Shown one piece after another: positions 1 to 64,000 of a DNA stretch of 64,000 bases. The notes below the pieces were generated by a model. That model was not told the DNA's origin and made no database searches. It saw nothing but the letters and a program-made list of their open reading frames with translations. The stretch lies in IMG/VR virus record IMGVR_UViG_3300043395_001986, positions 173,308 to 237,307 of that record; one strand, given 5' to 3'. Source of the stretch: a virus. Its lineage: Duplodnaviria; Heunggongvirae; Uroviricota; Caudoviricetes. Numbering within the stretch: position 1 is the stretch's first letter; every line of letters starts with the position of its first letter. A program made the translations under genes and the position numbers.

Positions 1-1176
1 GTTAAAATTTATGCAAGTAGTGGATATGGAACACCAGATACTTTAAGACAAGTTTTAAACGCAGAAAATCCAGATGCGGTATTACACTTTACTGACCCAA
101 GATATTGGATTTGGCTGTATGAAATTGAGCATGAAATCAGACAGCACACACCAATATTTTTCTATCATATTTGGGATGATTTACCAGACCCAAAATATAA
201 TCGTAATTATTACGAAAGTTGTGATTGGATTGGATGTATTTCTAAACAAACTTATGGTATTACGAAAAGAGTTTGGGGAAGTAATTCACAATCTCAATGG
301 AAACAACCAGAAGATTGGCAAGTGAGTTATGTACCACATGGTATTCGTTCAGATGTATATAAACCAGTAGATGTTCCTTCTGATTTTAAGAAACAAATAT
401 TAGGTGATAAAGAATATGATTTTATTGTTTATTGGACAAATAGAAATATTAGAAGAAAGCAACCAATTGAAGCGATTTTAGCATTTAATGAATTTGTTAA
501 ATCATTAAGTCCAGAACAACAAAAAAAGGTTGTTATGATAATGCACACACAACCTATTGACGATAATGGAACAGACCTCCCAGCTGTTGTTAGAGATTGT
601 TGTATAAGTGAATGTAATGTAATTTTTGATGATAGAAAAAGACCAGACGAAGAATTAAATCTATTGTATAATTTAGCAGATATTACACTTACACTTTCTT
701 CTAATGAGGGATTTGGATTGGGTACTGCCGAATCTATAATGGCGGGCACTCCTATAATTACGACAGTAACCGGTGGTTTACAAGACCAATGTGGATTTGA
801 AGTTGATGGAAAATATTTAACCGCTGATGATTATGTAAAGATTGGTTCTTTGCATGATAAAAAACAATATGATAAAGTAAAATATGGAGATTGGGTTAAA
901 CCAATTTGGCCAGTTCGTTCAGCAACCGGTTCTGTACCAACTCCATATATCTTTGATGATAGAATTGATTTTGATGATGTAACACCTCTTATTAAAAGTT
1001 GGTATGATATTGGAAGAGAGGCGAGAAAAGCAGCCGGCTTAAAGGGTAGAAAGTGGATGCTTGGCGATGGCGGATTGAGTGCAGAAAATATGTGTCAGAC
1101 ATTGGTAGATGGAATGGAAGGTGCATTTAAAAATTGGAAACCAAGAAAAAAATATGAATTGTTTAAAATAAAATAA
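1..1176 (+). CDS. Glycosyltransferase family 1/GT4-like (GT-B fold), 5'-truncated by window edge
   Basis: Frame 1 is open from base 1 to stop at 1176 (VKIYASSGYGTPDTLRQ... continuous into MSYVPHGIRS...); track ORF 322..1176 is only the part after the first Met. C-terminal GT-B signature EGFGLGTAESIMAGTPIITTVTGG (E-x7-E-like). Confidence 0.7.
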   Translation, partial: VKIYASSGYGTPDTLRQVLNAENPDAVLHFTDPRYWIWLYEIEHEIRQHTPIFFYHIWDDLPDPKYNRNYYESCDWIGCISKQTYGITKRVWGSNSQSQWKQPEDWQVSYVPHGIRSDVYKPVDVPSDFKKQILGDKEYDFIVYWTNRNIRRKQPIEAILAFNEFVKSLSPEQQKKVVMIMHTQPIDDNGTDLPAVVRDCCISECNVIFDDRKRPDEELNLLYNLADITLTLSSNEGFGLGTAESIMAGTPIITTVTGGLQDQCGFEVDGKYLTADDYVKIGSLHDKKQYDKVKYGDWVKPIWPVRSATGSVPTPYIFDDRIDFDDVTPLIKSWYDIGREARKAAGLKGRKWMLGDGGLSAENMCQTLVDGMEGAFKNWKPRKKYELFKIK

Positions 1177-1177
1177 A

Positions 1178-2455
1178 ATGGCAGAAATTCAAAAACCTTT
1201 ATTAGTATTTCAAGGACCTGTGGCAACGAGAAGTGGTTATGGTGACCACGCAAGAGATTTAGTTAGGTCTCTTATTGATATGAATAAATTTGACATAGTT
1301 GTAATATCTACTCGTTGGGGGTCAACTCCTATGACGGGACTACGAAACACAGAAGAAGATAGACAGATTTTAAATTTAATAGGAAAACAAGTTACTAGAA
1401 AACCAGACGTATACATTCAATTGACCGTAGCAAACGAATTTGAAGCAAAAGGAACATATAATATCGGTATTACAGCAGGTGTTGAAACAACCGCTGCACC
1501 AATTGAATTTATTCATGGTTGTAACAAAATGGATTTAATTATTGTACCTTCTCAATTTACAAAAGAAGTTTTACAAAAAACAGCTTATACAGAAAAAGAT
1601 AATCAAACAGGAAGAGTAATAGCAGAACATAGAATTGCAAAACCAATTGAAGTTCTTTTTGAAGGATTTAATGAAAAAACATTTGGAGCAGATGCCATTC
1701 CATATATTACCGAATTAGACCAAATAAAAGAAGATTTTGTATTTCTTTTTGCAGGTCATTGGTTGCAAGGTGGATTGGGACACGATAGAAAGGATGTGGG
1801 TATGTTAATAAAAACTTTTTGTCTAGCATTTGCAGGACAAAAGAATGCACCTGCATTAGTTTTAAAAACTTCATCAGCAGGATTTAGTGTATTGGATAGA
1901 GAATCAATGATTGCTAAAATAAAAACACTTACTGAACAATTTAAAATTTCCCCATCAATATATCTGTTACATGGTGAATTTACAGAGGAAGAAATGAATG
2001 GAGTTTATCACCACCCAAAAGTAAAAGCAATGGTTTCATTTACACATGGTGAAGGATTTGGTAGACCATTATTAGAATTCAGTTTGACGGGAAAGCCGGT
2101 GATTGCATCTAATTGGAGCGGTCATCTAGATTTCTTAAAAGATGGTGCAGTATTGTTAGATGGTAAGTTAGAAGATGTACATGAAAGTGCACAAAATCAG
2201 TTCCTAATTAAAGGAAGCAAATGGTTTTATGTAAATTACAATGAAGCTCTTAAGAAATTTAAAGATATTTATACTAACTATGATAAGTATAAAACACCTG
2301 CTTATCAATTAGGAAAACAAAATTTACAAAACTTTGGTTTAGAAAAGATGACAAAATTATTTGATACCATCTTAACAAACTATGTTCCACCGATAAAACA
2401 ATTTATACCATTAAATCTTCCAAATTTTGAAATAGTAGAAGACGATGCCGGATAA
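1178..2455 (+). CDS. Glycosyltransferase GT4-like (GT-B fold)
   Basis: C-terminal donor-binding motif FTHGEGFGRPLLEFSLTGKPVIASNWSGH typical of GT4/GT1 retaining glycosyltransferases; start 2 nt after previous stop. Confidence 0.72.
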   Translation: MAEIQKPLLVFQGPVATRSGYGDHARDLVRSLIDMNKFDIVVISTRWGSTPMTGLRNTEEDRQILNLIGKQVTRKPDVYIQLTVANEFEAKGTYNIGITAGVETTAAPIEFIHGCNKMDLIIVPSQFTKEVLQKTAYTEKDNQTGRVIAEHRIAKPIEVLFEGFNEKTFGADAIPYITELDQIKEDFVFLFAGHWLQGGLGHDRKDVGMLIKTFCLAFAGQKNAPALVLKTSSAGFSVLDRESMIAKIKTLTEQFKISPSIYLLHGEFTEEEMNGVYHHPKVKAMVSFTHGEGFGRPLLEFSLTGKPVIASNWSGHLDFLKDGAVLLDGKLEDVHESAQNQFLIKGSKWFYVNYNEALKKFKDIYTNYDKYKTPAYQLGKQNLQNFGLEKMTKLFDTILTNYVPPIKQFIPLNLPNFEIVEDDAG

Positions 2456-3029
2456 TTTACCATATTATAGACCTCTTTTTAAAAGAGAAGTATTAGTTCC
2501 ACCTATGAATGTTCAACCAGGGGGTTTTTATAGATTGTGGTCTTATACGACAGTAGAAGGAAAAAGTAAAAACTATGGTGGAACAAAAGCACCTATTTTA
2601 ATGGTAATTGGTACGGTCAAAAGTACCGGTTTAATACATGCAATAAGAGTAAGTGATTTACCAATTAATACTTTTATTAAATTCTTTAAACGAATTATGA
2701 ATAGAGAATTTATACAGGAGTCACTTAATATGGAATATCAAAACACATTCTTAAAGAGAAAGGATTTACATTATAGAAATAACGGAAATGCGTATGTGGT
2801 GGATGAGCCATTTGGTAGAAGTTTCTATCAAAGAATGATTGGTAGCAATAATCTTATCATGAATTACTATGAAACATATAGAACATATAAGATAAAAAAT
2901 ATAAAAAATATGAGAGAAGTGTATTTTGATTGGAAAAAATTTGTTAAAACACATCCACAATTGGGTAAATTTATAATACCAACAAAAACAACACCACCAC
3001 CTCCACCACCAAAAAAAGTAATAAAATAA
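2445..3029 (+). CDS. Hypothetical protein with C-terminal poly-Pro/Lys tail
   Basis: 194-aa ORF overlapping upstream stop by 11 nt; ends TTPPPPPPKKVIK; no recognisable catalytic motif. Confidence 0.4.
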   Translation: MPDNLPYYRPLFKREVLVPPMNVQPGGFYRLWSYTTVEGKSKNYGGTKAPILMVIGTVKSTGLIHAIRVSDLPINTFIKFFKRIMNREFIQESLNMEYQNTFLKRKDLHYRNNGNAYVVDEPFGRSFYQRMIGSNNLIMNYYETYRTYKIKNIKNMREVYFDWKKFVKTHPQLGKFIIPTKTTPPPPPPKKVIK

Positions 3030-3030
3030 T

Positions 3031-3654
3031 ATGAAATTAAGCTTTGCAGTTACGGTCTCAACGGAAATAAAAGAAATAGAAAATTTAATTAAGCTTTTAG
3101 CTAAAAGAACAAAAACTACTGAAATAGTTGTTCAATATGATAGTTCAAACACTACATTAGAAGTTATAGAATTTCTAAATAAAAGTTTAATTGAAAATAA
3201 AATAGATAAATTAGTATCATATCCTTTAAATGGTGATTTTGCTAATTTTAAAAATCATCTAAATGCAAATTGTAGTGGAGAATTTATTTATCAATTAGAT
3301 GCAGATGAATTGATTGATTCCAAATTTTTAAAAGCATTACCAAATGTATTGGATAACAATAAGGATATAGACCTTTTCTTTGTACCCAGAATCAATACAG
3401 TCAACGGATTAACAGAAGAACACATTCAAAAATGGGGATGGAATGTAAACGAAAAGGGTTGGGTAAACTTTCCGGATGTACAAACACGCATATACAAAAA
3501 CAAACAATCTATATTTTGGGCAGGTAAAGTTCACGAAAGAATACAGGGGTTTGAATCATATTCAGTATTACCAGCTGAAGAAATATATTGTATACAGCAT
3601 CATAAAGATATTAAAAGACAAGAAAAGCAAAACGCTTTATATGATACTATATGA
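3031..3654 (+). CDS. Putative glycosyltransferase family 2-like (GT-A fold)
   Basis: N-terminal beta-alpha-beta start (KLSFAVTVSTE), DxD-like YQLDADELID, aromatic-rich C-terminal half; sits among GT2 genes. Confidence 0.45.
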   Translation: MKLSFAVTVSTEIKEIENLIKLLAKRTKTTEIVVQYDSSNTTLEVIEFLNKSLIENKIDKLVSYPLNGDFANFKNHLNANCSGEFIYQLDADELIDSKFLKALPNVLDNNKDIDLFFVPRINTVNGLTEEHIQKWGWNVNEKGWVNFPDVQTRIYKNKQSIFWAGKVHERIQGFESYSVLPAEEIYCIQHHKDIKRQEKQNALYDTI

Positions 3655-4133
3655 ATTGGGTAATTTTTACAACAGAGTGTAGTGGTAAAACAACATTTGC
3701 TAAAAACAATAAATTCAATTTAAACGAATACCAAATTGTTGATTGGGATGTTATTAAGACAGTACCAGATATTAGATATGAAAATGAATTAATGTTTATT
3801 GATTTAATTGTAGAATTGCAAAAATCTGATAATAAAATATATCTAACAAATATAGTTCCACCTGATTTTATTTTTGGATGTAAAGATTATTTTAAAAATA
3901 TAAACTTTGCAATAATTCTTATAAAAGAAGAACAATTAATTAAAAATATTAAAAATAGGCATCATCCACAATATAATAGTCAATATATTATTGATAAATA
4001 CAATTCATTTAGAGTCAAAATTGGCATGAAAAATGAAAAAATAAAAGTATTTAACAATTTTGAAGAGTTTAAAAATTACTTATATCCACCAGCAAGTAAA
4101 TTAGAAATTAAACAAAGAATAATTAGGTTATGA
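3651..4133 (+). CDS. Hypothetical protein (degenerate P-loop-like N-terminus)
   Basis: 160 aa; TTECSGKTTFAKNN resembles a Walker-A-like loop but lacks the first Gly; ATGA overlap with neighbours. Confidence 0.35.
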   Translation: MNWVIFTTECSGKTTFAKNNKFNLNEYQIVDWDVIKTVPDIRYENELMFIDLIVELQKSDNKIYLTNIVPPDFIFGCKDYFKNINFAIILIKEEQLIKNIKNRHHPQYNSQYIIDKYNSFRVKIGMKNEKIKVFNNFEEFKNYLYPPASKLEIKQRIIRL

Positions 4134-4789
4134 AAGAAGTAACTGTCGTTTGTACAAGTTGTAATAGACCGGATTTATTAGAGAAAACACTAGAAAGTTT
4201 TTTTAAATATAACACATATGAATTAACTGCATTTCATATTATAGATGATAGTGCGGTTGTTGGTTGTAATGACCATTTAAAAGAAAAATTCCCATTAGTA
4301 AATTTTTGGTACAATCAAGTAAATTTAGGACAAGTTAATAGTATTGATAAAATATACGGATATGTAACCACTCCTTATGTATTTCATATGGAAGAAGATT
4401 GGGAATTTTACAAAGAAGGTTTTATAGAAGCGGCATTAGAAATTATTGATGTTGAAAAATGTATATGCGTAACTGTCAGAGATATAAATGATACTAAACA
4501 CCCAACAATACCACCAACATATCGAACTAAAAATGGAATACATTTTAGAAAATTAATGTGGGGGTTCGATGGTCATTGGCACGGATTTACATTCAATCCA
4601 TCTTTAAAGAAAATGAAAGATTATCCAGAAAATGGATATGCACCAATTGGTAGAGAATTAGATTTAAGTAAATATTATTATGAATTAGGTTATTTTGCAC
4701 TTACTTTCACCGAAGGATATTGTAGACATGCGGGTTGGGGTAGACATGTTACTGATAAAGGTGAAACGGCAGGATTTCAAACAAATTAA
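4130..4789 (+). CDS. Glycosyltransferase family 2
   Basis: MKEVTVVCTSCNRPDLLEKTLESFFKYN... classic GT2 N-terminus (VxxxTxNRxxxLxxxLxS); HIIDDSAV (DxD/DDS) motif. Confidence 0.6.
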   Translation: MKEVTVVCTSCNRPDLLEKTLESFFKYNTYELTAFHIIDDSAVVGCNDHLKEKFPLVNFWYNQVNLGQVNSIDKIYGYVTTPYVFHMEEDWEFYKEGFIEAALEIIDVEKCICVTVRDINDTKHPTIPPTYRTKNGIHFRKLMWGFDGHWHGFTFNPSLKKMKDYPENGYAPIGRELDLSKYYYELGYFALTFTEGYCRHAGWGRHVTDKGETAGFQTN

Positions 4790-4792
4790 AAT

Positions 4793-5995
4793 ATGAAAAT
4801 AAGTTTTTGTATACCGTCAAAAAACAATTTAAGATACCTTAAACATGCAATACACTATATTCAAAAAAATATAGGAGAAATTGATTATGAAATATTGGTA
4901 TGGATTGATAAAAATGAAGATGGAACTTACGAATGGCTAGAATCGGTTAGACCAAAAAATGTAAGATGGTGGTTAAACCCAAAACAAAATCCATTTGGTA
5001 TAGGTAACGCATATGATTTTTTAGTAGAAAATGCAGATAGTGAACTTATTATGATTTATCATGCTGATATGATAATGGGTAAGCATTGTATACAATATTT
5101 GTTAGAATATGTAAAAAAAGGAGTAGTAGTATCTGCAACAAGAGTTGAACCACCACTACACCCACCCTCAGCGGATAAAATAACATTAGATTTTGGATTA
5201 TGGCCAGAAGCGGATATAGAAGATGGATTTAGAGAGGAAGATTTTGAAGAATTTTGCGTAAGTAATACATTTAATAATTTTGAAACAACAAATGGTATAT
5301 TTGCACCATGGTTAATGTATAAAAGTGATTATATAGGACATGACCCTGCATTAAATTCATTGGCAGAAGATATGGATATATTTTTACGAATGAAATTAAA
5401 AGGATATGAATTTATACAACCAAGAGTTGCATTAGTATATCATTTAACATGCAGAGGTGGACAATTTGAACACGCTGTAAATACCGAAGATTTAAGAACT
5501 CGTAGTAGAGAATGGGAATGGCTAAGTATAAATAAAACAAGAGAATTTATTCGTAAATGGAAACATACACCTTTATTAGACAAAGTTGGCCATCCAATAG
5601 AAATACCAAGATACCAAATGGGAGTAAAGGTAATAAACACAAATACGGATTGGTTGTGGTTGTTTGATTTATATTTTGATAAGGTTTATTTAGAAAATCA
5701 ATCAATGAATGTAAAATTAGCAACCGATAGATATTTGAATTTTGAATCGCAAAATACAGCAACAAATTTATATACAAAATTTAGCAACACAGAGCAATCG
5801 GTAAAAGATTGCGATATTTACATTGAAATAGATTGTAATATCTTAAACACACAATCTCATCCACAATTTTTTGCAGAATTACCTTTCCATATTAAGAAAT
5901 ATGGAATTGAAGGCAAAAAAATGAAAGCGCTGGATATTCTATTTAAATTTAACAAATTAACTGAAAGACAAAAGGAGTATATTTATATAAAGTAA
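4793..5995 (+). CDS. Glycosyltransferase family 2 with ~200-aa C-terminal extension
   Basis: MKISFCIPSKNNLRYLKHAIHYIQKN (GT2 start), LVWIDKNEDGT, MIYHADMIM; long C-terminal domain of unknown function. Confidence 0.6.
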   Translation: MKISFCIPSKNNLRYLKHAIHYIQKNIGEIDYEILVWIDKNEDGTYEWLESVRPKNVRWWLNPKQNPFGIGNAYDFLVENADSELIMIYHADMIMGKHCIQYLLEYVKKGVVVSATRVEPPLHPPSADKITLDFGLWPEADIEDGFREEDFEEFCVSNTFNNFETTNGIFAPWLMYKSDYIGHDPALNSLAEDMDIFLRMKLKGYEFIQPRVALVYHLTCRGGQFEHAVNTEDLRTRSREWEWLSINKTREFIRKWKHTPLLDKVGHPIEIPRYQMGVKVINTNTDWLWLFDLYFDKVYLENQSMNVKLATDRYLNFESQNTATNLYTKFSNTEQSVKDCDIYIEIDCNILNTQSHPQFFAELPFHIKKYGIEGKKMKALDILFKFNKLTERQKEYIYIK

Positions 5996-6006
5996 AAAGA
6001 AGTTCT

Positions 6007-6624
6007 ATGGTGGATTACATAATGAACGAACTTCCTATACTAACAGATAGGGTTAACAAAACAATTAAAAGATATGATTGTGATGAATCCTATAAAGTTG
6101 AATATAAATTTAATGATTTTGGATATAGGTCATCCACAAATTATAGAGATTTATTAAAACAACGAAAAATAGTTTGCTTAGGATGTTCTTTTACAGAGGG
6201 GGTTGGTTTAGATGAAGATGAAACATGGCCATATCTATTATCACAAAAAATAGGATTGCCATTTTTTAATTTAGGAATGGTATGTGGCTCTCAAGGTTAT
6301 ATAATGTGGCAAATACAAAATGTATTAGATAAAATACAAACAGATAATATATTTGTATTAAAACCACCACCTGGTAGAATATTTGAATTAAGAGATGATT
6401 CATTTGATAATATACAATCTTGGAATTATGAAAAACCAGGAAAATCATATGGTAGATTGTATAAATTAAATGATTTTATGTTAGATTCTGTGTGTAATAC
6501 ACATAGAATTAGTTATTTGAGTTCAACCGATTATGGCAATAAGTGGGAAAAGGCAAAGGATGGACATCATTATGGAAAAGACTATCAAGAAATGATAGCA
6601 AATGAATTTTATAAAAATATGTAA
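6007..6624 (+). CDS. SGNH/GDSL-family hydrolase-like protein (paralog 1 of 7)
   Basis: Block I LGCSFTEGVGL (catalytic Ser in GCS), block II NLGMVCGSQG, block V DGHHYGKDYQEMIANEF (DGxH...); homologous to 8573, 9347, 10098, 25649, 54458, 55204 ORFs. Confidence 0.6.
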   Translation: MVDYIMNELPILTDRVNKTIKRYDCDESYKVEYKFNDFGYRSSTNYRDLLKQRKIVCLGCSFTEGVGLDEDETWPYLLSQKIGLPFFNLGMVCGSQGYIMWQIQNVLDKIQTDNIFVLKPPPGRIFELRDDSFDNIQSWNYEKPGKSYGRLYKLNDFMLDSVCNTHRISYLSSTDYGNKWEKAKDGHHYGKDYQEMIANEFYKNM

Positions 6625-6635
6625 ATTTATATAAT

Positions 6636-7040
6636 ATGCCAGCAGTAAGTAAAGCACAGCAAAGATTTTTCGGAATGGTGCATGCAGCACAAAAAGGAGA
6701 AAAACCAGCAAGTAAAGATGTAGCAGATGTAGCTAAAGATATTTCTAAAAAAGATGCCAAAGATTTTGCATCAACTTCACATGAAGGGTTACCAACACAT
6801 GTAAAGAAAGAATTTGCATATCCTACAAATAAAGAATTATGGAAAGAATGTATGGATAGTTTGGGTAAAGGAGCAACGGCAGTTAAGCAATATGAATTAA
6901 AAGGTGGTGGATGGAGACTGGGAGAAGCAGCGGATGAAAGAGTATATAATAAAATAACCGAATTATATGCTAATGAAATCAAACCAATAAAAGAAGCAAA
7001 GGCAAAAATCAGAGAATCGTTAAGAAAAAGAAATAAATAA
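6636..7040 (+). CDS. Conserved phage/bacterial protein of unknown function (SKAQQRFFGMVH N-terminal motif, DUF3008-like)
   Basis: N-terminus MPAVSKAQQRFFGMVHAAQKG matches a widespread uncharacterised family motif (recalled, not searched); basic C-terminus. Confidence 0.45.
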   Translation: MPAVSKAQQRFFGMVHAAQKGEKPASKDVADVAKDISKKDAKDFASTSHEGLPTHVKKEFAYPTNKELWKECMDSLGKGATAVKQYELKGGGWRLGEAADERVYNKITELYANEIKPIKEAKAKIRESLRKRNK

Positions 7041-7042
7041 AA

Positions 7043-7336
7043 ATGACACGAAAACAACTAAAAGAATTTGTTAGAAAATCTTTAATAGAAAGTGGAGTAA
7101 TAAAAGAACGATACACTTTGAAAGAAGAAGGTGGTGACCACGAAGTTGGTATGGCCATAAATTTATTAGATGATATTATAATGAATGCACAATCTTTAAA
7201 AGGTAAAATTGGAACATCCGAAAAAAATTTAGCTGGATGGATACAAGACCATATTTCTCAATCACAAAACTTCATCAGTCAGGCTAATACTGGATATCAC
7301 GAAATTGATGATAAGGAGGAAAATGAAAATGGATAA
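7043..7336 (+). CDS. Hypothetical protein
   Basis: 97-aa ORF, starts 3 nt after previous stop; acidic C-terminus. Confidence 0.4.
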   Translation: MTRKQLKEFVRKSLIESGVIKERYTLKEEGGDHEVGMAINLLDDIIMNAQSLKGKIGTSEKNLAGWIQDHISQSQNFISQANTGYHEIDDKEENENG

Positions 7337-7643
7337 TTTATACACAGTCTTAATATCAGTTGTATCAGTATTAGGTTCGGCAGCAGCTTTCCGCTTCTAT
7401 GAGAAGAAATCAATGAGAAAGGAAAGAGATGACGATTTTATTAGACATGATTGTAAAGATAGAATTGCAAAATTAGAAGCATTATTAAGCCAATCATCAA
7501 AAGAGAAAGATGAACTTCGTAATATGATTTTATCATTGACAAAAGAAGTTGCAGCATTGACCGTAAAAGTTGAATTCCTTACAAAAGAAAACGAAGAACT
7601 TCATAAAAAGTCAAAACCAGCAAAACAATTATTAAAAGGATAA
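7323..7643 (+). CDS. Hypothetical membrane-anchored coiled-coil protein
   Basis: N-terminal TM helix (LYTVLISVVSVLGSAAAF) then coiled-coil-like KLEALLSQSSKEKDELRNMILSLTKEVAALTVKVEFL; AGGAGG at 7314-7319 sits 9 nt upstream of the second in-frame ATG (7329), which may be the true start. Confidence 0.4.
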   Translation: MKMDNLYTVLISVVSVLGSAAAFRFYEKKSMRKERDDDFIRHDCKDRIAKLEALLSQSSKEKDELRNMILSLTKEVAALTVKVEFLTKENEELHKKSKPAKQLLKG

Positions 7644-7652
7644 TTTGTAAAA

Positions 7653-8576
7653 GTGAGTAAAAGAGTTTTAAATGAATTTTTTGGATTAACACCTCAAATA
7701 AAAAATACAAATTGGAATGGTGTTAATATTGAATTGGGTAAAGTTTATTCCAATCCATTCGCTCGTTCATTTAAACCAATAAAAGAAGCAACGAAAGAAG
7801 AAATAAAAAAGAAAAAATTAAGAATATTTGATTTTGATGATACATTAGTAAAAACAAAATCATTTATATATGTTAAACATAAAAACGGAGAAAAATCAAA
7901 ATTATCACCTGGAGAATATGCGGTATATGATAAAAAAGAAGGAGATGAATTTGATTACTCTGATTTTGAAAAGGTAAATGAACCAGAAGAAATTAAAAAA
8001 TACACAAATCTTTTAAGAAAATTTATCGAATCAACCGGTAAAAGAAATGTTGCAATACTAACTGCTAGAGGTGCATACCAACCTGTTAGAGAATACTTAA
8101 AGGATATTGGTATGGGTGATGTATATGTTGCAGCATTGGGTGATAGTGACCCACAAAAGAAAGCAGATTGGATTGAAGATAAAATCAAAAAACATAAATT
8201 TAATGACATCTATTTTGTAGATGATTCTCATAAAAACGTAAAAGCGGTTGGTGAATTAAAAACCAAATATCCAGATGTTACTTTTAAAATTCAACACGTT
8301 AAACACAACGGAAAGTATTGGGCAGATAGAAAAGAAGATAGTAAAGATACAGGTGATTCAAATCAGATAGCAGCAACAGAAAAACCAAAATCAATATCAA
8401 CACCTGATTGGGAAACATTTAAAAATAAATCTACAAAAGAAAAGAAAGATATTTTAGATAAAACAATTAAAAATACTGAAACTGGTAGAAATATTAAATT
8501 AAGAACTGCTCTTAATTATGATGATAAAAAAGCTGTTTATAAAGCAGCTGTTCGTTACTTAAAAACACAAAAATGA
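7653..8576 (+). CDS. HAD-superfamily phosphatase-like protein
   Basis: HAD motif I RIFDFDDTLV (DxDxT), motif II ILTARG, motif IV YFVDDSHKNV; only possible in-frame start after upstream stop is GTG at 7653. Confidence 0.5.
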   Translation: MSKRVLNEFFGLTPQIKNTNWNGVNIELGKVYSNPFARSFKPIKEATKEEIKKKKLRIFDFDDTLVKTKSFIYVKHKNGEKSKLSPGEYAVYDKKEGDEFDYSDFEKVNEPEEIKKYTNLLRKFIESTGKRNVAILTARGAYQPVREYLKDIGMGDVYVAALGDSDPQKKADWIEDKIKKHKFNDIYFVDDSHKNVKAVGELKTKYPDVTFKIQHVKHNGKYWADRKEDSKDTGDSNQIAATEKPKSISTPDWETFKNKSTKEKKDILDKTIKNTETGRNIKLRTALNYDDKKAVYKAAVRYLKTQK

Positions 8577-9343
8577 ACTCATTAAGGTTTTGGAAAAAAA
8601 GTGGTTTTGATGTTGGTACATATGATTGGAAGTTAGAAAATAGAAGAAATAAAACAACTAATATTTCAGGTTCCGATAATTCACAAACAAATACATACAC
8701 TTATAACGAATTAGGATTTAGAGGAGATTCCATTTATAAAAATGGATTTCGTATAATGTCCGTTGGTTGTTCACATACGGAAGGAGTTGGTGTGAATGAT
8801 GACCAATCTTGGCCTCATTACTTTTCACAATTAGTAAATAATGGTGTTGATTTAAACGCAGGGTTTGGTGGAAGAAGTAATGATTACATAGCAAGATGTA
8901 TTATTACAATGGTAGACACATTTAGACCACAATTGGTTAATATAATGTATACCTACCCATCTCGTAAAGAATATTATAGATACAATGGTGATTTGGAGCC
9001 ATTTCATATGAATCCATGGGGATATTTTGCGGATGATATTGAGGGGAAAGAAGAATATAAAGCAATAGCAAGAATTACTCATGATGAAAACGATTTAATA
9101 AATTGGTATAAAAATCATTTATTAATAACAAATTTTCTAAAAGCAAGAAACATAGCATATACTTGGAATGGTTGCTTTTTAATGGATGAAGTAGTTACCG
9201 ATGCAAATAGATTTGATGGTGATTACGGAAATTTCAGAGAATTTTCAATAGATGGTAAACACGCAACAGCAGAACATAATCAAAAATACGCACAAAAATT
9301 ATATAATTTTATTTTGAAAAATGAAATCATTGAGTTACCTTAA
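8573..9343 (+). CDS. SGNH/GDSL-family hydrolase-like protein (paralog 2)
   Basis: Block I SVGCSHTEGVGV, block II GFGGRSNDYI, block V DGKHATAEHNQKYAQKL; ATGA overlap with upstream gene. Confidence 0.6.
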   Translation: MNSLRFWKKSGFDVGTYDWKLENRRNKTTNISGSDNSQTNTYTYNELGFRGDSIYKNGFRIMSVGCSHTEGVGVNDDQSWPHYFSQLVNNGVDLNAGFGGRSNDYIARCIITMVDTFRPQLVNIMYTYPSRKEYYRYNGDLEPFHMNPWGYFADDIEGKEEYKAIARITHDENDLINWYKNHLLITNFLKARNIAYTWNGCFLMDEVVTDANRFDGDYGNFREFSIDGKHATAEHNQKYAQKLYNFILKNEIIELP

Positions 9344-9346
9344 CAT

Positions 9347-10114
9347 ATGAATTGTTTTGTAAAAATATTTGGATGTTCACATTCTGCTGACGGCCCCTTT
9401 CGCAATACAGATAAATTGATATCTTTTTTTAAATCAAATGGATATGAAAATGTATATGTAAAAAATATAGCACATTCTGGAAATGCAAACGATAAAATAA
9501 TAAATGATGTTTATGAAAATGCAGAAATGGAATTGGGAGAAAATATATTTTACATAATACAATATTCTTATTTAAATAGATTGTGGTTACCAAATGATAT
9601 GAATATGATTTTTCATAGTTTTTTATTAGATGAAAAAACAGGTGAATGGCCACCATATATACCAATTGAAAAACGAAAATATTTAAAAAGTATGTATGAG
9701 TCGTTTGTAACTTGTTTTTATAGCGATAAATTGTATTTTGATGATTTGATTAAAAAGATTACATTTTTAAAAACATATTTAGATAGTAAAAATATTAAAT
9801 TTATACATTTTTTATGGGAAGCAGTATCTAGTGAAGAAGAAATGGTAGAATCGAGAAACGAGTTTCATAAATTGTATTTAACGGATAAAATAAAAACAGG
9901 CGAAATAGATAAACGATATTTCAATAAATTAAAAAATTTAGAATTAATAGAATTTGAAAAAAATATATTTAATTTTAGTAAAATATCATTTGATAAAAAA
10001 ATAACAAATTGGCATACATTTGGTGGCGGTAATTTTGATTTGCATTTAACAAATGAAGGAAATGATTTTTTAAGTGAAATTCTATTAAATAAGTTATATG
10101 AAAAAATACAATAA
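9347..10114 (+). CDS. SGNH/GDSL-family hydrolase-like protein (paralog 3, divergent)
   Basis: Block I IFGCSHSADGP, block II NIAHSGNANDKI, block V DLHLTNEGNDFLSEIL. Confidence 0.5.
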   Translation: MNCFVKIFGCSHSADGPFRNTDKLISFFKSNGYENVYVKNIAHSGNANDKIINDVYENAEMELGENIFYIIQYSYLNRLWLPNDMNMIFHSFLLDEKTGEWPPYIPIEKRKYLKSMYESFVTCFYSDKLYFDDLIKKITFLKTYLDSKNIKFIHFLWEAVSSEEEMVESRNEFHKLYLTDKIKTGEIDKRYFNKLKNLELIEFEKNIFNFSKISFDKKITNWHTFGGGNFDLHLTNEGNDFLSEILLNKLYEKIQ

Positions 10115-10943
10115 ATTATATAGCAATGGTTGCTCTTATATGTGGGGACACGGACATAACAATGTTAATATTTTCCATATGTTTGAAGAAACGAAAAATA
10201 TAGATATATCTGAAAAAATGATATATGAAAAAAATTCGTTTTTTAATAATTACGATTGGGTTAGAAAAAAGTTTCAATATCCGAAATTAGTTGCTGACCA
10301 TTTTGGATTAGAATTAATAGATGAATCAATATATGGTGGTAGTTTTGAAAGAGTATATAGAAAAACAATGCAATATATTCTTAAAACAAAAGATATATCT
10401 GATACTATATTTTTATTAGAATGGCCAAACGGAAGTAGAAGTGAATTTTGGTCGAATACAAGTAATAGATTCATCAATCTAACAGCAATGCGAGATAATT
10501 TCGATAATGTTGATTTTGATGATTTTGGGCAAGCAGGTAATTGGTATTATAGATTCTATGACCCAAATATATTTCAAATAAATGAAATTTTTATGGGTTT
10601 AACTTTAAAAAATTATATAGAATCATTGGGTGGTATTGCTGTTTTCTGTTTATGTGATAATTTAGAATTTTGTTTTAAACACGACACAAAAAATGTTGTT
10701 AGTAAGTATTTGAATGAAGATGATTTACGTGAAAAATTAGAAAAAGAAATATATCCAAATTGTGTTTTGTTTGAAAAGGGAATGAATAAAAATTATAATT
10801 TAATATATTACTACTTACATTTAGAAAAAGCAGCATTCAAATACGATACAAATGGGCTATTCAAAGATGAACATAATTCTTTCAGAGGATCGAGACTTAT
10901 TGCAGAGAATATAATAAAACACATAGAAAATGTTACAAATTAA
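10098..10943 (+). CDS. SGNH/GDSL-family hydrolase-like protein (paralog 4, divergent)
   Basis: Block I YSNGCSYMWGHGH, block II ESIYGGSFERV, block V DEHNSFRGSRLIAENI. Confidence 0.5.
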   Translation: MKKYNKLYSNGCSYMWGHGHNNVNIFHMFEETKNIDISEKMIYEKNSFFNNYDWVRKKFQYPKLVADHFGLELIDESIYGGSFERVYRKTMQYILKTKDISDTIFLLEWPNGSRSEFWSNTSNRFINLTAMRDNFDNVDFDDFGQAGNWYYRFYDPNIFQINEIFMGLTLKNYIESLGGIAVFCLCDNLEFCFKHDTKNVVSKYLNEDDLREKLEKEIYPNCVLFEKGMNKNYNLIYYYLHLEKAAFKYDTNGLFKDEHNSFRGSRLIAENIIKHIENVTN

Positions 10944-11931
10944 AATAATACAACCAGATAGATTAGAAAGATTTAATGTTAATTCTGATTTACATAAATT
11001 ATTACCATTCAAAGCAAGAGGTGATGAAAATAATATTATATTTGAAAATTCTAATGATGCTGATATAAACATAGTAAGTTCTTTTCATTTAAAACAATTA
11101 TATAAAAATGAACAATTTTCTGAAATAGAAAATATAGGTAAAAAAATATTAATAATTGATAATATACATGAACATTTGGATATAACCGATTTGGAAAATA
11201 TATCAAAATATTTAGAAAAAAAACCAATAGTTTTTACTGCAAACATTTTATTATACAATTCGGATTTATGTTATACACCATCAAAAGAATTTGCAATATA
11301 TCAATTTTATGATGTTTTACATAGAACTGATTTTATAGAAAATAGGAAGTATGATGTAGTTTCATTTAACAACGCAGTAAGACCATATAGGGATTCATTA
11401 GTAAATAAACTTCTTGAAAAAAAGAAAGAATTTGATGTTATCACATATCTTTTATCAGATATAGCTGGTGTTAAAGAATTTAATAAAAAGTTTAAATGGA
11501 AACATGATGCATATATTGATGTTCAATTTACAATCGCCAACTCATATCTAAATGTATATTCGGAATCTATGTTTTCTCAAAAGCACACCGGAAATCAAAG
11601 TGTAAAAGTAACAGAAAAAACATATTGGAATTTAGTAACGGGTACACCTTTTTTATCTTTTGAGTATAATAATGATAAATTAGATTTTTTAAAAAGTTTT
11701 GGGTTCTATACATTTGATGATTTGAATTTATTTCCAAATGAAGATTTTGATTACAATAAGACCGTAGAGTTCTTAAACACTAAAATTGATTACATATATA
11801 ATATGGATTTAATTGAATATTTTAACAACAATATAGTATTTTGTAAAAATAATAATGTTTTATCTAGAAATATTTTAGAAAATTATAATTTTAAAGAAGA
11901 TTTTACAAAATTATTAGATTCAAATTTTTGA
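10930..11931 (+). CDS. Unknown paralog family 'X' member 1 (putative glycan-processing enzyme)
   Basis: C-terminal region FSQKHTGNQSVKVTEKTYWNLVTGTPFLSFEY...LDFLKSFGFYTFDDLNLFPNEDFDYNKTVEFL aligns with FSEKTIKGLFSPRPFILHSYPFSLKKLRKLGFKTFDFLFDEEYDNIVDHEQRL of 36261 ORF and the equivalent in 37418 ORF. Confidence 0.5.
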   Translation: MLQIKIIQPDRLERFNVNSDLHKLLPFKARGDENNIIFENSNDADINIVSSFHLKQLYKNEQFSEIENIGKKILIIDNIHEHLDITDLENISKYLEKKPIVFTANILLYNSDLCYTPSKEFAIYQFYDVLHRTDFIENRKYDVVSFNNAVRPYRDSLVNKLLEKKKEFDVITYLLSDIAGVKEFNKKFKWKHDAYIDVQFTIANSYLNVYSESMFSQKHTGNQSVKVTEKTYWNLVTGTPFLSFEYNNDKLDFLKSFGFYTFDDLNLFPNEDFDYNKTVEFLNTKIDYIYNMDLIEYFNNNIVFCKNNNVLSRNILENYNFKEDFTKLLDSNF

Positions 11932-11959
11932 AATGGATAGTTGACATATACTTATTAGT

Positions 11960-12604
11960 ATGACAACAATCATAAAAATAAAAAACTATATTGCAGATAA
12001 GATAGCAATATTTTTCCTGGCATTAGTAGGTATATGGATTGCTTTTGCATTATTATTCCAACTTACAATGGTGGGTATACATTTTAGTGGAAATACACAA
12101 TTAGAAACAGATATTGCAAATTGGTTTAGTTGGAAATTTGATGGTACATTCAAAAACTCACCAGAAAATATTTGGTATAATGCAGAGGAACATGTTTGGG
12201 TTGAAAGTGTAGAAAATAAAGTTAAAGTTGGTAAATTAGCTGGAAACAGAAATTTAGCATTCGGTGTTAAAAATGTTTTGGAAGAAGCATTGCAAGAAAA
12301 AGGATTGGATTTAGCACCATCAGCAACACAAAAATTAAAAGTTGAAATTATCTATTTAGATGTTTTAACAACAAAATCAAATATCTCCGTATTTCACAAA
12401 GGAGAAGAGGAAGTAGTCATCCGCCTTAAAGGTACAATTTACAAAGATGGCAAAAAAGACAAAGAGGTTATAGTTGAAGAAAGTTCTGCTGAAATCTCAA
12501 TGTCAACGCTCATAATAGATGAAGGTGGTAAGTTTAACCAGACTTCTTTAAGCAATGCATTGAAGAAAGGTTCTGTTAAACTTATTACTAAACTATTTGA
12601 GTAA
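11960..12604 (+). CDS. Membrane-anchored hypothetical protein
   Basis: Two N-terminal hydrophobic helices (IAIFFLALVGIWIAFALLFQLTMVGI); soluble C-terminal domain. Confidence 0.45.
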   Translation: MTTIIKIKNYIADKIAIFFLALVGIWIAFALLFQLTMVGIHFSGNTQLETDIANWFSWKFDGTFKNSPENIWYNAEEHVWVESVENKVKVGKLAGNRNLAFGVKNVLEEALQEKGLDLAPSATQKLKVEIIYLDVLTTKSNISVFHKGEEEVVIRLKGTIYKDGKKDKEVIVEESSAEISMSTLIIDEGGKFNQTSLSNALKKGSVKLITKLFE

Positions 12605-12606
12605 AT

Positions 12607-14271
12607 ATGAAAAAATTATCATTGTTAGTTGCAGCTTTGTTTGTAACTATACTATCATTTGGACAAATTGTTGTTAATCAATCGGTATCATCTGGACCAT
12701 ACAAGGTTGGGGATACAATAACAATAACATATACTGTCAATAAAGGTGAAACCAAGCCTCGTTATTTTTGGTTACGATACCAATATAACAATAAGGCGTT
12801 AACTTATCTTTCAACTACATTTTCACAAGGTAGCCAATCACAAACTTATTATACAGGTTGGACAAACTATAAGTTTACTCCAAATGCAAATATAGCAGAT
12901 ACTTCGTTGTATGCACAATATAATTCTACACCTTGGGGATATGTAACAAATGCAGATTGGAATGTTGGGCAATTAGCAGTTCAAAGAGCAGATAAAAGTA
13001 TAGATGGTGTATTAGCAACTCAAAAATACATTCTTAAAGACCAAAATGCATATGCGAACTTTCATAAATTAGACCTTTCATACGCAACGGATAGTGCAAG
13101 CGGTGTATATATTCCATATGTAAAAACAACTTCGGGTCCTTTATCAATAACTGGCGTAACAGGCAATACATCATATTTTAAAGTAAGAGTATTATACCCA
13201 TCCGGATATAGTATTACTGACCACAATGTTCAATTGATGCCACTTAAAACCGATGGTAGTGGTGATATAGATTGGGCAAAACAACCAATAGCACAAAAAG
13301 TATTAGATGCAAGTGGTGAAGCCTTATTCACATCTGGAATTAAAGTTGGTGATAGTGTTGGTGTATTTGTTTCAAACGCATCCCAAAAAAGTTGGATGAA
13401 TAATGTGATAACTGTCTCTGATGCATATAAAGCATTTTTAGGTATAACTCAAACAGATTTGACGGGAGTTCCAACATATTTCCAAAGACCAGCATTAGAA
13501 AAGAAAATTGGTAATGTAACTAAAAACGATATGGACTTTACAGAGGCAGATGCATACAATTTATTTGCATATGTAATGGGACAAGATGTATCAGCAAACG
13601 CATTTATTCCAACATCAACCGCAACTTCATGGAGATGGCATAGTGGTTTATTAAATCAAAGTTGGTTAAACGGAACGGCGACAAATAAAGTATATGTAAC
13701 AGCACCACAACAAACAGCAGAAGCGGTATTTGCATGGGGTGGTGATTTAGACTGGTCACATTCATCTTTTCCTGATACAATCGCAGCAAGAATAGCAAGT
13801 GGTATCTATACAAACGCAGTTAATCCTGGTACATCGGATGTAGCTAATATTAAAACTATGGCAGTTTCAACAAACACATCAATTGCATATAATTCGGCTA
13901 CATTAGAAACAATATCATTGGGTGTAACTTCTAAATTGGAAGGTGGTAAAGTTGTATTAAGTACAAACTTAACAAAAGAAGGTTTAGCAGGTTTACAGGT
14001 CATAATGCAATACGATAGCACAAAATTAAGTTTAGATAATGTAATATTCAATACAGGTTCAACAATGACAAACTTCTCAACAAAAGCAGATGGTAGACTG
14101 ACTTTTGGTTCTATTGACCAATTAAAAACTGCGCGAATTAAAGTTGGAACACCTTATATATTGATATTCACTCCAAAGGTAACATTAAATAATACAGCAG
14201 GTTTATTCTATTTCGTATTAGCAGATGCAGTTGACGGAAACGGAAACAAACTAAATCTAAACATAGAATAA
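12607..14271 (+). CDS. Secreted modular protein with dockerin-like repeats and C-terminal cohesin-like domain
   Basis: Sec signal MKKLSLLVAALFVTILSFGQ; VITVSDAYKAFLGITQTDLTG and NDMDFTEADAYNLFAYVMGQD resemble dockerin Ca-binding repeats; C-terminus KVVLSTNLTKEGLAGLQVIMQYDSTKLSLDNVIFNTGS...DGRLTFGSID matches the cohesin pattern (..V.V.L....GF.G.QF.L.YD...L......G). Confidence 0.6.
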   Translation: MKKLSLLVAALFVTILSFGQIVVNQSVSSGPYKVGDTITITYTVNKGETKPRYFWLRYQYNNKALTYLSTTFSQGSQSQTYYTGWTNYKFTPNANIADTSLYAQYNSTPWGYVTNADWNVGQLAVQRADKSIDGVLATQKYILKDQNAYANFHKLDLSYATDSASGVYIPYVKTTSGPLSITGVTGNTSYFKVRVLYPSGYSITDHNVQLMPLKTDGSGDIDWAKQPIAQKVLDASGEALFTSGIKVGDSVGVFVSNASQKSWMNNVITVSDAYKAFLGITQTDLTGVPTYFQRPALEKKIGNVTKNDMDFTEADAYNLFAYVMGQDVSANAFIPTSTATSWRWHSGLLNQSWLNGTATNKVYVTAPQQTAEAVFAWGGDLDWSHSSFPDTIAARIASGIYTNAVNPGTSDVANIKTMAVSTNTSIAYNSATLETISLGVTSKLEGGKVVLSTNLTKEGLAGLQVIMQYDSTKLSLDNVIFNTGSTMTNFSTKADGRLTFGSIDQLKTARIKVGTPYILIFTPKVTLNNTAGLFYFVLADAVDGNGNKLNLNIE

Positions 14272-14274
14272 TAA

Positions 14275-16932
14275 ATGAAAAAATTATTAGTTACACTATT
14301 CTTATTTATATCATTTTTAGGGTTCGGTCAGCAAATAAATGCACCAGACCCTAAAGAGTTTACTGTCAACACATCCGGACAAGATGCAAGTGGATTTAGT
14401 TTAAGTGGATTTAATTCTACTGCAACTTTACTTTGTGCAATTGGTTTACCCACAGCACCAATCGGAACTACATTTTATTTCTCAACAACATCCGGCGTAA
14501 CTGCATCAACCGGTTACACAATGAGTGGTAACAAAACTCGTATTTCATTCACCGGAACAATGGCTAATATCAATAATGTATTGGCATCAATGAAAATAAA
14601 CACAACGGGAACAGCGGGTGATATTAGTATTTCAGTATCAGCAACTGTCAACCCAACGGGATATTATTACTTACCAACAAACGGACACTTTTATAGACCT
14701 ATGAGTGGGTTTACCGGGGTAACTGCATTTAGTGGAACTTCTGTAACTGCATATAATAATCTTAAAACCTATTGTACTCAACAATCATTCAAAGGACAGA
14801 CTGGCTATCTAATGACAATCACATCATCAGATGAAGATAACTTCGTTGTAAACAATGTACCTGGAAATAATATTATATTTGCACTTACCGATAATGTAAC
14901 CGAAGGTAGATTTGTAATTGATGCAGGACCTGAAAATGGAACTGTCGTAAGAATAAACTCAACAAATCAAACAGGACAATATAATAACTGGGCAAATGGT
15001 GAACCAAACAACTGGGGACCTGGTGAGGATTATGTTGTAACAAAATGGAATGGTTCACAATGGAATGATTTTGGACCCGAAGCAACCGCGTTCCCTGGCG
15101 GATTGGGTGGATATGTAATTGAGTTTGGAACTTGGAACAATCCTGATGACCAAACTTTTAGTGATTTTTACAATAATAGTGTGGTGCATTATAATGGTGT
15201 AAACAATAATTTAAAATCACAATTTACAATTAACTTTGGTGGCAATATAGATGAAACTAAATTTTCAGCAGCATTACATAAAAGAAATGATGCAACATCA
15301 GCTTGGACAGCAAATTCAAATGTGGCATTAAATGGAGTGGGAAGGGTAACTCTATCAACTCAATTAGATACGGCAAAGGTATTTTCATCTGCAATATCAA
15401 TAGCAGCAACAAATGATATGACTCAATATAGTGAAAGTGATATTGGTAAGATATATAAAATGACTATAACGGGCAATACAGGTGGCGGTGCAATTTGGGG
15501 GACAAACATATACACAAACGATTCATATATTCCAAAAGCAGCAGTGCACGCTGGGATTTTAACTGCCGGACAAACAAAAGAAGTTTACATTAAAATAGTT
15601 GAAGGACAAAACGACTATCCATCAACAACACAAAATGGTATAACATCGGATAGTTGGGGAGCATGGGGATTGAGTTATCAATTTGTTGCCAATCCAACTG
15701 CATACAAAGCAACAATTACACCGGGGCAAGTTGAATGGTCTTATACAAATCCAAACGCAAGTTGGTTGAGTGGTAATAGTAGATTGTTAATAGATATGAG
15801 ACAAGTTGGTAGTATTGACCCTACTAAAATTACACATACAAAAATATTTGATGCATATGATGGAGTTATGACATATACTTCGCATGACGCAAATGGTTGG
15901 GCAATATACACAGTCCCATCACCACTAACAAAAATAACTGATGGAACTTCCGCATACAATTCTTATATTAGAAATGTAAATAATTGGAATACGGATTATG
16001 CTTTTCAAAGCACAATCACACTTACACAACAAGGAGCATATAAACAACATAAATTTGTATTTCAAAATTATGATTCGGTTCAATTAAAATCTCTTTATAA
16101 TAGTATTGTGACGGTATCGGATGTGTATTTGGCATTCAAAGAATATTCAGAAGCAGGTGGTATATTTGGTGGTGGAAGTGGAACACAATTTACCTATGGT
16201 ATTCAATTCAAAAATGCGGATGTAGATGGTAATAATGTATTTGATGAAAGAGATTGTTTTAGATTATTACAAAACCTTACAGGTGCAAGAGATTTAGTAA
16301 GTAGTTATGTGTTGGATAGCACTATGAAAATTGTGTTGGACTCTACATACGGAACTATTGGAAAATCTAATTGGCAACAATTTCCATCTTATTTAGGAAA
16401 GGAATATAGTTTTAGTTTATTAGAAGGAAAAACAAACTATTCATACAATTTAGCGGTAACTTGGAAAGGTGATGTAAACTTATCACATTCAGCAACACCG
16501 CCGGCAAATGGTATAACAAATATGTCAGCAAACTTTGGTGAAAGAGTGCAATCAATGGGTGTAAGTGTTCCAATGAATGCAAGTATAATGACTGAATTGA
16601 GTGGGGATAGTGTGTATGTAGAAATCGTATTTAACCCAGGAGATAACAACATAGTAGGAACTCAATTCCAATTAAACTATGATAACTCTTTGTTAAAATA
16701 TAATAAAACCGAATATATCGTAAATGGTTCACCAACTAACTATTCCGCAAACAAAGGAACTTTTATTAATGTGGGTTCTTTGAATACGGATGGTTCACAA
16801 ATTACATCAGCAACTTACAAAGTTCTATTCACTACTACACAAAAATTGAATGGTGGATTGGGATTGGTAAGTGTGGGTAATTCGGAAGCAGTTAGTAAAG
16901 ATGGTAAATCATTGGGAGTAAAAATAAAATAA
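14275..16932 (+). CDS. Secreted modular protein: C-type lectin-like domain + LCCL domain + dockerin-like + cohesin-like modules
   Basis: Signal MKKLLVTLFLFISFLGFGQ; CTLD: GHFYRP...KTYCTQQ...GYLMTITSSDEDNFV...NNWANGEPNNWGPGEDYVVTKWNGSQWNDFG; LCCL: IWGTNIYTNDSYIPKAAVHAGIL; dockerin-like DVDGNNVFDERDCFRLLQNLTG; cohesin-like VYVEIVFNPGDNNIVGTQFQLNYDNSLLKY. Confidence 0.7.
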   Translation: MKKLLVTLFLFISFLGFGQQINAPDPKEFTVNTSGQDASGFSLSGFNSTATLLCAIGLPTAPIGTTFYFSTTSGVTASTGYTMSGNKTRISFTGTMANINNVLASMKINTTGTAGDISISVSATVNPTGYYYLPTNGHFYRPMSGFTGVTAFSGTSVTAYNNLKTYCTQQSFKGQTGYLMTITSSDEDNFVVNNVPGNNIIFALTDNVTEGRFVIDAGPENGTVVRINSTNQTGQYNNWANGEPNNWGPGEDYVVTKWNGSQWNDFGPEATAFPGGLGGYVIEFGTWNNPDDQTFSDFYNNSVVHYNGVNNNLKSQFTINFGGNIDETKFSAALHKRNDATSAWTANSNVALNGVGRVTLSTQLDTAKVFSSAISIAATNDMTQYSESDIGKIYKMTITGNTGGGAIWGTNIYTNDSYIPKAAVHAGILTAGQTKEVYIKIVEGQNDYPSTTQNGITSDSWGAWGLSYQFVANPTAYKATITPGQVEWSYTNPNASWLSGNSRLLIDMRQVGSIDPTKITHTKIFDAYDGVMTYTSHDANGWAIYTVPSPLTKITDGTSAYNSYIRNVNNWNTDYAFQSTITLTQQGAYKQHKFVFQNYDSVQLKSLYNSIVTVSDVYLAFKEYSEAGGIFGGGSGTQFTYGIQFKNADVDGNNVFDERDCFRLLQNLTGARDLVSSYVLDSTMKIVLDSTYGTIGKSNWQQFPSYLGKEYSFSLLEGKTNYSYNLAVTWKGDVNLSHSATPPANGITNMSANFGERVQSMGVSVPMNASIMTELSGDSVYVEIVFNPGDNNIVGTQFQLNYDNSLLKYNKTEYIVNGSPTNYSANKGTFINVGSLNTDGSQITSATYKVLFTTTQKLNGGLGLVSVGNSEAVSKDGKSLGVKIK

Positions 16933-17831
16933 TGAAAAAAATATTATTAATCATATCATTGGTTTTAATTGGATTTGTATCAAACGCACAAATACAAAAA
17001 CCTGATACATTACAATTATCCGCAAAAGAATTATTTGGAGAGAGTGATGATTGGAATGATGTGGGTATATTACAATCCTATATTGATTTCTCAAAAGATG
17101 TTCTTTCATCATCAAATCTTTCGGTTGGTATAATTGGAAAACAGGTATCAACAACACTTAATTTAGGATATAGTAAATCATCACTAAATGGAAAATGGGC
17201 ACATACATTTGCAGCATCAATAAATCCTTTATGGAAATATTATGGAGTGGGATATGGTTTAAGTAGAAATACTGAAAAGAGAACAACAACAATACAAACA
17301 TTTTATTCTACGGATTTTGATTTTCAAAAAGATATTAACCTATCATTTATTGATGTGTTTAGAACTAAAAAATGGGGAACATTTGGATATAGTTTAACTG
17401 CATCAAAAACATTTTGGGGAGAATATGAAAATGTTTCTGCTTGGGAAGGTAAGTTTATTGTTGATGAAAATGGTAATTGGGTAAAAAACATATATCCAAT
17501 AGACCCAGCATCATCTGAACTTACTTATAGAGGTATGGCAATGTACACATATACATTGAAAACAAAAAGAGTGAATATATCACCACAGGTATTTGCAATG
17601 AGTGATATATACAAAGTATTCAAAAATGGTGGCACATCTGATTTTTCGTACTTTGATGATTTCAATTTGGACTTATATTATGGAGTATCTATGGATTGGA
17701 AAATAACTAAAAGATTTGTGTTGAATACCAATGTTAGATATAACACAACTTGGGATACATTAAGTGAATCAGTTGGATATAAAAAGAGTAACCCAATCCT
17801 ATTTATGATAGGAACAAACTTTCAATTTTAA
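16932..17831 (+). CDS. Secreted outer-membrane beta-barrel-like protein (paralog of C-terminal domain of 22856 ORF)
   Basis: Signal MKKILLIISLVLIGFVSNAQ; alternating hydrophobic beta-strand pattern; C-terminal aromatic (..NFQF); ISPQVFAMSD...ITKRF.LNTNVRYN aligns with ISPQVFGMNS...ISKRFGFSFNYRAS of 22856 ORF. Confidence 0.5.
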   Translation: MKKILLIISLVLIGFVSNAQIQKPDTLQLSAKELFGESDDWNDVGILQSYIDFSKDVLSSSNLSVGIIGKQVSTTLNLGYSKSSLNGKWAHTFAASINPLWKYYGVGYGLSRNTEKRTTTIQTFYSTDFDFQKDINLSFIDVFRTKKWGTFGYSLTASKTFWGEYENVSAWEGKFIVDENGNWVKNIYPIDPASSELTYRGMAMYTYTLKTKRVNISPQVFAMSDIYKVFKNGGTSDFSYFDDFNLDLYYGVSMDWKITKRFVLNTNVRYNTTWDTLSESVGYKKSNPILFMIGTNFQF

Positions 17832-18175
17832 TGAAGAAGATATTATTTATATTATTTTTAAGTTTGGTAGCTTGTAGAAAAGTAGAAGTTATACCAACAC
17901 CACAACCTACAACAACCGATATATTTTCAAAATCAGAAGTAGCAGTTAAAGATGGACAAGATATACAATTCAAACTTACATCAGCAGGTAAATATATACT
18001 TACTTTGATGGATTCAACTCAAACACAGGTAGTAACAAAAGAAAAATTTACTGGAATTGTTGGAGATAACACAAAAAAAATATATACTAAATCATTATCA
18101 CAAAAAAGTTTATATTTATACCTAACAGACGAGAGTAACAAAGAAATTGGAAAAACTAAAATAACAATAAATTAA
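17831..18175 (+). CDS. Small lipoprotein (paralog A) with beta-sandwich/T9SS-CTD-like C-terminal pattern
   Basis: Lipobox LSLVAC; C-terminal alternating pattern YILTLMD...KSLYLYLTDESNKEIGKTKITIN similar to neighbour 18177 ORF. Confidence 0.5.
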   Translation: MKKILFILFLSLVACRKVEVIPTPQPTTTDIFSKSEVAVKDGQDIQFKLTSAGKYILTLMDSTQTQVVTKEKFTGIVGDNTKKIYTKSLSQKSLYLYLTDESNKEIGKTKITIN

Positions 18176-18176
18176 G

Positions 18177-18545
18177 ATGAAAAAACTATTATTCGTATTA
18201 TTCGGAATTATGGTTATAGCAGGATGTAGAAAAGACCCATTTGTAACCCCACCAGTTGCGGTTGACAATAGTCTTACAATTTCACAATCCGTTGGTATTA
18301 AATTACAATCACCATTTGTGACAACAGAAGTAGCAATGAATGTAAAAGTTGAAGCAGGACAAAATGTGACAATAAAGATATTTGATATTGCAAACAGAGT
18401 AGTATCAAAAGAAACGGCATGGGTAAATAGTGGTGATAATATCTTAAAGGTATATACATCAGCACTTCCAGCATCAGCATATAGAATTGGTTTATATGAC
18501 GTAAATGGAAAACAATTAGGTATAACAGATTTTAACAAATTATAA
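18177..18545 (+). CDS. Small lipoprotein (paralog B) with beta-sandwich/T9SS-CTD-like C-terminal pattern
   Basis: Lipobox VIAGC; VTIKIFDIANRVVSKETAWVNSGDNILKVYTSALPASAYRIGLYDVNGK resembles Por/T9SS C-terminal sorting domain pattern (v.iyD..Gr.v....G.n...id.s.l..GvY.v.l). Confidence 0.5.
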   Translation: MKKLLFVLFGIMVIAGCRKDPFVTPPVAVDNSLTISQSVGIKLQSPFVTTEVAMNVKVEAGQNVTIKIFDIANRVVSKETAWVNSGDNILKVYTSALPASAYRIGLYDVNGKQLGITDFNKL

Positions 18546-18556
18546 AAAGTAACAAA

Positions 18557-18871
18557 ATGGCAGAAGAAACACAAGAGCAATCAACAGGTGGTTCAATGAA
18601 AAACGTAATCATCGGTTTTGTATCTACGATTACATTAGGTTTGGGTACATGGGTAACAACAAAATTAACAGGTGGTGAAGAAAAGGAAGCTCCGGTACAA
18701 ACCGCAGCACCAGTAATTAACATTCAAAACACCCAACAACAATCAGCAGGCAAGACTGTAATTGTAAATGGTGGTGGAAACAATGGTGGGGCAGCAGCTA
18801 AACCAACAGATGCACCAAAACCAAAGAAGAAAGAGGGTGATGAGTTTAAAGAAAAAGCACCTGAATGGTAG
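18557..18871 (+). CDS. Small membrane protein
   Basis: One TM helix (VIIGFVSTITLGLGTWVTTKL); Gly/Ala/Lys-rich tail. Confidence 0.4.
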   Translation: MAEETQEQSTGGSMKNVIIGFVSTITLGLGTWVTTKLTGGEEKEAPVQTAAPVINIQNTQQQSAGKTVIVNGGGNNGGAAAKPTDAPKPKKKEGDEFKEKAPEW

Positions 18872-18955
18872 TATGGTATCAAATAGGGACGGTTCTATTT
18901 TTTATAATAGGATTGACTTTATTAATTAAATGGTCATTTAAAATAAAGAAAGAAG

Positions 18956-19633
18956 ATGAGTAATCAACAACCACCAAGCGGGTTTAGAGACCTGTTAAAT
19001 AAAATGATGAGTCGTAGATGGTATATTACCGCTATGGTATTAGGTGGGTTTATGGTAATTATTGCAGGTATCTTTACCGCAATTAGTTTACAAACCCCAA
19101 TGGCGGCAGCATGGAAAGAATTACTAATGTTATTATTGGGTGCTTTCATTGGTAGCTATGGTAAAATCATAGATTACTGGTTTAGTGATACTGATAAGGA
19201 TAAAATGTTAGTACAAAAGATGGATGAAGAAGATGGTGTTACCCTTTCACATACAAACGATATGAAAGAAAGTAACAAAGAAATCGCACCAACCATTCCA
19301 GATGCATTTGTACAAGGAGCAGCAGCTGCAAGTAAATTAGCAGTAGTTGAAAACCTACAAAACTTTGAATTAGCTAAAATGGAAGTAAATGTAAAATCAG
19401 AACCAAATAATCCACAACATAGTGAAACTCCGTTCAAAGCACAACCTAGAACAGGTGTTGAAGTGGATGAGGATGGTGATGGTAAAATGGATGGTATTGA
19501 TTTTGATGGTGATGGTGTAATTGATATGTATTTTGCACATCGTCAATGTGAGCATGTATGGGGTGATGCAGACCACGATGGACACGATGAGTGCCAAAAA
19601 TGCGGTTTATTAAAAGAAAAATATAACGGATAA
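18956..19633 (+). CDS. Membrane protein with Asp/Gly-rich Ca-binding-like repeats and His/Cys-rich C-terminus
   Basis: Two TM helices near N-terminus; EVDEDGDGKMDGIDFDGDGVID (EF-hand/D-x-D-G-like repeats); HRQCEHVWGDADHDGHDECQKCG metal-binding cluster. Confidence 0.45.
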   Translation: MSNQQPPSGFRDLLNKMMSRRWYITAMVLGGFMVIIAGIFTAISLQTPMAAAWKELLMLLLGAFIGSYGKIIDYWFSDTDKDKMLVQKMDEEDGVTLSHTNDMKESNKEIAPTIPDAFVQGAAAASKLAVVENLQNFELAKMEVNVKSEPNNPQHSETPFKAQPRTGVEVDEDGDGKMDGIDFDGDGVIDMYFAHRQCEHVWGDADHDGHDECQKCGLLKEKYNG

Positions 19634-19669
19634 AGGTTACATAGTTAATAACAATTAAAAACAAAAGCT

Positions 19670-19945
19670 ATGGGATTTTTTAAAGATTTAGTAAGTGATG
19701 ATAATCACATAAACGAAAAATCAGTAATCGGTATCTTATCATTCTTTGTAATGGTATTATGTATGATTGTTGATTTAGTAACTGGTGCAATGAACAAACC
19801 ATTATTAATTAATGAATTTGTATTCAATGCATTTATGTATCTAACTTTAGGAGCATTTGGTATTGGTTCTATTGATAAATTCATCAATAAGAAATCAATA
19901 ACGGATAAAGCTAAAATAGATGCCGGTGTTGAAGAAGAAGGATAA
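19670..19945 (+). CDS. Small two-TM membrane protein (holin-like topology)
   Basis: 91 aa with two hydrophobic helices (VIGILSFFVMVLCMIVDLV; FVFNAFMYLTLGAFGIGS) and charged C-terminus; followed by a strong terminator. Confidence 0.4.
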   Translation: MGFFKDLVSDDNHINEKSVIGILSFFVMVLCMIVDLVTGAMNKPLLINEFVFNAFMYLTLGAFGIGSIDKFINKKSITDKAKIDAGVEEEG

Positions 19946-19962
19946 TAATTTGATAATATTAT

Positions 19963-19993
19963 AAACCCTCACTTTTGGTGAGGGTTTTTTATT
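19963..19993 (+). terminator. Rho-independent terminator
   Basis: AAACCCTCAC-ttttg-GTGAGGGTTT followed by TTTATTTATT; perfect 10-bp stem. Confidence 0.75.
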
Positions 19994-20000
19994 TATTGTT

Positions 20001-20696
20001 ATGAAAGAAAAATTGACGATTGTTATTCCGTGTAAAAACGAAAAAGATAACATATATGAGTGTATTTCATTTATTGCAAAACAAGTGGGTTCCGCAGGAC
20101 TTAAAGTTATTATTGCAGATAACTCCGATGAAGGAGATAGTTTAGATTTTTTGTATTTTGTTCAAAGAGATTTTAAATATTGTTTGGATATTCAAATCAT
20201 AGAAGGTGGATTTCCTGCAAAAGCTCGTTTAGAAGGTAGTAAATTGGTTGAAACACCTTATATTCTTTTTTTAGATGCAGATATAATGTTGCAAAATAAA
20301 TTTGTATTAGGTGAATGTTTAGTATACGATACGGATTTAGTGACCGTTCCATTTCAAACCGAAAAAGGATTTAATTGGATATTTAGATTATTTGATATTC
20401 AGCAAAGATTGAGTAATTGGTTGGGAACACCATTTGCAATTGGTGGTTTTCAATTTTGGAAAACAGAAGCATATTGGAAAACTGGTGGATATGATGAAAC
20501 ACATTTATTTGCAGAAGATTATTGGGTATCACAAAAAACAGAGGTAATGAAAATACACAAAACAAAAGGTGTATGGACATCCGCAAGAAGATTTAAAAAT
20601 AAAGGATTTTTTTATATGTTTTGGTTGAGTATAAAATGTTACTTTAATAGAAATAATCCAGAATTTTTCAAAAAACATCACAACTATTGGATATGA
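20001..20696 (+). CDS. Glycosyltransferase family 2
   Basis: MKEKLTIVIPCKNEKDNIYECISFIAKQ (GT2 N-terminus), FLDADIML (DxD). Confidence 0.6.
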   Translation: MKEKLTIVIPCKNEKDNIYECISFIAKQVGSAGLKVIIADNSDEGDSLDFLYFVQRDFKYCLDIQIIEGGFPAKARLEGSKLVETPYILFLDADIMLQNKFVLGECLVYDTDLVTVPFQTEKGFNWIFRLFDIQQRLSNWLGTPFAIGGFQFWKTEAYWKTGGYDETHLFAEDYWVSQKTEVMKIHKTKGVWTSARRFKNKGFFYMFWLSIKCYFNRNNPEFFKKHHNYWI

Positions 20697-20763
20697 AAAA
20701 GAAAATCTATTTTAATGAAGCATTGATTGGTGCTTCAATTTTAATGATAATCCTTATTAAACT

Positions 20764-21495
20764 ATGCACTCTATAAAATACAAAGCTATTATTGTTTCTG
20801 ATTTGCATTTAGGAACAAAAGATAGTAAAGCAGAAGAATTTATTGAATTTATTGAAAACCACCCAACAGAATTATTAATTTTGAATGGAGATATCGTAGA
20901 TGGTTGGGCAATCAATAGAGGTGCAAAATGGAAAAAACAACACACAAAAGTAATAAGTAAATTATTAAAACTTTCAAATAAAACACAAATCATTTGGATA
21001 AGAGGAAATCATGACGAATTTATACAAGAATTTATCGGAAATCATTTCGGTGGAATTGAAATTAGAGAAGATTATATTATCGACTTACCTAATTCTAATA
21101 AGAGTTATTATGTTTTCCACGGAGATGTTATTGATGTTTTTATAACAAAATATAAATGGTTGGCAAAAATAGGGTCAGTAGGATACGATTTTGCACTTTG
21201 GTTAAATAGATGGTATAATCATTATCGTAAATGGAGAAATTTACCATATCAATCTATATCACAAAAAATAAAAAGTGGAGTAAAAGCGGCAACTAATTAT
21301 ATAAACGATTTCGAAACAACCGCATTATCTATGGCAACTAAAAAAGGTTGTGATGGAGTAATGTGTGGACATATTCATCAACCCGAAGATAGAACTATAA
21401 ATGGAAAGCATTATGTTAATTCTGGAGATTGGGTAGAAAATATGACTGCGATTTGTATAGATAAAGATGAAAATCTATATTTATACAAAAAGTAG
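20764..21495 (+). CDS. Calcineurin-like metallophosphoesterase (LpxH/YmdB-like)
   Basis: Metallophosphatase motifs IIVSDLHLG (D-x-H), GDIVDGW (GD), IRGNHDE (GNHD/E), FHGDVID, CGHIHQP (GH-x-H). Confidence 0.65.
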   Translation: MHSIKYKAIIVSDLHLGTKDSKAEEFIEFIENHPTELLILNGDIVDGWAINRGAKWKKQHTKVISKLLKLSNKTQIIWIRGNHDEFIQEFIGNHFGGIEIREDYIIDLPNSNKSYYVFHGDVIDVFITKYKWLAKIGSVGYDFALWLNRWYNHYRKWRNLPYQSISQKIKSGVKAATNYINDFETTALSMATKKGCDGVMCGHIHQPEDRTINGKHYVNSGDWVENMTAICIDKDENLYLYKK

Positions 21496-21500
21496 TATGT

Positions 21501-22223
21501 ATGAAAAATTTATTAGTGTTATTAAGTTTCTTTTTGTTAAGCAGTGTTGCGGGTGTTGCGCAAACAATAGGAGTAACAAAAACAGAAGAGTTTAAAGCAG
21601 ATTTCGAAAAGAAGAAAGATATATCTGCATATTTGGATTACGATGGTCCAAAGAAAAATATCCAAATCTTAAAGTGTGGTATCGGTGAAGAAGTATATGA
21701 AATGTATCCTGAACTAAAAGAAAAGAGAGTTGGATTGGGTGTTGCAAATATCGTATTGGAATATTTGGATAACCTTAATCGTTTTGAATTTACCGAAGAT
21801 AAGACAGAAATCAAAAACAGAATGGTGCAACAATTTAAAGCATCAAACGCTGGTATTTCTGAAAACAAAATTGAAGGTAGAGGAAAGATTAAATTAGCAA
21901 ACTATTTTGTTGAAATCGAAGTATACGATTATTCAGTATCAGAAGATGAAACTATCAACTTAAAAGATGGTATCAAAGACAATATGGTAACTCGTTTAGG
22001 TTTACAGGTTAGATTCACAAATGCGGAAAATGGTTCAATTATAGCAGCATCTGGTTTGGGTGAAGCTAAAACAAATAGACAATTAACATTAGTTTCAGAT
22101 GCATCAGTAGACCCCATTAAATTCAATCAATCAACTATATCTATATCTACAAAGAAAGCATTGGATATAGCATGTGCAAATATATTAGATAAAATGATTA
22201 AAAAAGGTGTATTCACTAAATAG
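21501..22223 (+). CDS. Secreted protein of unknown function (possible CsgG/LpoB-like fold)
   Basis: Sec signal MKNLLVLLSFFLLSSVAGVAQT; no catalytic motif recognised. Confidence 0.45.
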   Translation: MKNLLVLLSFFLLSSVAGVAQTIGVTKTEEFKADFEKKKDISAYLDYDGPKKNIQILKCGIGEEVYEMYPELKEKRVGLGVANIVLEYLDNLNRFEFTEDKTEIKNRMVQQFKASNAGISENKIEGRGKIKLANYFVEIEVYDYSVSEDETINLKDGIKDNMVTRLGLQVRFTNAENGSIIAASGLGEAKTNRQLTLVSDASVDPIKFNQSTISISTKKALDIACANILDKMIKKGVFTK

Positions 22224-22324
22224 ATTATGGGAAGTGCAGCAAAAAAACCAAGACCAATGAAAAGTAGAAGAAGTGGTGTAAAGAAAAAACAATTAGTAGA
22301 TGCAAATTTAGCAATCTTAAAGAA

Positions 22325-22555
22325 ATGCACTACGAAGTAATAGATGTTCCACAAAACAATCCATGTCAAAATTGTACACCATGTATGAGAATGAAATTGA
22401 TGGAAATGGGATTCGTAGAAGGACAAGAAATAGAAGTTACGGAAAAAATGAAGGGATTGTATGTAGTTGATATGATTTCTGAAAATGGACATGTAGAACA
22501 AACAATTGCATTAAGAAAAGAAGAATTAGATAGAATTTGCTATAAAATTAAATAA
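22325..22555 (+). CDS. FeoA-like small SH3-fold protein
   Basis: RMKLMEMGFVEGQEIEVTEKMKGLYVVDMISENGHVEQTIALRKEELDRI resembles FeoA domain (..L..lGf..G..v.v.......gp..v...g....l....a..i.v). Confidence 0.4.
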   Translation: MHYEVIDVPQNNPCQNCTPCMRMKLMEMGFVEGQEIEVTEKMKGLYVVDMISENGHVEQTIALRKEELDRICYKIK

Positions 22556-22557
22556 CT

Positions 22558-22854
22558 ATGAAAAATTTATTATTATTGGCAACATTGTTATTAGGAATAG
22601 CAAGTTGCACACCGGTTAGATATGTAATGATTGACCCTAAAGACTCTACAAAAGTAGTAGAAATTAGAAAGAGAGTAATTTATGATGATACATATTTACA
22701 CACACCTTTATATTTTAATTATTGGGGGTCTCCATATTATAGATTTAACTATTCACCTAGAATTGTAGTTCCTATTAGACCTACACCTCCTGTTCGTATT
22801 CAACCATCACCAAGACCAATGCCTAAATACATGCCAAGAGGAGGCAGACATTAA
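22558..22854 (+). CDS. Small Pro-rich lipoprotein
   Basis: Lipobox LLGIASC; C-terminal Pro-rich IRPTPPVRIQPSPRPMPKYMPRGGRH. Confidence 0.45.
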   Translation: MKNLLLLATLLLGIASCTPVRYVMIDPKDSTKVVEIRKRVIYDDTYLHTPLYFNYWGSPYYRFNYSPRIVVPIRPTPPVRIQPSPRPMPKYMPRGGRH

Positions 22855-22855
22855 A

Positions 22856-24355
22856 ATGAAAAAATGGATTGTTACTCTTACGATATTAATTGTTACAATC
22901 CTAACGGCAAATAAAGCCGAAAGCCAGACTTATACTCAAACTTTTATAGATAAGTGTACCGGTGAGGCAAAAATAGCAACTACAACGATTATAAACGGAA
23001 ATGCGACGGTTTCTTTCTATAATGAAGTAAGAACATTCACGCCATTAGAAGTTCAATCAGGTGTAACGCAAGTATGGTTAAATGCAACCTATGCAAAATA
23101 TCAAACAATGGGTTGCCCTACTAATCAAGTAGTAGCACAGACTGTACAAGCGACGGTAAATCAAGCAGCATCAACAGCAGCGGCAGCGGCTGCCTCATCA
23201 GCAGCGAGTTCAGCCGCTTCATCTGCGGCTAGTTCATCGGCATCTGCAGCGGCAAGTAGTTCTGCAAGTTCGGCAGCATCTTCATCAGCAAGTTCTGCAA
23301 GTAGTTCAGCAGCAAGTAGTGGAGCGAGTGCATCCACATCATCTGCACCACCACCTTCAAGTAGTTCTTCATCATCAAGTTCTTCTACATCAAGTAGTAG
23401 TTCTTCATCTTCATCATCTTCAAGCTCAAGTAGTTCTTCATCTTCATCTTCGGAAAGTAAAACGGAAACAAAGAGTGAAGGTAGTTCTTCATCATCCGAG
23501 TCAAAGAGTGAGAATAAATCAGAAACAAAATCTGAAAGTAAATCGGAAGAAAAGAAATCGGAAAGTAAGAGTGAGGAAAAAAAGGAAGAGAAAAAGTCCG
23601 ATGAAAAGAAAGAAGAAAAAAAGGAAGAGAAGAAAGAGGAAAAAAAAGAAGAAAAGAAGGATGATAAAAAAGATGACAAAAAGAAAGAAAAGAAAATCAA
23701 TCTTAACCCACAATTGGTTTCATCGGATTTAACAACATCGGAAGGACCGGATAGAAAATATAATGCAATATTAGGATTGGGTTGGAGTAGAGCAAGTATG
23801 ACAGGAGAAAGTAGTGTATCAGTAAACGGAATGATATGGAGTTCTTTGGACCAATACGCATTGAGTGGTGGATATACTAAAATGGAATTTGAGGAAGGTG
23901 AATTAAAAGCAATACATTCATACGGAACTACATTTGCATACCTCAAAGGAACTTATATGAATATGTTGGGTTATACTTGGATTAAACCTGATATGAAAAG
24001 AGGAACGTATGGTTACAATGTTGGATTGATAAATCTATTAATGAAAAATGCAGATGGAAATTACAATTACAACTTAATGACTTCCGTTGTGGCGTTTTGG
24101 ACTAAACCTTATCAATATAGTAGAAAACTTACAATATCACCACAGGTATTTGGAATGAACTCACCAATATCATATAATGCAAAAACTGGAAATACATTAG
24201 TTACACGACATTATGGGTTTATGTTGGGTAGTTCGTTTGATTATAAAATTAGTAAAAGATTTGGATTTAGTTTCAATTATAGAGCAAGTGTAAACACACA
24301 ACCTGGTACACCAATTTTACATAATTTCCTTATAGGTAGTAGAATGGTTTTGTAA
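22856..24355 (+). CDS. Secreted protein: N-terminal domain + ~220-aa Ser/Ala then Ser then Lys/Glu low-complexity linker + C-terminal OM beta-barrel-like domain
   Basis: Signal peptide MKKWIVTLTILIVTILTANKAES; AAAAAASSAASSAASS...SSSSSSSS...KSESKSEEKKEEKKEEKK; C-terminal domain paralogous to 16932 ORF. Confidence 0.55.
   Translation: MKKWIVTLTILIVTILTANKAESQTYTQTFIDKCTGEAKIATTTIINGNATVSFYNEVRTFTPLEVQSGVTQVWLNATYAKYQTMGCPTNQVVAQTVQATVNQAASTAAAAAASSAASSAASSAASSSASAAASSSASSAASSSASSASSSAASSGASASTSSAPPPSSSSSSSSSSTSSSSSSSSSSSSSSSSSSSSSESKTETKSEGSSSSSESKSENKSETKSESKSEEKKSESKSEEKKEEKKSDEKKEEKKEEKKEEKKEEKKDDKKDDKKKEKKINLNPQLVSSDLTTSEGPDRKYNAILGLGWSRASMTGESSVSVNGMIWSSLDQYALSGGYTKMEFEEGELKAIHSYGTTFAYLKGTYMNMLGYTWIKPDMKRGTYGYNVGLINLLMKNADGNYNYNLMTSVVAFWTKPYQYSRKLTISPQVFGMNSPISYNAKTGNTLVTRHYGFMLGSSFDYKISKRFGFSFNYRASVNTQPGTPILHNFLIGSRMVL
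23160..23700 (+). repeat. Coding low-complexity / short tandem repeat tract (GCN/AGY Ser-Ala repeats then AAR/GAR Lys-Glu repeats)
   Basis: Directly visible nucleotide periodicity (gcagcaagttc.., aagaaagaggaaaaaaaagaagaaaag..) inside 22856 ORF. Confidence 0.6.
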
Positions 24356-24386
24356 GATTATTATATTTATTTTAAACTCTTTATTA

Positions 24387-25022
24387 ATGAAAAAATTATT
24401 GTTATTGACTACTTTGTTATTTGCATTTGTAGTTACATTTTCGCAGGACGTAGTTGTATTCAAACACACAAACTACACATCGCATTTTAGTAAATCAAAA
24501 TTATATCCCGTTATGGTAGAATGGTGGGAAACCAAAGCAAAAGTTGGTTGTCCAAATCCATTACCAAGAAAAGATGCATTTCAACCAGACCCACAGGATA
24601 TGCAATTAACGGATATTAAAGCAGATTATGTTGGTAGTGGTTTTGATAGAGGACATATGAGTCCTGCAGCATCAAATCAATGTCAAACTGCAGATGTTCA
24701 AATTGAATGTTTTTATATGAGTAATATGGCAGCTCAATATCATAGTTTAAATGCAGGAGATTGGAAATCATTAGAAACTGCAACAAGAGAATGGGCAATC
24801 AAAGATGATAGTATTCATATTTGGGCAGGCAACATTGGTGAATTAAAAAGAATAGGTAGAGTAGCAGTACCAAAAATGTGCTGGAAAGTTGTACATGATT
24901 TAAAAACAAAAGAATGGTTTTTCTTTTTGTTTGATAATGTAGCTGATAAGCCAACGGGATTAAAATCACATGAAGTTTTAAGAGAAGATATAGAAAAACT
25001 TACAGGTTTTAAATTTAAATAA
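24387..25022 (+). CDS. Secreted DNA/RNA non-specific endonuclease (Serratia NucA-like, DRGH motif)
   Basis: Signal MKKLLLLTTLLFAFVVTFSQ; active-site motif GFDRGHMSPAA (DRGH) and downstream N/E residues. Confidence 0.7.
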   Translation: MKKLLLLTTLLFAFVVTFSQDVVVFKHTNYTSHFSKSKLYPVMVEWWETKAKVGCPNPLPRKDAFQPDPQDMQLTDIKADYVGSGFDRGHMSPAASNQCQTADVQIECFYMSNMAAQYHSLNAGDWKSLETATREWAIKDDSIHIWAGNIGELKRIGRVAVPKMCWKVVHDLKTKEWFFFLFDNVADKPTGLKSHEVLREDIEKLTGFKFK

Positions 25023-25062
25023 TTATATTTGATATACTTATTAAAAATAAAAGTATATCAAT

Positions 25063-25674
25063 ATGGTTATAGATGATTTATCCAATATTAAAAAAGAAGA
25101 TAATTCTTTTTTTCCTAATTTAGTACCCGATGGTTCTAAAAATTGGAGTAAGGGAACTACAAAACAGGGTTGGGGTGCAAGGCCTATATTAGAATCTGAA
25201 ATTAAAGAAGCACAAAAAAATGCTCAATCAGCATTTGAAGCAGCAAGAAATTTAGGAGTATCATATAATACCTATAAAAAATGGGCTAAAATATATGGTT
25301 TATTTGATGATGTAAAAAATCAAAGTGGAAAAGGTATATCAAAAGGTGGACAATTAAGAAGTGGTGCATACGCACTTACTGATATATTGGATGGAAATCA
25401 TCCAGATTATCCAATCGGAAAATTAAAAAGAAGATTGATGGATACGGGTACATTTCCTTGCAAATGCTTTAATTGTGAGTTAGAAGAAAAAAGAGTTACC
25501 GATGGAAAAGTTCCCTTATTATTAGATTTTATTGATGGTGATAAACGAAATAAAAAAGCAGAAAATTTAAGATTTTTATGTTATAATTGCTATTTTTATT
25601 TAAGTGGAAATTTAAATGGTTCAAATAGTACATTACAAATAGAAGAAGATGACACAGAAGATTCTGAATTTTAA
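25063..25674 (+). CDS. HTH + degenerate HNH-like zinc-ribbon protein
   Basis: HTH-like NLGVSYNTYKKWAKIYGL; C-terminal CKCFNCE...LDFIDGDKRNKKAENLRFLCYNCY resembles HNH (..H.D.......NL..LC..CH) with catalytic His replaced (F/Y). Confidence 0.4.
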   Translation: MVIDDLSNIKKEDNSFFPNLVPDGSKNWSKGTTKQGWGARPILESEIKEAQKNAQSAFEAARNLGVSYNTYKKWAKIYGLFDDVKNQSGKGISKGGQLRSGAYALTDILDGNHPDYPIGKLKRRLMDTGTFPCKCFNCELEEKRVTDGKVPLLLDFIDGDKRNKKAENLRFLCYNCYFYLSGNLNGSNSTLQIEEDDTEDSEF

Positions 25675-26545
25675 AGAAAAATATGATACCATCTATATAA
25701 ATGGAAGTTCACATGCAGCAGGTGGTGGATTTGAAATTTCAACAATAGAAGAAAAACAAAAACAAATAAAAGGATATAAAGAAATTTTAGATATAGAATA
25801 TTCTAATCCAAAAGAAGTTTCATATGCAAATAGATTATCTGAATTATTAAATATTAAAGTAGTAAATGAAGCTAAAAGTGGAGGCGGACCGGAACGAATA
25901 ATACGAAAAATACACCAATATATAAAAGATAATAGTATAGATAAATTAAAAAAAACATTATTCATTTTAGAAATACCTTCAACTAATAGATTGGATTTAT
26001 GGTCAAATGAATTTATGGAACATTTGGTTTGTAATATAGATTTTAAAAAAGGTTGGGATGGAAGATTACAAACATTTGATTTAGATTATATTCATTTAGT
26101 TAGAGAACATTGGCAAAAAGATGATATATTGGAAATGAAATATACAAAATATTTTGAAGCGATTCAGAATTTTATAAAATATTTTCATAATCCTGTTGTA
26201 TATGAACGAAAAATAGAAAATGAATTAATTGGATTATTTTCTATATTAAAACATATGGGAATAGATTTTTATATTATGCAATCGGGAATGGGGTTGGATT
26301 TTCATAACAAATATAATTTAGAATTAGAAGATAAACATTTTATTAAAATATTTGATGATATTCGTCCAAATATAATTCCACCAAAAGATAAATATTTTAC
26401 TTGTATATCAATATGGAGTGGTACAAAGGGGTTACGAATATTGGATGAAATAGGTAGAGAATACTCAAATGATTATCACGCTGGATATGAAGCTAATAAA
26501 ATTTGGGCAGAATTATTAGCAGATTTCATATTAAAAAATTATTAA
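25649..26545 (+). CDS. SGNH/GDSL-family hydrolase-like protein (paralog 5)
   Basis: Block I YINGSSHAAGGGF, block II NEAKSGGGPERI, block V NDYHAGYEANKIWAELLA; start overlaps upstream gene by 26 nt. Confidence 0.5.
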   Translation: MTQKILNFKEKYDTIYINGSSHAAGGGFEISTIEEKQKQIKGYKEILDIEYSNPKEVSYANRLSELLNIKVVNEAKSGGGPERIIRKIHQYIKDNSIDKLKKTLFILEIPSTNRLDLWSNEFMEHLVCNIDFKKGWDGRLQTFDLDYIHLVREHWQKDDILEMKYTKYFEAIQNFIKYFHNPVVYERKIENELIGLFSILKHMGIDFYIMQSGMGLDFHNKYNLELEDKHFIKIFDDIRPNIIPPKDKYFTCISIWSGTKGLRILDEIGREYSNDYHAGYEANKIWAELLADFILKNY

Positions 26546-26670
26546 ATATGAAAAATTGTCAGTACATTTATTGTATGATTATAGCATATATACAATAGTT
26601 ATAAGGGTATGAATATCAATGCATTAGATAAAAATACCCTAAAAAATTTGTTATTATCGGGGACATTCCC

Positions 26671-26678
26671 TATATTTG
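26671..26678 (+). promoter_or_regulatory. Bacteroidota-type -7 promoter element TATATTTG (TAnnTTTG)
   Basis: 22 nt upstream of ATG 26700; same octamer family recurs upstream of other genes. Confidence 0.4.
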
Positions 26679-26699
26679 TTAATCTAAAAAATAGAATTT

Positions 26700-26882
26700 A
26701 TGGCTAGTAAAAAGGATGAAATTTTCCAAACAATGAAAGCTTTGTGGGAAAAATTTGAAGTAGAAAACGCAAAATCAACAAAAGTATCTCAAAAAAATGC
26801 GAGAACTCTTATTGGCAACTTAAAGAAATTAGTAACTGAATACCGATTGGCTTCGGTAGAGGAAACGAAAAATAGTAATTAA
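26700..26882 (+). CDS. Hypothetical small protein
   Basis: 60-aa ORF bracketed by promoter-like motif and terminator. Confidence 0.4.
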   Translation: MASKKDEIFQTMKALWEKFEVENAKSTKVSQKNARTLIGNLKKLVTEYRLASVEETKNSN

Positions 26883-26890
26883 AAACCCAA

Positions 26891-26920
26891 AGGGTGTGAC
26901 AATTAGTCCACCCTTTTTTA
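26891..26920 (+). terminator. Rho-independent terminator
   Basis: AGGGTG-tgacaattagtc-CACCCT followed by TTTTTTA. Confidence 0.55.
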
Positions 26921-26945
26921 TTTCTTAATTTAAAAAACAACAACA

Positions 26946-26975
26946 AACATAAAGTGGGGGACAGAAATGTTCCCC
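26946..26975 (+). terminator. Terminator-like hairpin
   Basis: GGGGGACA-gaaa-TGTTCCCC (8 bp incl. one G-U) followed by ATTTTAATTT. Confidence 0.45.
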
Positions 26976-27042
26976 ATTTTAATTTGGAAAATTCAAAAAT
27001 AATTCGTATATTTAATATTATTAACAATTAAAACAAAAAGTT

Positions 27043-27249
27043 ATGGCAAAGTATTATTCAGTATTAGTTGCAGTAGAAGTAGAAGATGCAAAAGGTAAAA
27101 TCAAAAAACAAAAAGAGAATTATTTAGTAGATGCTCTTTCTTGTACCGAAGCAGAGGCTAAGTTAGTAAAGAAATTCACTGCCGAAGCAGTTCAATTGGA
27201 ATATGAAGTTGTTAAAGTTTCTGAAACTAAAATTATAGAAGTATTCTAA
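27043..27249 (+). CDS. Hypothetical small protein
   Basis: 68-aa ORF. Confidence 0.45.
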   Translation: MAKYYSVLVAVEVEDAKGKIKKQKENYLVDALSCTEAEAKLVKKFTAEAVQLEYEVVKVSETKIIEVF

Positions 27250-27250
27250 T

Positions 27251-27508
27251 ATGGCAATCGAAACAAAAGTTGAACAAATAAAAGAAATAGTATTAAAAAG
27301 AGTTCCACCAGGAGATAGATGGTCTCCTGTGGATTCTCCTTCTACTATTTTCGAGTCACTTACGGATGGGTTGGAATATCACTTCCAGGAAACTGGTCAA
27401 ACTGAATTTTTCTTATCGGCTCGTAAAGGGACGGTGGAAGTTATATTTAATAAAGAAGTTCAGGTTGAAAAACCAATAAAGAGATATTCACTATACGACG
27501 AAGAATAG
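27251..27508 (+). CDS. Hypothetical small protein
   Basis: 85-aa ORF, 1-nt spacing from previous. Confidence 0.45.
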   Translation: MAIETKVEQIKEIVLKRVPPGDRWSPVDSPSTIFESLTDGLEYHFQETGQTEFFLSARKGTVEVIFNKEVQVEKPIKRYSLYDEE

Positions 27509-27509
27509 T

Positions 27510-27821
27510 ATGAGTTTTATTATCGGAAATAAATGTGTCGGATGTATTGATGGAAGTTGTTTAAAAGTTTGTCCGGTTGATTGTATTCACGGACCATTTG
27601 ATATAAGCGGAATGGGAAAGGAATTATCAGATATAACGGAAGAACAAAGAAAAACAAATCAATTATACATTGATCCAGATGAATGTATTAAATGTGGAGC
27701 ATGTGTACCTGAATGTCCAGTTGATGCAATATATTCATCGGAACAAGAAGCAATATCGTTAAGTGACGAAATATCCGTTCATAAAAACTATGAATTTTTC
27801 GGTAAAAAATTTGGAAATTAA
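27510..27821 (+). CDS. 2[4Fe-4S] ferredoxin
   Basis: Two CxxCxxxCxxxCP-type clusters: CVGCIDGSCLKVCPVDCI and CIKCGACVPECPVDAI. Confidence 0.75.
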   Translation: MSFIIGNKCVGCIDGSCLKVCPVDCIHGPFDISGMGKELSDITEEQRKTNQLYIDPDECIKCGACVPECPVDAIYSSEQEAISLSDEISVHKNYEFFGKKFGN

Positions 27822-27833
27822 AAATATTATACT

Positions 27834-27841
27834 TATATTTG
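27834..27841 (+). promoter_or_regulatory. Bacteroidota-type -7 promoter element TATATTTG
   Basis: 29 nt upstream of ATG 27870. Confidence 0.4.
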
Positions 27842-27869
27842 TATTATTATTAACTTAAAACAAAAAACA

Positions 27870-28115
27870 ATGGGATTATTCGCATTCATCAAAGGTCTTT
27901 TTGTAAAAGCAGAAAAGATTGAAGAAAAAGTTGAAACAATTGTTGAAGTTGCAGCAGAAGTAGCACCTGAAATTAAACCTTTGGCTGAAAAAGCTAAAAA
28001 AGAGGTAGTTAAAGTAAAGAAAGCTACGGCTAAAGCAAAAGAAGCAGTTGAAAAAGTTGAAGTAAAAGTAAAGAAAGCTTCAGCTAAAACATCAGCAAAA
28101 AAATCTACTAAATAA
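27870..28115 (+). CDS. Small highly basic Lys/Ala/Glu/Val-rich protein (histone-H1-like / nucleoid-associated candidate)
   Basis: KKATAKAKEAVEKVEVKVKKASAKTSAKKSTK low-complexity basic tail. Confidence 0.5.
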   Translation: MGLFAFIKGLFVKAEKIEEKVETIVEVAAEVAPEIKPLAEKAKKEVVKVKKATAKAKEAVEKVEVKVKKASAKTSAKKSTK

Positions 28116-28139
28116 TTTGGTTATTTCAAATAGATTTTG

Positions 28140-28147
28140 TAAATTTG
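28140..28147 (+). promoter_or_regulatory. Bacteroidota-type -7 promoter element TAAATTTG
   Basis: 38 nt upstream of ATG 28185; preceded by TAGATTTTG. Confidence 0.4.
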
Positions 28148-28184
28148 TAAAACTTAAACATTAACAATTAAAAAAACACGGATT

Positions 28185-28358
28185 ATGAAAAAGGCAATGT
28201 ACGCTTTCGTAGCAATCACTTTGACTCTTGCAATGGTAGCATGTGGTTCAAACAACACAACTGCAATCAATGTAGCTGACTCAACAGCAGTAGCAACTGA
28301 TTCAACAGCAAAGGTTGATAGCGCAGCAGTGGTAGCTGATAGCACAGCAACAAAGTAA
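28185..28358 (+). CDS. Unannotated 57-aa lipoprotein-like peptide with ADSTA repeats
   Basis: MKKAMYAFVAITLTLAMVACGSNNTTAINVADSTAVATDSTAKVDSAAVVADSTATK; not in ORF track (<60 aa; track shows antisense 28154..28345); own promoter-like motif and perfect terminator. Confidence 0.5.
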   Translation: MKKAMYAFVAITLTLAMVACGSNNTTAINVADSTAVATDSTAKVDSAAVVADSTATK

Positions 28359-28379
28359 TTCTAAAATTACTGAAAAGCA

Positions 28380-28404
28380 AGGGGTCAAACGACCCCTTTT
28401 TTAT
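28380..28404 (+). terminator. Rho-independent terminator
   Basis: AAGGGGTC-aaac-GACCCCTT followed by TTTTA; perfect 8-bp GC-rich stem. Confidence 0.8.
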
Positions 28405-28616
28405 GTCCTATATATTATAAAAAATCATAATATATAAGTCATTGATCCTGGAAACCCAATAAAATAGGGGGGCGTAAGTCGTTGATAATCAATAACTTAA
28501 AAATGTGGATAACTTTTTTCCCTAAAAATTTGGTGGTCTCAATAATATTTCGTAATTTTGGTATTCTTAATTGATTTTCCACACACAATATTATATAAAA
28601 TCTAAAATCTAAAACT
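28405..28616 (+). promoter_or_regulatory. Long non-coding intergenic region with TTGAT-N3-ATCAA-type sites
   Basis: No ORF; contains GTCGTTGATAATCAATAAC (perfect palindrome TTGATAATCAA) and AAGTCATTGAT half-site shared with 40306-40604 region. Confidence 0.4.
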
Positions 28617-30731
28617 ATGGGTTGGTATGACTCGTTTAAAACCGGTACATTAGACTATATCGCTAATGGATGGGGTAAAAACAAAAAAGAAAAAAAGAAA
28701 TCAGCTTCATCTTTTTGGGCTGATGAATGGAGTAGGTATGAATATAGCGAACCTACTTATTGGAACGGAACGGACTATGTAACTAAAACTTTTACAAAAG
28801 TTGAAAGTGATACCGTCTCAATGGTTAAACTAAACGCACATCGTAGAGCTATTTCAAATTTCGTAAACATTCTTACAAACAAAAACATTCCTGTTAAGTT
28901 TGCTCGTAAAGGTGACTCTTATACGGATGGTAAAGAAGTAGTGTTATCAGCAGAAGTAAATCCAGAAAAGTTTGATATTGCAGTTGGTTTGGCATTGCAC
29001 GAAGCATCACATATCCAACTTACTGATTTTAAACTATTTCCTTCATATGTTGTTCCTGCGCACTTATTCAATAAATACGCAAAAACAATAGGATTAGATG
29101 TAAGTAGTGGTACGGATGTTCGTATAGCAAACGATACATTATTTGATGTAATTAAATCTCTTACAAATTTTGTAGAAGATAGAAGAATTGACCAATTCAT
29201 ATATGATACTTGTCCAGGTTATAGAGATTATTATCGTGCGTTGTATGAAGAATACTTTTACGATAAAGTGATTGATAAAGGTTTGAAAAGTGATGAATAT
29301 ACTACCGAAGATTTACAATCATATATGTTTCGTATTATCAATATTACAAATGCAAATACTGATTTGGGTAAATTAAAAGGTTTGAAAAAAATCTATCAAT
29401 TATTGGATTTAAAAACCATCAAACGTCTAAAATCAACAAAAGATAGTTTAGATATTGCAGAAAAAATTACCGATATATTGTTAGATAATATTATTATCGA
29501 GCAACAACAAAACCAAAATGGCAAAGGTGATAGTGGTGACCCTGCCGATATTAATGAAGATGGAAATGGTAATGAAGCAGGTGATACTCAAACTGATGAA
29601 ATGGGTGGGGGTAATGCAAATGTTAATGGTATCGGCCAACAATCGAATGATGATAAAGATTATTTATCTAAATCTGCAAAACAAACATTAGATAAGAAAA
29701 TCAAAAATCAAAAAGATTTTGTGAACAATCAAATCAAAAAGAAAGGTTTGACTAAAAAAGAAGAAGATACACTTGAACAAATTGCAAAGAGTGGTACTGA
29801 TATGGAAAGTGTGGGTGGTATGCATACTGACGAAGGACACTATCTTCCTGGTACACAATGTATCGTATCTAAAAAAATGACAGAAGAGTTGATGAAATCG
29901 GATAGTTTCCCTTTTGCAAATTGGAGTAGTTATGACAGTAAATGGTATAGTTTTAACGATAGATTACTGCAAGAAGGTATTGTATTAGGTACTTTGTTAG
30001 GTAAGAGACTACAAATTCGTAGTGAAGAAAGAGAAACTGTCACACCACGTCAAAAGAATGGTAGAATTGATAGAAGATTAGTTGCGGCATTGGGATTTGA
30101 TTATGAAAGTGTATTCAGTACAAAGGAAATTGATAAGTTCAAAAAAGTAATGTTGCATGTTTCTATTGATGGTAGTGGTAGTATGAGTGGCTCTTTATGG
30201 GATAGTGCACTTAAACTTACTATTGCACTTTGTAAAGCAACTACAATGGTATCTAATCTTGAAATTCAAGTTTCTATTAGGGGTACTTGGAATGAAAAAG
30301 CGTATGTTTGTATAGCATATGATAGTAGATTTGATAAGTTTACAAAAGTGAAACAATTATTTCCTGCATTGCACGCCAATGGTACAACACCAGAAGGGTT
30401 ATGTTACGAAGCAATTATGAAATACTTTGTAGAAAGTACCAAAGATATGGAAAGTTATTTTCTAAACATATGTGACGGTGAGCCTAATTTCCAAGATAAG
30501 AATTGTAATTATAGTGGAAAAGCCGCATTGTACCATACTAAAAAAATGGTATCTCTTATTAAAGAGAAAGGTATCAAAGTAATGAGTTATTTCGTTGCCG
30601 ATAGCGGATATGGTTACGGCCGTTCACGTGATAATTTCAAAACAATGTACGGAAGTGACAGTAAATTTATTGACATACAAGCCGTAGTACCTATTTCTAA
30701 AACCTTAAATGAATTGTTCCTAAAAAAATAA
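28617..30731 (+). CDS. CobT-like protein with C-terminal von Willebrand factor A (VWA) domain
   Basis: MIDAS motif VMLHVSIDGSGSMSG (DxSxS); acidic Gly/Asp-rich linker; large N-terminal domain; immediately followed by the partner AAA+ gene. Confidence 0.6.
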   Translation: MGWYDSFKTGTLDYIANGWGKNKKEKKKSASSFWADEWSRYEYSEPTYWNGTDYVTKTFTKVESDTVSMVKLNAHRRAISNFVNILTNKNIPVKFARKGDSYTDGKEVVLSAEVNPEKFDIAVGLALHEASHIQLTDFKLFPSYVVPAHLFNKYAKTIGLDVSSGTDVRIANDTLFDVIKSLTNFVEDRRIDQFIYDTCPGYRDYYRALYEEYFYDKVIDKGLKSDEYTTEDLQSYMFRIINITNANTDLGKLKGLKKIYQLLDLKTIKRLKSTKDSLDIAEKITDILLDNIIIEQQQNQNGKGDSGDPADINEDGNGNEAGDTQTDEMGGGNANVNGIGQQSNDDKDYLSKSAKQTLDKKIKNQKDFVNNQIKKKGLTKKEEDTLEQIAKSGTDMESVGGMHTDEGHYLPGTQCIVSKKMTEELMKSDSFPFANWSSYDSKWYSFNDRLLQEGIVLGTLLGKRLQIRSEERETVTPRQKNGRIDRRLVAALGFDYESVFSTKEIDKFKKVMLHVSIDGSGSMSGSLWDSALKLTIALCKATTMVSNLEIQVSIRGTWNEKAYVCIAYDSRFDKFTKVKQLFPALHANGTTPEGLCYEAIMKYFVESTKDMESYFLNICDGEPNFQDKNCNYSGKAALYHTKKMVSLIKEKGIKVMSYFVADSGYGYGRSRDNFKTMYGSDSKFIDIQAVVPISKTLNELFLKK

Positions 30732-30764
30732 AATCTAAATATTAAACATTAAAAAACAAAAGTT

Positions 30765-31988
30765 ATGAGTAAAGTTAAAAACACAGAGTTCGGTTACACA
30801 AATGAAATTTACAAAGTTGAGAAAAATAAATCTCGCTTTAATTTAGTAAACACCGCAGATGAAATTATTGACGATTCAACAATAGTTGGTTCAACAATGA
30901 GAAAGAAAGCACATTCATCTGGCAAAGCTATTAGAGCACACATTAATAAAAATGGTGCAAAAACATTCCGTATGGTAGATATGAGTGAATTTGAAGCATT
31001 GAAAGTAAAACCAATGAATACTGACATTGCTGAAACAATTGTGGAAAATCCTACTGAACACAAAGACATTATTGACTTCATTCATGGTGAAGGATTGGCA
31101 CTAAAACCTGCTAATCTTATTATGAGTGAATTGAAGTGGAAATATTTAGTTCGTTCAGCAGTTAGAGCTCGTAATATTATGATGACAGGACCTGCCGGTA
31201 GTGGTAAGACAATGGCGGCTAAAGCATTGGTAAGTGCATTGAAACGACCATTTTTCTATTTCAATTTAGGTGCAACGCAAGACCCGAGAGCAGCGTTGAT
31301 TGGTAACACACACTTTAATAAAGCAAGTGGTACTTATTTTAGTGAGAGTGCTTTCGTAAAGGCAATCAAAACACCTTACGCAGTTATCCTATTGGATGAG
31401 TTATCTCGTTCACATCCAGAAGCTGCTAATATCCTAATGACTGTGTTAGACCAAACACAAAGATACTTGCGTTTGGATGAGCAAGAAAATTCACCAATCG
31501 TTAAGGTAGCAGATGGAGTGACATTTATTGCAACCGCAAACATTGGTAACGAATATACTGCAACACGTGTTATGGATAGAGCGTTGTTAGACCGTTTTGT
31601 AACTATCGAAGTTGATACTCTTAATGGAGAGCAAGAATATACATTGTTGAATATGTTGTATCCTGATACCAACCAAGATGATTTGAAAGCAATTGCTGAA
31701 ATCGCTTCTCACACTCGTGACCAAATCAAATCCGAAGCGGGTAAATTGACAACCGCAGTATCTACCCGTATTTCAGTAGAAATGGCTGGTTTGATTTATG
31801 ATGGTTTCAATTTGTTAGAAGCCGCTGAAGTTGCTATTTTCCCATTCTATTCGCAAGATGGTGGTATGGATAGTGAGCGTACATATATCAAACAATTAGT
31901 TCAAAAGTATTTGAGAGATGATAAAGATGGTGAACAATTGTTCAATGAGGTGACAGAAGATAACGATAGCGAAACTATCGTGTGGTAA
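30765..31988 (+). CDS. CobS/MoxR-like AAA+ ATPase
   Basis: Walker A MMTGPAGSGKTMAAKAL, Walker B AVILLDELSR, sensor region TANIGNEYTATR. Confidence 0.75.
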   Translation: MSKVKNTEFGYTNEIYKVEKNKSRFNLVNTADEIIDDSTIVGSTMRKKAHSSGKAIRAHINKNGAKTFRMVDMSEFEALKVKPMNTDIAETIVENPTEHKDIIDFIHGEGLALKPANLIMSELKWKYLVRSAVRARNIMMTGPAGSGKTMAAKALVSALKRPFFYFNLGATQDPRAALIGNTHFNKASGTYFSESAFVKAIKTPYAVILLDELSRSHPEAANILMTVLDQTQRYLRLDEQENSPIVKVADGVTFIATANIGNEYTATRVMDRALLDRFVTIEVDTLNGEQEYTLLNMLYPDTNQDDLKAIAEIASHTRDQIKSEAGKLTTAVSTRISVEMAGLIYDGFNLLEAAEVAIFPFYSQDGGMDSERTYIKQLVQKYLRDDKDGEQLFNEVTEDNDSETIVW

Positions 31989-31993
31989 GATAA

Positions 31994-32072
31994 TGAGGTG
32001 GGCCCAACCCATACTCATAACTTGCCCACCTCACGATTACCCCTACTAATTTTAGTGGGGGTAATTTATTTT
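31994..32072 (+). terminator. Tandem hairpin terminator
   Basis: GAGGTGGGC-(20 nt)-GCCCACCTC then TTACCCCC-(loop)-GGGGGTAA followed by TTTATTTT. Confidence 0.55.
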
Positions 32073-32095
32073 AAATCATCACTAAAAAAAATCAA

Positions 32096-32695
32096 ATGGC
32101 ATTAACTAAAAATGTAACAGACTTTATAGAGCATGTAAAAGGACATTGTAGACGGGTAGATATTAAATGTGAAATACGACCAGTTAAGTATTTAGTATTG
32201 AGTGGTAATATTAGATGTGGTGGTTATTTTGATGATGAAAATAAAAAATTAGTAGTGGCCGGCAATCATAAAGATTGGTTAGGTATATTGGTACATGAAT
32301 ATGCACATCTTACACAATGGGAAGAAAATTGTGAACCTTGGAAAAAAGGCAGTACCGGACTAAATAATTTAGAACATTGGTTAAGTGGTAATAAAATACG
32401 AAGTGTAAAAGATGCGATTAATAGATCTAGAAATTTAGAATATGATAACGAACTGCGTTCAGTTAAATTAATTAAGAAATGGAAGTTACCAATTAATCTT
32501 ACGGAGTATGTTCAAAAAGCAAACGCGTATTTACAATTTTATAACTATATGAAATTTACCCGTAAGTGGAGTAAACCAAATAATTCACCATATAGTAATC
32601 CGAAAGTTTGGAAAAAAATGCCAACAACATTTAGGATGAACTATAATACAATGAGTGACAAATACATAAAATTATATCAACAAAATAACATTTAA
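32096..32695 (+). CDS. Putative zinc-metallopeptidase-like protein (HExxH)
   Basis: LVHEYAHLTQWEEN contains HExxH. Confidence 0.4.
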   Translation: MALTKNVTDFIEHVKGHCRRVDIKCEIRPVKYLVLSGNIRCGGYFDDENKKLVVAGNHKDWLGILVHEYAHLTQWEENCEPWKKGSTGLNNLEHWLSGNKIRSVKDAINRSRNLEYDNELRSVKLIKKWKLPINLTEYVQKANAYLQFYNYMKFTRKWSKPNNSPYSNPKVWKKMPTTFRMNYNTMSDKYIKLYQQNNI

Positions 32696-32714
32696 TTATG
32701 GAAAAGTTTGTAGA

Positions 32715-33125
32715 GTGTATGTTGAATTTATTAGACCCACCATCTCCAATGGAAAAACGAATGGAGAGAAGATGGCAAATAAGATTAAGAAAAATTCAAA
32801 ATCAAATAAAATGCAAAAAATAAAAAAGTATCAAAAACAAATCTTCACATTCGTAACAATATTTTTGTTATTAGAATTTGGAGTATTTCCATGTTTAACA
32901 ATGGCTAATACATTTGCAAATATTGTAGGTGGCATTGCATTGCTAATTTTGGTCCTATGGTTAGGAATAGAATTGTATGAATTAGTTAAACAACCTTCTA
33001 GAATTGAAGAAGCAGTCATAGAAGATTTGAAAACTACAAAGAAATCAAATCCAAAACAAATGGATGGAGCTGAAAGTGACAAAACTTTTGTAAAAACAAG
33101 AAAGAAAACAAATAAAACAAAGTAA
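32715..33125 (+). CDS. Membrane protein, hypothetical
   Basis: Two TM helices (IFTFVTIFLLLEFGVFPCL; IVGGIALLILVLWLGIELY), basic termini. Confidence 0.4.
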   Translation: MYVEFIRPTISNGKTNGEKMANKIKKNSKSNKMQKIKKYQKQIFTFVTIFLLLEFGVFPCLTMANTFANIVGGIALLILVLWLGIELYELVKQPSRIEEAVIEDLKTTKKSNPKQMDGAESDKTFVKTRKKTNKTK

Positions 33126-33126
33126 T

Positions 33127-34050
33127 ATGGCGTATGACAATTTAGATGCTTGGCAAAGAAGACAAGCGGAAATAGAAGAAGAAATGAAACAACACAAATT
33201 AGAACAACAATTAAAATTTAAAAAAATGATTAAATTATCAACGGCTGGAATTATTGGATTATTCGTATTATTATTTTTATTCAAATCATGTGAAAGAATT
33301 GATGCAGGACATGTTGGAGTTAAAGTAAACCTTTATGGTGATAACAAAGGCGTATCTGATGTAACAGAAGTGACGGGTATTGTGTTCTTTAATCCAATTA
33401 CACATAACATTTATGAGTTTCCAACATTCATTCAGCACAAGGAATATACAGGTGATAACGCATTCATCGTAAATAGTAAAGATGGTAGTGAGTTCCATAT
33501 TTCACCTATCATTAACTATTCAGTACAAAGAGAGAAAGTTCCGTACATATTTGCAAAGTATAGAAGAACATTATCATCTATTGAAGATGGTTTCTTAAAA
33601 ACAAATATCTATGATGCGTTCCGTATGACAGCAAACGCATATACGGCTGAGGAATTAATTAGTAATAGACAAACTTTTGAAAATAAAGTAAGAGCAACAT
33701 TAGATAGTACATTGTTAAAAGAAGGATTTGTTATCAATCAATTGACATCAAACCTAGTTTATCCTGAAACATTTAAGCAGGCGATTGAAGCTAAAAATAA
33801 CGCAGTTCAGGCAGCATTAAGAGCAGAGAACGAAGTTAAAACCGCTGAAGCACAGGCTAAAATACAAGTTGCAAAAGCAGAAGGTAACGCACAAGCTTTA
33901 TTAACATCGGCAAAAGCTGAGGCTGAAGCAAATAGAATGAAGCAACAAACATTGACACCATTACTTATTCAATTGGAGTATGTAAACAAATGGGATGGTA
34001 AATTACCAGTTTATGGGCAAGTACCACAATTGTTTAAAAACATACAATAA
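33127..34050 (+). CDS. SPFH/band-7 (prohibitin/HflC-like) membrane protein
   Basis: N-terminal TM (LSTAGIIGLFVLLFLF), SPFH core HVGVKVNLYG...FHISPIINYSV..., C-terminal Ala/Glu/Lys coiled-coil (AENEVKTAEAQAKIQVAKAEGNAQALLTSAKAEAEANR). Confidence 0.7.
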   Translation: MAYDNLDAWQRRQAEIEEEMKQHKLEQQLKFKKMIKLSTAGIIGLFVLLFLFKSCERIDAGHVGVKVNLYGDNKGVSDVTEVTGIVFFNPITHNIYEFPTFIQHKEYTGDNAFIVNSKDGSEFHISPIINYSVQREKVPYIFAKYRRTLSSIEDGFLKTNIYDAFRMTANAYTAEELISNRQTFENKVRATLDSTLLKEGFVINQLTSNLVYPETFKQAIEAKNNAVQAALRAENEVKTAEAQAKIQVAKAEGNAQALLTSAKAEAEANRMKQQTLTPLLIQLEYVNKWDGKLPVYGQVPQLFKNIQ

Positions 34051-34092
34051 GATAGTTTGGAACATTGTAGGGGTTCAATTCCCCTACTATCT
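34050..34092 (+). terminator. Nested hairpin with tRNA T-arm-like inner stem-loop
   Basis: AGATAGT-ttggaacattgt-AGGGG-ttcaatt-CCCCT-ACTATCT; inner loop TTCAATT fits T-loop TTCRANY; overall too short for a tRNA. Confidence 0.45.
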
Positions 34093-34108
34093 TCAAAAAT
34101 AAAATAAT

Positions 34109-34450
34109 ATGCTAAAAATAAAAAACATAGGCCAAATAGTTGGAATGTTAGCCGGTGATAGAATTATAATAGAAGCGGGTGATTATAGAGATGTTTTACG
34201 AAAAACAGGTAAAGAATATTTTGTATTTAAAATCGGTGCTAGAAGAGATGGTAATGATTATAATAAAGAACATAATATAGTTTTAGCAAAAGTAGCAGAA
34301 CTAAATGGAAAATACAGAATGTTCAATATGGGATTACAAGTAGCAACAGAAATTCAATTGAATTTAAGTGAAATGCAAACTCCAGATGAACTCTGTCTTT
34401 TAATCAGAGATGTTTTAGAAAAAACACTAATATTTTATCAAACAAATTAA
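34109..34450 (+). CDS. 'MLxIxN' small-protein family member 1
   Basis: N-terminus MLKIKNIGQIVGM shared with ORFs at 47432, 61124, 61420, 61687. Confidence 0.45.
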   Translation: MLKIKNIGQIVGMLAGDRIIIEAGDYRDVLRKTGKEYFVFKIGARRDGNDYNKEHNIVLAKVAELNGKYRMFNMGLQVATEIQLNLSEMQTPDELCLLIRDVLEKTLIFYQTN

Positions 34451-34451
34451 T

Positions 34452-34997
34452 ATGAAAAAATATATTTCTTTTTATGAGGAAAAGTTAAAACTTGCCTCAT
34501 CATACGCAAAGAAAAACCAAATGGGATTTGTCCGTTCAACAATGAAAGAAGCAGTTGAAGGTTTATTGGAATTGATATGGGAAACTGAAATTGGCGGTGA
34601 AGCAAAGAAAAACGATTTTATTGAATGTGTTAGTGAAAATGGCCACACATTAAAATTTCAGGTCGATAGACATTTATATAACGGGAAAAAATTAAAGTGT
34701 ATCGGAGAATGTAAAGCATATTTAGATAGATGTTTTATGGAAAGAGCAAGTTCAGATTTTGGTAGAATTAAAAATGGTGTAAAATCAAATCCAATTTCTT
34801 TTATTCTGGCATTAGAAGATGCAGTTGGTGATAGTGCATACCATTACTATATGGATGAGGGGCATATAAATCATGTCTTTTATCTATGTGATGGAAAACG
34901 AAGTCCTAAAAAACCAATTTGGAAATCGGAATTCTATAAGCCAATTAATACTGAAAAGTTAAAAGAATTTATTAAGTTTATTAAACAATACAAATAA
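34452..34997 (+). CDS. Hypothetical protein
   Basis: 181-aa ORF; Cys/His scattered (CVSENGH...CIGECKAYLDRC). Confidence 0.45.
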   Translation: MKKYISFYEEKLKLASSYAKKNQMGFVRSTMKEAVEGLLELIWETEIGGEAKKNDFIECVSENGHTLKFQVDRHLYNGKKLKCIGECKAYLDRCFMERASSDFGRIKNGVKSNPISFILALEDAVGDSAYHYYMDEGHINHVFYLCDGKRSPKKPIWKSEFYKPINTEKLKEFIKFIKQYK

Positions 34998-34998
34998 T

Positions 34999-35163
34999 AT
35001 GGCACAACCAAAAGCAAGTAATGCGAAAAGTCACTTTTACATTTCACTTTTTAAAAGTGTATTAAGATTAGGAGCATGTTATTTCCTATTCAATGAACAA
35101 TTTGGTAATTCGGCAATCACATTTGGATTAGCAGAATTATTGGGAATTATTGAAGAACTTTAA
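34999..35163 (+). CDS. Unannotated small hydrophobic peptide (54 aa)
   Basis: MAQPKASNAKSHFYISLFKSVLRLGACYFLFNEQFGNSAITFGLAELLGIIEEL; fills otherwise non-coding gap; not in track (<60 aa). Confidence 0.3.
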   Translation: MAQPKASNAKSHFYISLFKSVLRLGACYFLFNEQFGNSAITFGLAELLGIIEEL

Positions 35164-35173
35164 AATAAAGATT

Positions 35174-35488
35174 ATGGAGTTTAATAAAACTGATGATGAA
35201 TTGAAACAAATGAGCGAAGATGAACTAATGGCATATTTAGATGCAAAAGCAGCTCATTTATCAAAACACGTTTCACCACTATCACCATATCTATCTAAAA
35301 GATATGCTTACATAGGTAATGCAATATCAAAAGGTGATGTTGGTACTGATGAAATTTATAAAGATATGGACTATGAAAAAATAGTAGAAATTGCTAGGAA
35401 AAATGGCGAGGATGCTTTATCTTTGTACCTAAAACGAAAAAATGACGAAGATAACCAAACACCTACCAACGATAAAAGAAATGATTGA
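35174..35488 (+). CDS. Hypothetical protein
   Basis: Track ORF 35150.. trimmed to internal ATG (MEFNKTDDEL) to avoid overlap with small upstream ORF. Confidence 0.4.
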   Translation: MEFNKTDDELKQMSEDELMAYLDAKAAHLSKHVSPLSPYLSKRYAYIGNAISKGDVGTDEIYKDMDYEKIVEIARKNGEDALSLYLKRKNDEDNQTPTNDKRND

Positions 35489-35840
35489 TGATTTGGATGA
35501 ATTAGGTAGTGACCGATTTACACAAAAATATTGTGGATATGAAGGATATGAATCAACATCCGAAGGTAGTATAGATTTTTTATTTGAATTTATTAAATAT
35601 AAAGATAAAAAGCAATTTATGGGAAAGATGAAAGAACTTTATTTAAAACAATTAGAAACCGGCTCATTGGGAGAAAAACAAGATGAAGATTATTTGTATG
35701 AACAATATCTTACTCAAGAAAAATTGAATGAGGAATATTGGGAATATATATCTAAAACGGATAATGATCCAGGTTATACACCAACACCAGAAGAAGAAGA
35801 ACAAAACTTTCAACAAAGAATAAAAGACGAAAATATTTAG
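35442..35840 (+). CDS. Hypothetical acidic protein
   Basis: 132-aa ORF. Confidence 0.4.
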   Translation: MTKITKHLPTIKEMIDDLDELGSDRFTQKYCGYEGYESTSEGSIDFLFEFIKYKDKKQFMGKMKELYLKQLETGSLGEKQDEDYLYEQYLTQEKLNEEYWEYISKTDNDPGYTPTPEEEEQNFQQRIKDENI

Positions 35841-35842
35841 TT

Positions 35843-36268
35843 ATGGGATATAATCCGTATAGATGGTGGACAAGAGGAACAAAGCAAAGAAATAGACCTC
35901 TACCATATCACTACCCACTTGCACAAAGAATAGGTAACGGAGATTATGACCTACATCCTTTGATGGAAGAATGGATTAGTGAAAAGGAAAAATATAAAGT
36001 AGATGTTCAGAAATGTTGGGATGAGTATAAGGGTGATACTAATGCGGGTAGATGGGAATATATGAGAGATAGAACAAGAATGCAAAATTTAAGAGTTCTA
36101 AAATTAGCAGAAGAGTCACATAAAAAAGAAACAGAATTACTATTTAAATTAAGAGAAGAATTAAAGAAAGCATTTAAGATAGACCTTTGGGATGAAGCCG
36201 TAGAAAATTGTGACGGTGATATAAAAGAGTTCTACGAATATTATGCAGTAAGAAGAAACAATGGATAA
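35843..36268 (+). CDS. Hypothetical protein
   Basis: 141-aa ORF. Confidence 0.4.
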   Translation: MGYNPYRWWTRGTKQRNRPLPYHYPLAQRIGNGDYDLHPLMEEWISEKEKYKVDVQKCWDEYKGDTNAGRWEYMRDRTRMQNLRVLKLAEESHKKETELLFKLREELKKAFKIDLWDEAVENCDGDIKEFYEYYAVRRNNG

Positions 36269-37427
36269 AGTAAAATTTTTTTTAGATGATGCAGGTACGA
36301 TTATAGATTTTAATCTGCTTGATATGCAAAAGCAAGATTTAAGTTGGCAAAATCGTAGAGGTTTATTTGATTTGGTTCTAAATGAAAAATTAGAAGCAGA
36401 TACACCTAAACATTTTTATATATTTTCACGTGCGTTTGATGATTTTGTTGATTATTTTTTAGAAAGTATTTACTTTAAAGTAACATTAGAAAAATTACAA
36501 AAAGGAGAAATAGGTAAAATTGTTTTCTTTTGTGAAGATATGGATTGGTTTTCACATTTACAACCAAAATTAGACGATACTTTACATAAATTAAAAAACG
36601 CATTAGGCGATTACATAGATGTTGTAGAATTATATCTACCATCCTACTCGGAATTTGAGTATGAACCAGTTAAAAGATTTCATTCATTTGGATTTCTTAC
36701 TTTTAGATTGGGTTATTATCTCAAATTCCGATTTTTTAATGTCAATTTTTCGAAAATTGAAAAACACTTTTTCTCTGCAAACAATTATCCGAGAGCAAGT
36801 AGAATGCATTTTTACAAATATCTAAACGATAATGAATTATTTGATTATGGTAATTTTTCTTTCTTTAATTTTGCTAATATTCCGTTAGATGAAAATGGTC
36901 AATTCACATATGACCAAAGAGAAGATGATGGTGGATTAAGAAAGATACCATCTGATTATAAATTTGGTGCAATGAAATTCTATAATGAGAGAGAAGATAA
37001 TTATGTCAATCATGAAATTATCAAAGGATTGAATTTAGATATTATTGAAAAATCAGCCATCGAAATTATTTTTGAAACTGCATACTGCAAGGATGACTTT
37101 GTTCAGTTTAGTGAAAAAACAATTAAAGGTTTATTTTCACCACGTCCTTTTATACTACATTCATATCCATTTTCTTTAAAGAAGCTTAGAAAATTAGGAT
37201 TTAAAACATTCGATTTTCTATTTGATGAAGAATATGATAATATAGTTGACCATGAACAAAGATTGTATTATATATTTCATATGGTAAAACAAATTTCATA
37301 TTTGGATATAAACGAAATAAAAGCAACTTTGGAAAAAAACAAAGATGTATTTTTACACAATAGAGATGTATTAAATACTTTTTATAAAAATGAAGTTGAT
37401 ATAATTAGAAAAGCATTATGCTCGTAA
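36261..37427 (+). CDS. Unknown paralog family 'X' member 2
   Basis: FSEKTIKGLFSPRPFILHSYPFSLKKLRKLGFKTFDFLFDEEYDNIVDHEQRLYYIF; tandem with member 3; paralog of 10930 ORF. Confidence 0.5.
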   Translation: MDKVKFFLDDAGTIIDFNLLDMQKQDLSWQNRRGLFDLVLNEKLEADTPKHFYIFSRAFDDFVDYFLESIYFKVTLEKLQKGEIGKIVFFCEDMDWFSHLQPKLDDTLHKLKNALGDYIDVVELYLPSYSEFEYEPVKRFHSFGFLTFRLGYYLKFRFFNVNFSKIEKHFFSANNYPRASRMHFYKYLNDNELFDYGNFSFFNFANIPLDENGQFTYDQREDDGGLRKIPSDYKFGAMKFYNEREDNYVNHEIIKGLNLDIIEKSAIEIIFETAYCKDDFVQFSEKTIKGLFSPRPFILHSYPFSLKKLRKLGFKTFDFLFDEEYDNIVDHEQRLYYIFHMVKQISYLDINEIKATLEKNKDVFLHNRDVLNTFYKNEVDIIRKALCS

Positions 37428-38554
37428 ATTTTTTAGAAGTTAAAGATACAGAATTTGAAGTTTGTAATGTAAATGTAAACTTTGAAGAATACACCTATAA
37501 TAATAGAGTTGGATTTTTCAAATGGGTACAATCATTTTGTCAGCCTATTTCATTTTTAGCAAGTAATGCAAATGTATGTGTATTGATATATTCAATATCA
37601 TCTGACAAAGCATTGGAAAGTATAAATAAAAACTTTCACCTATTAAACAAATACAAAAAGATAATCATATTTCAGGAGGAACAAGATTTCATATGTTGTT
37701 CGTTGGAAAGATTTAATGCATTGAGAGATGAATTGCATTCTAAATTAAATGAGTTTGAAATAGAAGCTGTTTATTTTGATTTTAAATACAAATCTCAATA
37801 CGATTTGGGATTAAAAAGATACTACCATTTTGGTACTATAAATTATCTATTTGAATTAAATTTCAATTATATAGACAAGTACGATTATAACAGAGAGAAA
37901 ACAAAATACTTTTATAGTGGAAATGCGGCAGAAAGAGCACCTAGATTTCACCTACAAAAATATCTAACAGATAATAATCTTTTACATAATAATCAAGTTT
38001 CATTTTTTATTTATAGTGACAAAAATATCATTGAATATAATGAAAGTGTTGAAGGGTATGGTGAGTTTGATAAAATAAAAGATTTTACTTTTAAGAAAAT
38101 TGAATTTGAAACAACAAGTAATCTATCCGAATATACTCGTCTTTTGGAATTTAATGCATCACCAGATGCTTTAGCGGAAATTTCAATTGAAACGCTATCT
38201 AAATCGTATGGTGATTATGTTATTCAATTTTCAGAAAAAAGTTTCAAACCATTTTTCTATAAAAGACCATTTATGTTATTTGGATATAAAAATAATATAG
38301 AATGTTTGAAAGAATTGGGATATAAAACATTTGATTTTATATTTGATGAGTCGTATTCCGAAATAGATGAACAGCAACAACGATTAAATTCTATATTTAA
38401 AAACATAGGAAACTTTTGTGAAAAACCAATTGAAGAAAATTTAGAACTAATAAATAAACATTCAGATATTTATAACTATAATTTAGATAATTTAAAAAAT
38501 TTTATAGTTACAAATAAAGAAAACTTGCGTTATGAAATTATTAGTTATAGGTGA
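37418..38554 (+). CDS. Unknown paralog family 'X' member 3
   Basis: FSEKSFKPFFYKRPFMLFGYKNNIECLKELGYKTFDFIFDESYSEIDEQQQRLNSIF; near-collinear with member 2. Confidence 0.5.
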   Translation: MLVNFLEVKDTEFEVCNVNVNFEEYTYNNRVGFFKWVQSFCQPISFLASNANVCVLIYSISSDKALESINKNFHLLNKYKKIIIFQEEQDFICCSLERFNALRDELHSKLNEFEIEAVYFDFKYKSQYDLGLKRYYHFGTINYLFELNFNYIDKYDYNREKTKYFYSGNAAERAPRFHLQKYLTDNNLLHNNQVSFFIYSDKNIIEYNESVEGYGEFDKIKDFTFKKIEFETTSNLSEYTRLLEFNASPDALAEISIETLSKSYGDYVIQFSEKSFKPFFYKRPFMLFGYKNNIECLKELGYKTFDFIFDESYSEIDEQQQRLNSIFKNIGNFCEKPIEENLELINKHSDIYNYNLDNLKNFIVTNKENLRYEIISYR

Positions 38555-39263
38555 TAGTTGCACGGATGTATTTGTGTATGGTTATTGTAAACGATTATGT
38601 CCAGAAGGACCCGTTCCTATCTTTGAGCCATCTCGTACAATTACAAATATGGGTATGAGTGGTAATGTAGTAGCTAATCTTAAATCATTAGGAGCTGAGA
38701 AAGTTGAATTGGTTACAAATAGGGAACAGATTACCAAAACAAGATATGTTGAAGAAAAGGCAAATCACTTAATCATTCGTATTGATAGTAATGATAAAGT
38801 AGGTAATTCTTTTGATATTAAAAAAGTACCATTTAATGATTATGATGCGGTTATAGTATCTGATTATGATAAGGGATATTTAACTTATGATGATTTAGAA
38901 AGTATCGCCAAATCACATCCATTAACATTTATAGATACCAAGAAACCTTTAAATGAAAAAATGAAAGGATATACCTTCATAAAAATAAATGAGGTAGAAT
39001 GGGATGCTTGTAAAGGACAGGAGTATTCTAATTGGGAAGATAAATTAATTATAACAATGAGTGAGAGAGGTGCGATGTATAATGGAATAACCTACCCTGT
39101 AAATAATGATATTGAAGTTAGAGACTTAAGCGGTGCAGGTGATACCTTTATGGCAGGTTTAGCAATTAGTTATCTTAAAACAAAAAGTATAGAACGAAGT
39201 ATTCAATTTGCAAATGAATGCGCAACAAAAGTAGTTCAGAAAAAAGGAGTAGTAACATTATGA
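38532..39263 (+). CDS. PfkB-family sugar kinase, RfaE/HldE domain-I-like (D-glycero-beta-D-manno-heptose-7-phosphate kinase-like)
   Basis: N-terminus LLVIGDSCTDVFVYGYCKRLCPEGPVPIFEP...MGMSGNVVANLKSLGA parallels HldE domain I; PfkB motif DLSGAGDTFMAGL. Confidence 0.72.
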   Translation: MKLLVIGDSCTDVFVYGYCKRLCPEGPVPIFEPSRTITNMGMSGNVVANLKSLGAEKVELVTNREQITKTRYVEEKANHLIIRIDSNDKVGNSFDIKKVPFNDYDAVIVSDYDKGYLTYDDLESIAKSHPLTFIDTKKPLNEKMKGYTFIKINEVEWDACKGQEYSNWEDKLIITMSERGAMYNGITYPVNNDIEVRDLSGAGDTFMAGLAISYLKTKSIERSIQFANECATKVVQKKGVVTL

Positions 39264-39682
39264 CAAAGGTATGGGTAAACGGAACATTTGATATTGTCCA
39301 TTTGGGACATATACAAATGCTAAAAAAAGCAGCAGATTTAGGTGATTTTTTAATAGTTGGAGTTGATAGTGATAAAAGAGTTAGTGAATTAAAAGGAGAA
39401 GATAGACCTATTAATAAATTGATAAGTAGAATTACATTATTAGAAGCAATCAAATATGTTGATAGAGTTGTATCATTTGACTCGGATGAACAATTAGAAA
39501 CTTTGATTAAAACAATGAGACCTACAATAATGGTAATAGGAGAAGAATATAGGGATAAAAGAATTATAGGAAAAGAGTATGTAGGTGAAATTGTATATTT
39601 TCCTAAAATGGAAGGGTTTAGTTCAACAAACATTATAAATAAGTTATATGACAGAGAGAAAGTATCTACCAACATTAAGTGA
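39260..39682 (+). CDS. Cytidylyltransferase-fold nucleotidyltransferase, RfaE/HldE domain-II-like (heptose-1-phosphate adenylyltransferase-like)
   Basis: VWVNGTFDIVHLGHIQMLKKAADLGDFLIVGVDSDKRVSELKGEDRPINKLISRITLLEAIKYVDRVVSFDSD and FSSTNIINKL match HldE domain II; ATGA overlap with kinase gene (start moved from track 39218 to ATG 39260). Confidence 0.78.
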   Translation: MTKVWVNGTFDIVHLGHIQMLKKAADLGDFLIVGVDSDKRVSELKGEDRPINKLISRITLLEAIKYVDRVVSFDSDEQLETLIKTMRPTIMVIGEEYRDKRIIGKEYVGEIVYFPKMEGFSSTNIINKLYDREKVSTNIK

Positions 39683-40052
39683 ATTAATTGACAGATTAAG
39701 CATTGTTCAATTAAAAGAAGTGTTTATTCCTGAACACAAAGCGGAATACGCACAGGAAATAGCGGATATAGTAAATGATATTCAAATCCTATTAGATGAA
39801 AATAAAGGTGTAGTGACCGCAGAAACTATTAGAGCAATTGTAGTATTATCTCAAATGAATTTACATATTTGGCATAACGAGTCAAACTATCGTAAGGGAA
39901 TTAAAGATGGTAACAATTTAGAATTAACACATGGTATCAATGGTATAAGAAATACTGCAAAGAATAAGATACAGGAAGTTAATGGTGGCAGAAAAGATTA
40001 TAAAATAGATTGTTTAGCAGCAGAGTTTAAAGATTGGGAAATTAGTTGGTAA
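39648..40052 (+). CDS. Hypothetical protein
   Basis: 134-aa ORF. Confidence 0.4.
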   Translation: MTERKYLPTLSELIDRLSIVQLKEVFIPEHKAEYAQEIADIVNDIQILLDENKGVVTAETIRAIVVLSQMNLHIWHNESNYRKGIKDGNNLELTHGINGIRNTAKNKIQEVNGGRKDYKIDCLAAEFKDWEISW

Positions 40053-40080
40053 TATTTTTTGTAGTATCAAATACTTTTAG

Positions 40081-40088
40081 TACATTTG
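40081..40088 (+). promoter_or_regulatory. Bacteroidota-type -7 promoter element TACATTTG
   Basis: 5 nt upstream of ATG 40093 (near-leaderless). Confidence 0.35.
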
Positions 40089-40092
40089 TATT

Positions 40093-40305
40093 ATGAAAAG
40101 AAAAATGATACAATTAGAAATAGACCAATCTGAATTTTTTAACATATACTACCCGTTAGTAAGTGAATTTCCAGCAGAGTTTAAAGAGTCGATCCCGTTT
40201 TTCAAAAGTCAATTACAAAAACTTGCAGAAGTTGAAGATTATGAAAAATGTGCAAAATTACGGGATTTGATTGAATTAATACAAAATATTGAAGAAAATA
40301 ACTAA
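40093..40305 (+). CDS. Hypothetical small protein
   Basis: 70-aa ORF. Confidence 0.4.
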   Translation: MKRKMIQLEIDQSEFFNIYYPLVSEFPAEFKESIPFFKSQLQKLAEVEDYEKCAKLRDLIELIQNIEENN

Positions 40306-40604
40306 TTGATTATCAATTAGTTGTACAACCCATTGATTATCAACGGCTTATAGAGGTTTCATAAGTCATTGATTTTCAATGGGTTTTTGTATGTCATTGA
40401 TTTTCAATGACTTATGTAACTTATTGATACTGAATTAGTTAGATATTGAATTCATATATTACAAAAAAATATATGTGTAATTCGTTGATTTTCAAGCAAG
40501 AATTTTTAAAAATAGTTGACTCAAAGTGCGCAAGCAATGTATAAAAATCGTATCTTTGTTTTGTTCGGTAAAGAATACCCCAACACATTATAAAAAATCT
40601 TAAT
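40306..40604 (+). promoter_or_regulatory. Non-coding region with array of inverted repeats TTGAT-W3-TCAA (candidate operator/origin)
   Basis: Sites: TTGATTATCAA (x2), GTCATTGATTTTCAATGGG, GTCATTGATTTTCAATGAC (8-bp perfect arms), TTGATTTTCAAG, plus two degenerate copies; ends with TATCTTTG promoter-like box. Confidence 0.5.
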
Positions 40605-41435
40605 ATGAAAAGTATGTTACAATTTACAACAATTAGTTCTGCCAAAAAATTAACTGGTTTAAGTTATTTAGGTAGTGTTGCTTCATCGTCTAAAATTGCC
40701 AAAGGTTTACAATACAACGAAATGACGTATATATTGTATCTTGCTCCGGCTTCTCAAAGTGGATATAATGTTTGTCCAATGAGTACCGAAGAATGTAGAA
40801 CTGCTTGTTTAACCGAGTCTGGCCATAATCGTATTGACGTTAAAAAGAATAACATTAATAAAGCTCGTATCAAAAAGACTAAATTGTTCTTTGAACATAG
40901 AGAGTTCTTTATGAGTTGGTTAGTTGTTGAAATTACAAAAGCTAAAATTGATGCACATATGAAAGGTTATCAATTTTCAGTTCGTATCAATGGTACATCC
41001 GATATTAGTTTAGAAAGTTTCAAATTGAATGGTAAGAATATATTACAAATGTTCCCACTTATTCCTTTCTATGACTATACAAAAGTTGCTAAACGATTTG
41101 ATATGTTAAAGAAATACGATAACTATGATTTAACATATTCATTCAGCGGACATAATATGATACAATGTATTGATTTGTTAAGTAAAGGTAACGGACGTGT
41201 TGCGATGGTATTTGAAGGTAAGGTATTACCAAAAACATTTATGGGGTTTGATGTAATTGATGGTGATGCGTATGATATGAGATACTATGATGAACAAGGT
41301 GTTATTGTAGGATTGAAGTTTAAGAAAGTAAGAAACAAAATTGACACATCAAATAACGCATTCATTATTCCAATGGATAGTAAATTTAGTGTATATGAAA
41401 ACGAAAACAAAAAAGTTAAAGTTGCTGCCAAATAG
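40605..41435 (+). CDS. Hypothetical protein (Cys-cluster CPMSTEECRTAC)
   Basis: 276-aa ORF downstream of repeat region. Confidence 0.45.
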   Translation: MKSMLQFTTISSAKKLTGLSYLGSVASSSKIAKGLQYNEMTYILYLAPASQSGYNVCPMSTEECRTACLTESGHNRIDVKKNNINKARIKKTKLFFEHREFFMSWLVVEITKAKIDAHMKGYQFSVRINGTSDISLESFKLNGKNILQMFPLIPFYDYTKVAKRFDMLKKYDNYDLTYSFSGHNMIQCIDLLSKGNGRVAMVFEGKVLPKTFMGFDVIDGDAYDMRYYDEQGVIVGLKFKKVRNKIDTSNNAFIIPMDSKFSVYENENKKVKVAAK

Positions 41436-41550
41436 TAACAAACGAAATGACCAGGTAGAAGCTGGTGTATATGATGGTAGGTATAAACAAAAGGTTGTAC
41501 CTAACAAAAAGAAAAAAGCCGCTAAATTGTGGGCTCGTAAAAATAAATAA
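41396..41550 (+). CDS. Possible small highly basic peptide
   Basis: MKTKTKKLKLLPNSNKRNDQVEAGVYDGRYKQKVVPNKKKKAAKLWARKNK; only ATG start overlaps upstream gene by 40 nt; uncertain. Confidence 0.25.
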
Positions 41551-41561
41551 AAACAATCTAT

Positions 41562-42011
41562 ATGAATAACAATTTTATAAATGACCCAAACAATGATTTG
41601 GATATGATGAATGAAGATAGTTTAATCAATCAGTATTTCGATGCAATTAAAAAGCACGATTTTTCTTATATGTTTTCGGATGATAATAGATGGTATGAAG
41701 CCGGATATAAAAACCAAAAACATATTACTGAATTGATACATGCTTTGGTTTCTATTTGTAGGCTAGATGCTGAAAGATTGTTAGAAGATAGCTTATCCGA
41801 AGTGACCGAACAATTCGTTGATGGTTTAACACATAGAACAATCAATCAATGGTTTGAGCCGTATTTACCAAAACCTATAAACAAAGAATACTTTAAAGAA
41901 GTGGATGGTATGTATTTCGTAGCTCACCAATTTGATGTTGAAGGTGATGGTTGGGTAAACGAAGAACAACTAGAATTACTATTACACGAATATAATAACG
42001 GAGTAAAATAA
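41562..42011 (+). CDS. Hypothetical acidic protein
   Basis: 149-aa ORF. Confidence 0.4.
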   Translation: MNNNFINDPNNDLDMMNEDSLINQYFDAIKKHDFSYMFSDDNRWYEAGYKNQKHITELIHALVSICRLDAERLLEDSLSEVTEQFVDGLTHRTINQWFEPYLPKPINKEYFKEVDGMYFVAHQFDVEGDGWVNEEQLELLLHEYNNGVK

Positions 42012-42012
42012 T

Positions 42013-42270
42013 ATGAATATGAAAAAGAAAAAATTAGTAATGATTGATTGTATAAAATGTGGTAACAAAATGCCAGAATTACGATTTACTAAATTTGGTT
42101 ATCGTAGTTGTGTTAATTGTTCGACTGTTCAAAAAGTTGGTGGTGTAGCGATAGCTAATCACAAAACGGGTAATGAGATACAAATCATGCCCAAAGAAAT
42201 TGCAGATAGACTATATATGTTATCTCAACGACAAGGTTATGGAGTTTGTAAAGGTATGAAACATAATTAA
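42013..42270 (+). CDS. DksA/TraR-family C4 zinc-finger protein
   Basis: CIKCGNKMPELRFTKFGYRSCVNCS = C-x2-C-x17-C-x2-C with MPExR matching the TraR/DksA finger. Confidence 0.55.
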   Translation: MNMKKKKLVMIDCIKCGNKMPELRFTKFGYRSCVNCSTVQKVGGVAIANHKTGNEIQIMPKEIADRLYMLSQRQGYGVCKGMKHN

Positions 42271-42287
42271 TAATCAAAACATTTTAT

Positions 42288-42635
42288 ATGAGAACAACCG
42301 ATGAAAAAGCAATAGAATATCTTAAAAGCAATCCTATTGTTTCCGCATTTATAGATGAAGTTAATGCTAAACGATTAGCGTATTATACAAAAGCCGATAT
42401 GGTTAATCAGTATAGTGACCTAATTGTTGAAATTGGAAACAAATACATTCGTTTATGGGTAGGTACGGGTTGTTGGGGTTTCATTAGTAGAGTGGATGGT
42501 ATGTTAAAAGGTGCACCTATTAAGAAAGGTGACCTATTAAAACCGGCAACTTGGAAAGCACCCGCTAAACACGCACGTGGTAATATTATAGATGGTACTG
42601 CAAAATGGGGTGAATACGGTCCTTCATATCTTTAA
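42288..42635 (+). CDS. Hypothetical protein
   Basis: 115-aa ORF. Confidence 0.4.
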   Translation: MRTTDEKAIEYLKSNPIVSAFIDEVNAKRLAYYTKADMVNQYSDLIVEIGNKYIRLWVGTGCWGFISRVDGMLKGAPIKKGDLLKPATWKAPAKHARGNIIDGTAKWGEYGPSYL

Positions 42636-42648
42636 TTAAATAAACATT

Positions 42649-43308
42649 ATGAGAATAACAAATAGAACATCAACTTACATTGCAACTATTCCAATGAAAA
42701 GTATTGAGCAAGTTATAGAAGTTAAGGAAACATTAGAACAAATATTTGGATGGGTAGTATTGAAAGGTAGACATAGTGACCGAAAATCAGTATTAACAAA
42801 TTGGAGAAAGTTTGGACAAAATGATGTACCCTGGCGTAAAGCTGAATACATTGACATTTACTTACATCCTAAAAATCCAAATTATCAATCGGTAAATAAA
42901 GGTAATGGTATTCGTAGAGCTAATATGATTGGCTCTTTGTTAGTACCAAGAGTATTGGGTAAACACAAACAAGGTTTTTATGATGGTTGGGTAAATGAAC
43001 AAGAAACTAAAAAAAATCCAATATATCAGGCAATACAAAGTTTAAAAACACGAAAAAATTCACCACATTCTGGTAAACCATATGGTACTATTGCACAACA
43101 AATATGGAGTTTCATGAATAAAGTTGGTGAAGCAACTTATAGTGAAATGAAAGCATTTTATGATGTTGATGTAAGGGGTAATAATAGTATTATTAATGGT
43201 GGTAGTTTTATACATCACTTACAATCATTAAGAAAACCATCAAAGAAACGTGGGTGGTATTTAAGTAAACAATTAAATGGTAAATACGCATTAAGAATTT
43301 CTAAATAA
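42649..43308 (+). CDS. Hypothetical protein
   Basis: 219-aa ORF, basic. Confidence 0.4.
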   Translation: MRITNRTSTYIATIPMKSIEQVIEVKETLEQIFGWVVLKGRHSDRKSVLTNWRKFGQNDVPWRKAEYIDIYLHPKNPNYQSVNKGNGIRRANMIGSLLVPRVLGKHKQGFYDGWVNEQETKKNPIYQAIQSLKTRKNSPHSGKPYGTIAQQIWSFMNKVGEATYSEMKAFYDVDVRGNNSIINGGSFIHHLQSLRKPSKKRGWYLSKQLNGKYALRISK

Positions 43309-43315
43309 CAAAACT

Positions 43316-43519
43316 ATGGCAATATACAATAACGAAATTGACCCGAATATACTAATGTGGGAAACATTAGAGAAAGAAAGACACGAAACTTTGAGTGACC
43401 CAAAATATAGAGAATGGGTTAAAGAGCTTAATGTTTCTCGTTCTTATACTGATAGAGACGGTATTCATAAAGCAAATGATATGAATAGAGACTATAATTT
43501 TAACAAACTTAAATTTTAA
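43316..43519 (+). CDS. Hypothetical small protein
   Basis: 67-aa ORF. Confidence 0.35.
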   Translation: MAIYNNEIDPNILMWETLEKERHETLSDPKYREWVKELNVSRSYTDRDGIHKANDMNRDYNFNKLKF

Positions 43520-43522
43520 TTT

Positions 43523-44164
43523 ATGCCAAATTGGTGCCAAAACACATTGTTCGTTGAAGGAGACTTAAACGCACTACAAGATTTCAAAAAGAGAGTATTA
43601 AAAGTGAATGATAATGATATTGTGGAGTTCACTATGAATGAATTGATGCCGACACCACCTGAATTGCTAGAGCAAACATCACCTGCTATGTGGCGAGGTG
43701 ACAAGGAAGATGAGAAGGGTAGATTAGAATTTGAAAACTATTTAGATAGTTTAGAAGTAAAATATGGTGCAAAAGATTGGTACGAATGGCGTGTGAATAA
43801 TTGGGGAACTAAATGGGATGTATCAAGCGGTAATGTAGATGAAATGGATGGCGAAAGTTTGAATATACACTATGATACAGCATGGGGACCTAATGATGGA
43901 TTTATTAAATTCGCAAGTAAAGTTTACCCATCCTTAAAATTTAGATTATCATATGAAGAACCTGGTATGGGGTTTTGTGGTGTATTAATTTGTAAAGATG
44001 GTGAAATAGATTTTGAAGGACAAGATGATTTACAATGGGTTGATGAATATGATAATATTGTAGAATGGGATAGTGAATTAGAAAGATGGAAAAGAGTATC
44101 GGATAATTCAGTAATTGATGATGAAGACTTTTATCCAAATGAATATAACAAATTTAATTTTTAA
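43523..44164 (+). CDS. Hypothetical protein
   Basis: 213-aa ORF, Trp-rich acidic. Confidence 0.4.
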   Translation: MPNWCQNTLFVEGDLNALQDFKKRVLKVNDNDIVEFTMNELMPTPPELLEQTSPAMWRGDKEDEKGRLEFENYLDSLEVKYGAKDWYEWRVNNWGTKWDVSSGNVDEMDGESLNIHYDTAWGPNDGFIKFASKVYPSLKFRLSYEEPGMGFCGVLICKDGEIDFEGQDDLQWVDEYDNIVEWDSELERWKRVSDNSVIDDEDFYPNEYNKFNF

Positions 44165-44174
44165 AAAACAAAAT

Positions 44175-44513
44175 ATGAATTTACCAGAAGTATTTTTGAA
44201 AGCAAAATGGAAAACCGAAAATAAATTTCACAAAGAAGCATACGAAGATTGTCAATTAGCGGTTGATTACTTAACTAAACTTACATTAGAAAGAGGTGAT
44301 GATTATAATGTAGTGGGTTATACGCCGATTTTGGGCGAAAAGATTATGACAAGATTTGGTGTTCAAAAACGAATTGTGAAATACGATAAAGAATTGAGAC
44401 CATTGGATTATTGGAAAGATAGATTTTGGGATTTATCTTTGTTAGTTCATAAAAGAATGAAATTGCAAGAAAAACAAAACGAAAGAAAAGCTAAAAAAAC
44501 AAAAAAGAAATAA
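44175..44513 (+). CDS. Hypothetical protein
   Basis: Track ORF 44115.. trimmed to ATG 44175 (MNLPEVF) just after upstream stop. Confidence 0.4.
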   Translation: MNLPEVFLKAKWKTENKFHKEAYEDCQLAVDYLTKLTLERGDDYNVVGYTPILGEKIMTRFGVQKRIVKYDKELRPLDYWKDRFWDLSLLVHKRMKLQEKQNERKAKKTKKK

Positions 44514-44514
44514 T

Positions 44515-44799
44515 ATGGCAAAAGGAAAAAGTAAATATGAAATGAGAAATGGTATAACACCAAATGGATTGGTAGTTGTTGAAGTTATACAAAAAAAGAC
44601 AGGTGATGTTGTTAAAAGATTTATATCGGAAGAACATGCTGAAAAATGGATTAGTGGTGCAGTACAAACTGACTTAATGGAAAAACTATTGAAGTCCGGT
44701 GTTGTGGGTAACACAAAGGAGAATAGGGAATTAGCAGAACTACACTCGCAATTCAGTAGCGGTAGTATGGACGATGAAGATACCGAAGATGGTGAGTAA
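44515..44799 (+). CDS. Hypothetical protein
   Basis: 94-aa ORF. Confidence 0.4.
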   Translation: MAKGKSKYEMRNGITPNGLVVVEVIQKKTGDVVKRFISEEHAEKWISGAVQTDLMEKLLKSGVVGNTKENRELAELHSQFSSGSMDDEDTEDGE

Positions 44800-44856
44800 T
44801 CGTGGTTGTACACATTATAAAAATTTATATATGTTAAAATCTTAAAATTTAAACAA

Positions 44857-45213
44857 ATGAAAGCAATTAAAATTGATGCAAAAAATAGACAAGTTATTGA
44901 AGTAAACATTACATCTGATTATCAGGATATTAATAGAGAAATCGGTTGTCAAATATTCACAATCGCACATTCATTAAAGAAACGTGATACTATTATGGTA
45001 GATGATGAAGGATTGTATAACAATGAAAATACATTCTTTGTGTATAAAGGAGCACATCAGCCGTTTGCGGGAAATGGTTTGATTGTAGGATGTGACTCGA
45101 AAGGTGAGACAGTTGATTGTAAAATTGACATCAACGAAGTAAAACAAAATGTAGAGTTCTACGATAGAAATACATTAGCAATGGCAATGGCATTTGGTAA
45201 AGTAAAATATTAA
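44857..45213 (+). CDS. Hypothetical protein
   Basis: 118-aa ORF. Confidence 0.4.
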   Translation: MKAIKIDAKNRQVIEVNITSDYQDINREIGCQIFTIAHSLKKRDTIMVDDEGLYNNENTFFVYKGAHQPFAGNGLIVGCDSKGETVDCKIDINEVKQNVEFYDRNTLAMAMAFGKVKY

Positions 45214-45216
45214 TAT

Positions 45217-45429
45217 ATGATAAAGAGTAAAAAACAAACAGGTATTGTAATAGATTTGACAGGACCTGATGGTAATGCATTTGTATTGATTGGTAAAGCT
45301 GGTAATTTGGCTAAACAATTAGGATTGGATAGTAAAGCAATTCAAGCCGAAATGATGAGTGGTAATTACGACCAATTAGTAAAAACATTTGATAAACATT
45401 TTGGAAATTTTGTAACCTTATTAAAATAA
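45217..45429 (+). CDS. Hypothetical small protein
   Basis: 70-aa ORF. Confidence 0.35.
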   Translation: MIKSKKQTGIVIDLTGPDGNAFVLIGKAGNLAKQLGLDSKAIQAEMMSGNYDQLVKTFDKHFGNFVTLLK

Positions 45430-45434
45430 AAATT

Positions 45435-45806
45435 ATGGGATTAGATATGTACGCTTTCACTACCAAAGCAAAATTAAGTAAAGAGGTAGACTTTGAAGAA
45501 ATAAATTTGAAGCCTGAAGAATTACACTATTGGAGAAAACATCCTAACTTACATGGTTGGATGCAAGAATTATATGATGAGAAAGGTGGTAAGAGTGATA
45601 GTTTCAATGGTGATTGTGTTGTATTAACTAATAATGATTTAGATGTGTTAGAAGAAGATATTAGAGATGGTAATTTACCAGATACCGCAGGTTTCTTTTT
45701 TGGAAATACAATGGGTGACGAAATGGATGATGATTTACAATTCATTTCAAAAGCTAGAGAAGCAATCAAGGAAGGTAAGACAGTTTATTATACAAGTTGG
45801 TGGTAA
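45435..45806 (+). CDS. Hypothetical acidic protein
   Basis: 123-aa ORF. Confidence 0.4.
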   Translation: MGLDMYAFTTKAKLSKEVDFEEINLKPEELHYWRKHPNLHGWMQELYDEKGGKSDSFNGDCVVLTNNDLDVLEEDIRDGNLPDTAGFFFGNTMGDEMDDDLQFISKAREAIKEGKTVYYTSWW

Positions 45807-45818
45807 AATTAAAACACT

Positions 45819-46208
45819 ATGATAGGAGTATTATTAGGAGCAGGGTTGATACAACAACAAACATTAAGAAGTTCAAACTCATATAGTTCCGAACAAAGTG
45901 AAACAAAAAAAGATTATTACAAATTATTAAAATTAAAACCTATGTTTATAAAATTAAATGTATCATCACATGGTAGTCAATTTCTACCACAACTTATCAA
46001 TGTATCAATGATTAAAGAAATTAGAGGTGGGTTTACGGAATTAAACGGAGTAACACCTGATAAATGGTGTGTTGCCAAATTCATTGATGGTGATGAACAA
46101 TGGGTTGAGGGTTCAATGGATACATTACTATCTTTAATTTGGAACGAACAAGATAAAACGATAGATGTAAGAGTTAAACAAAGTTATTCAGGCATAGGAC
46201 CACTTTAA
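45819..46208 (+). CDS. Hypothetical protein
   Basis: 129-aa ORF. Confidence 0.4.
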   Translation: MIGVLLGAGLIQQQTLRSSNSYSSEQSETKKDYYKLLKLKPMFIKLNVSSHGSQFLPQLINVSMIKEIRGGFTELNGVTPDKWCVAKFIDGDEQWVEGSMDTLLSLIWNEQDKTIDVRVKQSYSGIGPL

Positions 46209-46326
46209 ACAATAAAACAAATATATGAAGAAATTTATTAAAAAGCTTTTGTACATTCTTAATGAGTGTGCAAAACAGCACCACGAATTTGAAAGGTGGA
46301 ACGCTAGAAATTATAAAAAATAAGTT

Positions 46327-47430
46327 ATGAAATTAGATACAATATACAAAAAGACAAAGACAGGTGCAACGCAAGAGTGGACAATTGAAGTAGTCGGTAA
46401 CAAATACCGAACACATAGTGGACAAGTTGGTGGAGCAATCACTACAAACGAATGGACGGTAGTATATGGTAAGAATGTAGGTAAGGCAAATGGTACTACG
46501 GATAGTGAGCAGGCTCTTAAAGAAGCTGAAGCTAAACGAACAAAGAAGTTGGAGAGTGGTTACTTTGAGAATATCAAACACATTAACAAAACTCAATACT
46601 TTGAACCAATGTTGGCGAGTAAGTGGGAAGATAGTAAAGATAAAATTACTTACCCAATATACTCACAACCTAAATTGGATGGTATTCGTTGTATAGTGAC
46701 CAAAGATGGTATGTTTAGTAGAAATGGTAAACCAATCATTTCAGCGCCACATATTAGAGAAGGTTTACAATCTCTTTTTGATGAAAATCCTGATTTGATA
46801 TTTGATGGTGAGTTATATGCAGATAAGTTCGCAAATGACTTTAATAAGATTGTATCGTTAGTTAAGAAAAGTAAACCAACTGATGCGGACTTAAAAGAAA
46901 GTAAAAAGAATATTGAGTATCACATTTACGACCTACCATCGGCAAGTGGAACATTTGAAAATAGATTTTTTAATAATCTAATAAAGATGTATGATGCTTT
47001 ACCTAAATATTGTGTGTTGGTTAAAACAATGGTATGTAGGAATGAAAAAGAAGTGAACATTTTATATGAAGATTGTGTAGAAGAAGGATATGAAGGACAG
47101 ATGTTACGGCTGAATAAAGAGTATGAGAATAAAAGAAGTAAGAATTTAATGAAACACAAATCATTCATTGACGAAGAATATACTATCATTGATATTTGTG
47201 AAGGCGAAGGCAATAGAGCAGGAACTGCTGGGTATATGGTATTTGAAACAGCAGATGGTAAACCTTTCAAATCAAATGTAAAAGGAACTTGGGAAGAAAC
47301 TGCGGAAATGTTAAAGAATAGGAAGAAACTAATCGGTAAGGAAGCAACGATTAAATATTTCAATTTAACTCCTGATGGAATACCCCGTTTTCCTTATGTA
47401 ATTAATATTAATAGAAACGAATACGAATAA
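46327..47430 (+). CDS. ATP-dependent DNA ligase
   Basis: Motif I SQPKLDGIRCIV (KxDGxR), motif III IFDGELYAD, motif IV EGYEGQMLR, motif V LMKHKSF; phage-size (367 aa) ligase. Confidence 0.8.
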   Translation: MKLDTIYKKTKTGATQEWTIEVVGNKYRTHSGQVGGAITTNEWTVVYGKNVGKANGTTDSEQALKEAEAKRTKKLESGYFENIKHINKTQYFEPMLASKWEDSKDKITYPIYSQPKLDGIRCIVTKDGMFSRNGKPIISAPHIREGLQSLFDENPDLIFDGELYADKFANDFNKIVSLVKKSKPTDADLKESKKNIEYHIYDLPSASGTFENRFFNNLIKMYDALPKYCVLVKTMVCRNEKEVNILYEDCVEEGYEGQMLRLNKEYENKRSKNLMKHKSFIDEEYTIIDICEGEGNRAGTAGYMVFETADGKPFKSNVKGTWEETAEMLKNRKKLIGKEATIKYFNLTPDGIPRFPYVININRNEYE

Positions 47431-47431
47431 T

Positions 47432-47728
47432 ATGTTAAAGATTAAAAATCCAAATGATATAGTAGGGATGAATTTTATAGATGGTAGATATAAACTACAC
47501 CGGGTTGCAGAACAAGATGATAGATACCGATTTGAATTCAGAGATACCAAAGAACAAAAATGGGTTTGTGTTGATATACATATAGAAGCTCAATGGGATA
47601 GTGAAGAAAGTAGAAATATGTATAAAGTTGATAATGGTACAGGTATGGGTCATAGGATATCGGCTAAATGGTTTAGTAACATTAAGAATGTGCAATTTAC
47701 ATTTAAACAAGCATTAAAAGTATTATAA
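47432..47728 (+). CDS. 'MLxIxN' small-protein family member 2
   Basis: MLKIKNPNDIVGMNF N-terminus. Confidence 0.45.
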   Translation: MLKIKNPNDIVGMNFIDGRYKLHRVAEQDDRYRFEFRDTKEQKWVCVDIHIEAQWDSEESRNMYKVDNGTGMGHRISAKWFSNIKNVQFTFKQALKVL

Positions 47729-47731
47729 GTT

Positions 47732-48064
47732 ATGAGAATTAAGTCACATTATCCACCATTTTGTTTTGAAAGCCCGATTACAGGTAAAAAATGGATTGTA
47801 TGTACCGGTAGTGGTAGTGGGTGGATAGAAGTAAACCGATGGTATAGTTGGAATGAATTAGAAAAGATGTGGGATAAAATAGAATACGGAAAACAAACCA
47901 AAGTGACAAAAACGAAAAGAAAAGAATACAAAGTTAAAGGTAGTAAAGGAAATGTGTATAAGGTAGTAACTGATGACGGTATTTGGACTTGTAGTTGCCC
48001 GGCGCATGGTTTCGGTAGAGGTAAAGATTGTAAACATATTATATCAATAAAAACAAAAAAATAA
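47732..48064 (+). CDS. SWIM zinc-finger protein
   Basis: C-terminal WTCSCPAHGFGRGKDCKHII = CxCxnCxH SWIM signature. Confidence 0.5.
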   Translation: MRIKSHYPPFCFESPITGKKWIVCTGSGSGWIEVNRWYSWNELEKMWDKIEYGKQTKVTKTKRKEYKVKGSKGNVYKVVTDDGIWTCSCPAHGFGRGKDCKHIISIKTKK

Positions 48065-48068
48065 AGTT

Positions 48069-48440
48069 ATGGGATGTTTTAGTTTTATTTGTAAAGAGAG
48101 TGGTTTGCCGGTCGCATCGTCTTCGTTTGACGGCGATGCAGTTAGATTGTATCTATTAAAAGATGGTAAAGTTATAGAGGAAATGCGAGGCCATTATGAC
48201 TCATATGGTAGAGTGTTTAAAGAAAATAATGAAACTTATTTTGAATGGAATATGGATTGGAATGATGTATGTGAACTAATGTTCAATTCAAATCCAGGCG
48301 ATGGTATTGCAGTTGTATTAGAAAAATATTTCACCGGTATAATACCAACAACGATAAGTGAACAAGACCCGGATCAAGGATGGGGTAAACGAAATGGTGG
48401 TGGTTTACTAATTGAAAACCCAATTCATATTATATATTAA
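48069..48440 (+). CDS. Hypothetical protein
   Basis: 123-aa ORF. Confidence 0.4.
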   Translation: MGCFSFICKESGLPVASSSFDGDAVRLYLLKDGKVIEEMRGHYDSYGRVFKENNETYFEWNMDWNDVCELMFNSNPGDGIAVVLEKYFTGIIPTTISEQDPDQGWGKRNGGGLLIENPIHIIY

Positions 48441-48449
48441 AATTAATTT

Positions 48450-48992
48450 ATGAGAAAGAAAATAATATTCATTGATATTGATGGCCCGTTGGCATGGGGA
48501 ACGTGGGGTGATGGTAAAGTGAAGATAAATGAGAATACCTCAAATGAATTTACAATACCTTACGCATGGGATATGGCTGATTGTGAGGCTTTAGCAAAGA
48601 TATGTGATGAAACAAATGCAGAATTAGTGTTAAGTTCTGATTGGAAAATGCATTACACATTAAAACAAATGAGTGATGTGTTTATTGAATATGGTATCTA
48701 TGCAAAACTTATTGATACCACAACCCATATGAATACTAGACAAATGGGGATATGGAATAAAATGAGTAGTCCATCATTAGAGTTTGAGAGAGCACACCAA
48801 ATTGTGAAATGGGCTAAGGATAATAAGATTAGTAACTGGATTGCAATTGATGATATGAAATTAAGTGCTGAGTTCAAATGGATGACACCACGTATCCCAA
48901 TGTGGAGGCATGTACAAGTTGACGGTGATTTTGGATATGGTGGAAGATTAAGAGATAAGATTGATGAATGTATAACAAAATTAAATAGATAA
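48450..48992 (+). CDS. HAD-like hydrolase (5'(3')-deoxyribonucleotidase / GmhB-like candidate)
   Basis: N-terminal IIFIDIDGPLAWG (DxDGxL HAD motif I), later WIAIDDM (motif IV-like). Confidence 0.45.
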   Translation: MRKKIIFIDIDGPLAWGTWGDGKVKINENTSNEFTIPYAWDMADCEALAKICDETNAELVLSSDWKMHYTLKQMSDVFIEYGIYAKLIDTTTHMNTRQMGIWNKMSSPSLEFERAHQIVKWAKDNKISNWIAIDDMKLSAEFKWMTPRIPMWRHVQVDGDFGYGGRLRDKIDECITKLNR

Positions 48993-49321
48993 TGAAAAAG
49001 CCGGAGAATTTTAGAAAAATAGACGATGTAAAATTTACAACCAAAACAGGTACTAAATACAAATTTTCAACGAATGGTATAGAACCTGAATTGTGGGTAT
49101 ATACTGAAGCCGATGATACAAAATATGTAATAGCATTTATTATAGATTGGGAAAATGAAACATATCAAATAAAAAGAGCAGAGAATGGTGATGGGACTAA
49201 TTGGATTGACACCATTTATAGTGGAAACTTTACAAGCCAACCTATGAAAACAATTAATTCATTTGTTGATTGGGCACATAATAGAGTATTACAATTTGAA
49301 CACTATTACAATAATTTATAA
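48992..49321 (+). CDS. 'MKKPxNF' small-protein family member 1
   Basis: MKKPENFRKIDDVKF; paralogs at 51091 and 51443. Confidence 0.4.
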   Translation: MKKPENFRKIDDVKFTTKTGTKYKFSTNGIEPELWVYTEADDTKYVIAFIIDWENETYQIKRAENGDGTNWIDTIYSGNFTSQPMKTINSFVDWAHNRVLQFEHYYNNL

Positions 49322-49324
49322 TAC

Positions 49325-49693
49325 ATGAAAAAGATAACAAAAATGAGTCCAAAAATATTAGTAAATATGAATTTTAATATTCCATTATTCAATGCAGAAA
49401 AGCAAATGTATGTGTGTACTAATGTGGATGAAATATCAAACGAACAATCGGCTAAAACATATTTCATTACCTTTAATGAAGTTAAAGAACATGGTTATAA
49501 TGTTCCAGAAAAGATTGAAGTGGCATTATCAGTACCAACTACGGATGCGAATGGTGAACTTGCAAGTCTAAATATGGTTGAAGTTGCCGACAGTGGTCCT
49601 TTACCTTTGGCAAAAATAATTACTAAAAAACAAAATATAAGTTCATTGGGTGGTCTTAAACAAATATTTTATAACATGGGAAAAAAGATGTAA
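49325..49693 (+). CDS. Hypothetical protein
   Basis: 122-aa ORF. Confidence 0.4.
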   Translation: MKKITKMSPKILVNMNFNIPLFNAEKQMYVCTNVDEISNEQSAKTYFITFNEVKEHGYNVPEKIEVALSVPTTDANGELASLNMVEVADSGPLPLAKIITKKQNISSLGGLKQIFYNMGKKM

Positions 49694-49694
49694 T

Positions 49695-50057
49695 ATGAAA
49701 ACTAAAACATATTTTAGCGAGTTTCGTAGTGACATTGCAGTAGCTATTTTGGGCAAAGATGATTACCGATACGAAATAATGAAACCACTATTTGAAATGT
49801 GTGGTTTTGGTTTTGCTGAAACATCTTCGGGTTGTGTATTCATAGATGGTGAAGCGAAGTTAACCAAAGATGAATTGAAGTGGGTTGAAGCACATGAAGT
49901 AGCACACATAATGTTGAAACATACAAAGGATAGAAATGATGATGATGAAATTGCAGCTGATATGTTTGCAATCATCTTATTAAAAGATAAAGGATATGAT
50001 AAAGCAGCACAATTAGTAGAGGATAAATTTGAAGAAAGACATAAAAGAAAATTATAA
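49695..50057 (+). CDS. ImmA/IrrE-like HExxH metallopeptidase-family protein
   Basis: VEAHEVAHIMLKH (HExxHxxxxH); start moved to ATG 49695 from track 49650. Confidence 0.5.
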   Translation: MKTKTYFSEFRSDIAVAILGKDDYRYEIMKPLFEMCGFGFAETSSGCVFIDGEAKLTKDELKWVEAHEVAHIMLKHTKDRNDDDEIAADMFAIILLKDKGYDKAAQLVEDKFEERHKRKL

Positions 50058-50060
50058 GTT

Positions 50061-50375
50061 ATGAAATTGAAATTTAATATTACGCCCGAATTAAAAGATA
50101 AGTTTCAAGATGAATTATCAAAACAAATTGGTGATAATGTATGGGCAGCATCTATAAAAGATGAAGATAAACAATATGTGTTTAGATTTAGAATGTTTGG
50201 TAGTGATTGGCATGTAGAATTGGATAAAGAATGCAATGCCGGAGCATGGTATACATTACATTGTTCTACTCAAGAATTATATTTACCAATTGACCTCATT
50301 AAAGATTTGAAACTATTTTGTCAGCAAATAGTGAGAATAAAACAAATGCAAACTGAATATGTAAACAATAGATAA
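50061..50375 (+). CDS. Hypothetical protein
   Basis: 104-aa ORF. Confidence 0.4.
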   Translation: MKLKFNITPELKDKFQDELSKQIGDNVWAASIKDEDKQYVFRFRMFGSDWHVELDKECNAGAWYTLHCSTQELYLPIDLIKDLKLFCQQIVRIKQMQTEYVNNR

Positions 50376-50376
50376 T

Positions 50377-50685
50377 ATGAATTTAACAATTAAAAACTAC
50401 GAAAAACTAAAAGGTAAAGGTTGGGATGCTAAAAATTTTATAGAACAAGTTAGTGAAAAGACTGATAGTTATCAAATTAATGTATGGCGAGGACATATGA
50501 GACACCATATTATTTTATATAGAAAACCATTAGAAAATGGTTATTATGAAATTGGAAAATGGAGTAATTCAAGTTATAGTGTAAACTATCCTTATTGGAT
50601 AAAACATGAAGATATATTAGATATAGAAAGTTTAATGGATAAACTTAAATTCCTAACGGATGATTGGAAACCTAAATTGTTATAA
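50377..50685 (+). CDS. Hypothetical protein
   Basis: 102-aa ORF. Confidence 0.4.
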   Translation: MNLTIKNYEKLKGKGWDAKNFIEQVSEKTDSYQINVWRGHMRHHIILYRKPLENGYYEIGKWSNSSYSVNYPYWIKHEDILDIESLMDKLKFLTDDWKPKLL

Positions 50686-50686
50686 T

Positions 50687-51094
50687 ATGAACTTTTATTT
50701 TTGGATGTTTGTTTGGCTGTATATTTTAATTCCATATGAAATAAAAAAAGAGGAAATTAGAATAGAGCAAATAATACAAACACAGAAACCGGAAGTGGTG
50801 ACAATGACCACATATAGAGCTGTTGCAGAAGAGTGTGATAGTACACCCAACATTACTGCAAGTGGATTTAAGATTACTAACCCAAAGAAACATAAAATTA
50901 TTGCAGTATCACATGACCTTAAAAAGAAATGGAAATGGGGCACTAAAGTCCAAATTGTTGGAGCCGGAGAGTATGATGGAACATATTATGTTAGAGATTT
51001 AATGCATAGACGTTTTAAGAAACGAATTGATATATTGATTGGACGAAAAGATAAACAAACTAAATTAAAAAAGATTAAAGTATATACAATATGA
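50687..51094 (+). CDS. Membrane-anchored 3D-domain protein (MltA/YuiC-like cell-wall hydrolase candidate)
   Basis: N-terminal TM (FYFWMFVWLYILIPY); TMTTYRAVAEECDSTPNITASGFKI...IIAVSHD...VQIVGAGEYDGTYYVRDLMHRRFKKRIDIL matches 3D-domain pattern with conserved Asp residues. Confidence 0.5.
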   Translation: MNFYFWMFVWLYILIPYEIKKEEIRIEQIIQTQKPEVVTMTTYRAVAEECDSTPNITASGFKITNPKKHKIIAVSHDLKKKWKWGTKVQIVGAGEYDGTYYVRDLMHRRFKKRIDILIGRKDKQTKLKKIKVYTI

Positions 51095-51438
51095 AAAAGC
51101 CAGTAAATTTTGAAAAAATAGATAAAATAAGTTTTGATATAGACGGATATTCTTTTTATTTTGATTTTGATAATATGCAAAATTACGAACATTCAAATTG
51201 GGTGTGGGTATTTTGTAACGGCCCGCTTTTAGGTGATTATTGTGTCAAGTTTGAATTGAAATGGGAACACAATTGCATTAGCATGAAAAAATGCGTGTTA
51301 GGTGAGGGTGATATCGGTGAGTATATATTTCAAGACAATTTATTAAGTACCGATATGGTAACATCAAAAAATACATTTATTATTCAAATGGGTAAGTTTA
51401 TACAAAAAGCAATTACATTAAATAAATTTAAAAATTAA
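51091..51438 (+). CDS. 'MKKPxNF' small-protein family member 2
   Basis: MKKPVNFEKIDKISF. Confidence 0.4.
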   Translation: MKKPVNFEKIDKISFDIDGYSFYFDFDNMQNYEHSNWVWVFCNGPLLGDYCVKFELKWEHNCISMKKCVLGEGDIGEYIFQDNLLSTDMVTSKNTFIIQMGKFIQKAITLNKFKN

Positions 51439-51442
51439 TTAT

Positions 51443-51973
51443 ATGAAAAAGCCAGTAAATTTTGAAACGATAGCATTTAATAAACATAAATTTTTAGGTA
51501 TTGAGTGGGAAATAAGAGTAGAAGGATTAGCAAATATAGGTAATGGTGATTTCACTAGAGTTTGGTTACTACCTGATAACGAGGGTGAACGACAACTTAA
51601 TAGAGTATTTTATTTTGACATCTTTTGGGATAAAAATAAATGTGAGGTATATGTTCCAGTAGCTGGTGATGGTGTCAACGGACCACATATTAAGAATTTT
51701 GGCATTATGAATGAAAATATGAAAACACCAGATGAATTTAAAAGTTTTTTAGAATGGATGGTAGAAGATATAATTAACGAATTTAATATACAAAATGCAA
51801 GTGGTATATCCAATGGACCTAGTGTATTATCATTTTTAGTTAAATCGGATAGCAGTGATGTATACCACGATGTTAAGTATGTAAACAAAAATTGGAGTTG
51901 TAGTTGTAAATCATTTGTATATAGCAAACAACTGCCACAAACATGCAAGCACATTGATAAACTTAAAAAGTAA
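51443..51973 (+). CDS. 'MKKPxNF' family member 3 with C-terminal SWIM zinc finger
   Basis: MKKPVNFETIAFNKHKF; C-terminus WSCSCKSFVYSKQLPQTCKHIDK (CxCxnCxH). Confidence 0.5.
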   Translation: MKKPVNFETIAFNKHKFLGIEWEIRVEGLANIGNGDFTRVWLLPDNEGERQLNRVFYFDIFWDKNKCEVYVPVAGDGVNGPHIKNFGIMNENMKTPDEFKSFLEWMVEDIINEFNIQNASGISNGPSVLSFLVKSDSSDVYHDVKYVNKNWSCSCKSFVYSKQLPQTCKHIDKLKK

Positions 51974-51976
51974 AAC

Positions 51977-53137
51977 ATGAAAAAATATTTAGCAATAATC
52001 GTAGTGACATTTTTGGTTAGTTGTACAAAGGAAGTTATAATAAATCCAAAACCACAAGAAAATCAAAAACCTATTGTTAATATTATTGATTATAAAGGAT
52101 TGTCTTCAAATCAAATTAATCTTTTATCAAAAGAATATATTGATGTAATGGCATATGATAGCAAAGCAAATTGTTGGTTATATGGTGATTTTGATTTGGA
52201 TGGTATGGAAGATGTAATGGCATTTAGATTGAGTAACAAACCAATCCTATTAAAGAACCAGGGTAATAATGTGTTTTTGAAAGTTACTGATGTATTTGAT
52301 GAAGAGTCTTATTCGGTATGGCCTAGGTCGTGTATATCCGGTGATTTTAATAATGATGGCTATTTAGATGCCGTTATTTTCTCACATGAATTTGAAGGTG
52401 CAAATGGTGGTGAAAATGTTGTACTACTAATTAACCAAAATGGAAAATCTTTTAAATCAAAAATAATAAGTCCTGTAATAAGAGGAACAACAAAAAACTT
52501 TTGGCATTTAGGAAGTTCAGCAGATATAGATAAGGATGGTGATATAGATATATTGATGTCTACTGCGGGGCAACAATACTTAATGATTAATGATGGAAAT
52601 TCTAATTTTAGTTTGTCTACAAATTATGAACAATCTTTACAAAATTCACATCTTATTGGTGGCTTGTTAGAAGATTTGAATAAAGACGGCTATACCGATT
52701 ATTTTACATTTGGTCACGAATTTGCTCAAATTGGTTTACCTAAATATCATAATGGTCCGGCTCAAACAAGAATAATGTGGGGCAACTCAAATAATTCATT
52801 TTTGTTTTTTAATTCCACAACATTTTCAATGGATACTACCGGTTTTGCATTGTTATTGGATGCAATTTGTGTTGACCTAAATAAAGACGGTAAAAACGAA
52901 TTAGTTGTATTGAGAACAGGTGACCCCGATAAATCTGGCTTTTATAAAGGTTATAAAATATCGGTGTATGATGTGCAATCTTTAAAAGATATAACACCCG
53001 AATTGTATGGAAATAATACATACAATACAAATGCAAATTGGATTTTCTTTATTAAAATAATAGACATAAACAATGATGGTAAATTGGATATTGTGGATTG
53101 TAAAAAAAGAAGCAATATAATTTTTTATCAGAAATAA
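51977..53137 (+). CDS. Lipoprotein with FG-GAP/VCBS-type beta-propeller repeats
   Basis: Lipobox FLVSC; six D-x-N/D-x-DG-x-x-D loops: YGDFDLDGMEDVMAF, SGDFNNDGYLDAVIF, SADIDKDGDIDILMS, LEDLNKDGYTDYFTF, ICVDLNKDGKNELVVL, IIDINNDGKLDIVDC. Confidence 0.6.
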   Translation: MKKYLAIIVVTFLVSCTKEVIINPKPQENQKPIVNIIDYKGLSSNQINLLSKEYIDVMAYDSKANCWLYGDFDLDGMEDVMAFRLSNKPILLKNQGNNVFLKVTDVFDEESYSVWPRSCISGDFNNDGYLDAVIFSHEFEGANGGENVVLLINQNGKSFKSKIISPVIRGTTKNFWHLGSSADIDKDGDIDILMSTAGQQYLMINDGNSNFSLSTNYEQSLQNSHLIGGLLEDLNKDGYTDYFTFGHEFAQIGLPKYHNGPAQTRIMWGNSNNSFLFFNSTTFSMDTTGFALLLDAICVDLNKDGKNELVVLRTGDPDKSGFYKGYKISVYDVQSLKDITPELYGNNTYNTNANWIFFIKIIDINNDGKLDIVDCKKRSNIIFYQK

Positions 53138-53161
53138 TTTGGAAGTTTGTTATAATTGTTT

Positions 53162-53169
53162 TATATTTG
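53162..53169 (+). promoter_or_regulatory. Bacteroidota-type -7 promoter element TATATTTG
   Basis: 15 nt upstream of ATG 53184. Confidence 0.35.
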
Positions 53170-53183
53170 TAAAAAATAAGTGT

Positions 53184-54101
53184 ATGGTATTAAGAATATT
53201 CTTTATGGCTCCAGATAATACATTATATCCATTGGAGTTTGAAGTTGAAAATAATGTTATAGCTAAACTATGGGTTAAAAAACTCAAAAAGTTTTTAAGG
53301 AGTAAATCTAAATTAGAGACAAGATGGACGGGATTTAATCTGGATAGAAGGTCACCACAAATACTTTTACAAAAATTAGACAATTGTATTAAAAAAATAA
53401 ATTCAAGTTGGTTAGCAACGGAGTATGATTATAAAATTGAAGTAGAAACACCAAAAGAATATAATACGGAATTACATAATATAGTGCATCATCACTTTGA
53501 AATTCTAATGGGACAGGTTTGGAATAAATCAAAATGGTATCTATTGATGGAACAACGTGAGGATTGGGATTTGATAAATGCAGTTAGAGGATTGAACGAC
53601 CTATCACATGAATTGGAAGCAGTTAGTGTGGGTAAACCTTTTTTGTGTACAACATTTTGGGATGTAAACGGGATACAAAAAGATGACTTACCAATTGAAG
53701 TAGAAGATTATTTTCAACTGAATTTAGAATTTGGAGCAGTGTATTTACATTATGCCCAATTGGGTAAAACTTGGCAAGAAGTTTGTTGGGATGACGATGA
53801 CCATATTTTTGAAGAGAATATTTCACCATTTTGTTTATTAAGTGGCGAGTTTGACGTATCATTTGGTGCAGATGTATTAACGCATGAACAATTAGTAGAA
53901 ACAATTAAACCAAAATTGGAATCAATGGGAAGGGATGTAGATGATAAATCATTGAGATTAGGTAGGGTCAAAGTTGCACAATTAACTACAAATAAAAAAC
54001 AAAGAGAAATATTATCTATATTAAAAAAATATGACCAAATTGGTTATATAGAATTGGACGGGTATAGTAGAGCGTTTGAGCCGTATGATGACCCATATTA
54101 A
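53184..54101 (+). CDS. Hypothetical protein
   Basis: Track ORF 53139.. trimmed to ATG 53184 downstream of promoter-like box; acidic 305-aa protein. Confidence 0.4.
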   Translation: MVLRIFFMAPDNTLYPLEFEVENNVIAKLWVKKLKKFLRSKSKLETRWTGFNLDRRSPQILLQKLDNCIKKINSSWLATEYDYKIEVETPKEYNTELHNIVHHHFEILMGQVWNKSKWYLLMEQREDWDLINAVRGLNDLSHELEAVSVGKPFLCTTFWDVNGIQKDDLPIEVEDYFQLNLEFGAVYLHYAQLGKTWQEVCWDDDDHIFEENISPFCLLSGEFDVSFGADVLTHEQLVETIKPKLESMGRDVDDKSLRLGRVKVAQLTTNKKQREILSILKKYDQIGYIELDGYSRAFEPYDDPY

Positions 54102-54110
54102 AAATTAGTT

Positions 54111-54458
54111 ATGAATTATTATAAAATATTATTAGGCATCGTATTTGGTGCGTTAGGACAAATTGGTACATTTTTACAGCTGCAAGGAAGCTACAAATAT
54201 GGATGGTATGAAAAATATCAATGGGCAGTTATATTAGTAAGCGTACCTTTGGGGTGGATATACATAAAATCAGTAAATTCTTTTATAGAAGGTTTTGGTG
54301 GTCAAATATGGCCATCGCGTTTAGTTGGGTTTGGTATTGGTGTAATTGTATTCACATTGATGTCACACTATTTATTTAAAGAGCCGCTAAATCTAAAAAA
54401 TGGATTGTGTTTATTTTTAGGTTTTACAATAGTGGCAATTCAATTGTTTTTAAAGTAA
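54111..54458 (+). CDS. Multi-pass small membrane protein
   Basis: Four hydrophobic segments in 115 aa. Confidence 0.4.
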   Translation: MNYYKILLGIVFGALGQIGTFLQLQGSYKYGWYEKYQWAVILVSVPLGWIYIKSVNSFIEGFGGQIWPSRLVGFGIGVIVFTLMSHYLFKEPLNLKNGLCLFLGFTIVAIQLFLK

Positions 54459-55204
54459 TGAATAATTTATTTGTATTTGGTGATAGTTTTAGTGCAGGAC
54501 ATGGTGTTAGGTTTACGCCATATTTAAGCTATATTAATAGTGAGAAACTGGACTATGAAGTTGCATTCGTAGATAGAATTGCAACCGAATTGAATTTAAG
54601 ATTGCATAACTTTGCAAGGGGTGGCATATCAAATACTGCTATTTTGAAATTATTTTTTCAAAATTATAGTAAAATTAAAAAAGATGATGTTGTTATTATA
54701 CAATCAACATTTTGGAATAGATTAACATTTACACACAAATTAAAAAATGCAGAATTTCATTCAACCGGACCAGGTAGTATGGACAAACGCATAAACGATC
54801 CAGATTTTGAGGAAATTTGTGATAAATATTTGGTGTTATATCATAGTAGAGAAATAGCAATGATTGATACTTTCTCTGCGTATTCTTTAATCGCTGAATT
54901 TTGTGACCTGAAAGGTATAAAAGTATTTTTCTGGTCATTGGATGAAATTTCAACCGAATGTTACTCAAAGTTTGAACAAATTATAAAGGAAAGATTTTTA
55001 ATACCAATTGAACCTGAATTGTATTTGAGTTGGTTTTCGCCGGCTGTTGATAAGTTAAAATTATCTATAAAACATGAATGCGATTTGGATGATTTACATT
55101 TATCAATAAAAGGAAATGACTATTTTTATGATAATATGATTTCTCAAATTAAAAATAAACTTGAAAATTACAATGAGTTTATCTTAAAAAATAATTTATT
55201 ATAA
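54458..55204 (+). CDS. SGNH/GDSL-family hydrolase (paralog 6, canonical motifs)
   Basis: Block I LFVFGDSFSAGHGV (GDS), block II NFARGGISNTAIL, block V CDLDDLHLSIKGNDY (DxxH); ATG inside TAATGA junction. Confidence 0.65.
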   Translation: MNNLFVFGDSFSAGHGVRFTPYLSYINSEKLDYEVAFVDRIATELNLRLHNFARGGISNTAILKLFFQNYSKIKKDDVVIIQSTFWNRLTFTHKLKNAEFHSTGPGSMDKRINDPDFEEICDKYLVLYHSREIAMIDTFSAYSLIAEFCDLKGIKVFFWSLDEISTECYSKFEQIIKERFLIPIEPELYLSWFSPAVDKLKLSIKHECDLDDLHLSIKGNDYFYDNMISQIKNKLENYNEFILKNNLL

Positions 55205-55839
55205 TGAAAAATAAACTTTGGATATTTGGTGATAGTTATTCAACCGGTTGGGTACATCAATTTGATAAAATTGAAAATAATTGGACCAAATTATTAGCAG
55301 ATAAATTAGATTTGGAATTAATTAACACAGCCGAAGCTGGAAATAGCAATTTACAGGTTGGTATACGAATAGTTGAAAATATACCAAACATAAATGAAAA
55401 TGATATAGTAATATATCAAAGTTGTTTTTGGGAAACGGTCAGAGTTATTGAGGCTAATATTATGTATTTTGATAACAATGATTGGCAAGTTAAAGAGGAA
55501 AATGGCGTTGGTTTTAGAGTAAAAAAATCAGAAGAAACCTTATCTAAAAAACCACAAATTATACAAAGTAATTCGGAATTATATATTAAATTTTATACCT
55601 TATTAAAAACAAGAACGAATAATGTATTTTGTTGGTATTTGAACAAAGGAAATTTAAGTCAATACAATGTGGATAATGGAAAGTTTATACTAAATCTGGA
55701 TGGTGGTGATAATTTTTATGAATGGTTGGACGAGCATCCAGAATATTGGACAACAAAGGGTGATAAGCATCTTAATCAAGAAGGACACGAATTGTGGGCA
55801 GAGCATATACATAAAACAATAGTAAATGAGGCGAGGTGA
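55204..55839 (+). CDS. SGNH/GDSL-family hydrolase (paralog 7)
   Basis: Block I LWIFGDSYSTGW, block II NTAEAGNSNLQV, block V KGDKHLNQEGHELWAEHI. Confidence 0.6.
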   Translation: MKNKLWIFGDSYSTGWVHQFDKIENNWTKLLADKLDLELINTAEAGNSNLQVGIRIVENIPNINENDIVIYQSCFWETVRVIEANIMYFDNNDWQVKEENGVGFRVKKSEETLSKKPQIIQSNSELYIKFYTLLKTRTNNVFCWYLNKGNLSQYNVDNGKFILNLDGGDNFYEWLDEHPEYWTTKGDKHLNQEGHELWAEHIHKTIVNEAR

Positions 55840-56023
55840 TTTGATAAATTTTAATAGTAACCTATATCAGGTCAAAAGAATATTTAATCAAAATGCATTG
55901 GGGCAAGAATACCTAAATGAATTGAGAGAATATTATATGTGTGATATAACATTAAAAAGCAACGGTCAGTTATTGTTTTGTGTTTTAATACCTGAAATTG
56001 AATATGAATTATTGGCGAGATAA
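55826..56023 (+). CDS. Hypothetical small protein
   Basis: 65-aa ORF overlapping previous by 14 nt. Confidence 0.3.
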   Translation: MRRGDLINFNSNLYQVKRIFNQNALGQEYLNELREYYMCDITLKSNGQLLFCVLIPEIEYELLAR

Positions 56024-56026
56024 AAA

Positions 56027-56170
56027 GATGCTGGAAAAGCTCAAATTGTATTATGAGGCTAAATTGAATTTAATAAATTCCTTTGATAAACATTTAGAAA
56101 AAAAAGGAAATTTATCTGAAAAACAATTAGAATTAGTAAAAAGAATTTATAAGAATATAAAGGATGAATA
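56027..56170 (+). CDS. Unannotated small ORF (47 aa)
   Basis: MLEKLKLYYEAKLNLINSFDKHLEKKGNLSEKQLELVKRIYKNIKDE; followed by terminator-like hairpin; not in track. Confidence 0.3.
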
Positions 56171-56191
56171 AACCCTTGCACACATATAATA

Positions 56192-56224
56192 AATGGTGTT
56201 CAGAAATGAGCACCATTTTTATTT
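56192..56224 (+). terminator. Terminator-like hairpin
   Basis: AATGGTG-(12 nt)-CACCATT followed by TTTTTATTT. Confidence 0.45.
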
Positions 56225-56245
56225 GGTTAAATGAAAATAAATTAG

Positions 56246-56253
56246 TATATTTG
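56246..56253 (+). promoter_or_regulatory. Bacteroidota-type -7 promoter element TATATTTG
   Basis: 19 nt upstream of ATG 56272. Confidence 0.4.
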
Positions 56254-56271
56254 TAAACAAAACATAATAGT

Positions 56272-56835
56272 ATGAATTACGAAAATTTTAAATCAGGTTT
56301 TAACAAACCAACAATCATTACAGGGCAGCAATATGGTACAAAGATTTCAGTTGAATTAGACCATAGTGACACGGAGTTGGACGAATTAATGGATGCATTT
56401 GAAACATTGGTAATCGGATTGGGCTATCATCCAGATAGTTGGAAACAATGGATTGTAGATAGAGCGGATGAATATAAAAATGATGACAAAGAATTGGAAA
56501 ATAGACCTCATTTTGATTGGGATGAGCAAGCGGCTAATGAGAGAATGGATATTATAGGTCAAAATGGAAATGATGGTACACATTACTTTAAAGATAGTGA
56601 AGGATTTGAATGGGGTGATGAACCAGAAGATGATTATATTGTATCATTGGAACAAGATGAAGATAGATATGCTGCAACTCAAGAAGATGAAGATGAATTT
56701 GATGATTATGGGATGCGTATTCCACCAAATAAAGTTCTCATAGATGCTAAAAAGCAATATGATGAACAAATTAAAAAAGAAAATAAAAAGAAAAAAGATG
56801 ACAACAAAAAGAAAAAAAGAAATACCAAAGGGTAA
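56272..56835 (+). CDS. Acidic protein with Lys-rich C-terminal tail
   Basis: 187 aa; DE-rich body (EDDYIVSLEQDEDRYAATQEDEDEFDDYG) then KKENKKKKDDNKKKKRNTKG. Confidence 0.45.
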   Translation: MNYENFKSGFNKPTIITGQQYGTKISVELDHSDTELDELMDAFETLVIGLGYHPDSWKQWIVDRADEYKNDDKELENRPHFDWDEQAANERMDIIGQNGNDGTHYFKDSEGFEWGDEPEDDYIVSLEQDEDRYAATQEDEDEFDDYGMRIPPNKVLIDAKKQYDEQIKKENKKKKDDNKKKKRNTKG

Positions 56836-57016
56836 ATGGTTTGTGGCAAATAATAAAATGCAAAAGAATGTAGATGTTGTAAATATATTGCCATTTATTA
56901 AAATATGGTACAGCAAAAACTATTTTTTAGAAACGGGTGTGTTTACTCCTGCATGTGGAATAGCAATCAGCTGGTTAAAATGGAATTATTATTTGACAAT
57001 TCAAAAGGGATATTAA
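56798..57016 (+). CDS. Hypothetical small basic protein (start uncertain)
   Basis: Track ORF 56744.. overlaps upstream gene; internal starts at 56798 (MTTKRKK) or 56858 (MQKNVD). Confidence 0.3.
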   Translation: MTTKRKKEIPKGKWFVANNKMQKNVDVVNILPFIKIWYSKNYFLETGVFTPACGIAISWLKWNYYLTIQKGY

Positions 57017-57017
57017 A

Positions 57018-57203
57018 ATGGCTAAAGAGGTTTCTAAAATAGAAAGGCCTCAAAAATTTGAACATAGATTTGAGGATGACGAGTGCATTCAAATATGGAA
57101 ATATGATTTAAAGAAGTTTAGTAGAGGACCTATTTCAGTTGAAACACAATGGAAAGCTAAATATCTAAAAGAATTAGAAGTTAAAAAACGCAGAGGCAGA
57201 TAA
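57018..57203 (+). CDS. Hypothetical small protein
   Basis: 61-aa ORF. Confidence 0.4.
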   Translation: MAKEVSKIERPQKFEHRFEDDECIQIWKYDLKKFSRGPISVETQWKAKYLKELEVKKRRGR

Positions 57204-57856
57204 TGGATTGGACCTGTGAAATATGTGGCAAAGATACATCAAATATTGAATATGATTATTTAGATGGTCATAATCATTTAGCATGCGTTTTAGGAGTATG
57301 GGGTGGTCATAATTCTTTAAACAAAATTAAGAAAATGAAAATCAAAGGTTGGGAAAAAATAAGTGGATATACATACAAAGGTTATTCAATTGTCAATCCA
57401 ATACATAATGCGGATGAAACAAAGTATGAAGCAACTATATTGAATTTAAACTTACCACAAAAACCAAAATGGGAGTTGACAGTATTAACATCCGAACATA
57501 AATTCATAATCGGTGATAGTGCTAAAGTTAATGCATTTCTTGTTATATTAAAAGATGATGAAGGTCGTTCTACAATAAATACAATCCACAAAGATAGAAT
57601 GAAATCTATTTCAATTTTCAGAAACACATTTGAGGAAATGATTGATAAATTATTAGGTATGAGGTTGACATCTGCAACTCAAACTATAAACGCGAATAGT
57701 GCAAATAGTGGAATATTAAATGTAGTGCAGAATAGCGGAACAAAATTAGTATTCGGCCAACCTGGTAATATACACATTGATTTAATTGATACTCTAAAAG
57801 ATTTACAAAAACAAATTGATGAATTAAAACAAAATACACCTTCAAATCCTTTTTAA
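57203..57856 (+). CDS. Hypothetical protein with N-terminal Cys/His cluster
   Basis: MDWTCEICGKDTSNIEYDYLDGHNHLACVLG. Confidence 0.45.
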   Translation: MDWTCEICGKDTSNIEYDYLDGHNHLACVLGVWGGHNSLNKIKKMKIKGWEKISGYTYKGYSIVNPIHNADETKYEATILNLNLPQKPKWELTVLTSEHKFIIGDSAKVNAFLVILKDDEGRSTINTIHKDRMKSISIFRNTFEEMIDKLLGMRLTSATQTINANSANSGILNVVQNSGTKLVFGQPGNIHIDLIDTLKDLQKQIDELKQNTPSNPF

Positions 57857-57857
57857 T

Positions 57858-58067
57858 ATGGGCAAACAAAAAAAGAGTTTAAAAGAGTTAAACAACGAAT
57901 TAGATTATTGGCAGAACTATCAACCTGTAAACAATATGGGTAAGTGGGCTAGACAAGTAAGGGTTGATAGCATAAAAAAGAAAATCGAAAACAAAAAGAA
58001 TAAAATCAAAGATGATGAAGATGATATTGATATGCATATTGATGACCTTACTAACGATACAAAGTAA
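57858..58067 (+). CDS. Hypothetical small protein, Asp-rich C-terminus
   Basis: 69-aa ORF. Confidence 0.4.
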   Translation: MGKQKKSLKELNNELDYWQNYQPVNNMGKWARQVRVDSIKKKIENKKNKIKDDEDDIDMHIDDLTNDTK

Positions 58068-58225
58068 AGCACAATATAACGATACTTCATATCAAAGTAT
58101 TTCATATCAAAAAACATTATTAAAAAAAGGAAGATTTGAATTATATGGTTGGACATCATATGATTTATATTCGCTGGATGAAACTGGATTTGGATTGTTA
58201 ATAACAATAAATAAAAGAAAACGTT

Positions 58226-58471
58226 ATGGAAAGATTAATAGTAAATTTGTTAATAATTGGAATTGGAATTTTAATTCTTTTCGGTATGGAGTTGATGCTG
58301 AAAAAAATAAAAACATTCAATTACAACAAAGATTTGAAGTATCGCCAAAACGATACTCTTTTAGCAAAGTATTTTAGTGAAATGATAACCGACAGAAACG
58401 ATGGATGGATAAAACAGCATTATAGAAATCTTTATACACATAGATTTAATAAATTAAAAAACAAAAAATGA
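58226..58471 (+). CDS. Small membrane-anchored protein (ambiguous with overlapping 58012..58377 frame)
   Basis: N-terminal TM (LIVNLLIIGIGILILFGM); ATGA overlap with next gene fits local packing. Confidence 0.3.
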   Translation: MERLIVNLLIIGIGILILFGMELMLKKIKTFNYNKDLKYRQNDTLLAKYFSEMITDRNDGWIKQHYRNLYTHRFNKLKNKK

Positions 58472-58683
58472 AACACATTTACGATTGTCATGGTAAAACG
58501 CACGATGAAGTTATGGATGAATTAGAAAATTGGATAATCATACATCATAATACTGGTGATATGTGCGAAATAATAGCAGGAAAGTCAACCGAAATGTTAA
58601 AAATATGTATGACAACATTGGAGTTATTGGGCATGCAGTTTGCAATACCATCAAATAATCCAGGTATGATTATATTATTATAA
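58468..58683 (+). CDS. Hypothetical small protein
   Basis: 71-aa ORF. Confidence 0.4.
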   Translation: MKHIYDCHGKTHDEVMDELENWIIIHHNTGDMCEIIAGKSTEMLKICMTTLELLGMQFAIPSNNPGMIILL

Positions 58684-58694
58684 AATAAAAAATT

Positions 58695-59234
58695 ATGTTA
58701 GATAAATTAATAGATTTTTTGGTAAGGTTTTATAAAGATGCCTTACCATTTGTGATTATTGAACAATGGAACGCGGGAGTGCAATTAAGATTTGGAAAAT
58801 ACATAAAGAATTTAAAAGCAGGTATATACATTAAAATACCTTTCTTTGACTCTATTATTGAATGTCCTGTGATTACACAATCAGTTAATTTGCCATCACA
58901 AACACTAACTACACTGGATGAACAAAGTATTGTATTAAAATCAATAATCAGATACCACGTTAAAGATGTGAGAAAATATTTGCTGACAGTAATGCATGCA
59001 AATGATGTCCTAATTGATACAACGCAAGGTATAATTAGGGATGTTGTAGAAATGACAAATTGGCCGGACTTGGTAGATGTAAATTCACAAATAACAAATG
59101 AAGTTAAGGAGTATGTAAAAAAATGGGGAATAGAAGTTGAAGCAGTAACTATAACCGATTTGGGTTTAGTAAAAAGTTTTAGAATATTTGGTGATGAAGC
59201 GCATAAGACAACAATACTACCAACTGATATATAA
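58695..59234 (+). CDS. SPFH/band-7 domain protein (second copy, no C-terminal coiled coil)
   Basis: IIEQWNAGVQLRFGKYIKNLKAGIYIKIPFFDSIIECPVITQSVNLPSQTLTTLDEQSIVLKSIIRYHVKD matches SPFH core (..e.g.v.rfGk....l.pG.h..iPf.d.v...). Confidence 0.55.
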   Translation: MLDKLIDFLVRFYKDALPFVIIEQWNAGVQLRFGKYIKNLKAGIYIKIPFFDSIIECPVITQSVNLPSQTLTTLDEQSIVLKSIIRYHVKDVRKYLLTVMHANDVLIDTTQGIIRDVVEMTNWPDLVDVNSQITNEVKEYVKKWGIEVEAVTITDLGLVKSFRIFGDEAHKTTILPTDI

Positions 59235-59244
59235 ATTTTAAATT

Positions 59245-59418
59245 ATGGAAAATCCAAATAAAGACGAAAAAATATGTTACAATTGTAATAAATTTGAAAA
59301 TAGATGGGTTGTCAATAAAGTACAAATGAATAAGAGTGATGATATATGCCCGATACACAATACTTTATTAGATGCAGATGGACAATGTAAAAAATGTTTA
59401 GAAGAAAATAATAAATAA
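59245..59418 (+). CDS. Unannotated small Cys-rich zinc-finger-like peptide (57 aa)
   Basis: MENPNKDEKICYNCNKFENRWVVNKVQMNKSDDICPIHNTLLDADGQCKKCLEENNK; CxxC...CPxH...CxxC. Confidence 0.35.
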   Translation: MENPNKDEKICYNCNKFENRWVVNKVQMNKSDDICPIHNTLLDADGQCKKCLEENNK

Positions 59419-59422
59419 AGAT

Positions 59423-59635
59423 ATGACTGATTATTATTTAAAACAAATGCTTGAGTTTAACAGAGAAGCTGCGAAATCTATAACTTTCCAAAAAGATTGG
59501 ATATTGAGTTTTGAAAATGTAACTGATTTGGGAGTTGCAGTAAAACAAAAAATGTTACAAAAGTTAATAGAATTGGAGGCAGATAATAAAAGAATTAAAA
59601 ACCAAATAGATGAACAAACCACTAAAAACTCTTGA
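59423..59635 (+). CDS. Hypothetical small protein
   Basis: 70-aa ORF. Confidence 0.4.
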   Translation: MTDYYLKQMLEFNREAAKSITFQKDWILSFENVTDLGVAVKQKMLQKLIELEADNKRIKNQIDEQTTKNS

Positions 59636-59825
59636 TGAGCATAATGCAGAATATTGGCAATATCATAATGCAATATATGATAATAGACCACAAAAAAATG
59701 GAATAGCATGTCCAGAATGTGGAAACGAATTGTGGGACACTAATCCTATGACAACATTGACAAGCATGCCACCACAAAAAAATGTTCATTGTGATTGCGG
59801 ATATACAGGATATAGAATAGCATAA
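59610..59825 (+). CDS. Small zinc-ribbon protein
   Basis: CPECGNELWDTNP...VHCDCG. Confidence 0.4.
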   Translation: MNKPLKTLDEHNAEYWQYHNAIYDNRPQKNGIACPECGNELWDTNPMTTLTSMPPQKNVHCDCGYTGYRIA

Positions 59826-59841
59826 AATTAAATTATAAGTT

Positions 59842-60186
59842 ATGAATATAAAAGATGTACTATTTCCAATCAAACAATCATTTGAAGTATTGGAACATGA
59901 AAACGAATTGAATAGGATAAAACAAAAAGATGCAGAATTGACACAAAGATTAAAAGCAGAAGAGCAATTAGAAAGTGAATATCCAATGAAACGATTTAGT
60001 ATAGAAGTTATATCAGGTGGAGTTATACTACCTTACACAATTGAAGCAAGAGGATTTGATTATAGTGGTAGTGGGACATATTATTTTTATACATACAAAA
60101 TTGGTTCGCATGGATATAAAGAACGAGAAATCATATCACATTTTCCAATTGATAAAACAATAATTAAAAATATTGAAATAATATAA
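59842..60186 (+). CDS. Hypothetical protein
   Basis: 114-aa ORF. Confidence 0.4.
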   Translation: MNIKDVLFPIKQSFEVLEHENELNRIKQKDAELTQRLKAEEQLESEYPMKRFSIEVISGGVILPYTIEARGFDYSGSGTYYFYTYKIGSHGYKEREIISHFPIDKTIIKNIEII

Positions 60187-60187
60187 A

Positions 60188-60409
60188 ATGAAAAACTGGT
60201 TATTAAAAAACGGCGGATTGATTGCGGACATTTGTATAGTAATTGCATTTACTGCTACCGGATTTTTATTAGGTGCGGTATATCAATTGAATGAGGACAT
60301 GAAAGGATTGAAACAATTGGAAATACATACAAAGATAATAGAATACCGAATGGGCAATATAACATTAGGTAGGGACACAATGAATGTAGTAATTGATAAA
60401 TACAAATAG
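60188..60409 (+). CDS. Small single-TM protein
   Basis: LIADICIVIAFTATGFLLGAVY. Confidence 0.4.
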   Translation: MKNWLLKNGGLIADICIVIAFTATGFLLGAVYQLNEDMKGLKQLEIHTKIIEYRMGNITLGRDTMNVVIDKYK

Positions 60410-60633
60410 AAAAAATACAATATGATTAAACTATTAAAAATAACAATTGCATTAGCACTTTGGATTAGCTTAATATTGGTTTACGGAATTGATGAAAAAT
60501 AAAATAAAATGAAAAACAATTTAAACAAATTATTAGAAACTATTGGCGGGTTGGCAGTATTATCATTTGGACTATATGTTTTATATTTTGGATTTCGAAT
60601 GATAGGTTATCTTTTTTATATGTTATTTACAAA

Positions 60634-61116
60634 ATGAATAAGTTTATTTTAATTGCAATATTGGTAGCCATTTTACCTATATTCGCACATTCCCAAACTA
60701 AAAAAGAATTACCAAAACTGGATTCTATTCCATTTATTACACCAGATACCGCATTAAATAATTTTGTGTATCATTGGTTGGGTAAGCCTTATAAGTTGGG
60801 TGGCAAAACTGAAAGGGGTATTGATTGTTCACAATTCAATAAACGATTAGCAAAAGATGTCTATAAAATTGAAATAGAAAATGTATGTTATAGGCAGTGG
60901 GATAGTACGCAAAGAGTTTCAAAAGATAGTTTATTGATTGGTGATTTAGTATTTTTTAGAAGTAGACAATCACCATCGGGTTGGCATTGTGGAACTTATA
61001 TAGGTGAAACAATGTTTGTGCATTCAGCAAACCGATATGAAGGTGTAAAGATTAGTAGTTTATTGGAGCCGAAATATAAACTGGCATATAAAGGAGCCGG
61101 TAGAATTAAAAAATAA
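60634..61116 (+). CDS. Secreted NlpC/P60 (C40) family peptidase
   Basis: Signal MNKFILIAILVAILPIFAHS; catalytic Cys motif GKTERGIDCSQF, catalytic His in SGWHCGTYIGETMFVHSA. Confidence 0.7.
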   Translation: MNKFILIAILVAILPIFAHSQTKKELPKLDSIPFITPDTALNNFVYHWLGKPYKLGGKTERGIDCSQFNKRLAKDVYKIEIENVCYRQWDSTQRVSKDSLLIGDLVFFRSRQSPSGWHCGTYIGETMFVHSANRYEGVKISSLLEPKYKLAYKGAGRIKK

Positions 61117-61123
61117 AATTAAT

Positions 61124-61426
61124 ATGCTAACAATAGAAAATCTTATTCCTAATATCAATAGAGAATTTAGTTGGGAAGGTAATGAGTGGATATTATACGG
61201 AGCAGATAAAACAATAATGGATTATACATTTTGTTTTATACCAATGCAAGCGGGTAGATATGATACACAAAATGTAGTCTATATTAAATTAAATAGATAT
61301 AAAGACAAGGATACAGGATACGCAGTATACAATCCAAATGGTGTCTGCATATATGTTCAAAGTAACGATATGAAATCGTGGATAAAATTCGTAGAATTAA
61401 TTTGTAAAAATAAAATGTTATGCTAA
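61124..61426 (+). CDS. 'MLxIxN' small-protein family member 3
   Basis: MLTIENLIPNI. Confidence 0.45.
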   Translation: MLTIENLIPNINREFSWEGNEWILYGADKTIMDYTFCFIPMQAGRYDTQNVVYIKLNRYKDKDTGYAVYNPNGVCIYVQSNDMKSWIKFVELICKNKMLC

Positions 61427-61683
61427 CAATTAAAAATCCGCATAAGATAATTGGTGAAGATTATAGTGATTGGTTAAAAGTAATTGGTGTAAAAGAACAT
61501 AAAAATCATTATGAATTTACATTGGCAAATAGAGAAATGAGCCAAATAGAAACAATACTTTTACATAGGGAAAAAACCGAGAATGGAATGTACATAATGG
61601 AATACAATAGTAGCACACTTTGGTTAAATCAAAATGAAATTGATGCAATTGGTAAAATTATTATTTGTATGCAAACTATATAA
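61420..61683 (+). CDS. 'MLxIxN' small-protein family member 4
   Basis: MLTIKNPHKIIGEDY; overlaps member 3 by 7 nt. Confidence 0.45.
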   Translation: MLTIKNPHKIIGEDYSDWLKVIGVKEHKNHYEFTLANREMSQIETILLHREKTENGMYIMEYNSSTLWLNQNEIDAIGKIIICMQTI

Positions 61684-61686
61684 GAT

Positions 61687-62010
61687 ATGCTGACAATACA
61701 AAACATACAAAAATTAGAAGGAACGCCCTTACACACTACGAAAGCAAGATGGGTAGTGATGGATATAGAGGAACGAAAGAATGATTATCTTATTAGAGTA
61801 AGATATAATTATGGCCTTATACCTTTTGTAAAACATCCAAAATGGGTAGTGTTTAAAATATTAAGATATAACGAATTTCAAAGTACATTAAACGAATGGC
61901 GAATGTATAATGACCAAAATAGTAACTATGTAACACTAACAAAAGGTTTATTAGATTTGAACATGTTTATTGGTATGTTAGGTGGGCAATTAGAGGATTG
62001 TACTAAATAA
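61687..62010 (+). CDS. 'MLxIxN' small-protein family member 5
   Basis: MLTIQNIQKLEGT. Confidence 0.45.
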   Translation: MLTIQNIQKLEGTPLHTTKARWVVMDIEERKNDYLIRVRYNYGLIPFVKHPKWVVFKILRYNEFQSTLNEWRMYNDQNSNYVTLTKGLLDLNMFIGMLGGQLEDCTK

Positions 62011-62092
62011 TATGTAGTGCGGGGGTTGGGGGTAAGGTCGTTTTTTAGGAAATTTTTTTGATAGTTTCAAATTAATTTCGTATATTTGTATA
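62011..62092 (+). promoter_or_regulatory. Intergenic element: G-run (GCGGGGGTTGGGGGTAAGG) + TTTTTTGATAGT box + TATATTTG -7 element
   Basis: Same G-run/TTTTTTGATAGT pair recurs at 62650-62705; TATATTTG at 62081-62088 sits 5 nt before ATG 62093. Confidence 0.4.
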
Positions 62093-62677
62093 ATGAATAT
62101 AAGCGAAGTTAAAACAGCAATAAAGGTAGCAACTGTCACTAACGATAGCTCAAACCCTAAAAAGTTGTGGAATTTAAAATGGGATGTGACAGATAAAACG
62201 ATATTAAAAGACGAATCGGGTAGAGTATATCTTATTGTAGTGAATGGTGAAATATATAAAATAGGTGCGAGTGTATGCAAGGGCGGTATACAAAAAACAA
62301 TTTCAATATATAGAGACTACGCATTAGTTGGGACACCTTCGATTAGAACATTTGGTATTCATCAATTAATAAAGCAGGAATTGGATAGCGGAAATAATGT
62401 AGAGTTTTATTTAATACAATCACAAAAGATTGATGTACCAATAGCCGGACTGTATGGAATAGAATTGAAACGAAATGTATCGGTGGATTGTAAACAAATT
62501 GAGAATAAGTGTTTAAGTGAATACCATACAAAAGAGGGCAGAGCGCCTAAATGGAATTTTCAGGAAAACCACGAGGTATGGCCTAAATGGATTGCGGAAA
62601 TAGTGAATAAGCAGAGTATTAACCAAACGAATAAAGCAAAGAAGTTAATAAAAGCGAGGGGGTTGGGGGTGAAATAG
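62093..62677 (+). CDS. Hypothetical protein
   Basis: 194-aa ORF; 3' end encodes RGLGVK over the G-run repeat. Confidence 0.45.
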   Translation: MNISEVKTAIKVATVTNDSSNPKKLWNLKWDVTDKTILKDESGRVYLIVVNGEIYKIGASVCKGGIQKTISIYRDYALVGTPSIRTFGIHQLIKQELDSGNNVEFYLIQSQKIDVPIAGLYGIELKRNVSVDCKQIENKCLSEYHTKEGRAPKWNFQENHEVWPKWIAEIVNKQSINQTNKAKKLIKARGLGVK

Positions 62678-62726
62678 AAAACACGTCGTTACCCTAAATT
62701 TTTTGATAGTATAAAAGTAAAATAAA

Positions 62727-63029
62727 ATGATTGAGTCATTAGGTTGGATTAGTACGGCATTAACAATAATAAGTTTCATACCAAAAGGTGAAACAAAGAT
62801 TAGAGCAATCAATGCAGTAGCGTGTATTGCGTGGATAGTATATGGAATAGCCCTATCGCAAGGGCCTATCGTTGCAGTTAATGCCATTGTATTCATACTA
62901 CATACTAAATACTTTATACAAAATCGGGGTGTGAAAATAGACCATAGCTATATAGAGCCGAATAAAAAGAATGAGAGCGTGGATCCAGACTTTATGTATA
63001 AGTGGATTAAAAGAAATAGTGGAAAATAA
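62727..63029 (+). CDS. Small multi-TM membrane protein
   Basis: Three hydrophobic helices in 100 aa. Confidence 0.4.
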   Translation: MIESLGWISTALTIISFIPKGETKIRAINAVACIAWIVYGIALSQGPIVAVNAIVFILHTKYFIQNRGVKIDHSYIEPNKKNESVDPDFMYKWIKRNSGK

Positions 63030-63052
63030 AACTTAAACAATAAAACAATAAT

Positions 63053-63304
63053 ATGAAATTAGAATTTAGCTTTTTGAGCCAGAGCCGCTCATTCATTGGC
63101 TTTGAAATACAAAGGGGTGGGTATATGGCGATGAATGAGGAGTCCGAGCCGGTAGTTAAAAGGACTATTGACCTTAGCATTGGCTTCTTATTTGGATGGA
63201 TGATAGTACAAATAGATTTTGGCGGAAGCTTTAAAGTAAACGACATAGTAGAGTCAATGATTGAGAATATTGATAAAAGAGAAACAATTAACAAACAAAA
63301 ATAA
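63053..63304 (+). CDS. Hypothetical small protein
   Basis: 83-aa ORF. Confidence 0.35.
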   Translation: MKLEFSFLSQSRSFIGFEIQRGGYMAMNEESEPVVKRTIDLSIGFLFGWMIVQIDFGGSFKVNDIVESMIENIDKRETINKQK

Positions 63305-63310
63305 ACAATT

Positions 63311-63571
63311 ATGAAATTAAAAGAGTTAAAAGAATGGATGAGTAAACTACCCGATGAAGCGGGCGAATATGATGTAGTATTGGCAGTAATCGGACAAACA
63401 GACGATAAGCAGTATTGGTATAGAAAGGATGACCCGGTATATGCATTGGATTTGGACAAAGAAAGTGGTGAAGTTCTGATTATGCGATATAGCACGGATA
63501 AAATCAATGCGGATGAATTAGTTGAGGGAGTGAATGAAAGTGAAGGTAGTAACGAAAACGCGGATAGCTAA
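63311..63571 (+). CDS. Hypothetical small acidic protein
   Basis: 86-aa ORF. Confidence 0.4.
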   Translation: MKLKELKEWMSKLPDEAGEYDVVLAVIGQTDDKQYWYRKDDPVYALDLDKESGEVLIMRYSTDKINADELVEGVNESEGSNENADS

Positions 63572-63595
63572 ACAAAAACAAATTCAGCAGATACT

Positions 63596-63766
63596 ATGAA
63601 GGCAAATGTCACTACGGACGATATAAAGAGGATAGAGAGTGAACTGAATACAGCACTAACGGATACTCAAAGAGATACACTATTAAAAGAATATAATAGA
63701 GTAGTAACTGATAAGGCTGATGATTGGTATGATATTATTAAAGGATTAATAAAAGAACAATGTTAA
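63596..63766 (+). CDS. Unannotated small ORF (56 aa)
   Basis: MKANVTTDDIKRIESELNTALTDTQRDTLLKEYNRVVTDKADDWYDIIKGLIKEQC; ATGTTAA junction to a 36-aa TM peptide ORF 63762-63872. Confidence 0.3.
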   Translation: MKANVTTDDIKRIESELNTALTDTQRDTLLKEYNRVVTDKADDWYDIIKGLIKEQC

Positions 63767-64000
63767 AAGGAATACTGATACTAATGAGCATAGGAATACT
63801 ATGTATAGTTACTATAATAGGAGTTATAGATATGCTTCGTCAAATCAATAAGATAAAAGAAAACACTTAAAGAAAAAAAAATCTTTACAAAGTGGTATGA
63901 AAACGAAGCGAAAACCCGCAAAAGACAATATATAAAATAGAGAACACATAACAAAACCCACATACCATTATGAAGCACATCCTAAAAGAGTTACAAAGAA

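Follow-up and report, generated by a model that had tools for sequence, protein, structure and literature searches.

An envelope operon conserved in an uncultivated jumbo phage lineage encodes two paralogues with predicted export signals, lectin domains and cohesin-fold modules

Results

Two adjacent genes in the window (the whole 64,000-nucleotide stretch of DNA that was analysed) encode proteins of 554 and 885 residues, hereafter p554 and p885. Both are genuine genes: the reading frames and every peptide string quoted in the first-pass annotation were found where it had placed them, and metagenomic homologues number more than 3,300 for p554, one of them 100% identical and from a 237-kb contig, and more than 2,400 for p885, at 60-97% identity. 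The features of the locus are the following.

11960-12604, + strand: operon gene 1, membrane protein of 214 aa; N-terminal transmembrane helix and YajG-like periplasmic domain (Lipoprotein_16)
12607-14271, + strand: p554 gene (ORF, 554 aa)
12607-12663, + strand: p554 predicted signal peptide, aa 1-19, cleavage SFG|Q, from sequence
12667-13131, + strand: p554 N-terminal beta-sandwich, aa 21-175
13387-13581, + strand: p554 dockerin-like helix pair, aa 261-325, TVSDAYKAFLG ... FTEADAYNLFAYVMG, with degenerate calcium loops
13735-13764, + strand: p554 invariant motif WGGDLDWSHS, aa 377-386, from the family alignment
13903-14268, + strand: p554 C-terminal cohesin-fold domain, aa 433-554 (hhalign, orthologue Pfam matches, Foldseek)
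14275-16932, + strand: p885 gene (ORF, 885 aa)
14275-14328, + strand: p885 predicted signal peptide, aa 1-18, cleavage GFG|Q, from sequence
14752-15069, + strand: p885 C-type lectin-like domain (CTLD), aa 160-265 matched (Lectin_C, mannose-binding protein A)
15487-15669, + strand: p885 LCCL domain, aa 405-465 (PF03815, E 5.7e-15)
16087-16290, + strand: p885 dockerin-like segment, aa 605-672 (Dockerin_1 sub-threshold)
16462-16491, + strand: p885 invariant motif WKGDVNLSHS, aa 730-739, from the family alignment
16573-16929, + strand: p885 C-terminal cohesin-fold domain, aa 767-885 (Pfam Cohesin, AlphaFold, Foldseek)
16932-17831, + strand: optional 299-aa outer-membrane beta-barrel-like protein, signal peptide SNA|Q, C-terminal ...GTNFQF
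17831-18545, + strand: pair of small lipoproteins (114 and 122 aa) with lipoboxes LVAC and IAGC, from sequence
18557-19945, + strand: three small membrane proteins of 104, 225 and 91 aa, end of the conserved envelope block

Genes of the p885/p554 type occur on 137 IMG/VR contigs, the largest of 335 kb, and a JGI contig of 337 kb shows the same synteny as the present locus, whereas 185,579 GTDB species genomes yielded a single match, on a contig of 3.4 kb from the bin of a Schleiferiaceae MAG. The genes neighbouring the operon are phage-like. This agrees with the earlier assignment of the replicon to a phage; the source lineage is an uncultivated aquatic jumbo phage with contigs of up to 337 kb. 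Judged from the style of the leaders and the one binned contig, its host is most probably a member of the Bacteroidota (Flavobacteriales).

The p554 and p885 genes are the core of a tightly packed envelope operon that is conserved throughout the lineage. Gaps between its genes measure 0-12 nt, the sole strong terminator-like hairpin lies at 19963-19987, and every member carries a signal peptide, a lipobox or a transmembrane helix. The 214-aa membrane protein (PF03923, 26.3 bits; cut-off 25) is encoded upstream of p554 in 74 of 77 viral loci, and the order p885-(OMP)-lip114-lip122-g104 is seen in 61 of 71. The 299-aa gene immediately follows p885 in 33 of 71 loci, and a 97%-identical relative lacks it by a clean indel; its product, for which family searches, including PorP/SprF, gave no match, may be an outer-membrane beta-barrel. 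The 122-aa lipoprotein has weak matches to DUF3244 and Por_Secre_tail.

Both p554 and p885 begin with leaders composed of n, h and c regions, with small residues at -3 and -1 and glutamine at +1. By a home-made heuristic, used in place of SignalP, signal-peptide-like N-termini are present in 119 of 120 and 113 of 115 homologues, nearly all followed by Q, and 112 of 115 p554 homologues conserve the signal peptide together with Q at +1. The frequency of Q at this position, ~99% across homologues, contrasts with a background of 4%. Such Q-rule leaders are a trait specific to Bacteroidetes (PMC5837995), and Porphyromonas phages provide a precedent for phage-encoded secreted Q-rule proteins (PMC10367356). 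Because the leaders are of the Bacteroidota-style Sec/signal-peptidase-I type, both proteins should exit the cytoplasm of the infected cell; the predicted export by the host Sec machinery, which had been proposed in preference to packaging, is well supported, and the build of the proteins fits it. Neither p554 nor p885 has a lipobox or matches TIGR04183, TIGR04131 or PF18962, a T9SS sorting domain was found in none of 81 diverse family representatives at E<=0.1, and no other route across the outer membrane was recognisable, so the periplasm is at least as likely a destination as the cell surface. The surface scaffold of the first-pass annotation is thus not borne out: a surface location may be envisaged, while surface exposure is unsupported.

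By their sequences, p554 and p885 are paralogues over a C-terminal module of ~285 aa (BLASTP 2e-7), in which dockerin-like helices are followed by a GDxxxSHS motif, a variable linker and, at the extreme C-terminus, the cohesin. This module is rare: of the clusters formed by 1.84 billion proteins, just 254 contain it, most of its bearers have Bacteroidota-type leaders, and nearly all full-length members carry it at the extreme C-terminus, preceded by N-terminal parts that differ. Across the 81 representatives the GD and SHS residues are invariant or nearly so (G 78/81, D 81/81, S 78, H 75, S 77), and the region of the motif is the best-conserved 30-aa block of the family, with a mean pairwise identity of 0.87; conservation is even along the proteins, the inter-module linker being the most variable part. 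As no further ORF with a dockerin-like or cohesin module was found in the 64-kb window, p554 and p885 are each other's only candidate partners there.

The cohesins annotated at both C-termini withstand closer inspection. PF00963 reaches 26.1 bits on p885, above its cut-off of 24.1, if the scan is confined to the final 296 aa; on p554 it remains sub-threshold at 13-15 bits, but it matches 36 of 47 p554 orthologues, and the two domains align to each other with an hhalign probability of 98.6 (E 5e-16). Both C-termini yield confident AlphaFold models (pLDDT ~80-91), for which the best 27 Foldseek matches in the PDB are all cohesins in the case of p885 (E 3e-6 to 1e-4), and cohesins lead the list in the case of p554. 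The N-terminal sandwich of p554 (pLDDT 85-92) is probably a divergent second cohesin-like domain: it aligns to the C-terminal cohesin profile with an hhalign probability of 78% (E 1.8e-5, 56 columns), Pfam Cohesin matches it at E 0.073, and Foldseek aligns p554 over 264-600 columns with a cohesin dyad and with a cohesin+FN3 pair. A composition of one or two cohesin-like beta-sandwiches plus an Ig-like domain is well supported, and p554 is the scaffold-like paralogue in its pair with p885.

The paired dockerin repeats formerly ascribed to both proteins are retained only in part. The helical regions of p554 and p885 are homologous (hhalign E 3e-9), and the segment in p885 consists of a degenerate first loop with its helix (TVSDVYLAFKE), a ~25-aa linker, the canonical EF-hand loop DVDGNNVFDERD (nt 16219-16254) and the helix CFRLLQNLTG; only DVDGNNVFDERD and its helix fit the dockerin repeat. 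Dockerin_1, the sole Pfam match to this segment, aligns to it only through the second half of its model, at 14.2 bits (E 0.053) against a cut-off of 22.9, and the best homologue, at 21.2 bits (E 3e-4), is still under that cut-off. The second-loop consensus of the 81 representatives, D-V-N/D-x-D/N-G-x-F-D/N-x-x-D, is dockerin-like, with D660 invariant. In p554 there is neither a canonical loop nor a Dockerin_1 match, a profile of the dockerin-like region retrieved no dockerin from the PDB, and AlphaFold confidence in the region is below 50 for both proteins. What stands is a homologous helical segment with one canonical, sub-threshold calcium loop in p885; that both proteins carry both partner modules, as had been stated, does not.

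The N-terminal part of p885 points to carbohydrate binding, as first annotated. While Lectin_C scores slightly below its cut-off (20.4 against 22.6 bits), it matches 36 of 44 p885 orthologues (best 6e-11), and mannose-binding protein A matches p885 at 6e-5 with the sugar-site motifs EPN (aa 243-245, nt 15001-15009) and WND (aa 263-265, nt 15061-15069) aligned. PF03815 recognises the LCCL domain with 55.7 bits (cut-off 22.6), as it does in 43 of 44 homologues, and cochlin (1jbi) matches it at E 0.012; the three cysteines of p885 (aa 54, 167 and 661) all lie outside the matched LCCL segment. In relatives, the gene at the syntenic position encodes CTLD plus LCCL, CTLD alone, or PA14/GLEYA lectin domains, and a regular expression finds EPN...WND kept in the CTLD type. 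Since CTLD plus LCCL is exchanged for PA14/GLEYA at the same position, glycan binding appears to be the conserved function. The prediction of p885 as a calcium-type lectin, with an LCCL domain and a C-type lectin domain whose EPN/WND sugar site is intact, is well supported.

Discussion

What could such a pair of proteins accomplish in an infected cell? We envisage the shared module as a device for assembly and anchoring. The single intact calcium loop of p885, with its helix, would dock onto a p554 cohesin, or onto that of a second p885 molecule, and so give rise to a small, multivalent lectin assembly, periplasmic or on the outer membrane, which the neighbouring membrane proteins and lipoproteins would hold in place and which would bind envelope glycans of the infected cell. 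Self-assembly of p554 and p885 through cohesin and dockerin is plausible as a hypothesis; the reading as a whole, comprising a Bacteroidota-phage operon, an exported lectin/cohesin pair, cohesin-dockerin assembly and glycan binding, we hold tentatively, at a little short of an even chance.

It is rather unlikely, but deserves serious consideration, that the shared module, instead of pairing p554 with p885, anchors or sorts them, the cohesin fold and/or GDxxxSHS binding some other partner (a host factor, peptidoglycan, or the lipoproteins or outer-membrane protein encoded nearby), and that the "dockerin" is a mere structural calcium site. The module follows variable payloads, a placement usual for sorting and anchor domains, GDxxxSHS and not the dockerin loop is most conserved, p554 keeps the remainder of the module although both of its calcium loops are lost, and membrane-protein and lipoprotein genes flank the pair in fixed order. 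However, the best fold matches are bona fide dockerin-binding cohesins, the second loop follows the canonical dockerin consensus family-wide, the outer-membrane protein gene is dispensable (33/71 loci), and known anchor and sorting families gave no match. Very improbable is a role as T9SS cargo, with the C-terminal sandwich sorting the proteins to the Bacteroidota surface and the 299-aa protein as a PorP/SprF-like partner. While the host is probably a member of the Bacteroidota, the sandwich is C-terminal, a ~300-aa outer-membrane-like protein is encoded just downstream, and the top BFVD structural match, from an uncultured phage, bears the name "Secretion system C-terminal sorting domain", the T9SS models are absent from both proteins and from the 81 family representatives, the top 50 PDB fold matches are dominated by cohesins and include no T9SS C-terminal domain, and the 299-aa protein lacks a PorP/SprF match and is encoded at only around half of the loci.

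Phage receptor-binding and decoration proteins often contain lectin and beta-sandwich modules, and p554 and p885 could be virion parts, such as fibres or head or tail decorations, that bind host or environmental glycans through their lectin and Ig-like or cohesin-like domains and whose hydrophobic N-terminal segments do not work as export signals. Their genes are core and syntenic lineage-wide and under even purifying selection, and signal peptides are predicted on some Porphyromonas phage capsid proteins (PMC10367356). Against this, the leaders are canonical and almost always expose Q, all operon neighbours are envelope-targeted too, a PHROG scan of p554, p885 and ~35 other window ORFs gave no structural-protein match, and nothing similar was found in the cultured phage genomes searched, which makes a virion role improbable.

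As bacteria and archaea already provide examples of non-cellulosomal cohesin and dockerin modules, according to a statement in PMC9012536 that cites Peer et al. (2009), the proposed cohesin-dockerin assembly is new for a virus, not in kind. The Clostridium perfringens GH84/GH33 toxin complexes (2jh2, 2vo8, 2o4e, 2w1n), among the best fold matches to p554 and p885, are likewise secreted multimodular proteins, in which cohesins beside carbohydrate-binding modules join different proteins non-covalently. Theirs, however, is a bacterial, Gram-positive system whose catalytic modules are glycoside hydrolases and whose dockerins are fully canonical, whereas the phage pair has viral genes, a diderm host, a half-degenerate dockerin and no enzyme module that we could find. 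Archaeoglobus fulgidus 2xdh, the second-best PDB match, also represents cohesins and dockerins without cellulose context. In A. fulgidus these modules are encoded by adjacent genes, each with both module types. The proteins of A. fulgidus and ANME, for which specific binding has been verified (PMC9012536; PMC9705933), differ in being archaeal, in having recognisable Pfam dockerins and in lacking a lectin payload. With cellulosomes, from which the cohesin fold is best known, the pair shares this fold and the combination of a constant docking module with exchangeable payload, and p554, which probably has two cohesin-like domains, is reminiscent of a mini-scaffoldin; CAZyme/CBM modules, SLH/sortase anchoring and a multi-cohesin scaffoldin are absent, and the dockerin is sub-threshold. 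The payload domains have counterparts in the PA14/GLEYA fungal adhesins and mannose-binding protein, calcium-dependent glycan binders as predicted for p885 and its relatives, but p885 lacks the canonical CTLD and LCCL disulfides and its context is bacterial and viral. Similar in export are phage-encoded Porphyromonas gingivalis proteins whose Sec/SPI leaders likewise expose an N-terminal Gln and for which modification of the host envelope was proposed (PMC10367356); those are small, unassigned in function and from temperate phages, whereas here large modular lectin/cohesin proteins belong to a jumbo-phage core operon.

Lectin modules together with a cohesin-fold module in exported viral proteins have apparently not been described before in any virus. 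T5 Llp and lambda Lom/Bor are examples of phage proteins that the infected host exports to its envelope, acting in superinfection exclusion or receptor masking. They have no sequence or fold kinship with p554 and p885, for which a masking role is hypothetical. Although any biological role of the putative lectin complex is a guess, it could alter adhesion or, by masking receptors, exclude superinfecting phages or spare progeny from adsorbing to debris.

An envelope operon of an uncultivated jumbo-phage lineage

The genes of p554, an exported scaffold-like protein of 554 residues, and p885, an exported lectin protein of 885 residues, are separated by 3 nt. Both ORFs are present on the plus strand, together with all the peptide strings that the first-pass annotation had quoted from them. 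Their positions, and those of the neighbouring features, are as follows.

Features of the window
322-5995 and 20001-20696: at least four glycosyltransferase genes of GT4 and GT2 types, either side of the envelope operon
12607-14271, + strand: ORF, p554 gene (554 aa)
13735-13764: invariant motif W-x-G-D-[VL]-[ND]-x-S-H-S of p554, between dockerin-like helices and cohesin
14275-16932, + strand: ORF, p885 gene (885 aa)
16462-16491: the same motif in p885, likewise between dockerin-like helices and cohesin
16932-17831: OMP299, outer-membrane beta-barrel-like, 299 aa; signal peptide SNA|Q, C-terminal ...GTNFQF
28617-31988: CobT-like and CobS-like (AAA_5) gene pair
33127-34050: SPFH/prohibitin-family protein (phrog_200, E 2.5e-68)

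Full-length homologues, 60-100% identical, are found in more than 2,400 metagenomic clusters (90% identity) for p885 and in more than 3,300 such clusters for p554. A protein 100% identical to p554 is carried by a 237-kb contig; in IMG/VR, at least 137 viral contigs, the longest of 335 kb, encode a member of the p885 family, and a 337-kb JGI contig holds a family member amid the same neighbours. Among bacterial and archaeal genomes (185,579 species, one genome each), the p885 family has a single relative, on a 3.4-kb contig in a Schleiferiaceae (Flavobacteriales) MAG from Lake Mendota, and searches of a cultured-phage database with p554 and p885 (blastn and tblastn) returned nothing similar. 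Given viral contigs of this size, one short MAG match and no match to a cultured phage, the replicon is an uncultivated aquatic jumbo-phage lineage; that these are phage genes is well supported. The PHROGs scan yielded no family for p554, p885 or most neighbouring ORFs. The window has a G+C content of ~30%, with genes all on one strand and no tRNA genes found, and also encodes a DNA ligase and a non-specific nuclease. Its CobS-like protein is 53% identical to proteins of Microcystis phage Mel-JY01 and of the 484-kb uncultured phage LR756508, and the SPFH/prohibitin protein shares 47-49% identity with proteins from crAss-like Bacteroides phages. The recently named moraphages are jumbo phages of aquatic habitats that infect Bacteroidota and have several core glycosyltransferases (PMC12619734); by analogy of habitat, hosts and glycosyltransferases, the lineage studied here may be related to them. 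The glycosyltransferases flanking the operon are consistent with phage-driven glycosylation of surface glycans or of DNA or virions.

The gene order up214 (a 214-aa protein with an N-terminal transmembrane helix and a YajG-like periplasmic domain), p554, p885, optionally OMP299, then lip114 and lip122 (small lipoproteins) and g104 (a 104-aa membrane protein) is kept in 61 of 71 viral loci, and up214 directly precedes p554 in 74 of 77. The genes of this well-supported envelope operon abut or overlap, and all its members bear a signal peptide, a lipobox or transmembrane helices. Just one strong terminator-like hairpin is present, at 19963-19987; a promoter/terminator scan, which lacks Bacteroidota promoters, returned sites no commoner than in shuffled sequence. 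OMP299 follows p885 directly in 33 of 71 loci and is 82-100% conserved where present. Its gene is a presence/absence indel, which a 97%-identical relative (L003) cleanly lacks, as do about half of the related viral loci. It matched no known family, and nothing was found when the up214 and OMP299 sequences were compared with the PDB. A lysis cassette or spanin was considered and rejected, the one match being a weak Rz-like hit of the 122-aa lipoprotein (E 0.038), with no endolysin family among the neighbours scanned. Upstream of the operon, conservation among related phages is lost. The three ORFs directly upstream (9347-11931) form the lowest-GC stretch (23.5%), and since they lack both family matches and conservation, this stretch may be a variable island.

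Export signals and location

The leaders of p554, p885 and OMP299 combine a K-rich n-region, a hydrophobic core of ~12 residues, small residues at -3/-1 and Gln at +1, with predicted cleavage sites SFG|Q in p554, GFG|Q in p885 and SNA|Q in OMP299. In a survey by a simple rule-based scan, not SignalP, such leaders followed by Q were present in 119 of 120 p885, 112 of 115 p554 and all 106 OMP299 homologues, against a background Q frequency of 4%. Gln at +1 of signal-peptidase-I substrates, the Q-rule, is a Bacteroidetes-specific trait (PMC5837995; PMC10653852), previously noted for phage proteins in Porphyromonas phages (PMC10367356), and both proteins display the complete Bacteroidetes Sec/SPI pattern of n-h-c leader, small -3/-1 residues and Gln +1. 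The Sec export proposed in the first-pass annotation is thereby supported through leaders conserved among homologues. Because these Q-rule leaders are conserved, both proteins likely cross the inner membrane, and the host probably belongs to the Bacteroidota.

The cell-surface location that had also been proposed is unsupported. Neither protein has a lipobox, and neither contains a T9SS sorting domain of TIGR04183 (type A), TIGR04131 (type B) or PF18962 at E<=1. The C-terminal domain of p554, scanned alone at E<=10, likewise gave no T9SS sorting domain, and none occurs among 81 diverse family representatives at E<=0.1. With no lipobox and no sorting domain, the periplasm is the default location predicted for p554 and p885, where an EPN-type lectin could, as we infer, meet GlcNAc-containing peptidoglycan.

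A shared C-terminal module

p554 and p885 are paralogous over a C-terminal module of ~285 aa (BLASTP 2e-7), composed in order of dockerin-like helices, the W-x-G-D-[VL]-[ND]-x-S-H-S motif, a variable linker and a cohesin. No element of either family, or of 81 distant relatives, is better conserved than the motif (GDxxxSHS for short); a calcium site and a processing site are possibilities for its role. Searched against 1.84 billion cluster representatives, the module profile retrieved only 254 clusters. Nearly all full-length matches end in the complete module, preceded by differing N-terminal parts, and most of these full-length proteins have Bacteroidota-type leaders; the genomic context of the distant members consists of contigs of 2-3 kb only. 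Among viral structures, the module is matched best by BFVD A0A6J5M064, from outside the window, a 636-aa uncultured Caudovirales phage protein auto-named "Secretion system C-terminal sorting domain", which suggests that some aquatic phages encode T9SS-type cargo.

A C-terminal cohesin, as the first-pass annotation had proposed, is well supported in both proteins. In p885 it comprises the last 119 residues and exceeds the Pfam threshold (PF00963; last 296 aa scanned alone, 26.1 bits against 24.1, E 1.1e-5). All of the 27 PDB structures that Foldseek ranks highest for its model are cohesins (target-normalised TM-scores 0.45-0.69), among them non-cellulosomal ones from C. perfringens and A. fulgidus. 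p554 itself remains below the PF00963 threshold (13.4-15.5 bits), but 36 of 47 orthologues match the family (best 3.6e-6), hhalign finds homology between its C-terminal 120 aa and the p885 cohesin (probability 98.6, E 5e-16), and the best PDB matches of its C-terminal model are again cohesins. AlphaFold pLDDT is 80-91 over the cohesin domains of both proteins, which are putative dockerin binders.

The N-terminal sandwich of p554 spans aa 21-175 (pLDDT 85-92) and probably represents a further, divergent cohesin-like domain. It aligns with the C-terminal cohesin over 56 columns (hhalign probability 78%, E 1.8e-5) and with Pfam Cohesin at E 0.073, and the Foldseek alignments of p554 include a cohesin dyad and a cohesin+FN3 pair. 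As a profile search of the domain against PDB sequences gave noise only, this assignment, which draws on the hhalign and fold matches, is provisional.

The dockerin-like segment

The claim that both proteins contain paired dockerin repeats holds in part. The helical segment just N-terminal of the cohesin is homologous between p554 and p885 (hhalign E 3e-9), and the second repeat of p885, NADVDGNNVFDERD-CFRLLQNLTG, its loop also written DVDGNNVFDERD, is a textbook dockerin/EF-hand loop and helix. Across 81 diverse family representatives the second loop follows the consensus D-V-N/D-x-D/N-G-x-F-D/N-x-x-D, its last Asp invariant. The first repeat of p885, however, is degenerate, keeping loop positions 5, 9 and 12 and the helix TVSDVYLAFKE without a full calcium loop, and p554 has a canonical calcium loop in neither repeat. 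Dockerin_1 (PF00404), the sole Pfam family to match the p885 segment, does so with 14.2 bits (E 0.053; threshold 22.9) and within the model's second repeat only; it is found at E<=0.1 in 9 of 44 homologues, and the best homologue, at 21.2 bits, still falls short of the threshold. p554 gave no match to it. A profile of the region recovered no dockerin from the PDB, only noise at E ~1, and AlphaFold is not confident over the region in either protein. Since the features that define a dockerin, two tandem ~22-residue repeats in which a helix follows an EF-hand calcium loop, were looked for and are incomplete, the segment is, judged by its sequence, best described as dockerin-like.

No other ORF of the window was significant against HMMs of the dockerin-like, cohesin and N-domain modules. 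A 225-aa protein of the conserved block (18956-19633) has two predicted transmembrane helices, with a topology suggesting a cytoplasmic C-terminus, and in its C-terminal part tandem DxDGDG calcium-loop-like repeats (DEDGDGKMDGIDFDGDGVID) precede a Cys/His cluster. A 386-aa ORF (51977-53137) has five DxxxDGxxD motifs spaced by 50-130 residues and could be an FG-GAP/integrin-like calcium-binding repeat protein. As further partners both were rejected, their EF-hand-like motifs being a different kind of repeat.

Exchange of the lectin payload

Upstream of the module, p885 carries the two lectin-associated domains first read from its sequence. Its LCCL domain is solid by Pfam (PF03815, aa 405-465; 55.7 bits against a threshold of 22.6, E 5.7e-15), is matched in 43 of 44 homologues and aligns with cochlin (1jbi) at E 0.012. 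The C-type lectin-like domain (CTLD) scores just below threshold in p885 itself (Lectin_C, PF00059; 20.4 bits against 22.6, E 9e-4), but is supported by matches in 36 of 44 orthologues (best 6e-11), by phmmer similarity to mannose-binding protein A (MBP-A; 6e-5), and by EPN (aa 243-245) and WND (aa 263-265), which align with the calcium/sugar motifs of MBP-A. The canonical CTLD cysteines are absent: the MBP-A cysteine positions are Y and G in p885, whose only cysteines are at aa 54, 167 and 661.

Genes syntenic with p885 come in three architectures, CTLD+LCCL (~860-885 aa), CTLD alone (~760 aa) and PA14/GLEYA (~630-640 aa), and the EPN...WND pattern is kept among those of CTLD type. One calcium-dependent lectin is swapped for another ahead of a constant C-terminal module. 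Because lectins exchange in this manner, glycan binding would be the selected function and the module would serve assembly or anchoring, with the exchange, seen in the gene sequences, as the strongest argument. The PA14/GLEYA-like N-terminal part, with no CTLD+LCCL, stands at the syntenic position in loci L027, L029, L046, L058, L066 and L071; ~45 other loci have the ~760-aa CTLD-type form, one representative of which (P0370) matched Lectin_C and not LCCL.

Discussion

What could such a pair of exported proteins accomplish for the phage? We infer a scenario in which the single-loop dockerin-like segment of p885 would dock onto the cohesin of p554 or p885, giving rise to a multivalent lectin complex, which would be held in the envelope by the neighbouring membrane proteins and lipoproteins and would bind envelope glycans, resulting in receptor masking or altered adhesion. 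In its full form, aquatic jumbo phages would make their Bacteroidota host build a calcium-dependent "lectinosome" from a p554 scaffold and a p885 or PA14 lectin, joined by a minimal single-loop dockerin, that coats the glycans of the infected cell and whose payload is swapped to match those of the host. Taken as a whole, this fuller proposal is unlikely.

The constant module could instead anchor the proteins to some other partner, a tentative possibility that would accommodate an invariant motif and a C-terminal position behind differing N-terminal parts. That p554 and p885 are virion components appears quite improbable; the envelope block gave no match to a virion, lysis or defence family. 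Cargo of the T9SS, with a PorP/SprF partner, is still more improbable: it was rejected on the Pfam and NCBIfam scans, the sorting domain being absent from both proteins and from all 81 representatives, and the gene of OMP299 is an indel.

For the docking scenario there are precedents among non-cellulosomal cohesin and dockerin modules, which are known in bacteria and archaea, some with verified binding, according to PMC9012536 (citing Peer et al. 2009) and PMC9705933; PDB entries 2xdh, 2jh2 and 2vo8 are examples. The closest functional analogues of the p554/p885 pair are the C. perfringens toxin complexes. Cellulosomes, in contrast, are made of CAZyme catalytic modules, CBMs and multi-cohesin scaffoldins, an inventory that these proteins do not share, and no glycoside-hydrolase or CBM family is found in p554, p885 or 10 diverse relatives. 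New here are the viral origin, the Bacteroidota Sec context and payloads that are lectins rather than enzymes, as well as the half-degenerate dockerin, the GDxxxSHS motif and the fixation of the cohesin at the C-terminus. Full-text searches of the literature turned up no account of phage modules of the cohesin, dockerin or LCCL type; automatic UniProt annotations such as "Dockerin type 1 [Myoviridae sp.]" exist.

Should docking fail, the ~285-aa module, invariant GDxxxSHS included, would still stand as a combination of domains not described before. If docking is real, the cohesin-dockerin toolkit reaches viruses and the diderm Bacteroidota envelope, and a minimal one-loop dockerin works with a C-terminal cohesin. 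If the proposed complex exists, it would be the first cohesin-dockerin assembly to be encoded by a virus and would mask receptors, or control the adhesion of infected cells, in a new way. Phages that carry CTLD or PA14 at the same locus amount to a natural experiment, through which phage lineages might be matched to the glycans of their hosts. Homologues in metagenomes number in the thousands, and the operon belongs to the core of an uncultivated jumbo-phage lineage that is abundant in lakes and oceans; whatever effect it has on host surface glycans is probably routine when aquatic Flavobacteriales are infected.

Follow-up and report, generated by a model that had tools for sequence, protein, structure and literature searches.

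In the window, which is the whole 64-kb stretch of viral DNA that we analysed, a block of 16 genes at positions 11960–25022 (named here by their start coordinates and all on the + strand) encodes predominantly proteins that carry export signals or membrane helices. A simple scan for N-terminal hydrophobicity, lipoboxes and transmembrane segments, applied to all 111 non-overlapping + strand ORFs, assigned a Sec-signal, lipoprotein or membrane flag to 12 of these 16 genes, or 13 with the weaker helix of 18557, as against 11 of the 95 genes elsewhere in the window (Fisher p = 4e-7, odds ratio ~23). This agrees with the initial annotation, in which most products of the region were held to be exported or membrane-bound. 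All 14 ORFs that it placed between 12607 and 24355 were present at their coordinates on the + strand, but their consecutive same-strand arrangement was uninformative because every gene in the window lies on that strand. The limits had to be moved: the block starts at 11960, whose homologues occur in 77/80 loci, always directly 5′ of the 12607 homologue, and ends with a signal-peptide-bearing nuclease at 24387–25022. Counts out of 80 refer to the loci fetched from 137 matching IMG/VR contigs; gp numbers refer to Flavobacterium phage vB_FspM_immuto (immuto), a cultured myovirus with a reduced version of the block. Among homologues, export signals were kept despite divergence of the signal-peptide sequence itself.

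Gene products and transcription unit

The first conserved gene, 11960 (11960–12604), encodes an N-terminal signal-anchor helix followed by a periplasmic YajG-like domain (Pfam Lipoprotein_16, PF03923; 26.3 bits, cut-off 25), and its C-terminal domain is resembled by immuto gp019. It is followed by two genes for large secreted proteins. The 554-aa product of 12607 (12607–14271), present in 80/80 loci with a conserved signal peptide for Sec export, consists of a beta-rich N-terminal domain and a C-terminal cohesin (~residues 420–554). Pfam Cohesin matched all 26 of the 26 C-termini in this family (best E = 4e-7), and a profile search of the PDB returned scaffoldin cohesins at the top (E = 0.002–0.004), whereas the N-terminal profile found no credible relative there. 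The 885-aa product of 14275 (14275–16932) carries a Sec signal, a C-type lectin domain (~160–265), an LCCL domain (405–465; Pfam E = 5.7e-15, a region that roughly one in three homologues possesses) and a C-terminal module with paralogy to 12607 (E = 2e-7), so that, judged by these profile matches, both proteins end in a shared cohesin domain; immuto gp015 is likewise annotated as a cohesin domain protein. Lectin_C matched 15/15 homologues of 14275 (best 3e-15), and the domain from the window alone scored 25.7 bits against a cut-off of 22.6. Its motifs EPN (243–245) and WND (263–265) were retained in 60/60 distinct homologues, an invariance that implies selection for sugar binding. Pfam returned no dockerin partner in the block. 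Candidate dockerin-like stretches could be read in 12607 and 14275 themselves. Neither protein showed a T9SS C-terminal domain (CTD) in Pfam, in the TIGR04183/NCBIfam profiles or among the family C-termini; both may therefore remain periplasmic, with no evident route across the outer membrane.

Two genes encode putative outer-membrane proteins whose C-termini matched each other (E = 2e-6), in keeping with their earlier description as beta-barrel-like paralogues. The product of 16932 (16932–17831) has a Sec signal, ~14 predicted strands and a C-terminal ...NFQF; a low-confidence model (pLDDT 58) supports its assignment as an outer-membrane beta-barrel. PorV was among the top structural matches, which did not distinguish it from other 12–16-stranded barrels, and Pfam and NCBIfam gave no PorP/SprF or PorV family match. 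This gene is an optional member, found in ~35/80 loci and thus absent from more than half, with ~81–85% identity where present. In 22856 (22856–24355), a Sec signal and then a small N-terminal domain containing Cys precede a low-complexity linker of ~200 aa, first Ser/Ala-rich and then Lys/Glu-rich, and a C-terminal beta-barrel, a layout that by analogy may be called autotransporter-like. Homologues occur in 57/80 loci, a signal peptide or lipobox was seen in 34 of 36 members of a 36-locus ORF cluster of this family, and the N-terminus of immuto gp018 resembles that of 22856.

The adjacent genes 17831 (17831–18175; lipobox LVAC, Ig-like beta-sandwich) and 18177 (18177–18545; lipobox IAGC, T9SS-CTD/DUF3244-like beta-sandwich) encode small paralogous lipoproteins (E = 3e-10) whose lipobox Cys was invariant across 28 aligned homologues. 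Weak matches to DUF3244 (13/28) and Por_Secre_tail (12/28) were obtained in this family; 18177 itself matched DUF3244 at E = 5e-4 and TIGR04183 at E = 0.0035, with 17.3 bits against a cut-off of 23. These sub-threshold matches in the two small lipoproteins are the only ones that tie the block to T9SS, and the link they suggest is weak.

Three membrane proteins follow. The 104-aa product of 18557 (18557–18871) has an acidic N-terminus, a single membrane helix and a low-complexity Lys-rich tail; it occurs in 68/80 loci, and its immuto homologue, gp016, lies directly upstream of the 21501 homologue. The inner-membrane protein 18956 (18956–19633) has two conserved helices (~23–44 and ~55–72) and a C-terminal tail that the positive-inside rule predicts to be cytoplasmic, in which acidic DxDGDG loops and a Cys/His motif, HRQCEH...ECxKCG, are found. 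In alignments of 54 and 20 homologues, the two helices and the C/H residues were invariant, and the predicted cytoplasmic location makes the EF-hand-like loops unlikely cohesin partners. The 91-aa product of 19670 (19670–19945) is holin-like, with two helices and a charged C-terminus, and matched no Pfam or PHROG holin family; in 58/58 complete loci, either a member of its family or a divergent 82-aa version is present, never both. Downstream of 19670, an intrinsic terminator (19963–19987), noted as strong in the initial annotation, was recovered as an 11-bp stem with 5 G-C pairs and a T-run, ending the 11960–19945 unit. Of 30 distinct related loci, 22 had a terminator-like hairpin at the equivalent position, their stem sequences differing. 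On this evidence, the first nine genes are predicted to be transcribed as one unit, up to a terminator whose position is conserved.

Beyond the terminator, 21501 (21501–22223) encodes a secreted, non-lipidated periplasmic protein of the CsgG/PelC/LpoB/LptE/TraT fold class, transitively linked to Pfam CsgG; it is a divergent CsgG-fold protein. In contrast to that class, it is phage-encoded and lacks a lipobox, so that it would be soluble, and it has a long hairpin that is charged, not amphipathic; without the CsgG lipid anchor and with such a hairpin, it is probably not a membrane channel. A KFNQ(S/T)..S.A.KK C-terminal motif is common to 21501 and 11960, and hhalign saw that motif only, at a probability of 31%.

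The remaining genes are variable inserts. Pfam confirmed the FeoA-like protein and the GT2/metallophosphoesterase pair of the initial annotation: 20001 (20001–20696) encodes a cytoplasmic GT2 glycosyltransferase (Glycos_transf_2, E = 3e-11) found in only 10/80 loci, every time with 20764 (20764–21495; 10/80), a calcineurin-like metallophosphoesterase (Metallophos, E = 5.8e-14) that is distantly LpxH-like, scoring 59 bits with the NCBIfam UDP-2,3-diacylglucosamine diphosphatase model, far under its cut-off of 134. The small cytoplasmic FeoA-like protein 22325 (22325–22555; FeoA, E = 1.4e-7) occurs in 12/80 loci, and the 98-aa lipoprotein 22558 (22558–22854; lipobox IASC, Pro/Arg-rich tail) in 7/80. 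At the 3′ edge, just outside the range first listed, the accessory gene 24387 (24387–25022) encodes a DNA/RNA non-specific endonuclease with a Sec signal (Endonuclease_NS, E = 1.2e-32); it is present in 15/80 loci, and its immuto relative, gp012, lies at the 5′ edge of the immuto cassette.

A conserved cassette restricted to phages

Across the 80 viral contigs, gene order was conserved as 11960-12607-14275-(16932)-17831-18177-18557-18956-19670, followed at intervals by 21501 and 22856, while the flanking genes differed and were rearranged around this fixed interior, which suggests that the block functions as a unit. Rather than a chance run, it is a cassette, widely conserved and mobile. The 14 genes first listed do not all belong to it, since 20001, 20764, 22325 and 22558, each in 7–12/80 loci, are not core; the variable slots collect further envelope genes in other loci, including a TonB-dependent-receptor-like protein (7 loci), extra barrels and extra lipoproteins.

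The carriers are a large clade of uncultured jumbo phages of Flavobacterium-type Bacteroidota and one cultured relative, immuto, the only cultured member of the clade, which came from a Baltic Sea mesocosm. A search of genomes representing 185,579 species gave only six matches, all on contigs of metagenome-assembled genomes (MAGs) binned as Flavobacterium, Sediminibacterium or Bacteroidetes, and none in isolate genomes; the cassette family is phage-restricted. The earlier view that this is a phage element holds, given that it occurs in immuto and on IMG/VR contigs as long as 335 kb, as does the proposed Bacteroidota host, given the MAG bins and the immuto host, Flavobacterium sp. LMO8. Envelope-targeted, non-structural products are likewise indicated by context: the immuto cassette sits among replication and nucleotide-metabolism genes of early type, and no protein of the block matched a PHROG family. 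The envelope-remodelling interpretation was partly supported: the phage origin, the host and the envelope targeting held, the T9SS link was weak, and the roles suggested at first (superinfection exclusion, receptor masking, manipulation of gliding or biofilms) are candidates. No hallmark structural gene was identified in the 64-kb window. The initial annotation made no mention of the conserved mobile unit, the cohesin, C-type lectin and CsgG-like proteins, the variable occurrence of four of its 14 genes or the adjoining lysis genes.

Relation to known systems and competing explanations

The cassette could be assigned to none of the curli, Pel, T9SS cargo, cellulosome or spanin systems, and we found no description of such an envelope module in the literature searched. 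In contrast to curli (type VIII secretion), Pel and Lpt, it lacks CsgA, B, E and F, the Pel partners and LptD. The C-terminal cohesins of 12607 and 14275 recall cohesin–dockerin assemblies, and 14275, like scaffoldins, would pair a carbohydrate-binding C-type lectin with a cohesin on one polypeptide; unlike a cellulosome, the cassette is a phage element of a Gram-negative host, without detected dockerins or glycoside hydrolases. Phages and plasmids encode envelope proteins that exclude other elements or change the surface, such as the T5 lipoprotein Llp, the lambda barrel Lom and lambda lipoprotein Bor, and plasmid TraT. These are single genes, mostly in temperate elements, whereas the cassette comprises ~10 co-ordered genes conserved across a large clade and has sequence homology to none of them.

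The main competing explanation, albeit an unlikely one and not raised in the initial annotation, is a role in lysis or egress, suggested by the lysis genes that lie beside the cassette in some relatives: the cassette, or the 11960–19945 operon, would be a Bacteroidota-specific apparatus with which the phage breaches the envelope as infection ends. The inner membrane would be the target of the holin-like 18557, 18956 and 19670, and the outer membrane that of the anchored periplasmic protein, the lipoproteins and the barrels, in the manner of spanins; the secreted nuclease and the lectins would serve to condition the lysate. Of the 80 loci, 13 have an endolysin next to the cassette. In 12 of them, including the window's closest relative, a GH19-type endolysin gene lies directly upstream of the 11960 homologue; downstream of the cassette in the other locus come a 19670-like gene, the endolysin and a holin. 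In immuto, the 19670 homologue gp192 (48% identity, E = 3e-19) adjoins endolysin gp191 and holin gp190, and the layout of 19670 resembles that of class II holins. The combination of an inner-membrane-anchored periplasmic protein with outer-membrane lipoproteins is formally spanin-like, and a secreted nuclease is attached in 15 loci. Against this, endolysins adjoin in those 13 loci only, none was found in this window, and the immuto cassette lies 30 kb from the annotated endolysin–holin pair. Instead of short Pro-rich o-spanins, the cassette has lipoproteins that are folded Ig-like domains of ~100 aa; a coiled-coil i-spanin and the embedded or overlapping gene architecture of spanins are absent; and neither Pfam nor PHROGs gave a holin or spanin family match. 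Moreover, the cassette is far larger than lysis cassettes, and no part in lysis is known for proteins like its lectin, LCCL, cohesin and CsgG-like members.

The accessory genes raise the improbable alternative of nutrient scavenging, in which phage-encoded outer-membrane channels and periplasmic binders would import sugars, nucleotides, phosphate or iron for a very large genome. The TonB-dependent-receptor-like, FeoA, nuclease and phosphoesterase genes in the slots would suit such uptake, and the lectin could capture glycans. However, these uptake-related genes are all variable inserts, the core contains neither an inner-membrane transporter nor a periplasmic binding-protein fold, and the 16932 barrel is missing from more than half of the loci.

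Still less probable is interference with T9SS and gliding, with 17831 and 18177 mimicking cargo tags and a PorV-like 16932 mimicking the shuttle, so as to jam the secretion or display of gliding adhesins that serve as phage receptors. The adhesin-like 14275 directly precedes the ~300-aa barrel 16932, as in T9SS cargo paired with PorV or PorP/SprF barrels, the neighbouring lipoproteins have the weak CTD-like matches given above, and tailed-phage resistance in flavobacteria has usually been mapped to genes for T9SS and gliding (PMC12781566). Nevertheless, 12607 and 14275 lack type A and type B CTDs, and the CTD-like domain constitutes an entire lipoprotein rather than a cargo tail. The CTD matches all fall under curated thresholds and are no better than those to DUF3244, the PorV match is shared with other barrels of 12–16 strands, 16932 is optional, and the cassette has no other T9SS-like part.

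It is highly improbable that the products are virion fibres or baseplate proteins with apparent leaders, despite the large, beta-rich, lectin-bearing 12607 and 14275 that recall receptor-binding proteins, or that the DNA is bacterial and miscalled as viral, despite the lack of a hallmark structural gene, since proteins with an invariant lipobox Cys, an outer-membrane barrel or a conserved cleavable signal could not take part in virion assembly in the cytoplasm, no PHROG structural family matched, and the cassette lies on 137 IMG/VR contigs and among DNA-metabolism genes in a cultured myovirus yet is absent from isolate genomes.

A putative phage-built envelope complex

The explanation we favour, tentatively and at somewhat less than even chances, is that the cassette encodes a phage-built complex, located in the periplasm and outer membrane, by which glycans on the host surface are coated or occupied. 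Once a cell is infected, its own Sec, Lol and BAM pathways would export ~10 phage proteins into the periplasm and the outer membrane, and one or two beta-barrels (16932 and 22856) and the two lipoproteins with Ig-like domains would take their place in the latter. Proteins of the CsgG/LpoB/YajG fold class form rings or adaptors beneath the outer membrane in bacteria, and the inner-membrane-anchored 11960 and the soluble 21501, both of this class, may act in a similar position. Through cohesin contacts of 12607 and 14275, the lectin-bearing proteins would be tethered to the membrane-anchored parts, and the lectin of 14275, predicted from EPN/WND to be Ca-dependent and of the mannose type, would have as ligands glycans of the host envelope, for example LPS, capsule or O-glycoproteins. 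The median identities, highest for membrane and periplasmic parts (16932, 81%; 21501, 78%) and lower for the ligand-binding 14275 (55%), whose domains are shuffled, are as expected for conserved machinery with an exposed, fast-evolving binder. For part of the cassette, a lysis-linked role fits at least as well, given the endolysins next to it in 13 loci and the association of the 19670 family with endolysin and holin genes in immuto and one further locus.

If such a complex coats the surface, receptors would be blocked, which would either keep out superinfecting phages or prevent progeny from being lost on infected cells and debris, and the adherence of infected cells could also change. The mapping of flavobacterial resistance to T9SS and the gliding surface machinery (PMC12781566) makes it plausible that occupation of the host surface matters to these phages.

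Export signals and conservation of the cassette

The initial annotation described a block at 12607-24355 in which most proteins carry export signals, and all 14 of its ORFs were present where described. Three features were sought in the 111 non-overlapping plus-strand ORFs of the window: an N-terminal hydrophobic core following positive charge, a lipobox, and a hydrophobic helix of 19 residues. Within 11960-25022 (hereafter the cassette, with genes named by their start coordinates), 12 of the 16 genes were flagged (13 with the weaker helix of the membrane protein 18557), compared with 11 of 95 elsewhere (Fisher p = 4e-7). Signal peptides were retained in homologues on other contigs despite drift of the signal sequence, and the lipobox cysteines of the lipoproteins 17831 and 18177 were invariant among 28 aligned sequences. 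Judged by these features, the predicted export signals of the block are genuine. The block also lies on one strand, as had been proposed, but this is uninformative, since the gene set of the whole 64-kb window is on the plus strand. The paralogies suggested within the block, the FeoA, GT2 and metallophosphoesterase assignments and the terminator at 19963-19987 all withstood re-examination. The Bacteroidota O-glycosylation motif D(S/T)(A/I/L/V/M/T) was not clearly enriched among the exported proteins, and a scan for sigma-70-type promoters, a consensus unsuited to Bacteroidota, returned 105 candidates, whereas shuffled sequences averaged 122.3 (sd 10.7); the count is thus at chance level or below.

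Using the 885-aa protein 14275 as a query in IMG/VR, we matched 137 viral contigs, 80 loci of which were fetched for comparison (contigs up to 335 kb; 50-97% identity). When the window proteins were compared with these loci by tblastn, a fixed order emerged: 11960-12607-14275-[16932]-17831-18177-18557-18956-[19670] ... 21501 ... 22856. The core genes 11960, 12607, 14275, 17831, 18177, 18557, 18956 and 21501 were each detected in at least 63-80 of the 80 loci, and these counts are lower bounds because contig ends cut many loci. The barrel-type gene 16932 was found in approximately 35 of the 80. The 91-aa family of the membrane protein 19670 and a divergent 82-aa two-helix family were mutually exclusive, one or the other being present in all 58 complete loci. 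GT2 and the phosphoesterase (20001 and 20764; 10 of 80 loci), FeoA (22325; 12), the lipoprotein 22558 (7) and the secreted nuclease (24387; 15), are inserts into variable slots. In other phages these slots hold further lipoproteins and, in 32 loci, a signal-peptide protein of 275 aa, rich in Pro, Arg and Trp towards its N-terminus and in beta structure towards its C-terminus, where we read a small barrel. In seven loci (L023:18773-21025 and six others), a 750-aa signal-peptide protein whose N-terminus reads as TonB-dependent-receptor plug-like is inserted after the 21501 homologue; this protein would be a phage-encoded outer-membrane receptor.

Genes flanking the cassette were neither conserved nor fixed in arrangement, the genes 25063, 26700 and 27510, downstream in the window, being found on the upstream side in L017, L078 and other loci; the cassette therefore behaves as a unit. 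Moreover, of 30 distinct loci, 22 had a terminator-like hairpin after the 19670 homologue, with stems that differed in sequence, and this positional retention indicates that the first nine genes form a conserved transcription unit.

Phage origin and neighbouring genes

Among 50,697 phage records, no DNA similarity to 12000-25000 was found. A tblastn search of cultured phages with 14275, 12607 and 11960 likewise gave no match; only the CsgG-like protein 21501 found a relative, 55-58% identical, in the cultured myovirus Flavobacterium phage vB_FspM_immuto (160 kb; host Flavobacterium sp. LMO8; source, a Baltic Sea mesocosm). This phage carries a reduced cassette running from a nuclease (gp012) and a C-type lectin protein (gp013) through gp014, an annotated cohesin domain protein (gp015), an 18557-like protein (gp016) and a 21501-like protein (gp017) to gp018, which resembles 22856 at its N-terminus, and the 11960-like gp019. 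It is bordered on one side by ribonucleotide reductase and resolvase genes and on the other by genes for thioredoxin and QueC. In a scan of representative genomes, which covered 185,579 species, only six relatives turned up, every one on a MAG contig: two in Flavobacterium, one in Sediminibacterium, one on a 254-kb contig binned as uncultured Bacteroidetes, and two in evident mis-bins. The host of immuto and these Bacteroidota bins bear out the Bacteroidota host proposed earlier. No match came from a PHROG scan of ten block proteins, among them all the Sec-signal proteins and lipoproteins between 11960 and 22856 inclusive.

The window has approximately 30% G+C and no tRNA; it carries CobT/CobS-like genes, and its DNA ligase best matches that of a 595-kb uncultured phage. 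Directly upstream of the cassette, 322-8576 encodes at least five glycosyltransferases (GT1/GT4 at 322 and 1178; GT2 at 3031, 4130 and 4793), four of which have homologues in a glycosyltransferase/nucleotide-sugar cluster of immuto (gp181, gp180, gp178 and gp169) that is not adjacent to the immuto cassette. Three SGNH/GDSL-type esterase look-alikes with an N-terminal GCSH, GCSY or GSSH flank the cassette on both sides (9347-10114, 10098-10943 and 25649-26545) and have no Pfam match; a single L036 ORF resembles both 10098 (33% identity) and 25649 (29%), which suggests that the two are paralogues. Further downstream, a PfkB-family sugar kinase (38532-39263) and a cytidylyltransferase-like ORF (39218-39682) together resemble a split HldE, the enzyme that makes ADP-heptose, and suggest phage-encoded nucleotide-sugar synthesis. 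Outside the block we also observed a 386-aa exported lipoprotein with FG-GAP/VCBS repeats (51977-53137; lipobox LVSC), a protein of 307 aa at 33127-34050 that strongly matches phrog_200 ('lipoprotein'; E = 2.5e-68), has a membrane helix around residue 33 and is preceded by a two-helix ORF (32715-33125), and a 115-aa protein with three membrane helices (54111-54458) that shares 47% identity with immuto gp219, whose annotation is EmrE-type small multidrug transporter. Shortly before the CobT-like gene at 28617, and preceded by a 57-aa lipoprotein ORF (28185-28358), lies a perfect G+C-rich hairpin of 8 bp (28379-28398); flanked by T-runs on either side, it could serve as a bidirectional terminator.

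Domain composition of the cassette proteins

The large secreted proteins 12607 and 14275 share a C-terminal domain that matched Pfam Cohesin (PF00963) in all 26 family C-termini (best E = 4e-7), although the window's own 12607 copy is weak, with 15.4 bits where the cut-off is 24.1. A profile of this domain retrieved cellulosomal scaffoldin cohesins first from the PDB (E = 0.0018-0.0036), and a cohesin domain is thus recognisable from sequence in both families. No block protein matched Dockerin, the partner domain, at E <= 0.01; by reading, residues 261-330 of 12607 and 605-670 of 14275 contain candidate dockerin-like helices.

All 15 homologues of 14275 that were compared matched Pfam PF00059 with their lectin domain (best 3e-15), and the copy in the window passed the threshold by itself (25.7 bits against 22.6). 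EPN and WND, the motifs of the calcium/carbohydrate site (EPN..WND), were present in all 60 distinct 14275 homologues and invariant in alignment A11; we take them to mark mannose-type sugar binding, as in known C-type lectins. By domain and motifs, 14275 can be placed among the C-type lectins, with a predicted sugar site. An LCCL domain was also detected (E = 5.7e-15), its region being present in only about one third of the homologues. A single phage protein (14275-16932) thereby holds a C-type lectin domain with animal-type EPN/WND motifs (residues 160-265) and an LCCL domain (residues 405-465), both types best known from metazoan proteins.

The protein 21501 had no Pfam match at E <= 0.01 and so did not reach the curated CsgG threshold (PF03783); its model has a predicted CsgG-type alpha/beta fold. 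A profile search of 1.84 billion representative proteins recovered only 243 clusters, and 6232 homologues (clusters at 90% identity) were counted in a large protein collection. Distant full-length relatives pass Pfam CsgG (P0357, 50.5 bits; P0390, 39.7 bits; P0364, 24 bits), and a phage protein named CsgG ranked first when viral predicted structures were compared; 21501 is therefore a divergent CsgG-superfamily protein. In three other distant relatives (P0338, P0341 and P0347; 512-535 aa), an N-terminal CsgG-like domain is followed by a caspase domain (Peptidase_C14) at the C-terminus. CsgG itself is lipidated and sits in the outer membrane, where its amphipathic transmembrane hairpins form a 36-stranded barrel. 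Neither 21501 nor its homologues have a lipobox, the signal being of type I (...VAQ/TIG) with no cysteine at the cleavage site, and the distal half (SVSEDETINLKDGIKDN) of the long hairpin modelled at residues 135-174 is charged; because of these two features, 21501 probably does not form a channel. The curli partners CsgA, B, E and F had no Pfam, NCBIfam or PHROG match in any block protein.

The signal-anchored protein 11960 passes Pfam Lipoprotein_16 (YajG) with a globular YajG-like domain. Homology with 21501 was rejected, since the two align by hhalign at a probability of just 31% and have in common only a short motif at the C-terminus. When the PDB was searched with single sequences and profiles of 21501, 11960 and 16932, and with a profile of the N-terminal domain of 12607, the matches were at chance level only, namely dihydroxyacetone kinase, eukaryotic cohesin SA-2 and antibody heavy chains. 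By Sec signal, closed antiparallel barrel and C-terminal aromatic residue, 16932 and the C-terminus of 22856 are predicted to be outer-membrane beta-barrels. The remainder of 22856 comprises a signal peptide, a small Cys-containing domain and approximately 200 residues of low complexity, Ser/Ala-rich and then Lys/Glu-rich, ahead of the 16932-paralogous domain, which suggests an autotransporter-like layout. The membrane protein 18956 has two invariant helices and a Cys/His motif in its tail, which is presumably cytoplasmic. Its DxDGDG loops were considered as a periplasmic dockerin and dropped, the second conserved helix being predicted to put the tail in the cytoplasm; homology of 18956 with 19670 was also unsupported (probability 35% over 18 columns).

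Candidate roles in the host envelope

All components of the cassette can be assigned to known fold or domain families, whereas the ensemble does not qualify as curli secretion, Pel export, T9SS cargo, a cellulosome or a spanin system. What emerges is a set of predicted periplasmic, inner- and outer-membrane proteins, specific to phages, whose genes are inherited and, by the terminator, transcribed together; the set includes a conserved predicted sugar-binding site and putative protein-protein interaction domains. We class the cassette among phage genes for modification of the host envelope. Phages are well known to encode envelope proteins singly, including exclusion lipoproteins, Llp, Lom, Bor, TraT-like proteins and spanins; to our knowledge, a conserved module of approximately ten envelope genes, in a clade with a myovirus as its only cultured member, was not known before. 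No description of the cassette was found in the literature searched, in which the Baltic Flavobacterium phage paper does not include immuto.

We tentatively favour a phage-built complex that occupies or cross-links host envelope glycans, a reading we hold at somewhat less than even confidence. A lectin-bearing cohesin scaffold would be tethered to phage-encoded membrane parts and would occupy or cross-link the glycans, and the benefit might be receptor masking, exclusion or altered adhesion. This fits the pattern of conservation, in which the membrane and periplasmic parts are most conserved (16932, 81%; 21501, 78%) and the lectin protein is at 55% and domain-shuffling, as well as the collection of other outer-membrane genes in the variable slots. 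It also fits the observation that flavobacterial resistance to tailed phages usually lies at the surface T9SS and gliding machinery (PMC12781566). Counting against it are the lack of a dockerin match in the block, the lack of an evident route across the outer membrane for 12607 and 14275, and a linkage to lysis genes that points elsewhere.

That linkage underlies the alternative of a lysis or egress apparatus. Immuto gp192, a 19670 homologue (48% identity, E = 3e-19), adjoins the endolysin gp191 and the holin gp190, 30 kb from the immuto cassette, and the cassette of L061 runs straight on into a 19670-like gene, an endolysin and a holin (L061:17695-18732). A GH19-type endolysin with a peptidoglycan-binding domain directly precedes the 11960 homologue in 12 loci, among them the closest relative of the window, L001 (endolysin at L001:7744-8253). 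At that position the window has an unrelated 333-aa ORF (10930-11931), and no endolysin homologue was found in the window. The layout of 19670 is holin-like (small, with helices and a charged C-terminus), although it matched no Pfam or PHROG holin family and the endolysin/holin synteny of immuto and L061 is not seen in the window. Given the linkage in relatives, 19670 is likely a lysis-associated membrane protein. The cassette does not form a two-component spanin: 17831 and 18177 are folded beta-sandwiches, 11960 is globular, there are no embedded genes and an endolysin adjoins only 13 of the 80 loci. At least part of the cassette may act in lysis or egress, an alternative that we rate as unlikely.

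Nutrient scavenging is less probable still. Interference with the T9SS through CTD mimicry appears more doubtful again: the lipoproteins 17831 and 18177 have matches to the T9SS sorting domain, yet all of these are sub-threshold (for the type A CTD, TIGR04183 / PF18962, 18177 reaches 17.3 bits, short of the cut-off of 23), and DUF3244 is matched equally well. Furthermore, the CTD-like domain forms the lipoprotein body rather than a cargo tail, and 12607 and 14275 end in cohesin domains without a T9SS CTD. The cassette family is phage-restricted, and we regard virion parts or bacterial DNA as a highly improbable explanation.

The preferred envelope complex has a more ambitious form, which we consider unlikely: a multi-protein machine, assembled by a clade of Flavobacterium-type jumbo phages in the periplasm and outer membrane of the host, in which a cohesin-held, lectin-bearing scaffold on phage barrels, lipoproteins and CsgG-like adaptors would reprogramme the infected-cell surface. 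T9SS- or gliding-associated receptors might, for example, be masked, or infected cells might stick to glycans or neighbouring hosts. We know of no other phage with such a virus-encoded machine.

A very abundant clade of large freshwater and brackish phages thus maintains approximately ten envelope-directed genes side by side and in constant order, and C-type lectin, LCCL and cohesin domains are now placed in a viral setting. Phage immuto on Flavobacterium sp. LMO8 offers a cultured model for testing the module, which, depending on the outcome, may prove to be a new mechanism of exclusion or adhesion or, in the lysis of Bacteroidota, the outer-membrane step that has been missing. If the proteins act together, large phages would devote a sizeable conserved share of their genomes to re-engineering the Gram-negative envelope.

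Follow-up and report, generated by a model that had tools for sequence, protein, structure and literature searches.

The pair of genes treated here, which encode a PfkB-family kinase and a small nucleotidyltransferase resembling the two domains of bacterial HldE, is already annotated in the cyanomyoviruses P-SSM2, S-SM2, P-TIM68, S-CAM1 and S-SSM7, among others. For T4-like cyanomyoviruses this annotation dates from 2005, the pair was discussed by Sullivan 2005 (PMC1079782), and clusters of such genes were described in jumbo cyanophages by Iyer 2021 (PMC7824862). The closest phage system is the cyanomyovirus cassette T4-GC 304-308 (P-SSM2 PSSM2_309-313, S-SM2 SSM2_200-211; PHROGs 7878 and 8133). 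Related phages carry an HldD-like epimerase, a mini-HAD phosphatase and a cupin alongside the pair. The SDR of the cyanomyovirus cassette scores 207-210 bits against HldD (ADP-glycero-manno-heptose 6-epimerase) and 46-53 bits against GalE. Active viral NDP-heptose enzymes were reported by Tang 2024 (Science, 10.1126/science.adk7314), and the parts of that work relayed in PMC11573728 and PMC11461863 describe a heptose kinase and a nucleotidyltransferase, as in our pair, and report the phosphatase as missing from viruses. There is evidence that cyanophage genes annotated as "phosphoheptose isomerase" and "cysteine dioxygenase" encode a mini-HAD phosphatase and a cupin, respectively, and this bears on the published claim that viruses lack a heptose phosphatase.

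The locus described below is a new example of this system, already known from marine cyanophages. It lies in the window, that is, the whole 64-kb stretch of DNA that was analyzed, which belongs to a phage genome of roughly 237 kb; all absences given here hold for the window. The carrier is a jumbo phage, so far uncultured, that probably infects Flavobacteriales. This host is suggested by ORF134, a gene downstream of the pair, because its protein shares 80-89% identity with the product of a gene on the chromosome of Flavobacteriales, whereas the hosts of the cyanomyoviruses are cyanobacteria. What is new is the placement of the pair inside a block of overlapping genes, together with two paralogues of a family named X here and the very conserved ORF134:

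35843..36268, + strand, 141-aa ORF heading the overlapping block; 8-nt overlap of its stop with the start of X1
36261..37427, + strand, family-X paralogue 1 (X1, 388 aa), candidate glycosyltransferase
37418..38554, + strand, family-X paralogue 2 (X2, 378 aa), same family as 36261-37427
38532..39263, + strand, HldE domain I/HldA-like minimised PfkB-family kinase (243 aa, ATG start)
39260..39682, + strand, HldE domain II/HldC-like nucleotidyltransferase with a cytidylyltransferase fold (140 aa)
39648..40052, + strand, ORF134, four-helix-bundle protein (134 aa); overlaps the nucleotidyltransferase by 35 nt

The X2 gene shares 10 nt with X1 and 23 nt with the kinase gene, and the ATG of the nucleotidyltransferase overlaps the kinase stop as ATGA. 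The genes of the block are probably co-translated. A promoter scan yielded as many hits as chance predicts (59 against 58.8), and the + strand showed no terminator.

The initial annotation had read this locus as a split HldE. Both of its ORFs were found as claimed, with LLVIGD...PEGPVP...GNVVANLKSLGA...GAGDTF in the kinase and NGTFDIVHLGH...LIVGVDSD...LKGEDRPIN...VDRVVSFD in the nucleotidyltransferase, and the likeness, which goes well past anything expected by chance, is borne out by rfaE_dom_I and rfaE_dom_II, the closest curated families, and by the HldE-specific motifs kept in both proteins. The kinase matches PF00294 (PfkB) with 60.8 bits (E 1.8e-16), above the Pfam gathering score of 25.8. 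Among NCBIfam models, TIGR02198 (rfaE_dom_I) gives 123.1 bits (E 1.3e-35), 86 bits ahead of ribokinase (36.5 bits), the runner-up among unrelated kinase models, but this is about a third of the 345 bits needed for the equivalog cut-off. The PHROG family phrog_8133 spans residues 1-242 of 243 (E 8.6e-80), and the top PDB match is HldA from B. cenocepacia (4e84). Aligned with E. coli HldE and HldA 4e84, the kinase retains PE(G/A)PVP, SDYxKG, IDxK, N..E and GAGDT, the last of which, a motif of the PfkB fold, is invariant in the alignment of the kinase family. The N-terminal HldE-type signature GD..D.Y...R..PE(A/G)PVP is kept as well. Four deletions distinguish the protein from E. coli HldE (243 aa against about 315), the biggest removing about 25-30 residues after SLGA, and about 70 HldE-domain residues are missing in all, including a beta-alpha unit. 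From its sequence the protein is predicted to be a heptose-7-phosphate 1-kinase. Its 243-aa scaffold is also a lead in its own right, showing which parts a PfkB anomeric kinase can spare.

The nucleotidyltransferase frame could also be read in a longer form starting at 39218, but gene calls from six independent contigs, nearly identical to this stretch, give the 140-aa form. It matches PF01467 (CTP_transf_like) with 75 bits (E 8.7e-21; Pfam cut-off 21) and carries the HIGH-type fold motif HxGH as HLGH. The best NCBIfam model is TIGR02199 (rfaE_dom_II) with 124.4 bits (E 3.1e-36), under the equivalog cut-off of 181.5. The TagD model TIGR01518 follows 45 bits behind (79 bits, cut-off 165.4). The PHROG family phrog_7878 spans residues 1-131 (E 7.3e-43). 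The KGxxRPxN...R motif is present as LKGEDRPINKLISR, where in the alignment HldE has LKGDSRPVNPLEQR and HldC has GKGDDRPINVQEDR, whereas TagD shows LQKQKKAYHSYEHR at this position and lacks the motif. HxGH and KGxxRPxN are common to HldE, HldC and the phage protein. The C-terminal motif, KMEGFSST, matches the (F/L)XXGXSTT of heptose nucleotidyltransferases in part: it retains G, S and the last T but has K at position 1, F at position 5 and S at position 7. The enzyme is therefore not of the STTR5 form, as it has Phe and not Arg at position 5, the arginine that Tang 2024, as relayed in the two sources above, linked to CTP/UTP promiscuity. With TagD and ECT the protein shares the small HIGH-type nucleotidyltransferase fold, the length and pairwise PDB scores near that of HldC (ECT 83 bits, HldC 68, TagD 66). 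It is predicted to be a heptose-1-phosphate nucleotidyltransferase. Since both enzymes score well under the equivalog cut-offs, "HldE" is to be taken as their best match and not as a demonstrated identity.

In comparison with the bacterial enzymes, the phage pair has both folds in the HldE order, on separate polypeptides as in HldA and HldC. Unlike the bacterial ADP-heptose system, the phage context has no GmhA, GmhB, HldD or GT9 nearby. The cyanomyovirus cassette is closer: its kinases are 39-45% identical to ours (45% for SSM2_200 of S-SM2) and its nucleotidyltransferases 44-47%, the pair T4-GC 304/305 corresponds to full-length PHROG 8133/7878 matches encoded by adjacent genes in the window, and in both cases the genes usually lie side by side in glycan-biosynthesis clusters of large phages. 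However, the mini-HAD, cupin and HldD-like epimerase of T4-GC 306-308 were not found in the window by tblastn, sensitive hmmsearch or clade-specific cupin queries, while ORF134 and the family-X pair, present in the window, are missing either from every deposited phage genome or from the cyanophage loci. Megablast of positions 36000-42000 against deposited phages gave no match, and there is therefore no annotated close relative. The pair itself had been considered unusual cargo for a phage, a view contradicted by its own PHROG families, its cyanomyovirus annotation and its presence in at least 582 IMG/VR stretches. The pair takes the phage NDP-heptose cassette beyond marine cyanomyoviruses, into a lineage of jumbo phages that is abundant, uncultured and probably infects Flavobacteriales. 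Of the cassette, the region seen encodes the steps of the kinase and the nucleotidyltransferase and no others; current understanding is not overturned.

Other steps of the heptose route were searched for in the window. Pfam scans of about 50 ORFs detected no SIS domain, and E. coli GmhA compared with all window ORFs of at least 40 aa (phmmer --max) gave a best E of 0.3, in agreement with the absence of GmhA noted initially; none of 160 viral loci had GmhA either. The best E among window ORFs was 0.72 for E. coli GmhB and 0.25 for the cyanophage mini-HAD profile. Scanned window ORFs contained no SDR domain (epimerase profile, best E 0.17) and no GT9 heptosyltransferase domain. Two GT4 and four GT2 glycosyltransferases are present in the window. 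Two HAD-type proteins had been proposed as GmhB-like partners. One of them (48450-48992) belongs to PF18143 (HAD_SAK_2) and its copy in a relative abuts a DNA ligase; it was therefore ruled out in this role and is read as a nucleic-acid repair HAD. The other (7653-8576) is a generic HAD-IA/DUF2608 protein with no GmhB similarity.

We favor, with a probability of roughly 60%, the reading that the pair is a phage form of HldA plus HldC, that is, a split HldE, making NDP-heptose for a phage-directed glycan. The kinase, a pared-down PfkB enzyme, would phosphorylate heptose-7-phosphate at position 1, and the nucleotidyltransferase would join heptose 1-phosphate and an NTP to give NDP-heptose. For the isomerization of sedoheptulose-7-P to heptose-7-P and for the 7-phosphatase reaction, the enzymes would come from the host or from the rest of the phage genome. 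Transferases of the phage, which could be the family-X pair, the GT2 and GT4 enzymes elsewhere in the window, or both, would presumably use the product to make or modify a glycan at the surface of the infected cell or of the virion. This reading draws on the wide margins of the rfaE models and the HldE-specific motifs in both proteins, the adjacency and overlap of the genes, the purifying selection on them, the glycosyltransferase-rich window and the viral NDP-heptose enzymes already reported. Heptose as the substrate is further supported by the HldD-like SDR, mini-HAD and cupin that accompany the pair in related phages; a cassette that includes a mini-HAD phosphatase matches the kinase-phosphatase-nucleotidyltransferase logic peculiar to the heptose route. 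Against it count the scores below the cut-offs, the loss of about 70 kinase residues, which places the 7-phosphate site in doubt, and the partner enzymes not found in the window. The distance of about 31 kb between the two genes in the closest relatives and pairwise comparisons that place the nucleotidyltransferase about equally near to HldC and to the structures of ECT and TagD also count against it.

An unlikely alternative is a two-step salvage of another sugar, either free or otherwise phosphorylated, by anomeric phosphorylation and direct activation, with no isomerase or phosphatase and a product other than glycero-manno-heptose. Such a route would agree with the missing isomerase and phosphatase partners, with the shortened kinase and its low fraction of the equivalog cut-off, and with the survey of 80 viral loci centered on the kinase, 13 of which have the kinase and nucleotidyltransferase without other cassette genes. 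However, the HldE-specific motifs are intact, no rival sugar-kinase model scores close, and orthologous cassettes hold an HldD-like epimerase and a phosphatase.

The same survey bears on whether the two enzymes form a pathway pair at all. Their adjacency could be incidental, with the nucleotidyltransferase acting in a TagD/ECT-like manner on a phospho-alcohol or together with a cupin, and the kinase having a role of its own alongside family X and ORF134. Among the closest relatives, 30.6 kb separate the two genes on one contig and a cupin gene neighbors that of the nucleotidyltransferase, and viral loci L009-L012 have the kinase and ORF134 with no nucleotidyltransferase within 10 kb; the similar pairwise PDB scores for ECT, HldC and TagD point the same way. 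Yet these relatives keep both genes on the same genome, and in 55 of the 80 diverse loci no more than 10 kb separate the nucleotidyltransferase from the kinase, with direct adjacency in 31. The ATGA overlap, the lead of rfaE_dom_II over TagD and a KGxxRPxN motif of the HldE/HldC type argue in the same direction, and we consider the incidental reading quite improbable.

Purifying selection acts on both genes. Compared with near-identical contigs, the kinase has 13 synonymous and 0 nonsynonymous differences, and its dN/dS against an 86% relative is about 0.10; the nucleotidyltransferase has 7 synonymous and 3 nonsynonymous differences and a dN/dS of about 0.1. The idea that the genes are decaying, functionless remnants of a captured hldE, to which the truncated kinase and the scores under the cut-offs might point, is hardly credible because it is contradicted by these selection data, and the kinase alignment has 55 invariant columns among homologues 40-93% identical, with the 243-247-aa form found repeatedly in thousands of metagenomic proteins.

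The 141-aa ORF of the block has homologues (35% identity) at most 5 kb from the kinase in viral loci L009 and L011 and has no Pfam or PHROG match; it is tentatively assigned to the heptose module. The X1 and X2 proteins are paralogous (27% identity), and family-X homologues lie in pairs near the kinase or ORF134 in loci L009, L011, L017, L032, L120 and L128. The proposal of a glycan modification module with family X stands insofar as related phages do carry the paralogues along with the kinase; the members of family X are unproven candidates for glycosyltransferases. Conserved residues in the family are N174, R181, E285-K286, P296, D326, R334 and N367. The X1 gene shows 5 synonymous and 0 nonsynonymous differences, and dN/dS of X2 is 0.06-0.11. 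No match to X1 was found in Pfam, NCBIfam or PHROG, a word-indexed homology search with family X returned only 5 matches, and a profile built from 18 sequences found nothing above noise in the sequences of the PDB. The AF2 model, from an alignment of 6 sequences, is poor (pLDDT 51), and Foldseek returned nothing significant; its best hit had an E of 0.018 and a probability of 0.21, and GT-B enzymes were among the leading non-significant hits. The ORF at 43523-44164 was matched by jackhmmer from one query and in late iterations only; this was taken as profile drift and the ORF was rejected as a family-X member.

ORF134 lies at most 10 kb from the kinase in 23 of the 80 viral loci and adjoins it, with 70-78% identity, in L009-L012. 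Like family X it represents an unannotated family tied genomically to nucleotide-sugar enzymes, and both are candidates for new glycan-building activities. A bolder and rather doubtful proposal is that X1, X2, the kinase, the nucleotidyltransferase and ORF134 make up a self-contained, non-canonical heptose-glycan module. ORF134, which has its 80-89% identical counterpart in a fixed chromosomal gene of Flavobacteriales, would then act on NDP-sugars as an enzyme or specificity factor not recognised before, and the X pair as new heptosyltransferases for virion decoration or host-surface remodelling. The protein is highly conserved, with 12 invariant polar residues, and its AF2 model (pLDDT 88) has a fold resembling domains of giant-virus GT and GNAT proteins. 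It scores 16.7 bits against DUF7783, and its distant relatives score 16.6-20.7 bits against DUF4254, in both cases below the Pfam gathering score of 27; these scores are suggestive of a remote relationship to DUF4254/DUF7783. The distant relatives of ORF134 adjoin SDR epimerase/dehydratases.

The enzyme pair lies in a compact block of six genes, with successive overlaps of 8, 10, 23, 4 and 35 nt:

35843-36268, ORF of 141 aa
36261-37427, family X1
37418-38554, family X2
38532-39263, + strand, kinase, 243 aa
39260-39682, + strand, nucleotidyltransferase, 140 aa
39648-40052, ORF134 (134 aa, four-helix)

The two enzyme ORFs are found where the initial annotation placed them, and all motifs that it quoted are present in the window sequence. 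The kinase stop and the nucleotidyltransferase ATG overlap as ATGA. There is an alternative, longer nucleotidyltransferase start at 39218; gene callers chose the 140-aa form on six independent near-identical metagenomic contigs. No terminator was found on the + strand between the genes of the block, and the promoter scan gave results at chance level.

In Pfam, the kinase matches PfkB (E 1.8e-16) and the nucleotidyltransferase matches CTP_transf_like (E 8.7e-21), both over the gathering score, and PHROG 8133 (E 8.6e-80) and PHROG 7878 (E 7.3e-43) match the kinase and the nucleotidyltransferase, respectively. Among 18,950 NCBIfam models, the best match of the kinase is rfaE_dom_I (123 bits, E 1.3e-35), the next unrelated kinase model being ribokinase (36.5 bits). 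The nucleotidyltransferase scores 124 bits against rfaE_dom_II (E 3.1e-36) and 79 bits against TagD. These similarities are not due to chance. Neither protein reaches the curated NCBIfam equivalog cut-offs (123 vs 345 bits for the HldE domain I model, 124 vs 181.5 for domain II), and the HldE assignments are therefore best matches, not demonstrated identities. In alignments with E. coli HldE and B. cenocepacia HldA (4e84), the kinase keeps the N-terminal GD..D.Y...R..PE(G/A)PVP block, SDYxKG, IDxK, the N..E pair and GAGDT. It has 243 aa vs ~315 residues for HldE domain I, with four deletions relative to HldE, the largest of which (~25-30 residues) corresponds to the beta-alpha unit after SLGA. 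This short form is typical of a very large family in metagenomes: 7,654 homologous proteins were retrieved at E <= 1e-5, and the best 120 of these span 191-249 aa. Across homologues with 40-86% identity to the window kinase, 55 columns are invariant. The nucleotidyltransferase carries HxGH, as well as KGxxRPxN...R, which is common to HldE and HldC (5x9q) and missing from TagD. Its C-terminal motif, KMEGFSST, fits only partially the (F/L)XXGXSTT described as a heptose nucleotidyltransferase hallmark in PMC11573728 and PMC11461863; the position-5 arginine (STTR5), tied there to the use of CTP and UTP, is missing from the phage protein.

The kinase would convert heptose-7-P to heptose-1,7-bisphosphate, a phosphatase of the host, or one encoded by the phage outside the window, would remove the 7-phosphate, and the nucleotidyltransferase would make NDP-heptose. 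Family X, GT2 or GT4 transferases of the phage may then place the heptose product on a surface glycan, and ORF134 might act on the nucleotide-sugar or its transfer. The observed part of this scheme consists of sequence homology and motifs, purifying selection, overlapping genes and the recurring cassette, and we give the whole heptose mechanism a probability of about 0.6. Salvage of a different sugar by the pair is unlikely; the deletions of the kinase and its score below the equivalog cut-off speak for it, the intact HldE motifs and the composition of the cassette in related phages against it. In cyanophages the pair belongs to a conserved cassette, T4-GC 304-308:

Members of the cyanomyovirus cassette accompanying the kinase/nucleotidyltransferase pair (T4-GC 304/305)
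T4-GC 306: annotated phosphoheptose isomerase, 103-114 aa; starts with DIDGTIC, a HAD phosphatase motif
T4-GC 307: annotated cysteine dioxygenase; small cupin weakly similar to D-lyxose isomerase and WbuC cupins
T4-GC 308: annotated nucleotide-sugar epimerase; best match HldD TIGR02197 (207-210 bits vs 46-53 for GalE)

HldD is the ADP-glycero-manno-heptose 6-epimerase. T4-GC 306 is closest to a capsule-biosynthesis phosphatase and to HAD-IIIA; its DIDGTIC start and its matches to HAD phosphatase models show a mini-HAD phosphatase and not a SIS isomerase. Its genes are found in S-SM2 (L001 14975-15286 and 16616-16945) and P-SSM2 (L002 9719-10063). The three independent members T4-GC 306, 307 and 308 point to the ADP-heptose route, and a cassette phosphatase fits the order kinase, phosphatase, nucleotidyltransferase, which is peculiar to that route and supports heptose as the sugar. 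Tang et al. 2024, as summarised in PMC11573728 and PMC11461863, reported that viral NDP-heptose enzymes are active and that the phosphatase is missing; mini-HAD genes in viral kinase loci bear on this statement.

Partners of the short kinase in 80 IMG/VR loci centred on it (+/-10 kb)
Nucleotidyltransferase: 55/80, directly adjacent in 31/80
Cupin: 43/80
Mini-HAD: 34/80
SDR epimerase: 24/80
SIS-type GmhA: 0/80
E. coli-type GmhB: 0/80

Since SIS GmhA was found in none of 160 viral loci, the cupin, which weakly resembles D-lyxose isomerase, is a candidate for the isomerase that takes its place. It is 42-47% identical between cyanophages and the clade of the window phage. T4-GC 307 cupins are located at L001 16905-17282, L002 10044-10400, L135 10380-10751 and L139 9576-10001.

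Pfam scans of ~50 ORFs in the window, 64 kb of a ~237-kb genome, detected no GmhA, GmhB, mini-HAD, cupin, HldD-like SDR or GT9, and sensitive profile searches left the same six families unmatched in all window ORFs >= 40 aa. Clade-specific cupin queries had no match in these 64 kb either. The absence of GmhA noted initially is thus borne out within the window. Of the two HAD proteins put forward as GmhB-like partners, the one at 48450-48992 belongs to PF18143, the 'Swiss Army Knife RNA repair' HAD, and directly adjoins a DNA ligase in a relative, which identifies it as a repair enzyme and removes it as a GmhB candidate. The other (7653-8576) is a generic HAD-IA/DUF2608 protein that carries a DxDxT motif and does not resemble GmhB; a role as partner is possible but unsupported. 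In the window, an ATP-dependent DNA ligase (46327-47430) lies ~1 kb from HAD_SAK_2 (48450-48992), and the two are directly adjacent in L013 (2610-4244); they probably act as a pair in healing and sealing nucleic-acid ends.

The block order is kept in near-identical contigs from six samples. In four loci from more distant members of this phage group (L009-L012), the kinase (64-67% identity) adjoins an ORF134 homologue (70-78% identity), with family-X pairs <=5 kb and no nucleotidyltransferase <=10 kb from the kinase. The genes most closely related to the nucleotidyltransferase (83-86% identity, on contigs of <=237,724 bp) have a cupin as neighbour, not the kinase, and in IMGVR_UViG_3300035682_000012 the two enzyme genes are 30.6 kb apart. 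These differing orders indicate that the lineage keeps both enzymes but shuffles them, and the tight, fusion-like pair of the window is one of several variants. Such separations are what two unrelated enzymes, neighbours by chance, might display; set beside the recurrence of the pair in the cassette, this explanation is quite improbable. Both genes are under purifying selection: against near-identical contigs the kinase has 13 synonymous and no nonsynonymous differences (dN/dS ~0.10 vs an 86% relative) and the nucleotidyltransferase 7 and 3, data that contradict decayed remnants, a highly implausible reading. In L009, heme oxygenase and ferredoxin-dependent bilin reductase genes (11705-12951) directly follow the kinase region, with the Fe-S assembly genes NifU_N and Fe-S_biosyn further on. 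Discussion of auxiliary genes like these usually concerns cyanophages, but the L009 lineage seems to infect other hosts.

The pair had been regarded as unusual cargo for a phage, which does not hold. By tblastn, the kinase was found in 35 of 50,697 deposited phage records (33-45% identity), nearly all of T4-like cyanomyoviruses (S-SM2, P-TIM68, P-SSM2, P-SSM5, S-CAM1/3, S-SSM7, S-T4), and in at least 582 IMG/VR stretches. In cyanomyoviruses it is annotated as 'putative carbohydrate kinase', and the gene beside it as 'putative nucleotidyltransferase' or 'bifunctional heptose 7-phosphate kinase/heptose 1-phosphate adenyltransferase'. The literature goes back to 2005, when Sullivan et al. described 24 'LPS genes' in P-SSM2 (PMC1079782); Iyer et al. 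2021 made explicit, for jumbo cyanophages, the logic of combining PfkB kinase, HIGH nucleotidyltransferase, cupin isomerase, SDR epimerase and glycosyltransferases (PMC7824862). Overall, the initial interpretation is supported in part. The cassette kind is already known; new here are the lineage and two unexplained companion families, family X and ORF134.

The family-X paralogues X1 and X2 are 27% identical and have no match in Pfam, NCBIfam or PHROG. Their homologues are nearly always paired, near the kinase or ORF134, and conserve N174, R181, E285-K286, P296, D326, R334 and N367. The AF2 model is poor (pLDDT 51), the family profile matched no PDB sequence, and Foldseek gave no significant match, GT-B glycosyltransferases topping the non-significant list (best E 0.018); calling family X glycosyltransferases is a reasonable guess rather than a finding. 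The window has two GT4 and four GT2 glycosyltransferases. Both GT4 and three GT2 form a dense run in the first 6 kb (322-5995), and a further GT2 is located at 20001-20696; the arrangement suggests a second region for building glycans, apart from the kinase block. Four ORFs without family match (8573-11931) follow the run, where the window is at its most AT-rich (GC 0.235). An 885-aa protein with LCCL and weak C-type-lectin similarity (14275-16932) and a 386-aa protein with FG-GAP repeats (51977-53137) may be virion proteins for carbohydrate binding or adhesion.

ORF134 occurs <=10 kb from the kinase in 23/80 viral loci, directly adjacent in 8. Its fold matches domains in giant-virus proteins annotated as glycosyltransferase and GNAT acetyltransferase (Foldseek probability 1.00, TM 0.59-0.64, 20-24% identity), and divergent relatives, some weakly matching DUF4254, lie beside SDR epimerase/dehydratases in 3/4 informative contexts. 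Together, these associations tie ORF134 to nucleotide-sugar chemistry. A stand-in for the mini-HAD or the cupin is ruled out, as ORF134 co-occurs with both. Some ~11 Flavobacteriales MAGs and single-cell genomes (L109 8001-8405; L097, L099, L102, L104, L106-L108, L110, L112, L131) harbor a copy 80-86% identical at a constant place in the chromosome (thrS, infC, rpmI, rplT, ORF134, yqeY, TPR, recA), and its protein matches IF-3 or ThrRS in degree of conservation there. ORF134 (~400 nt) is the only part of these loci with DNA similarity to the window. This copy and the GC content (0.28-0.31 vs 0.29 in the window) suggest Flavobacteriales as hosts, and point to exchange of ORF134 between host and phage. 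P0336, a 323-aa relative, has N-terminal NUMOD3 and HNH homing-endonuclease domains, which suggests that a homing endonuclease was inserted at or fused to the ORF134 gene in some genomes. On L216 (630-848 and 4694-4912), a phage-like contig, a divergent homologue directly follows a Tad2-like anti-defence gene, near an Acb2/Tad1-like gene and with an SDR epimerase immediately downstream.

The palindrome TTGATnnTCAA is present in five copies within 190 nt (40306-40495) of the intergenic stretch between a UVR-motif ORF and a GP88-family gene, and again at 28482, a short way upstream of ORF 28617-30731. In total, 11 strand-matches were counted in the window vs 2.6 expected, a number reached in 0/100 shuffles, and the palindrome has the look of an operator or promoter element in repeated copies.
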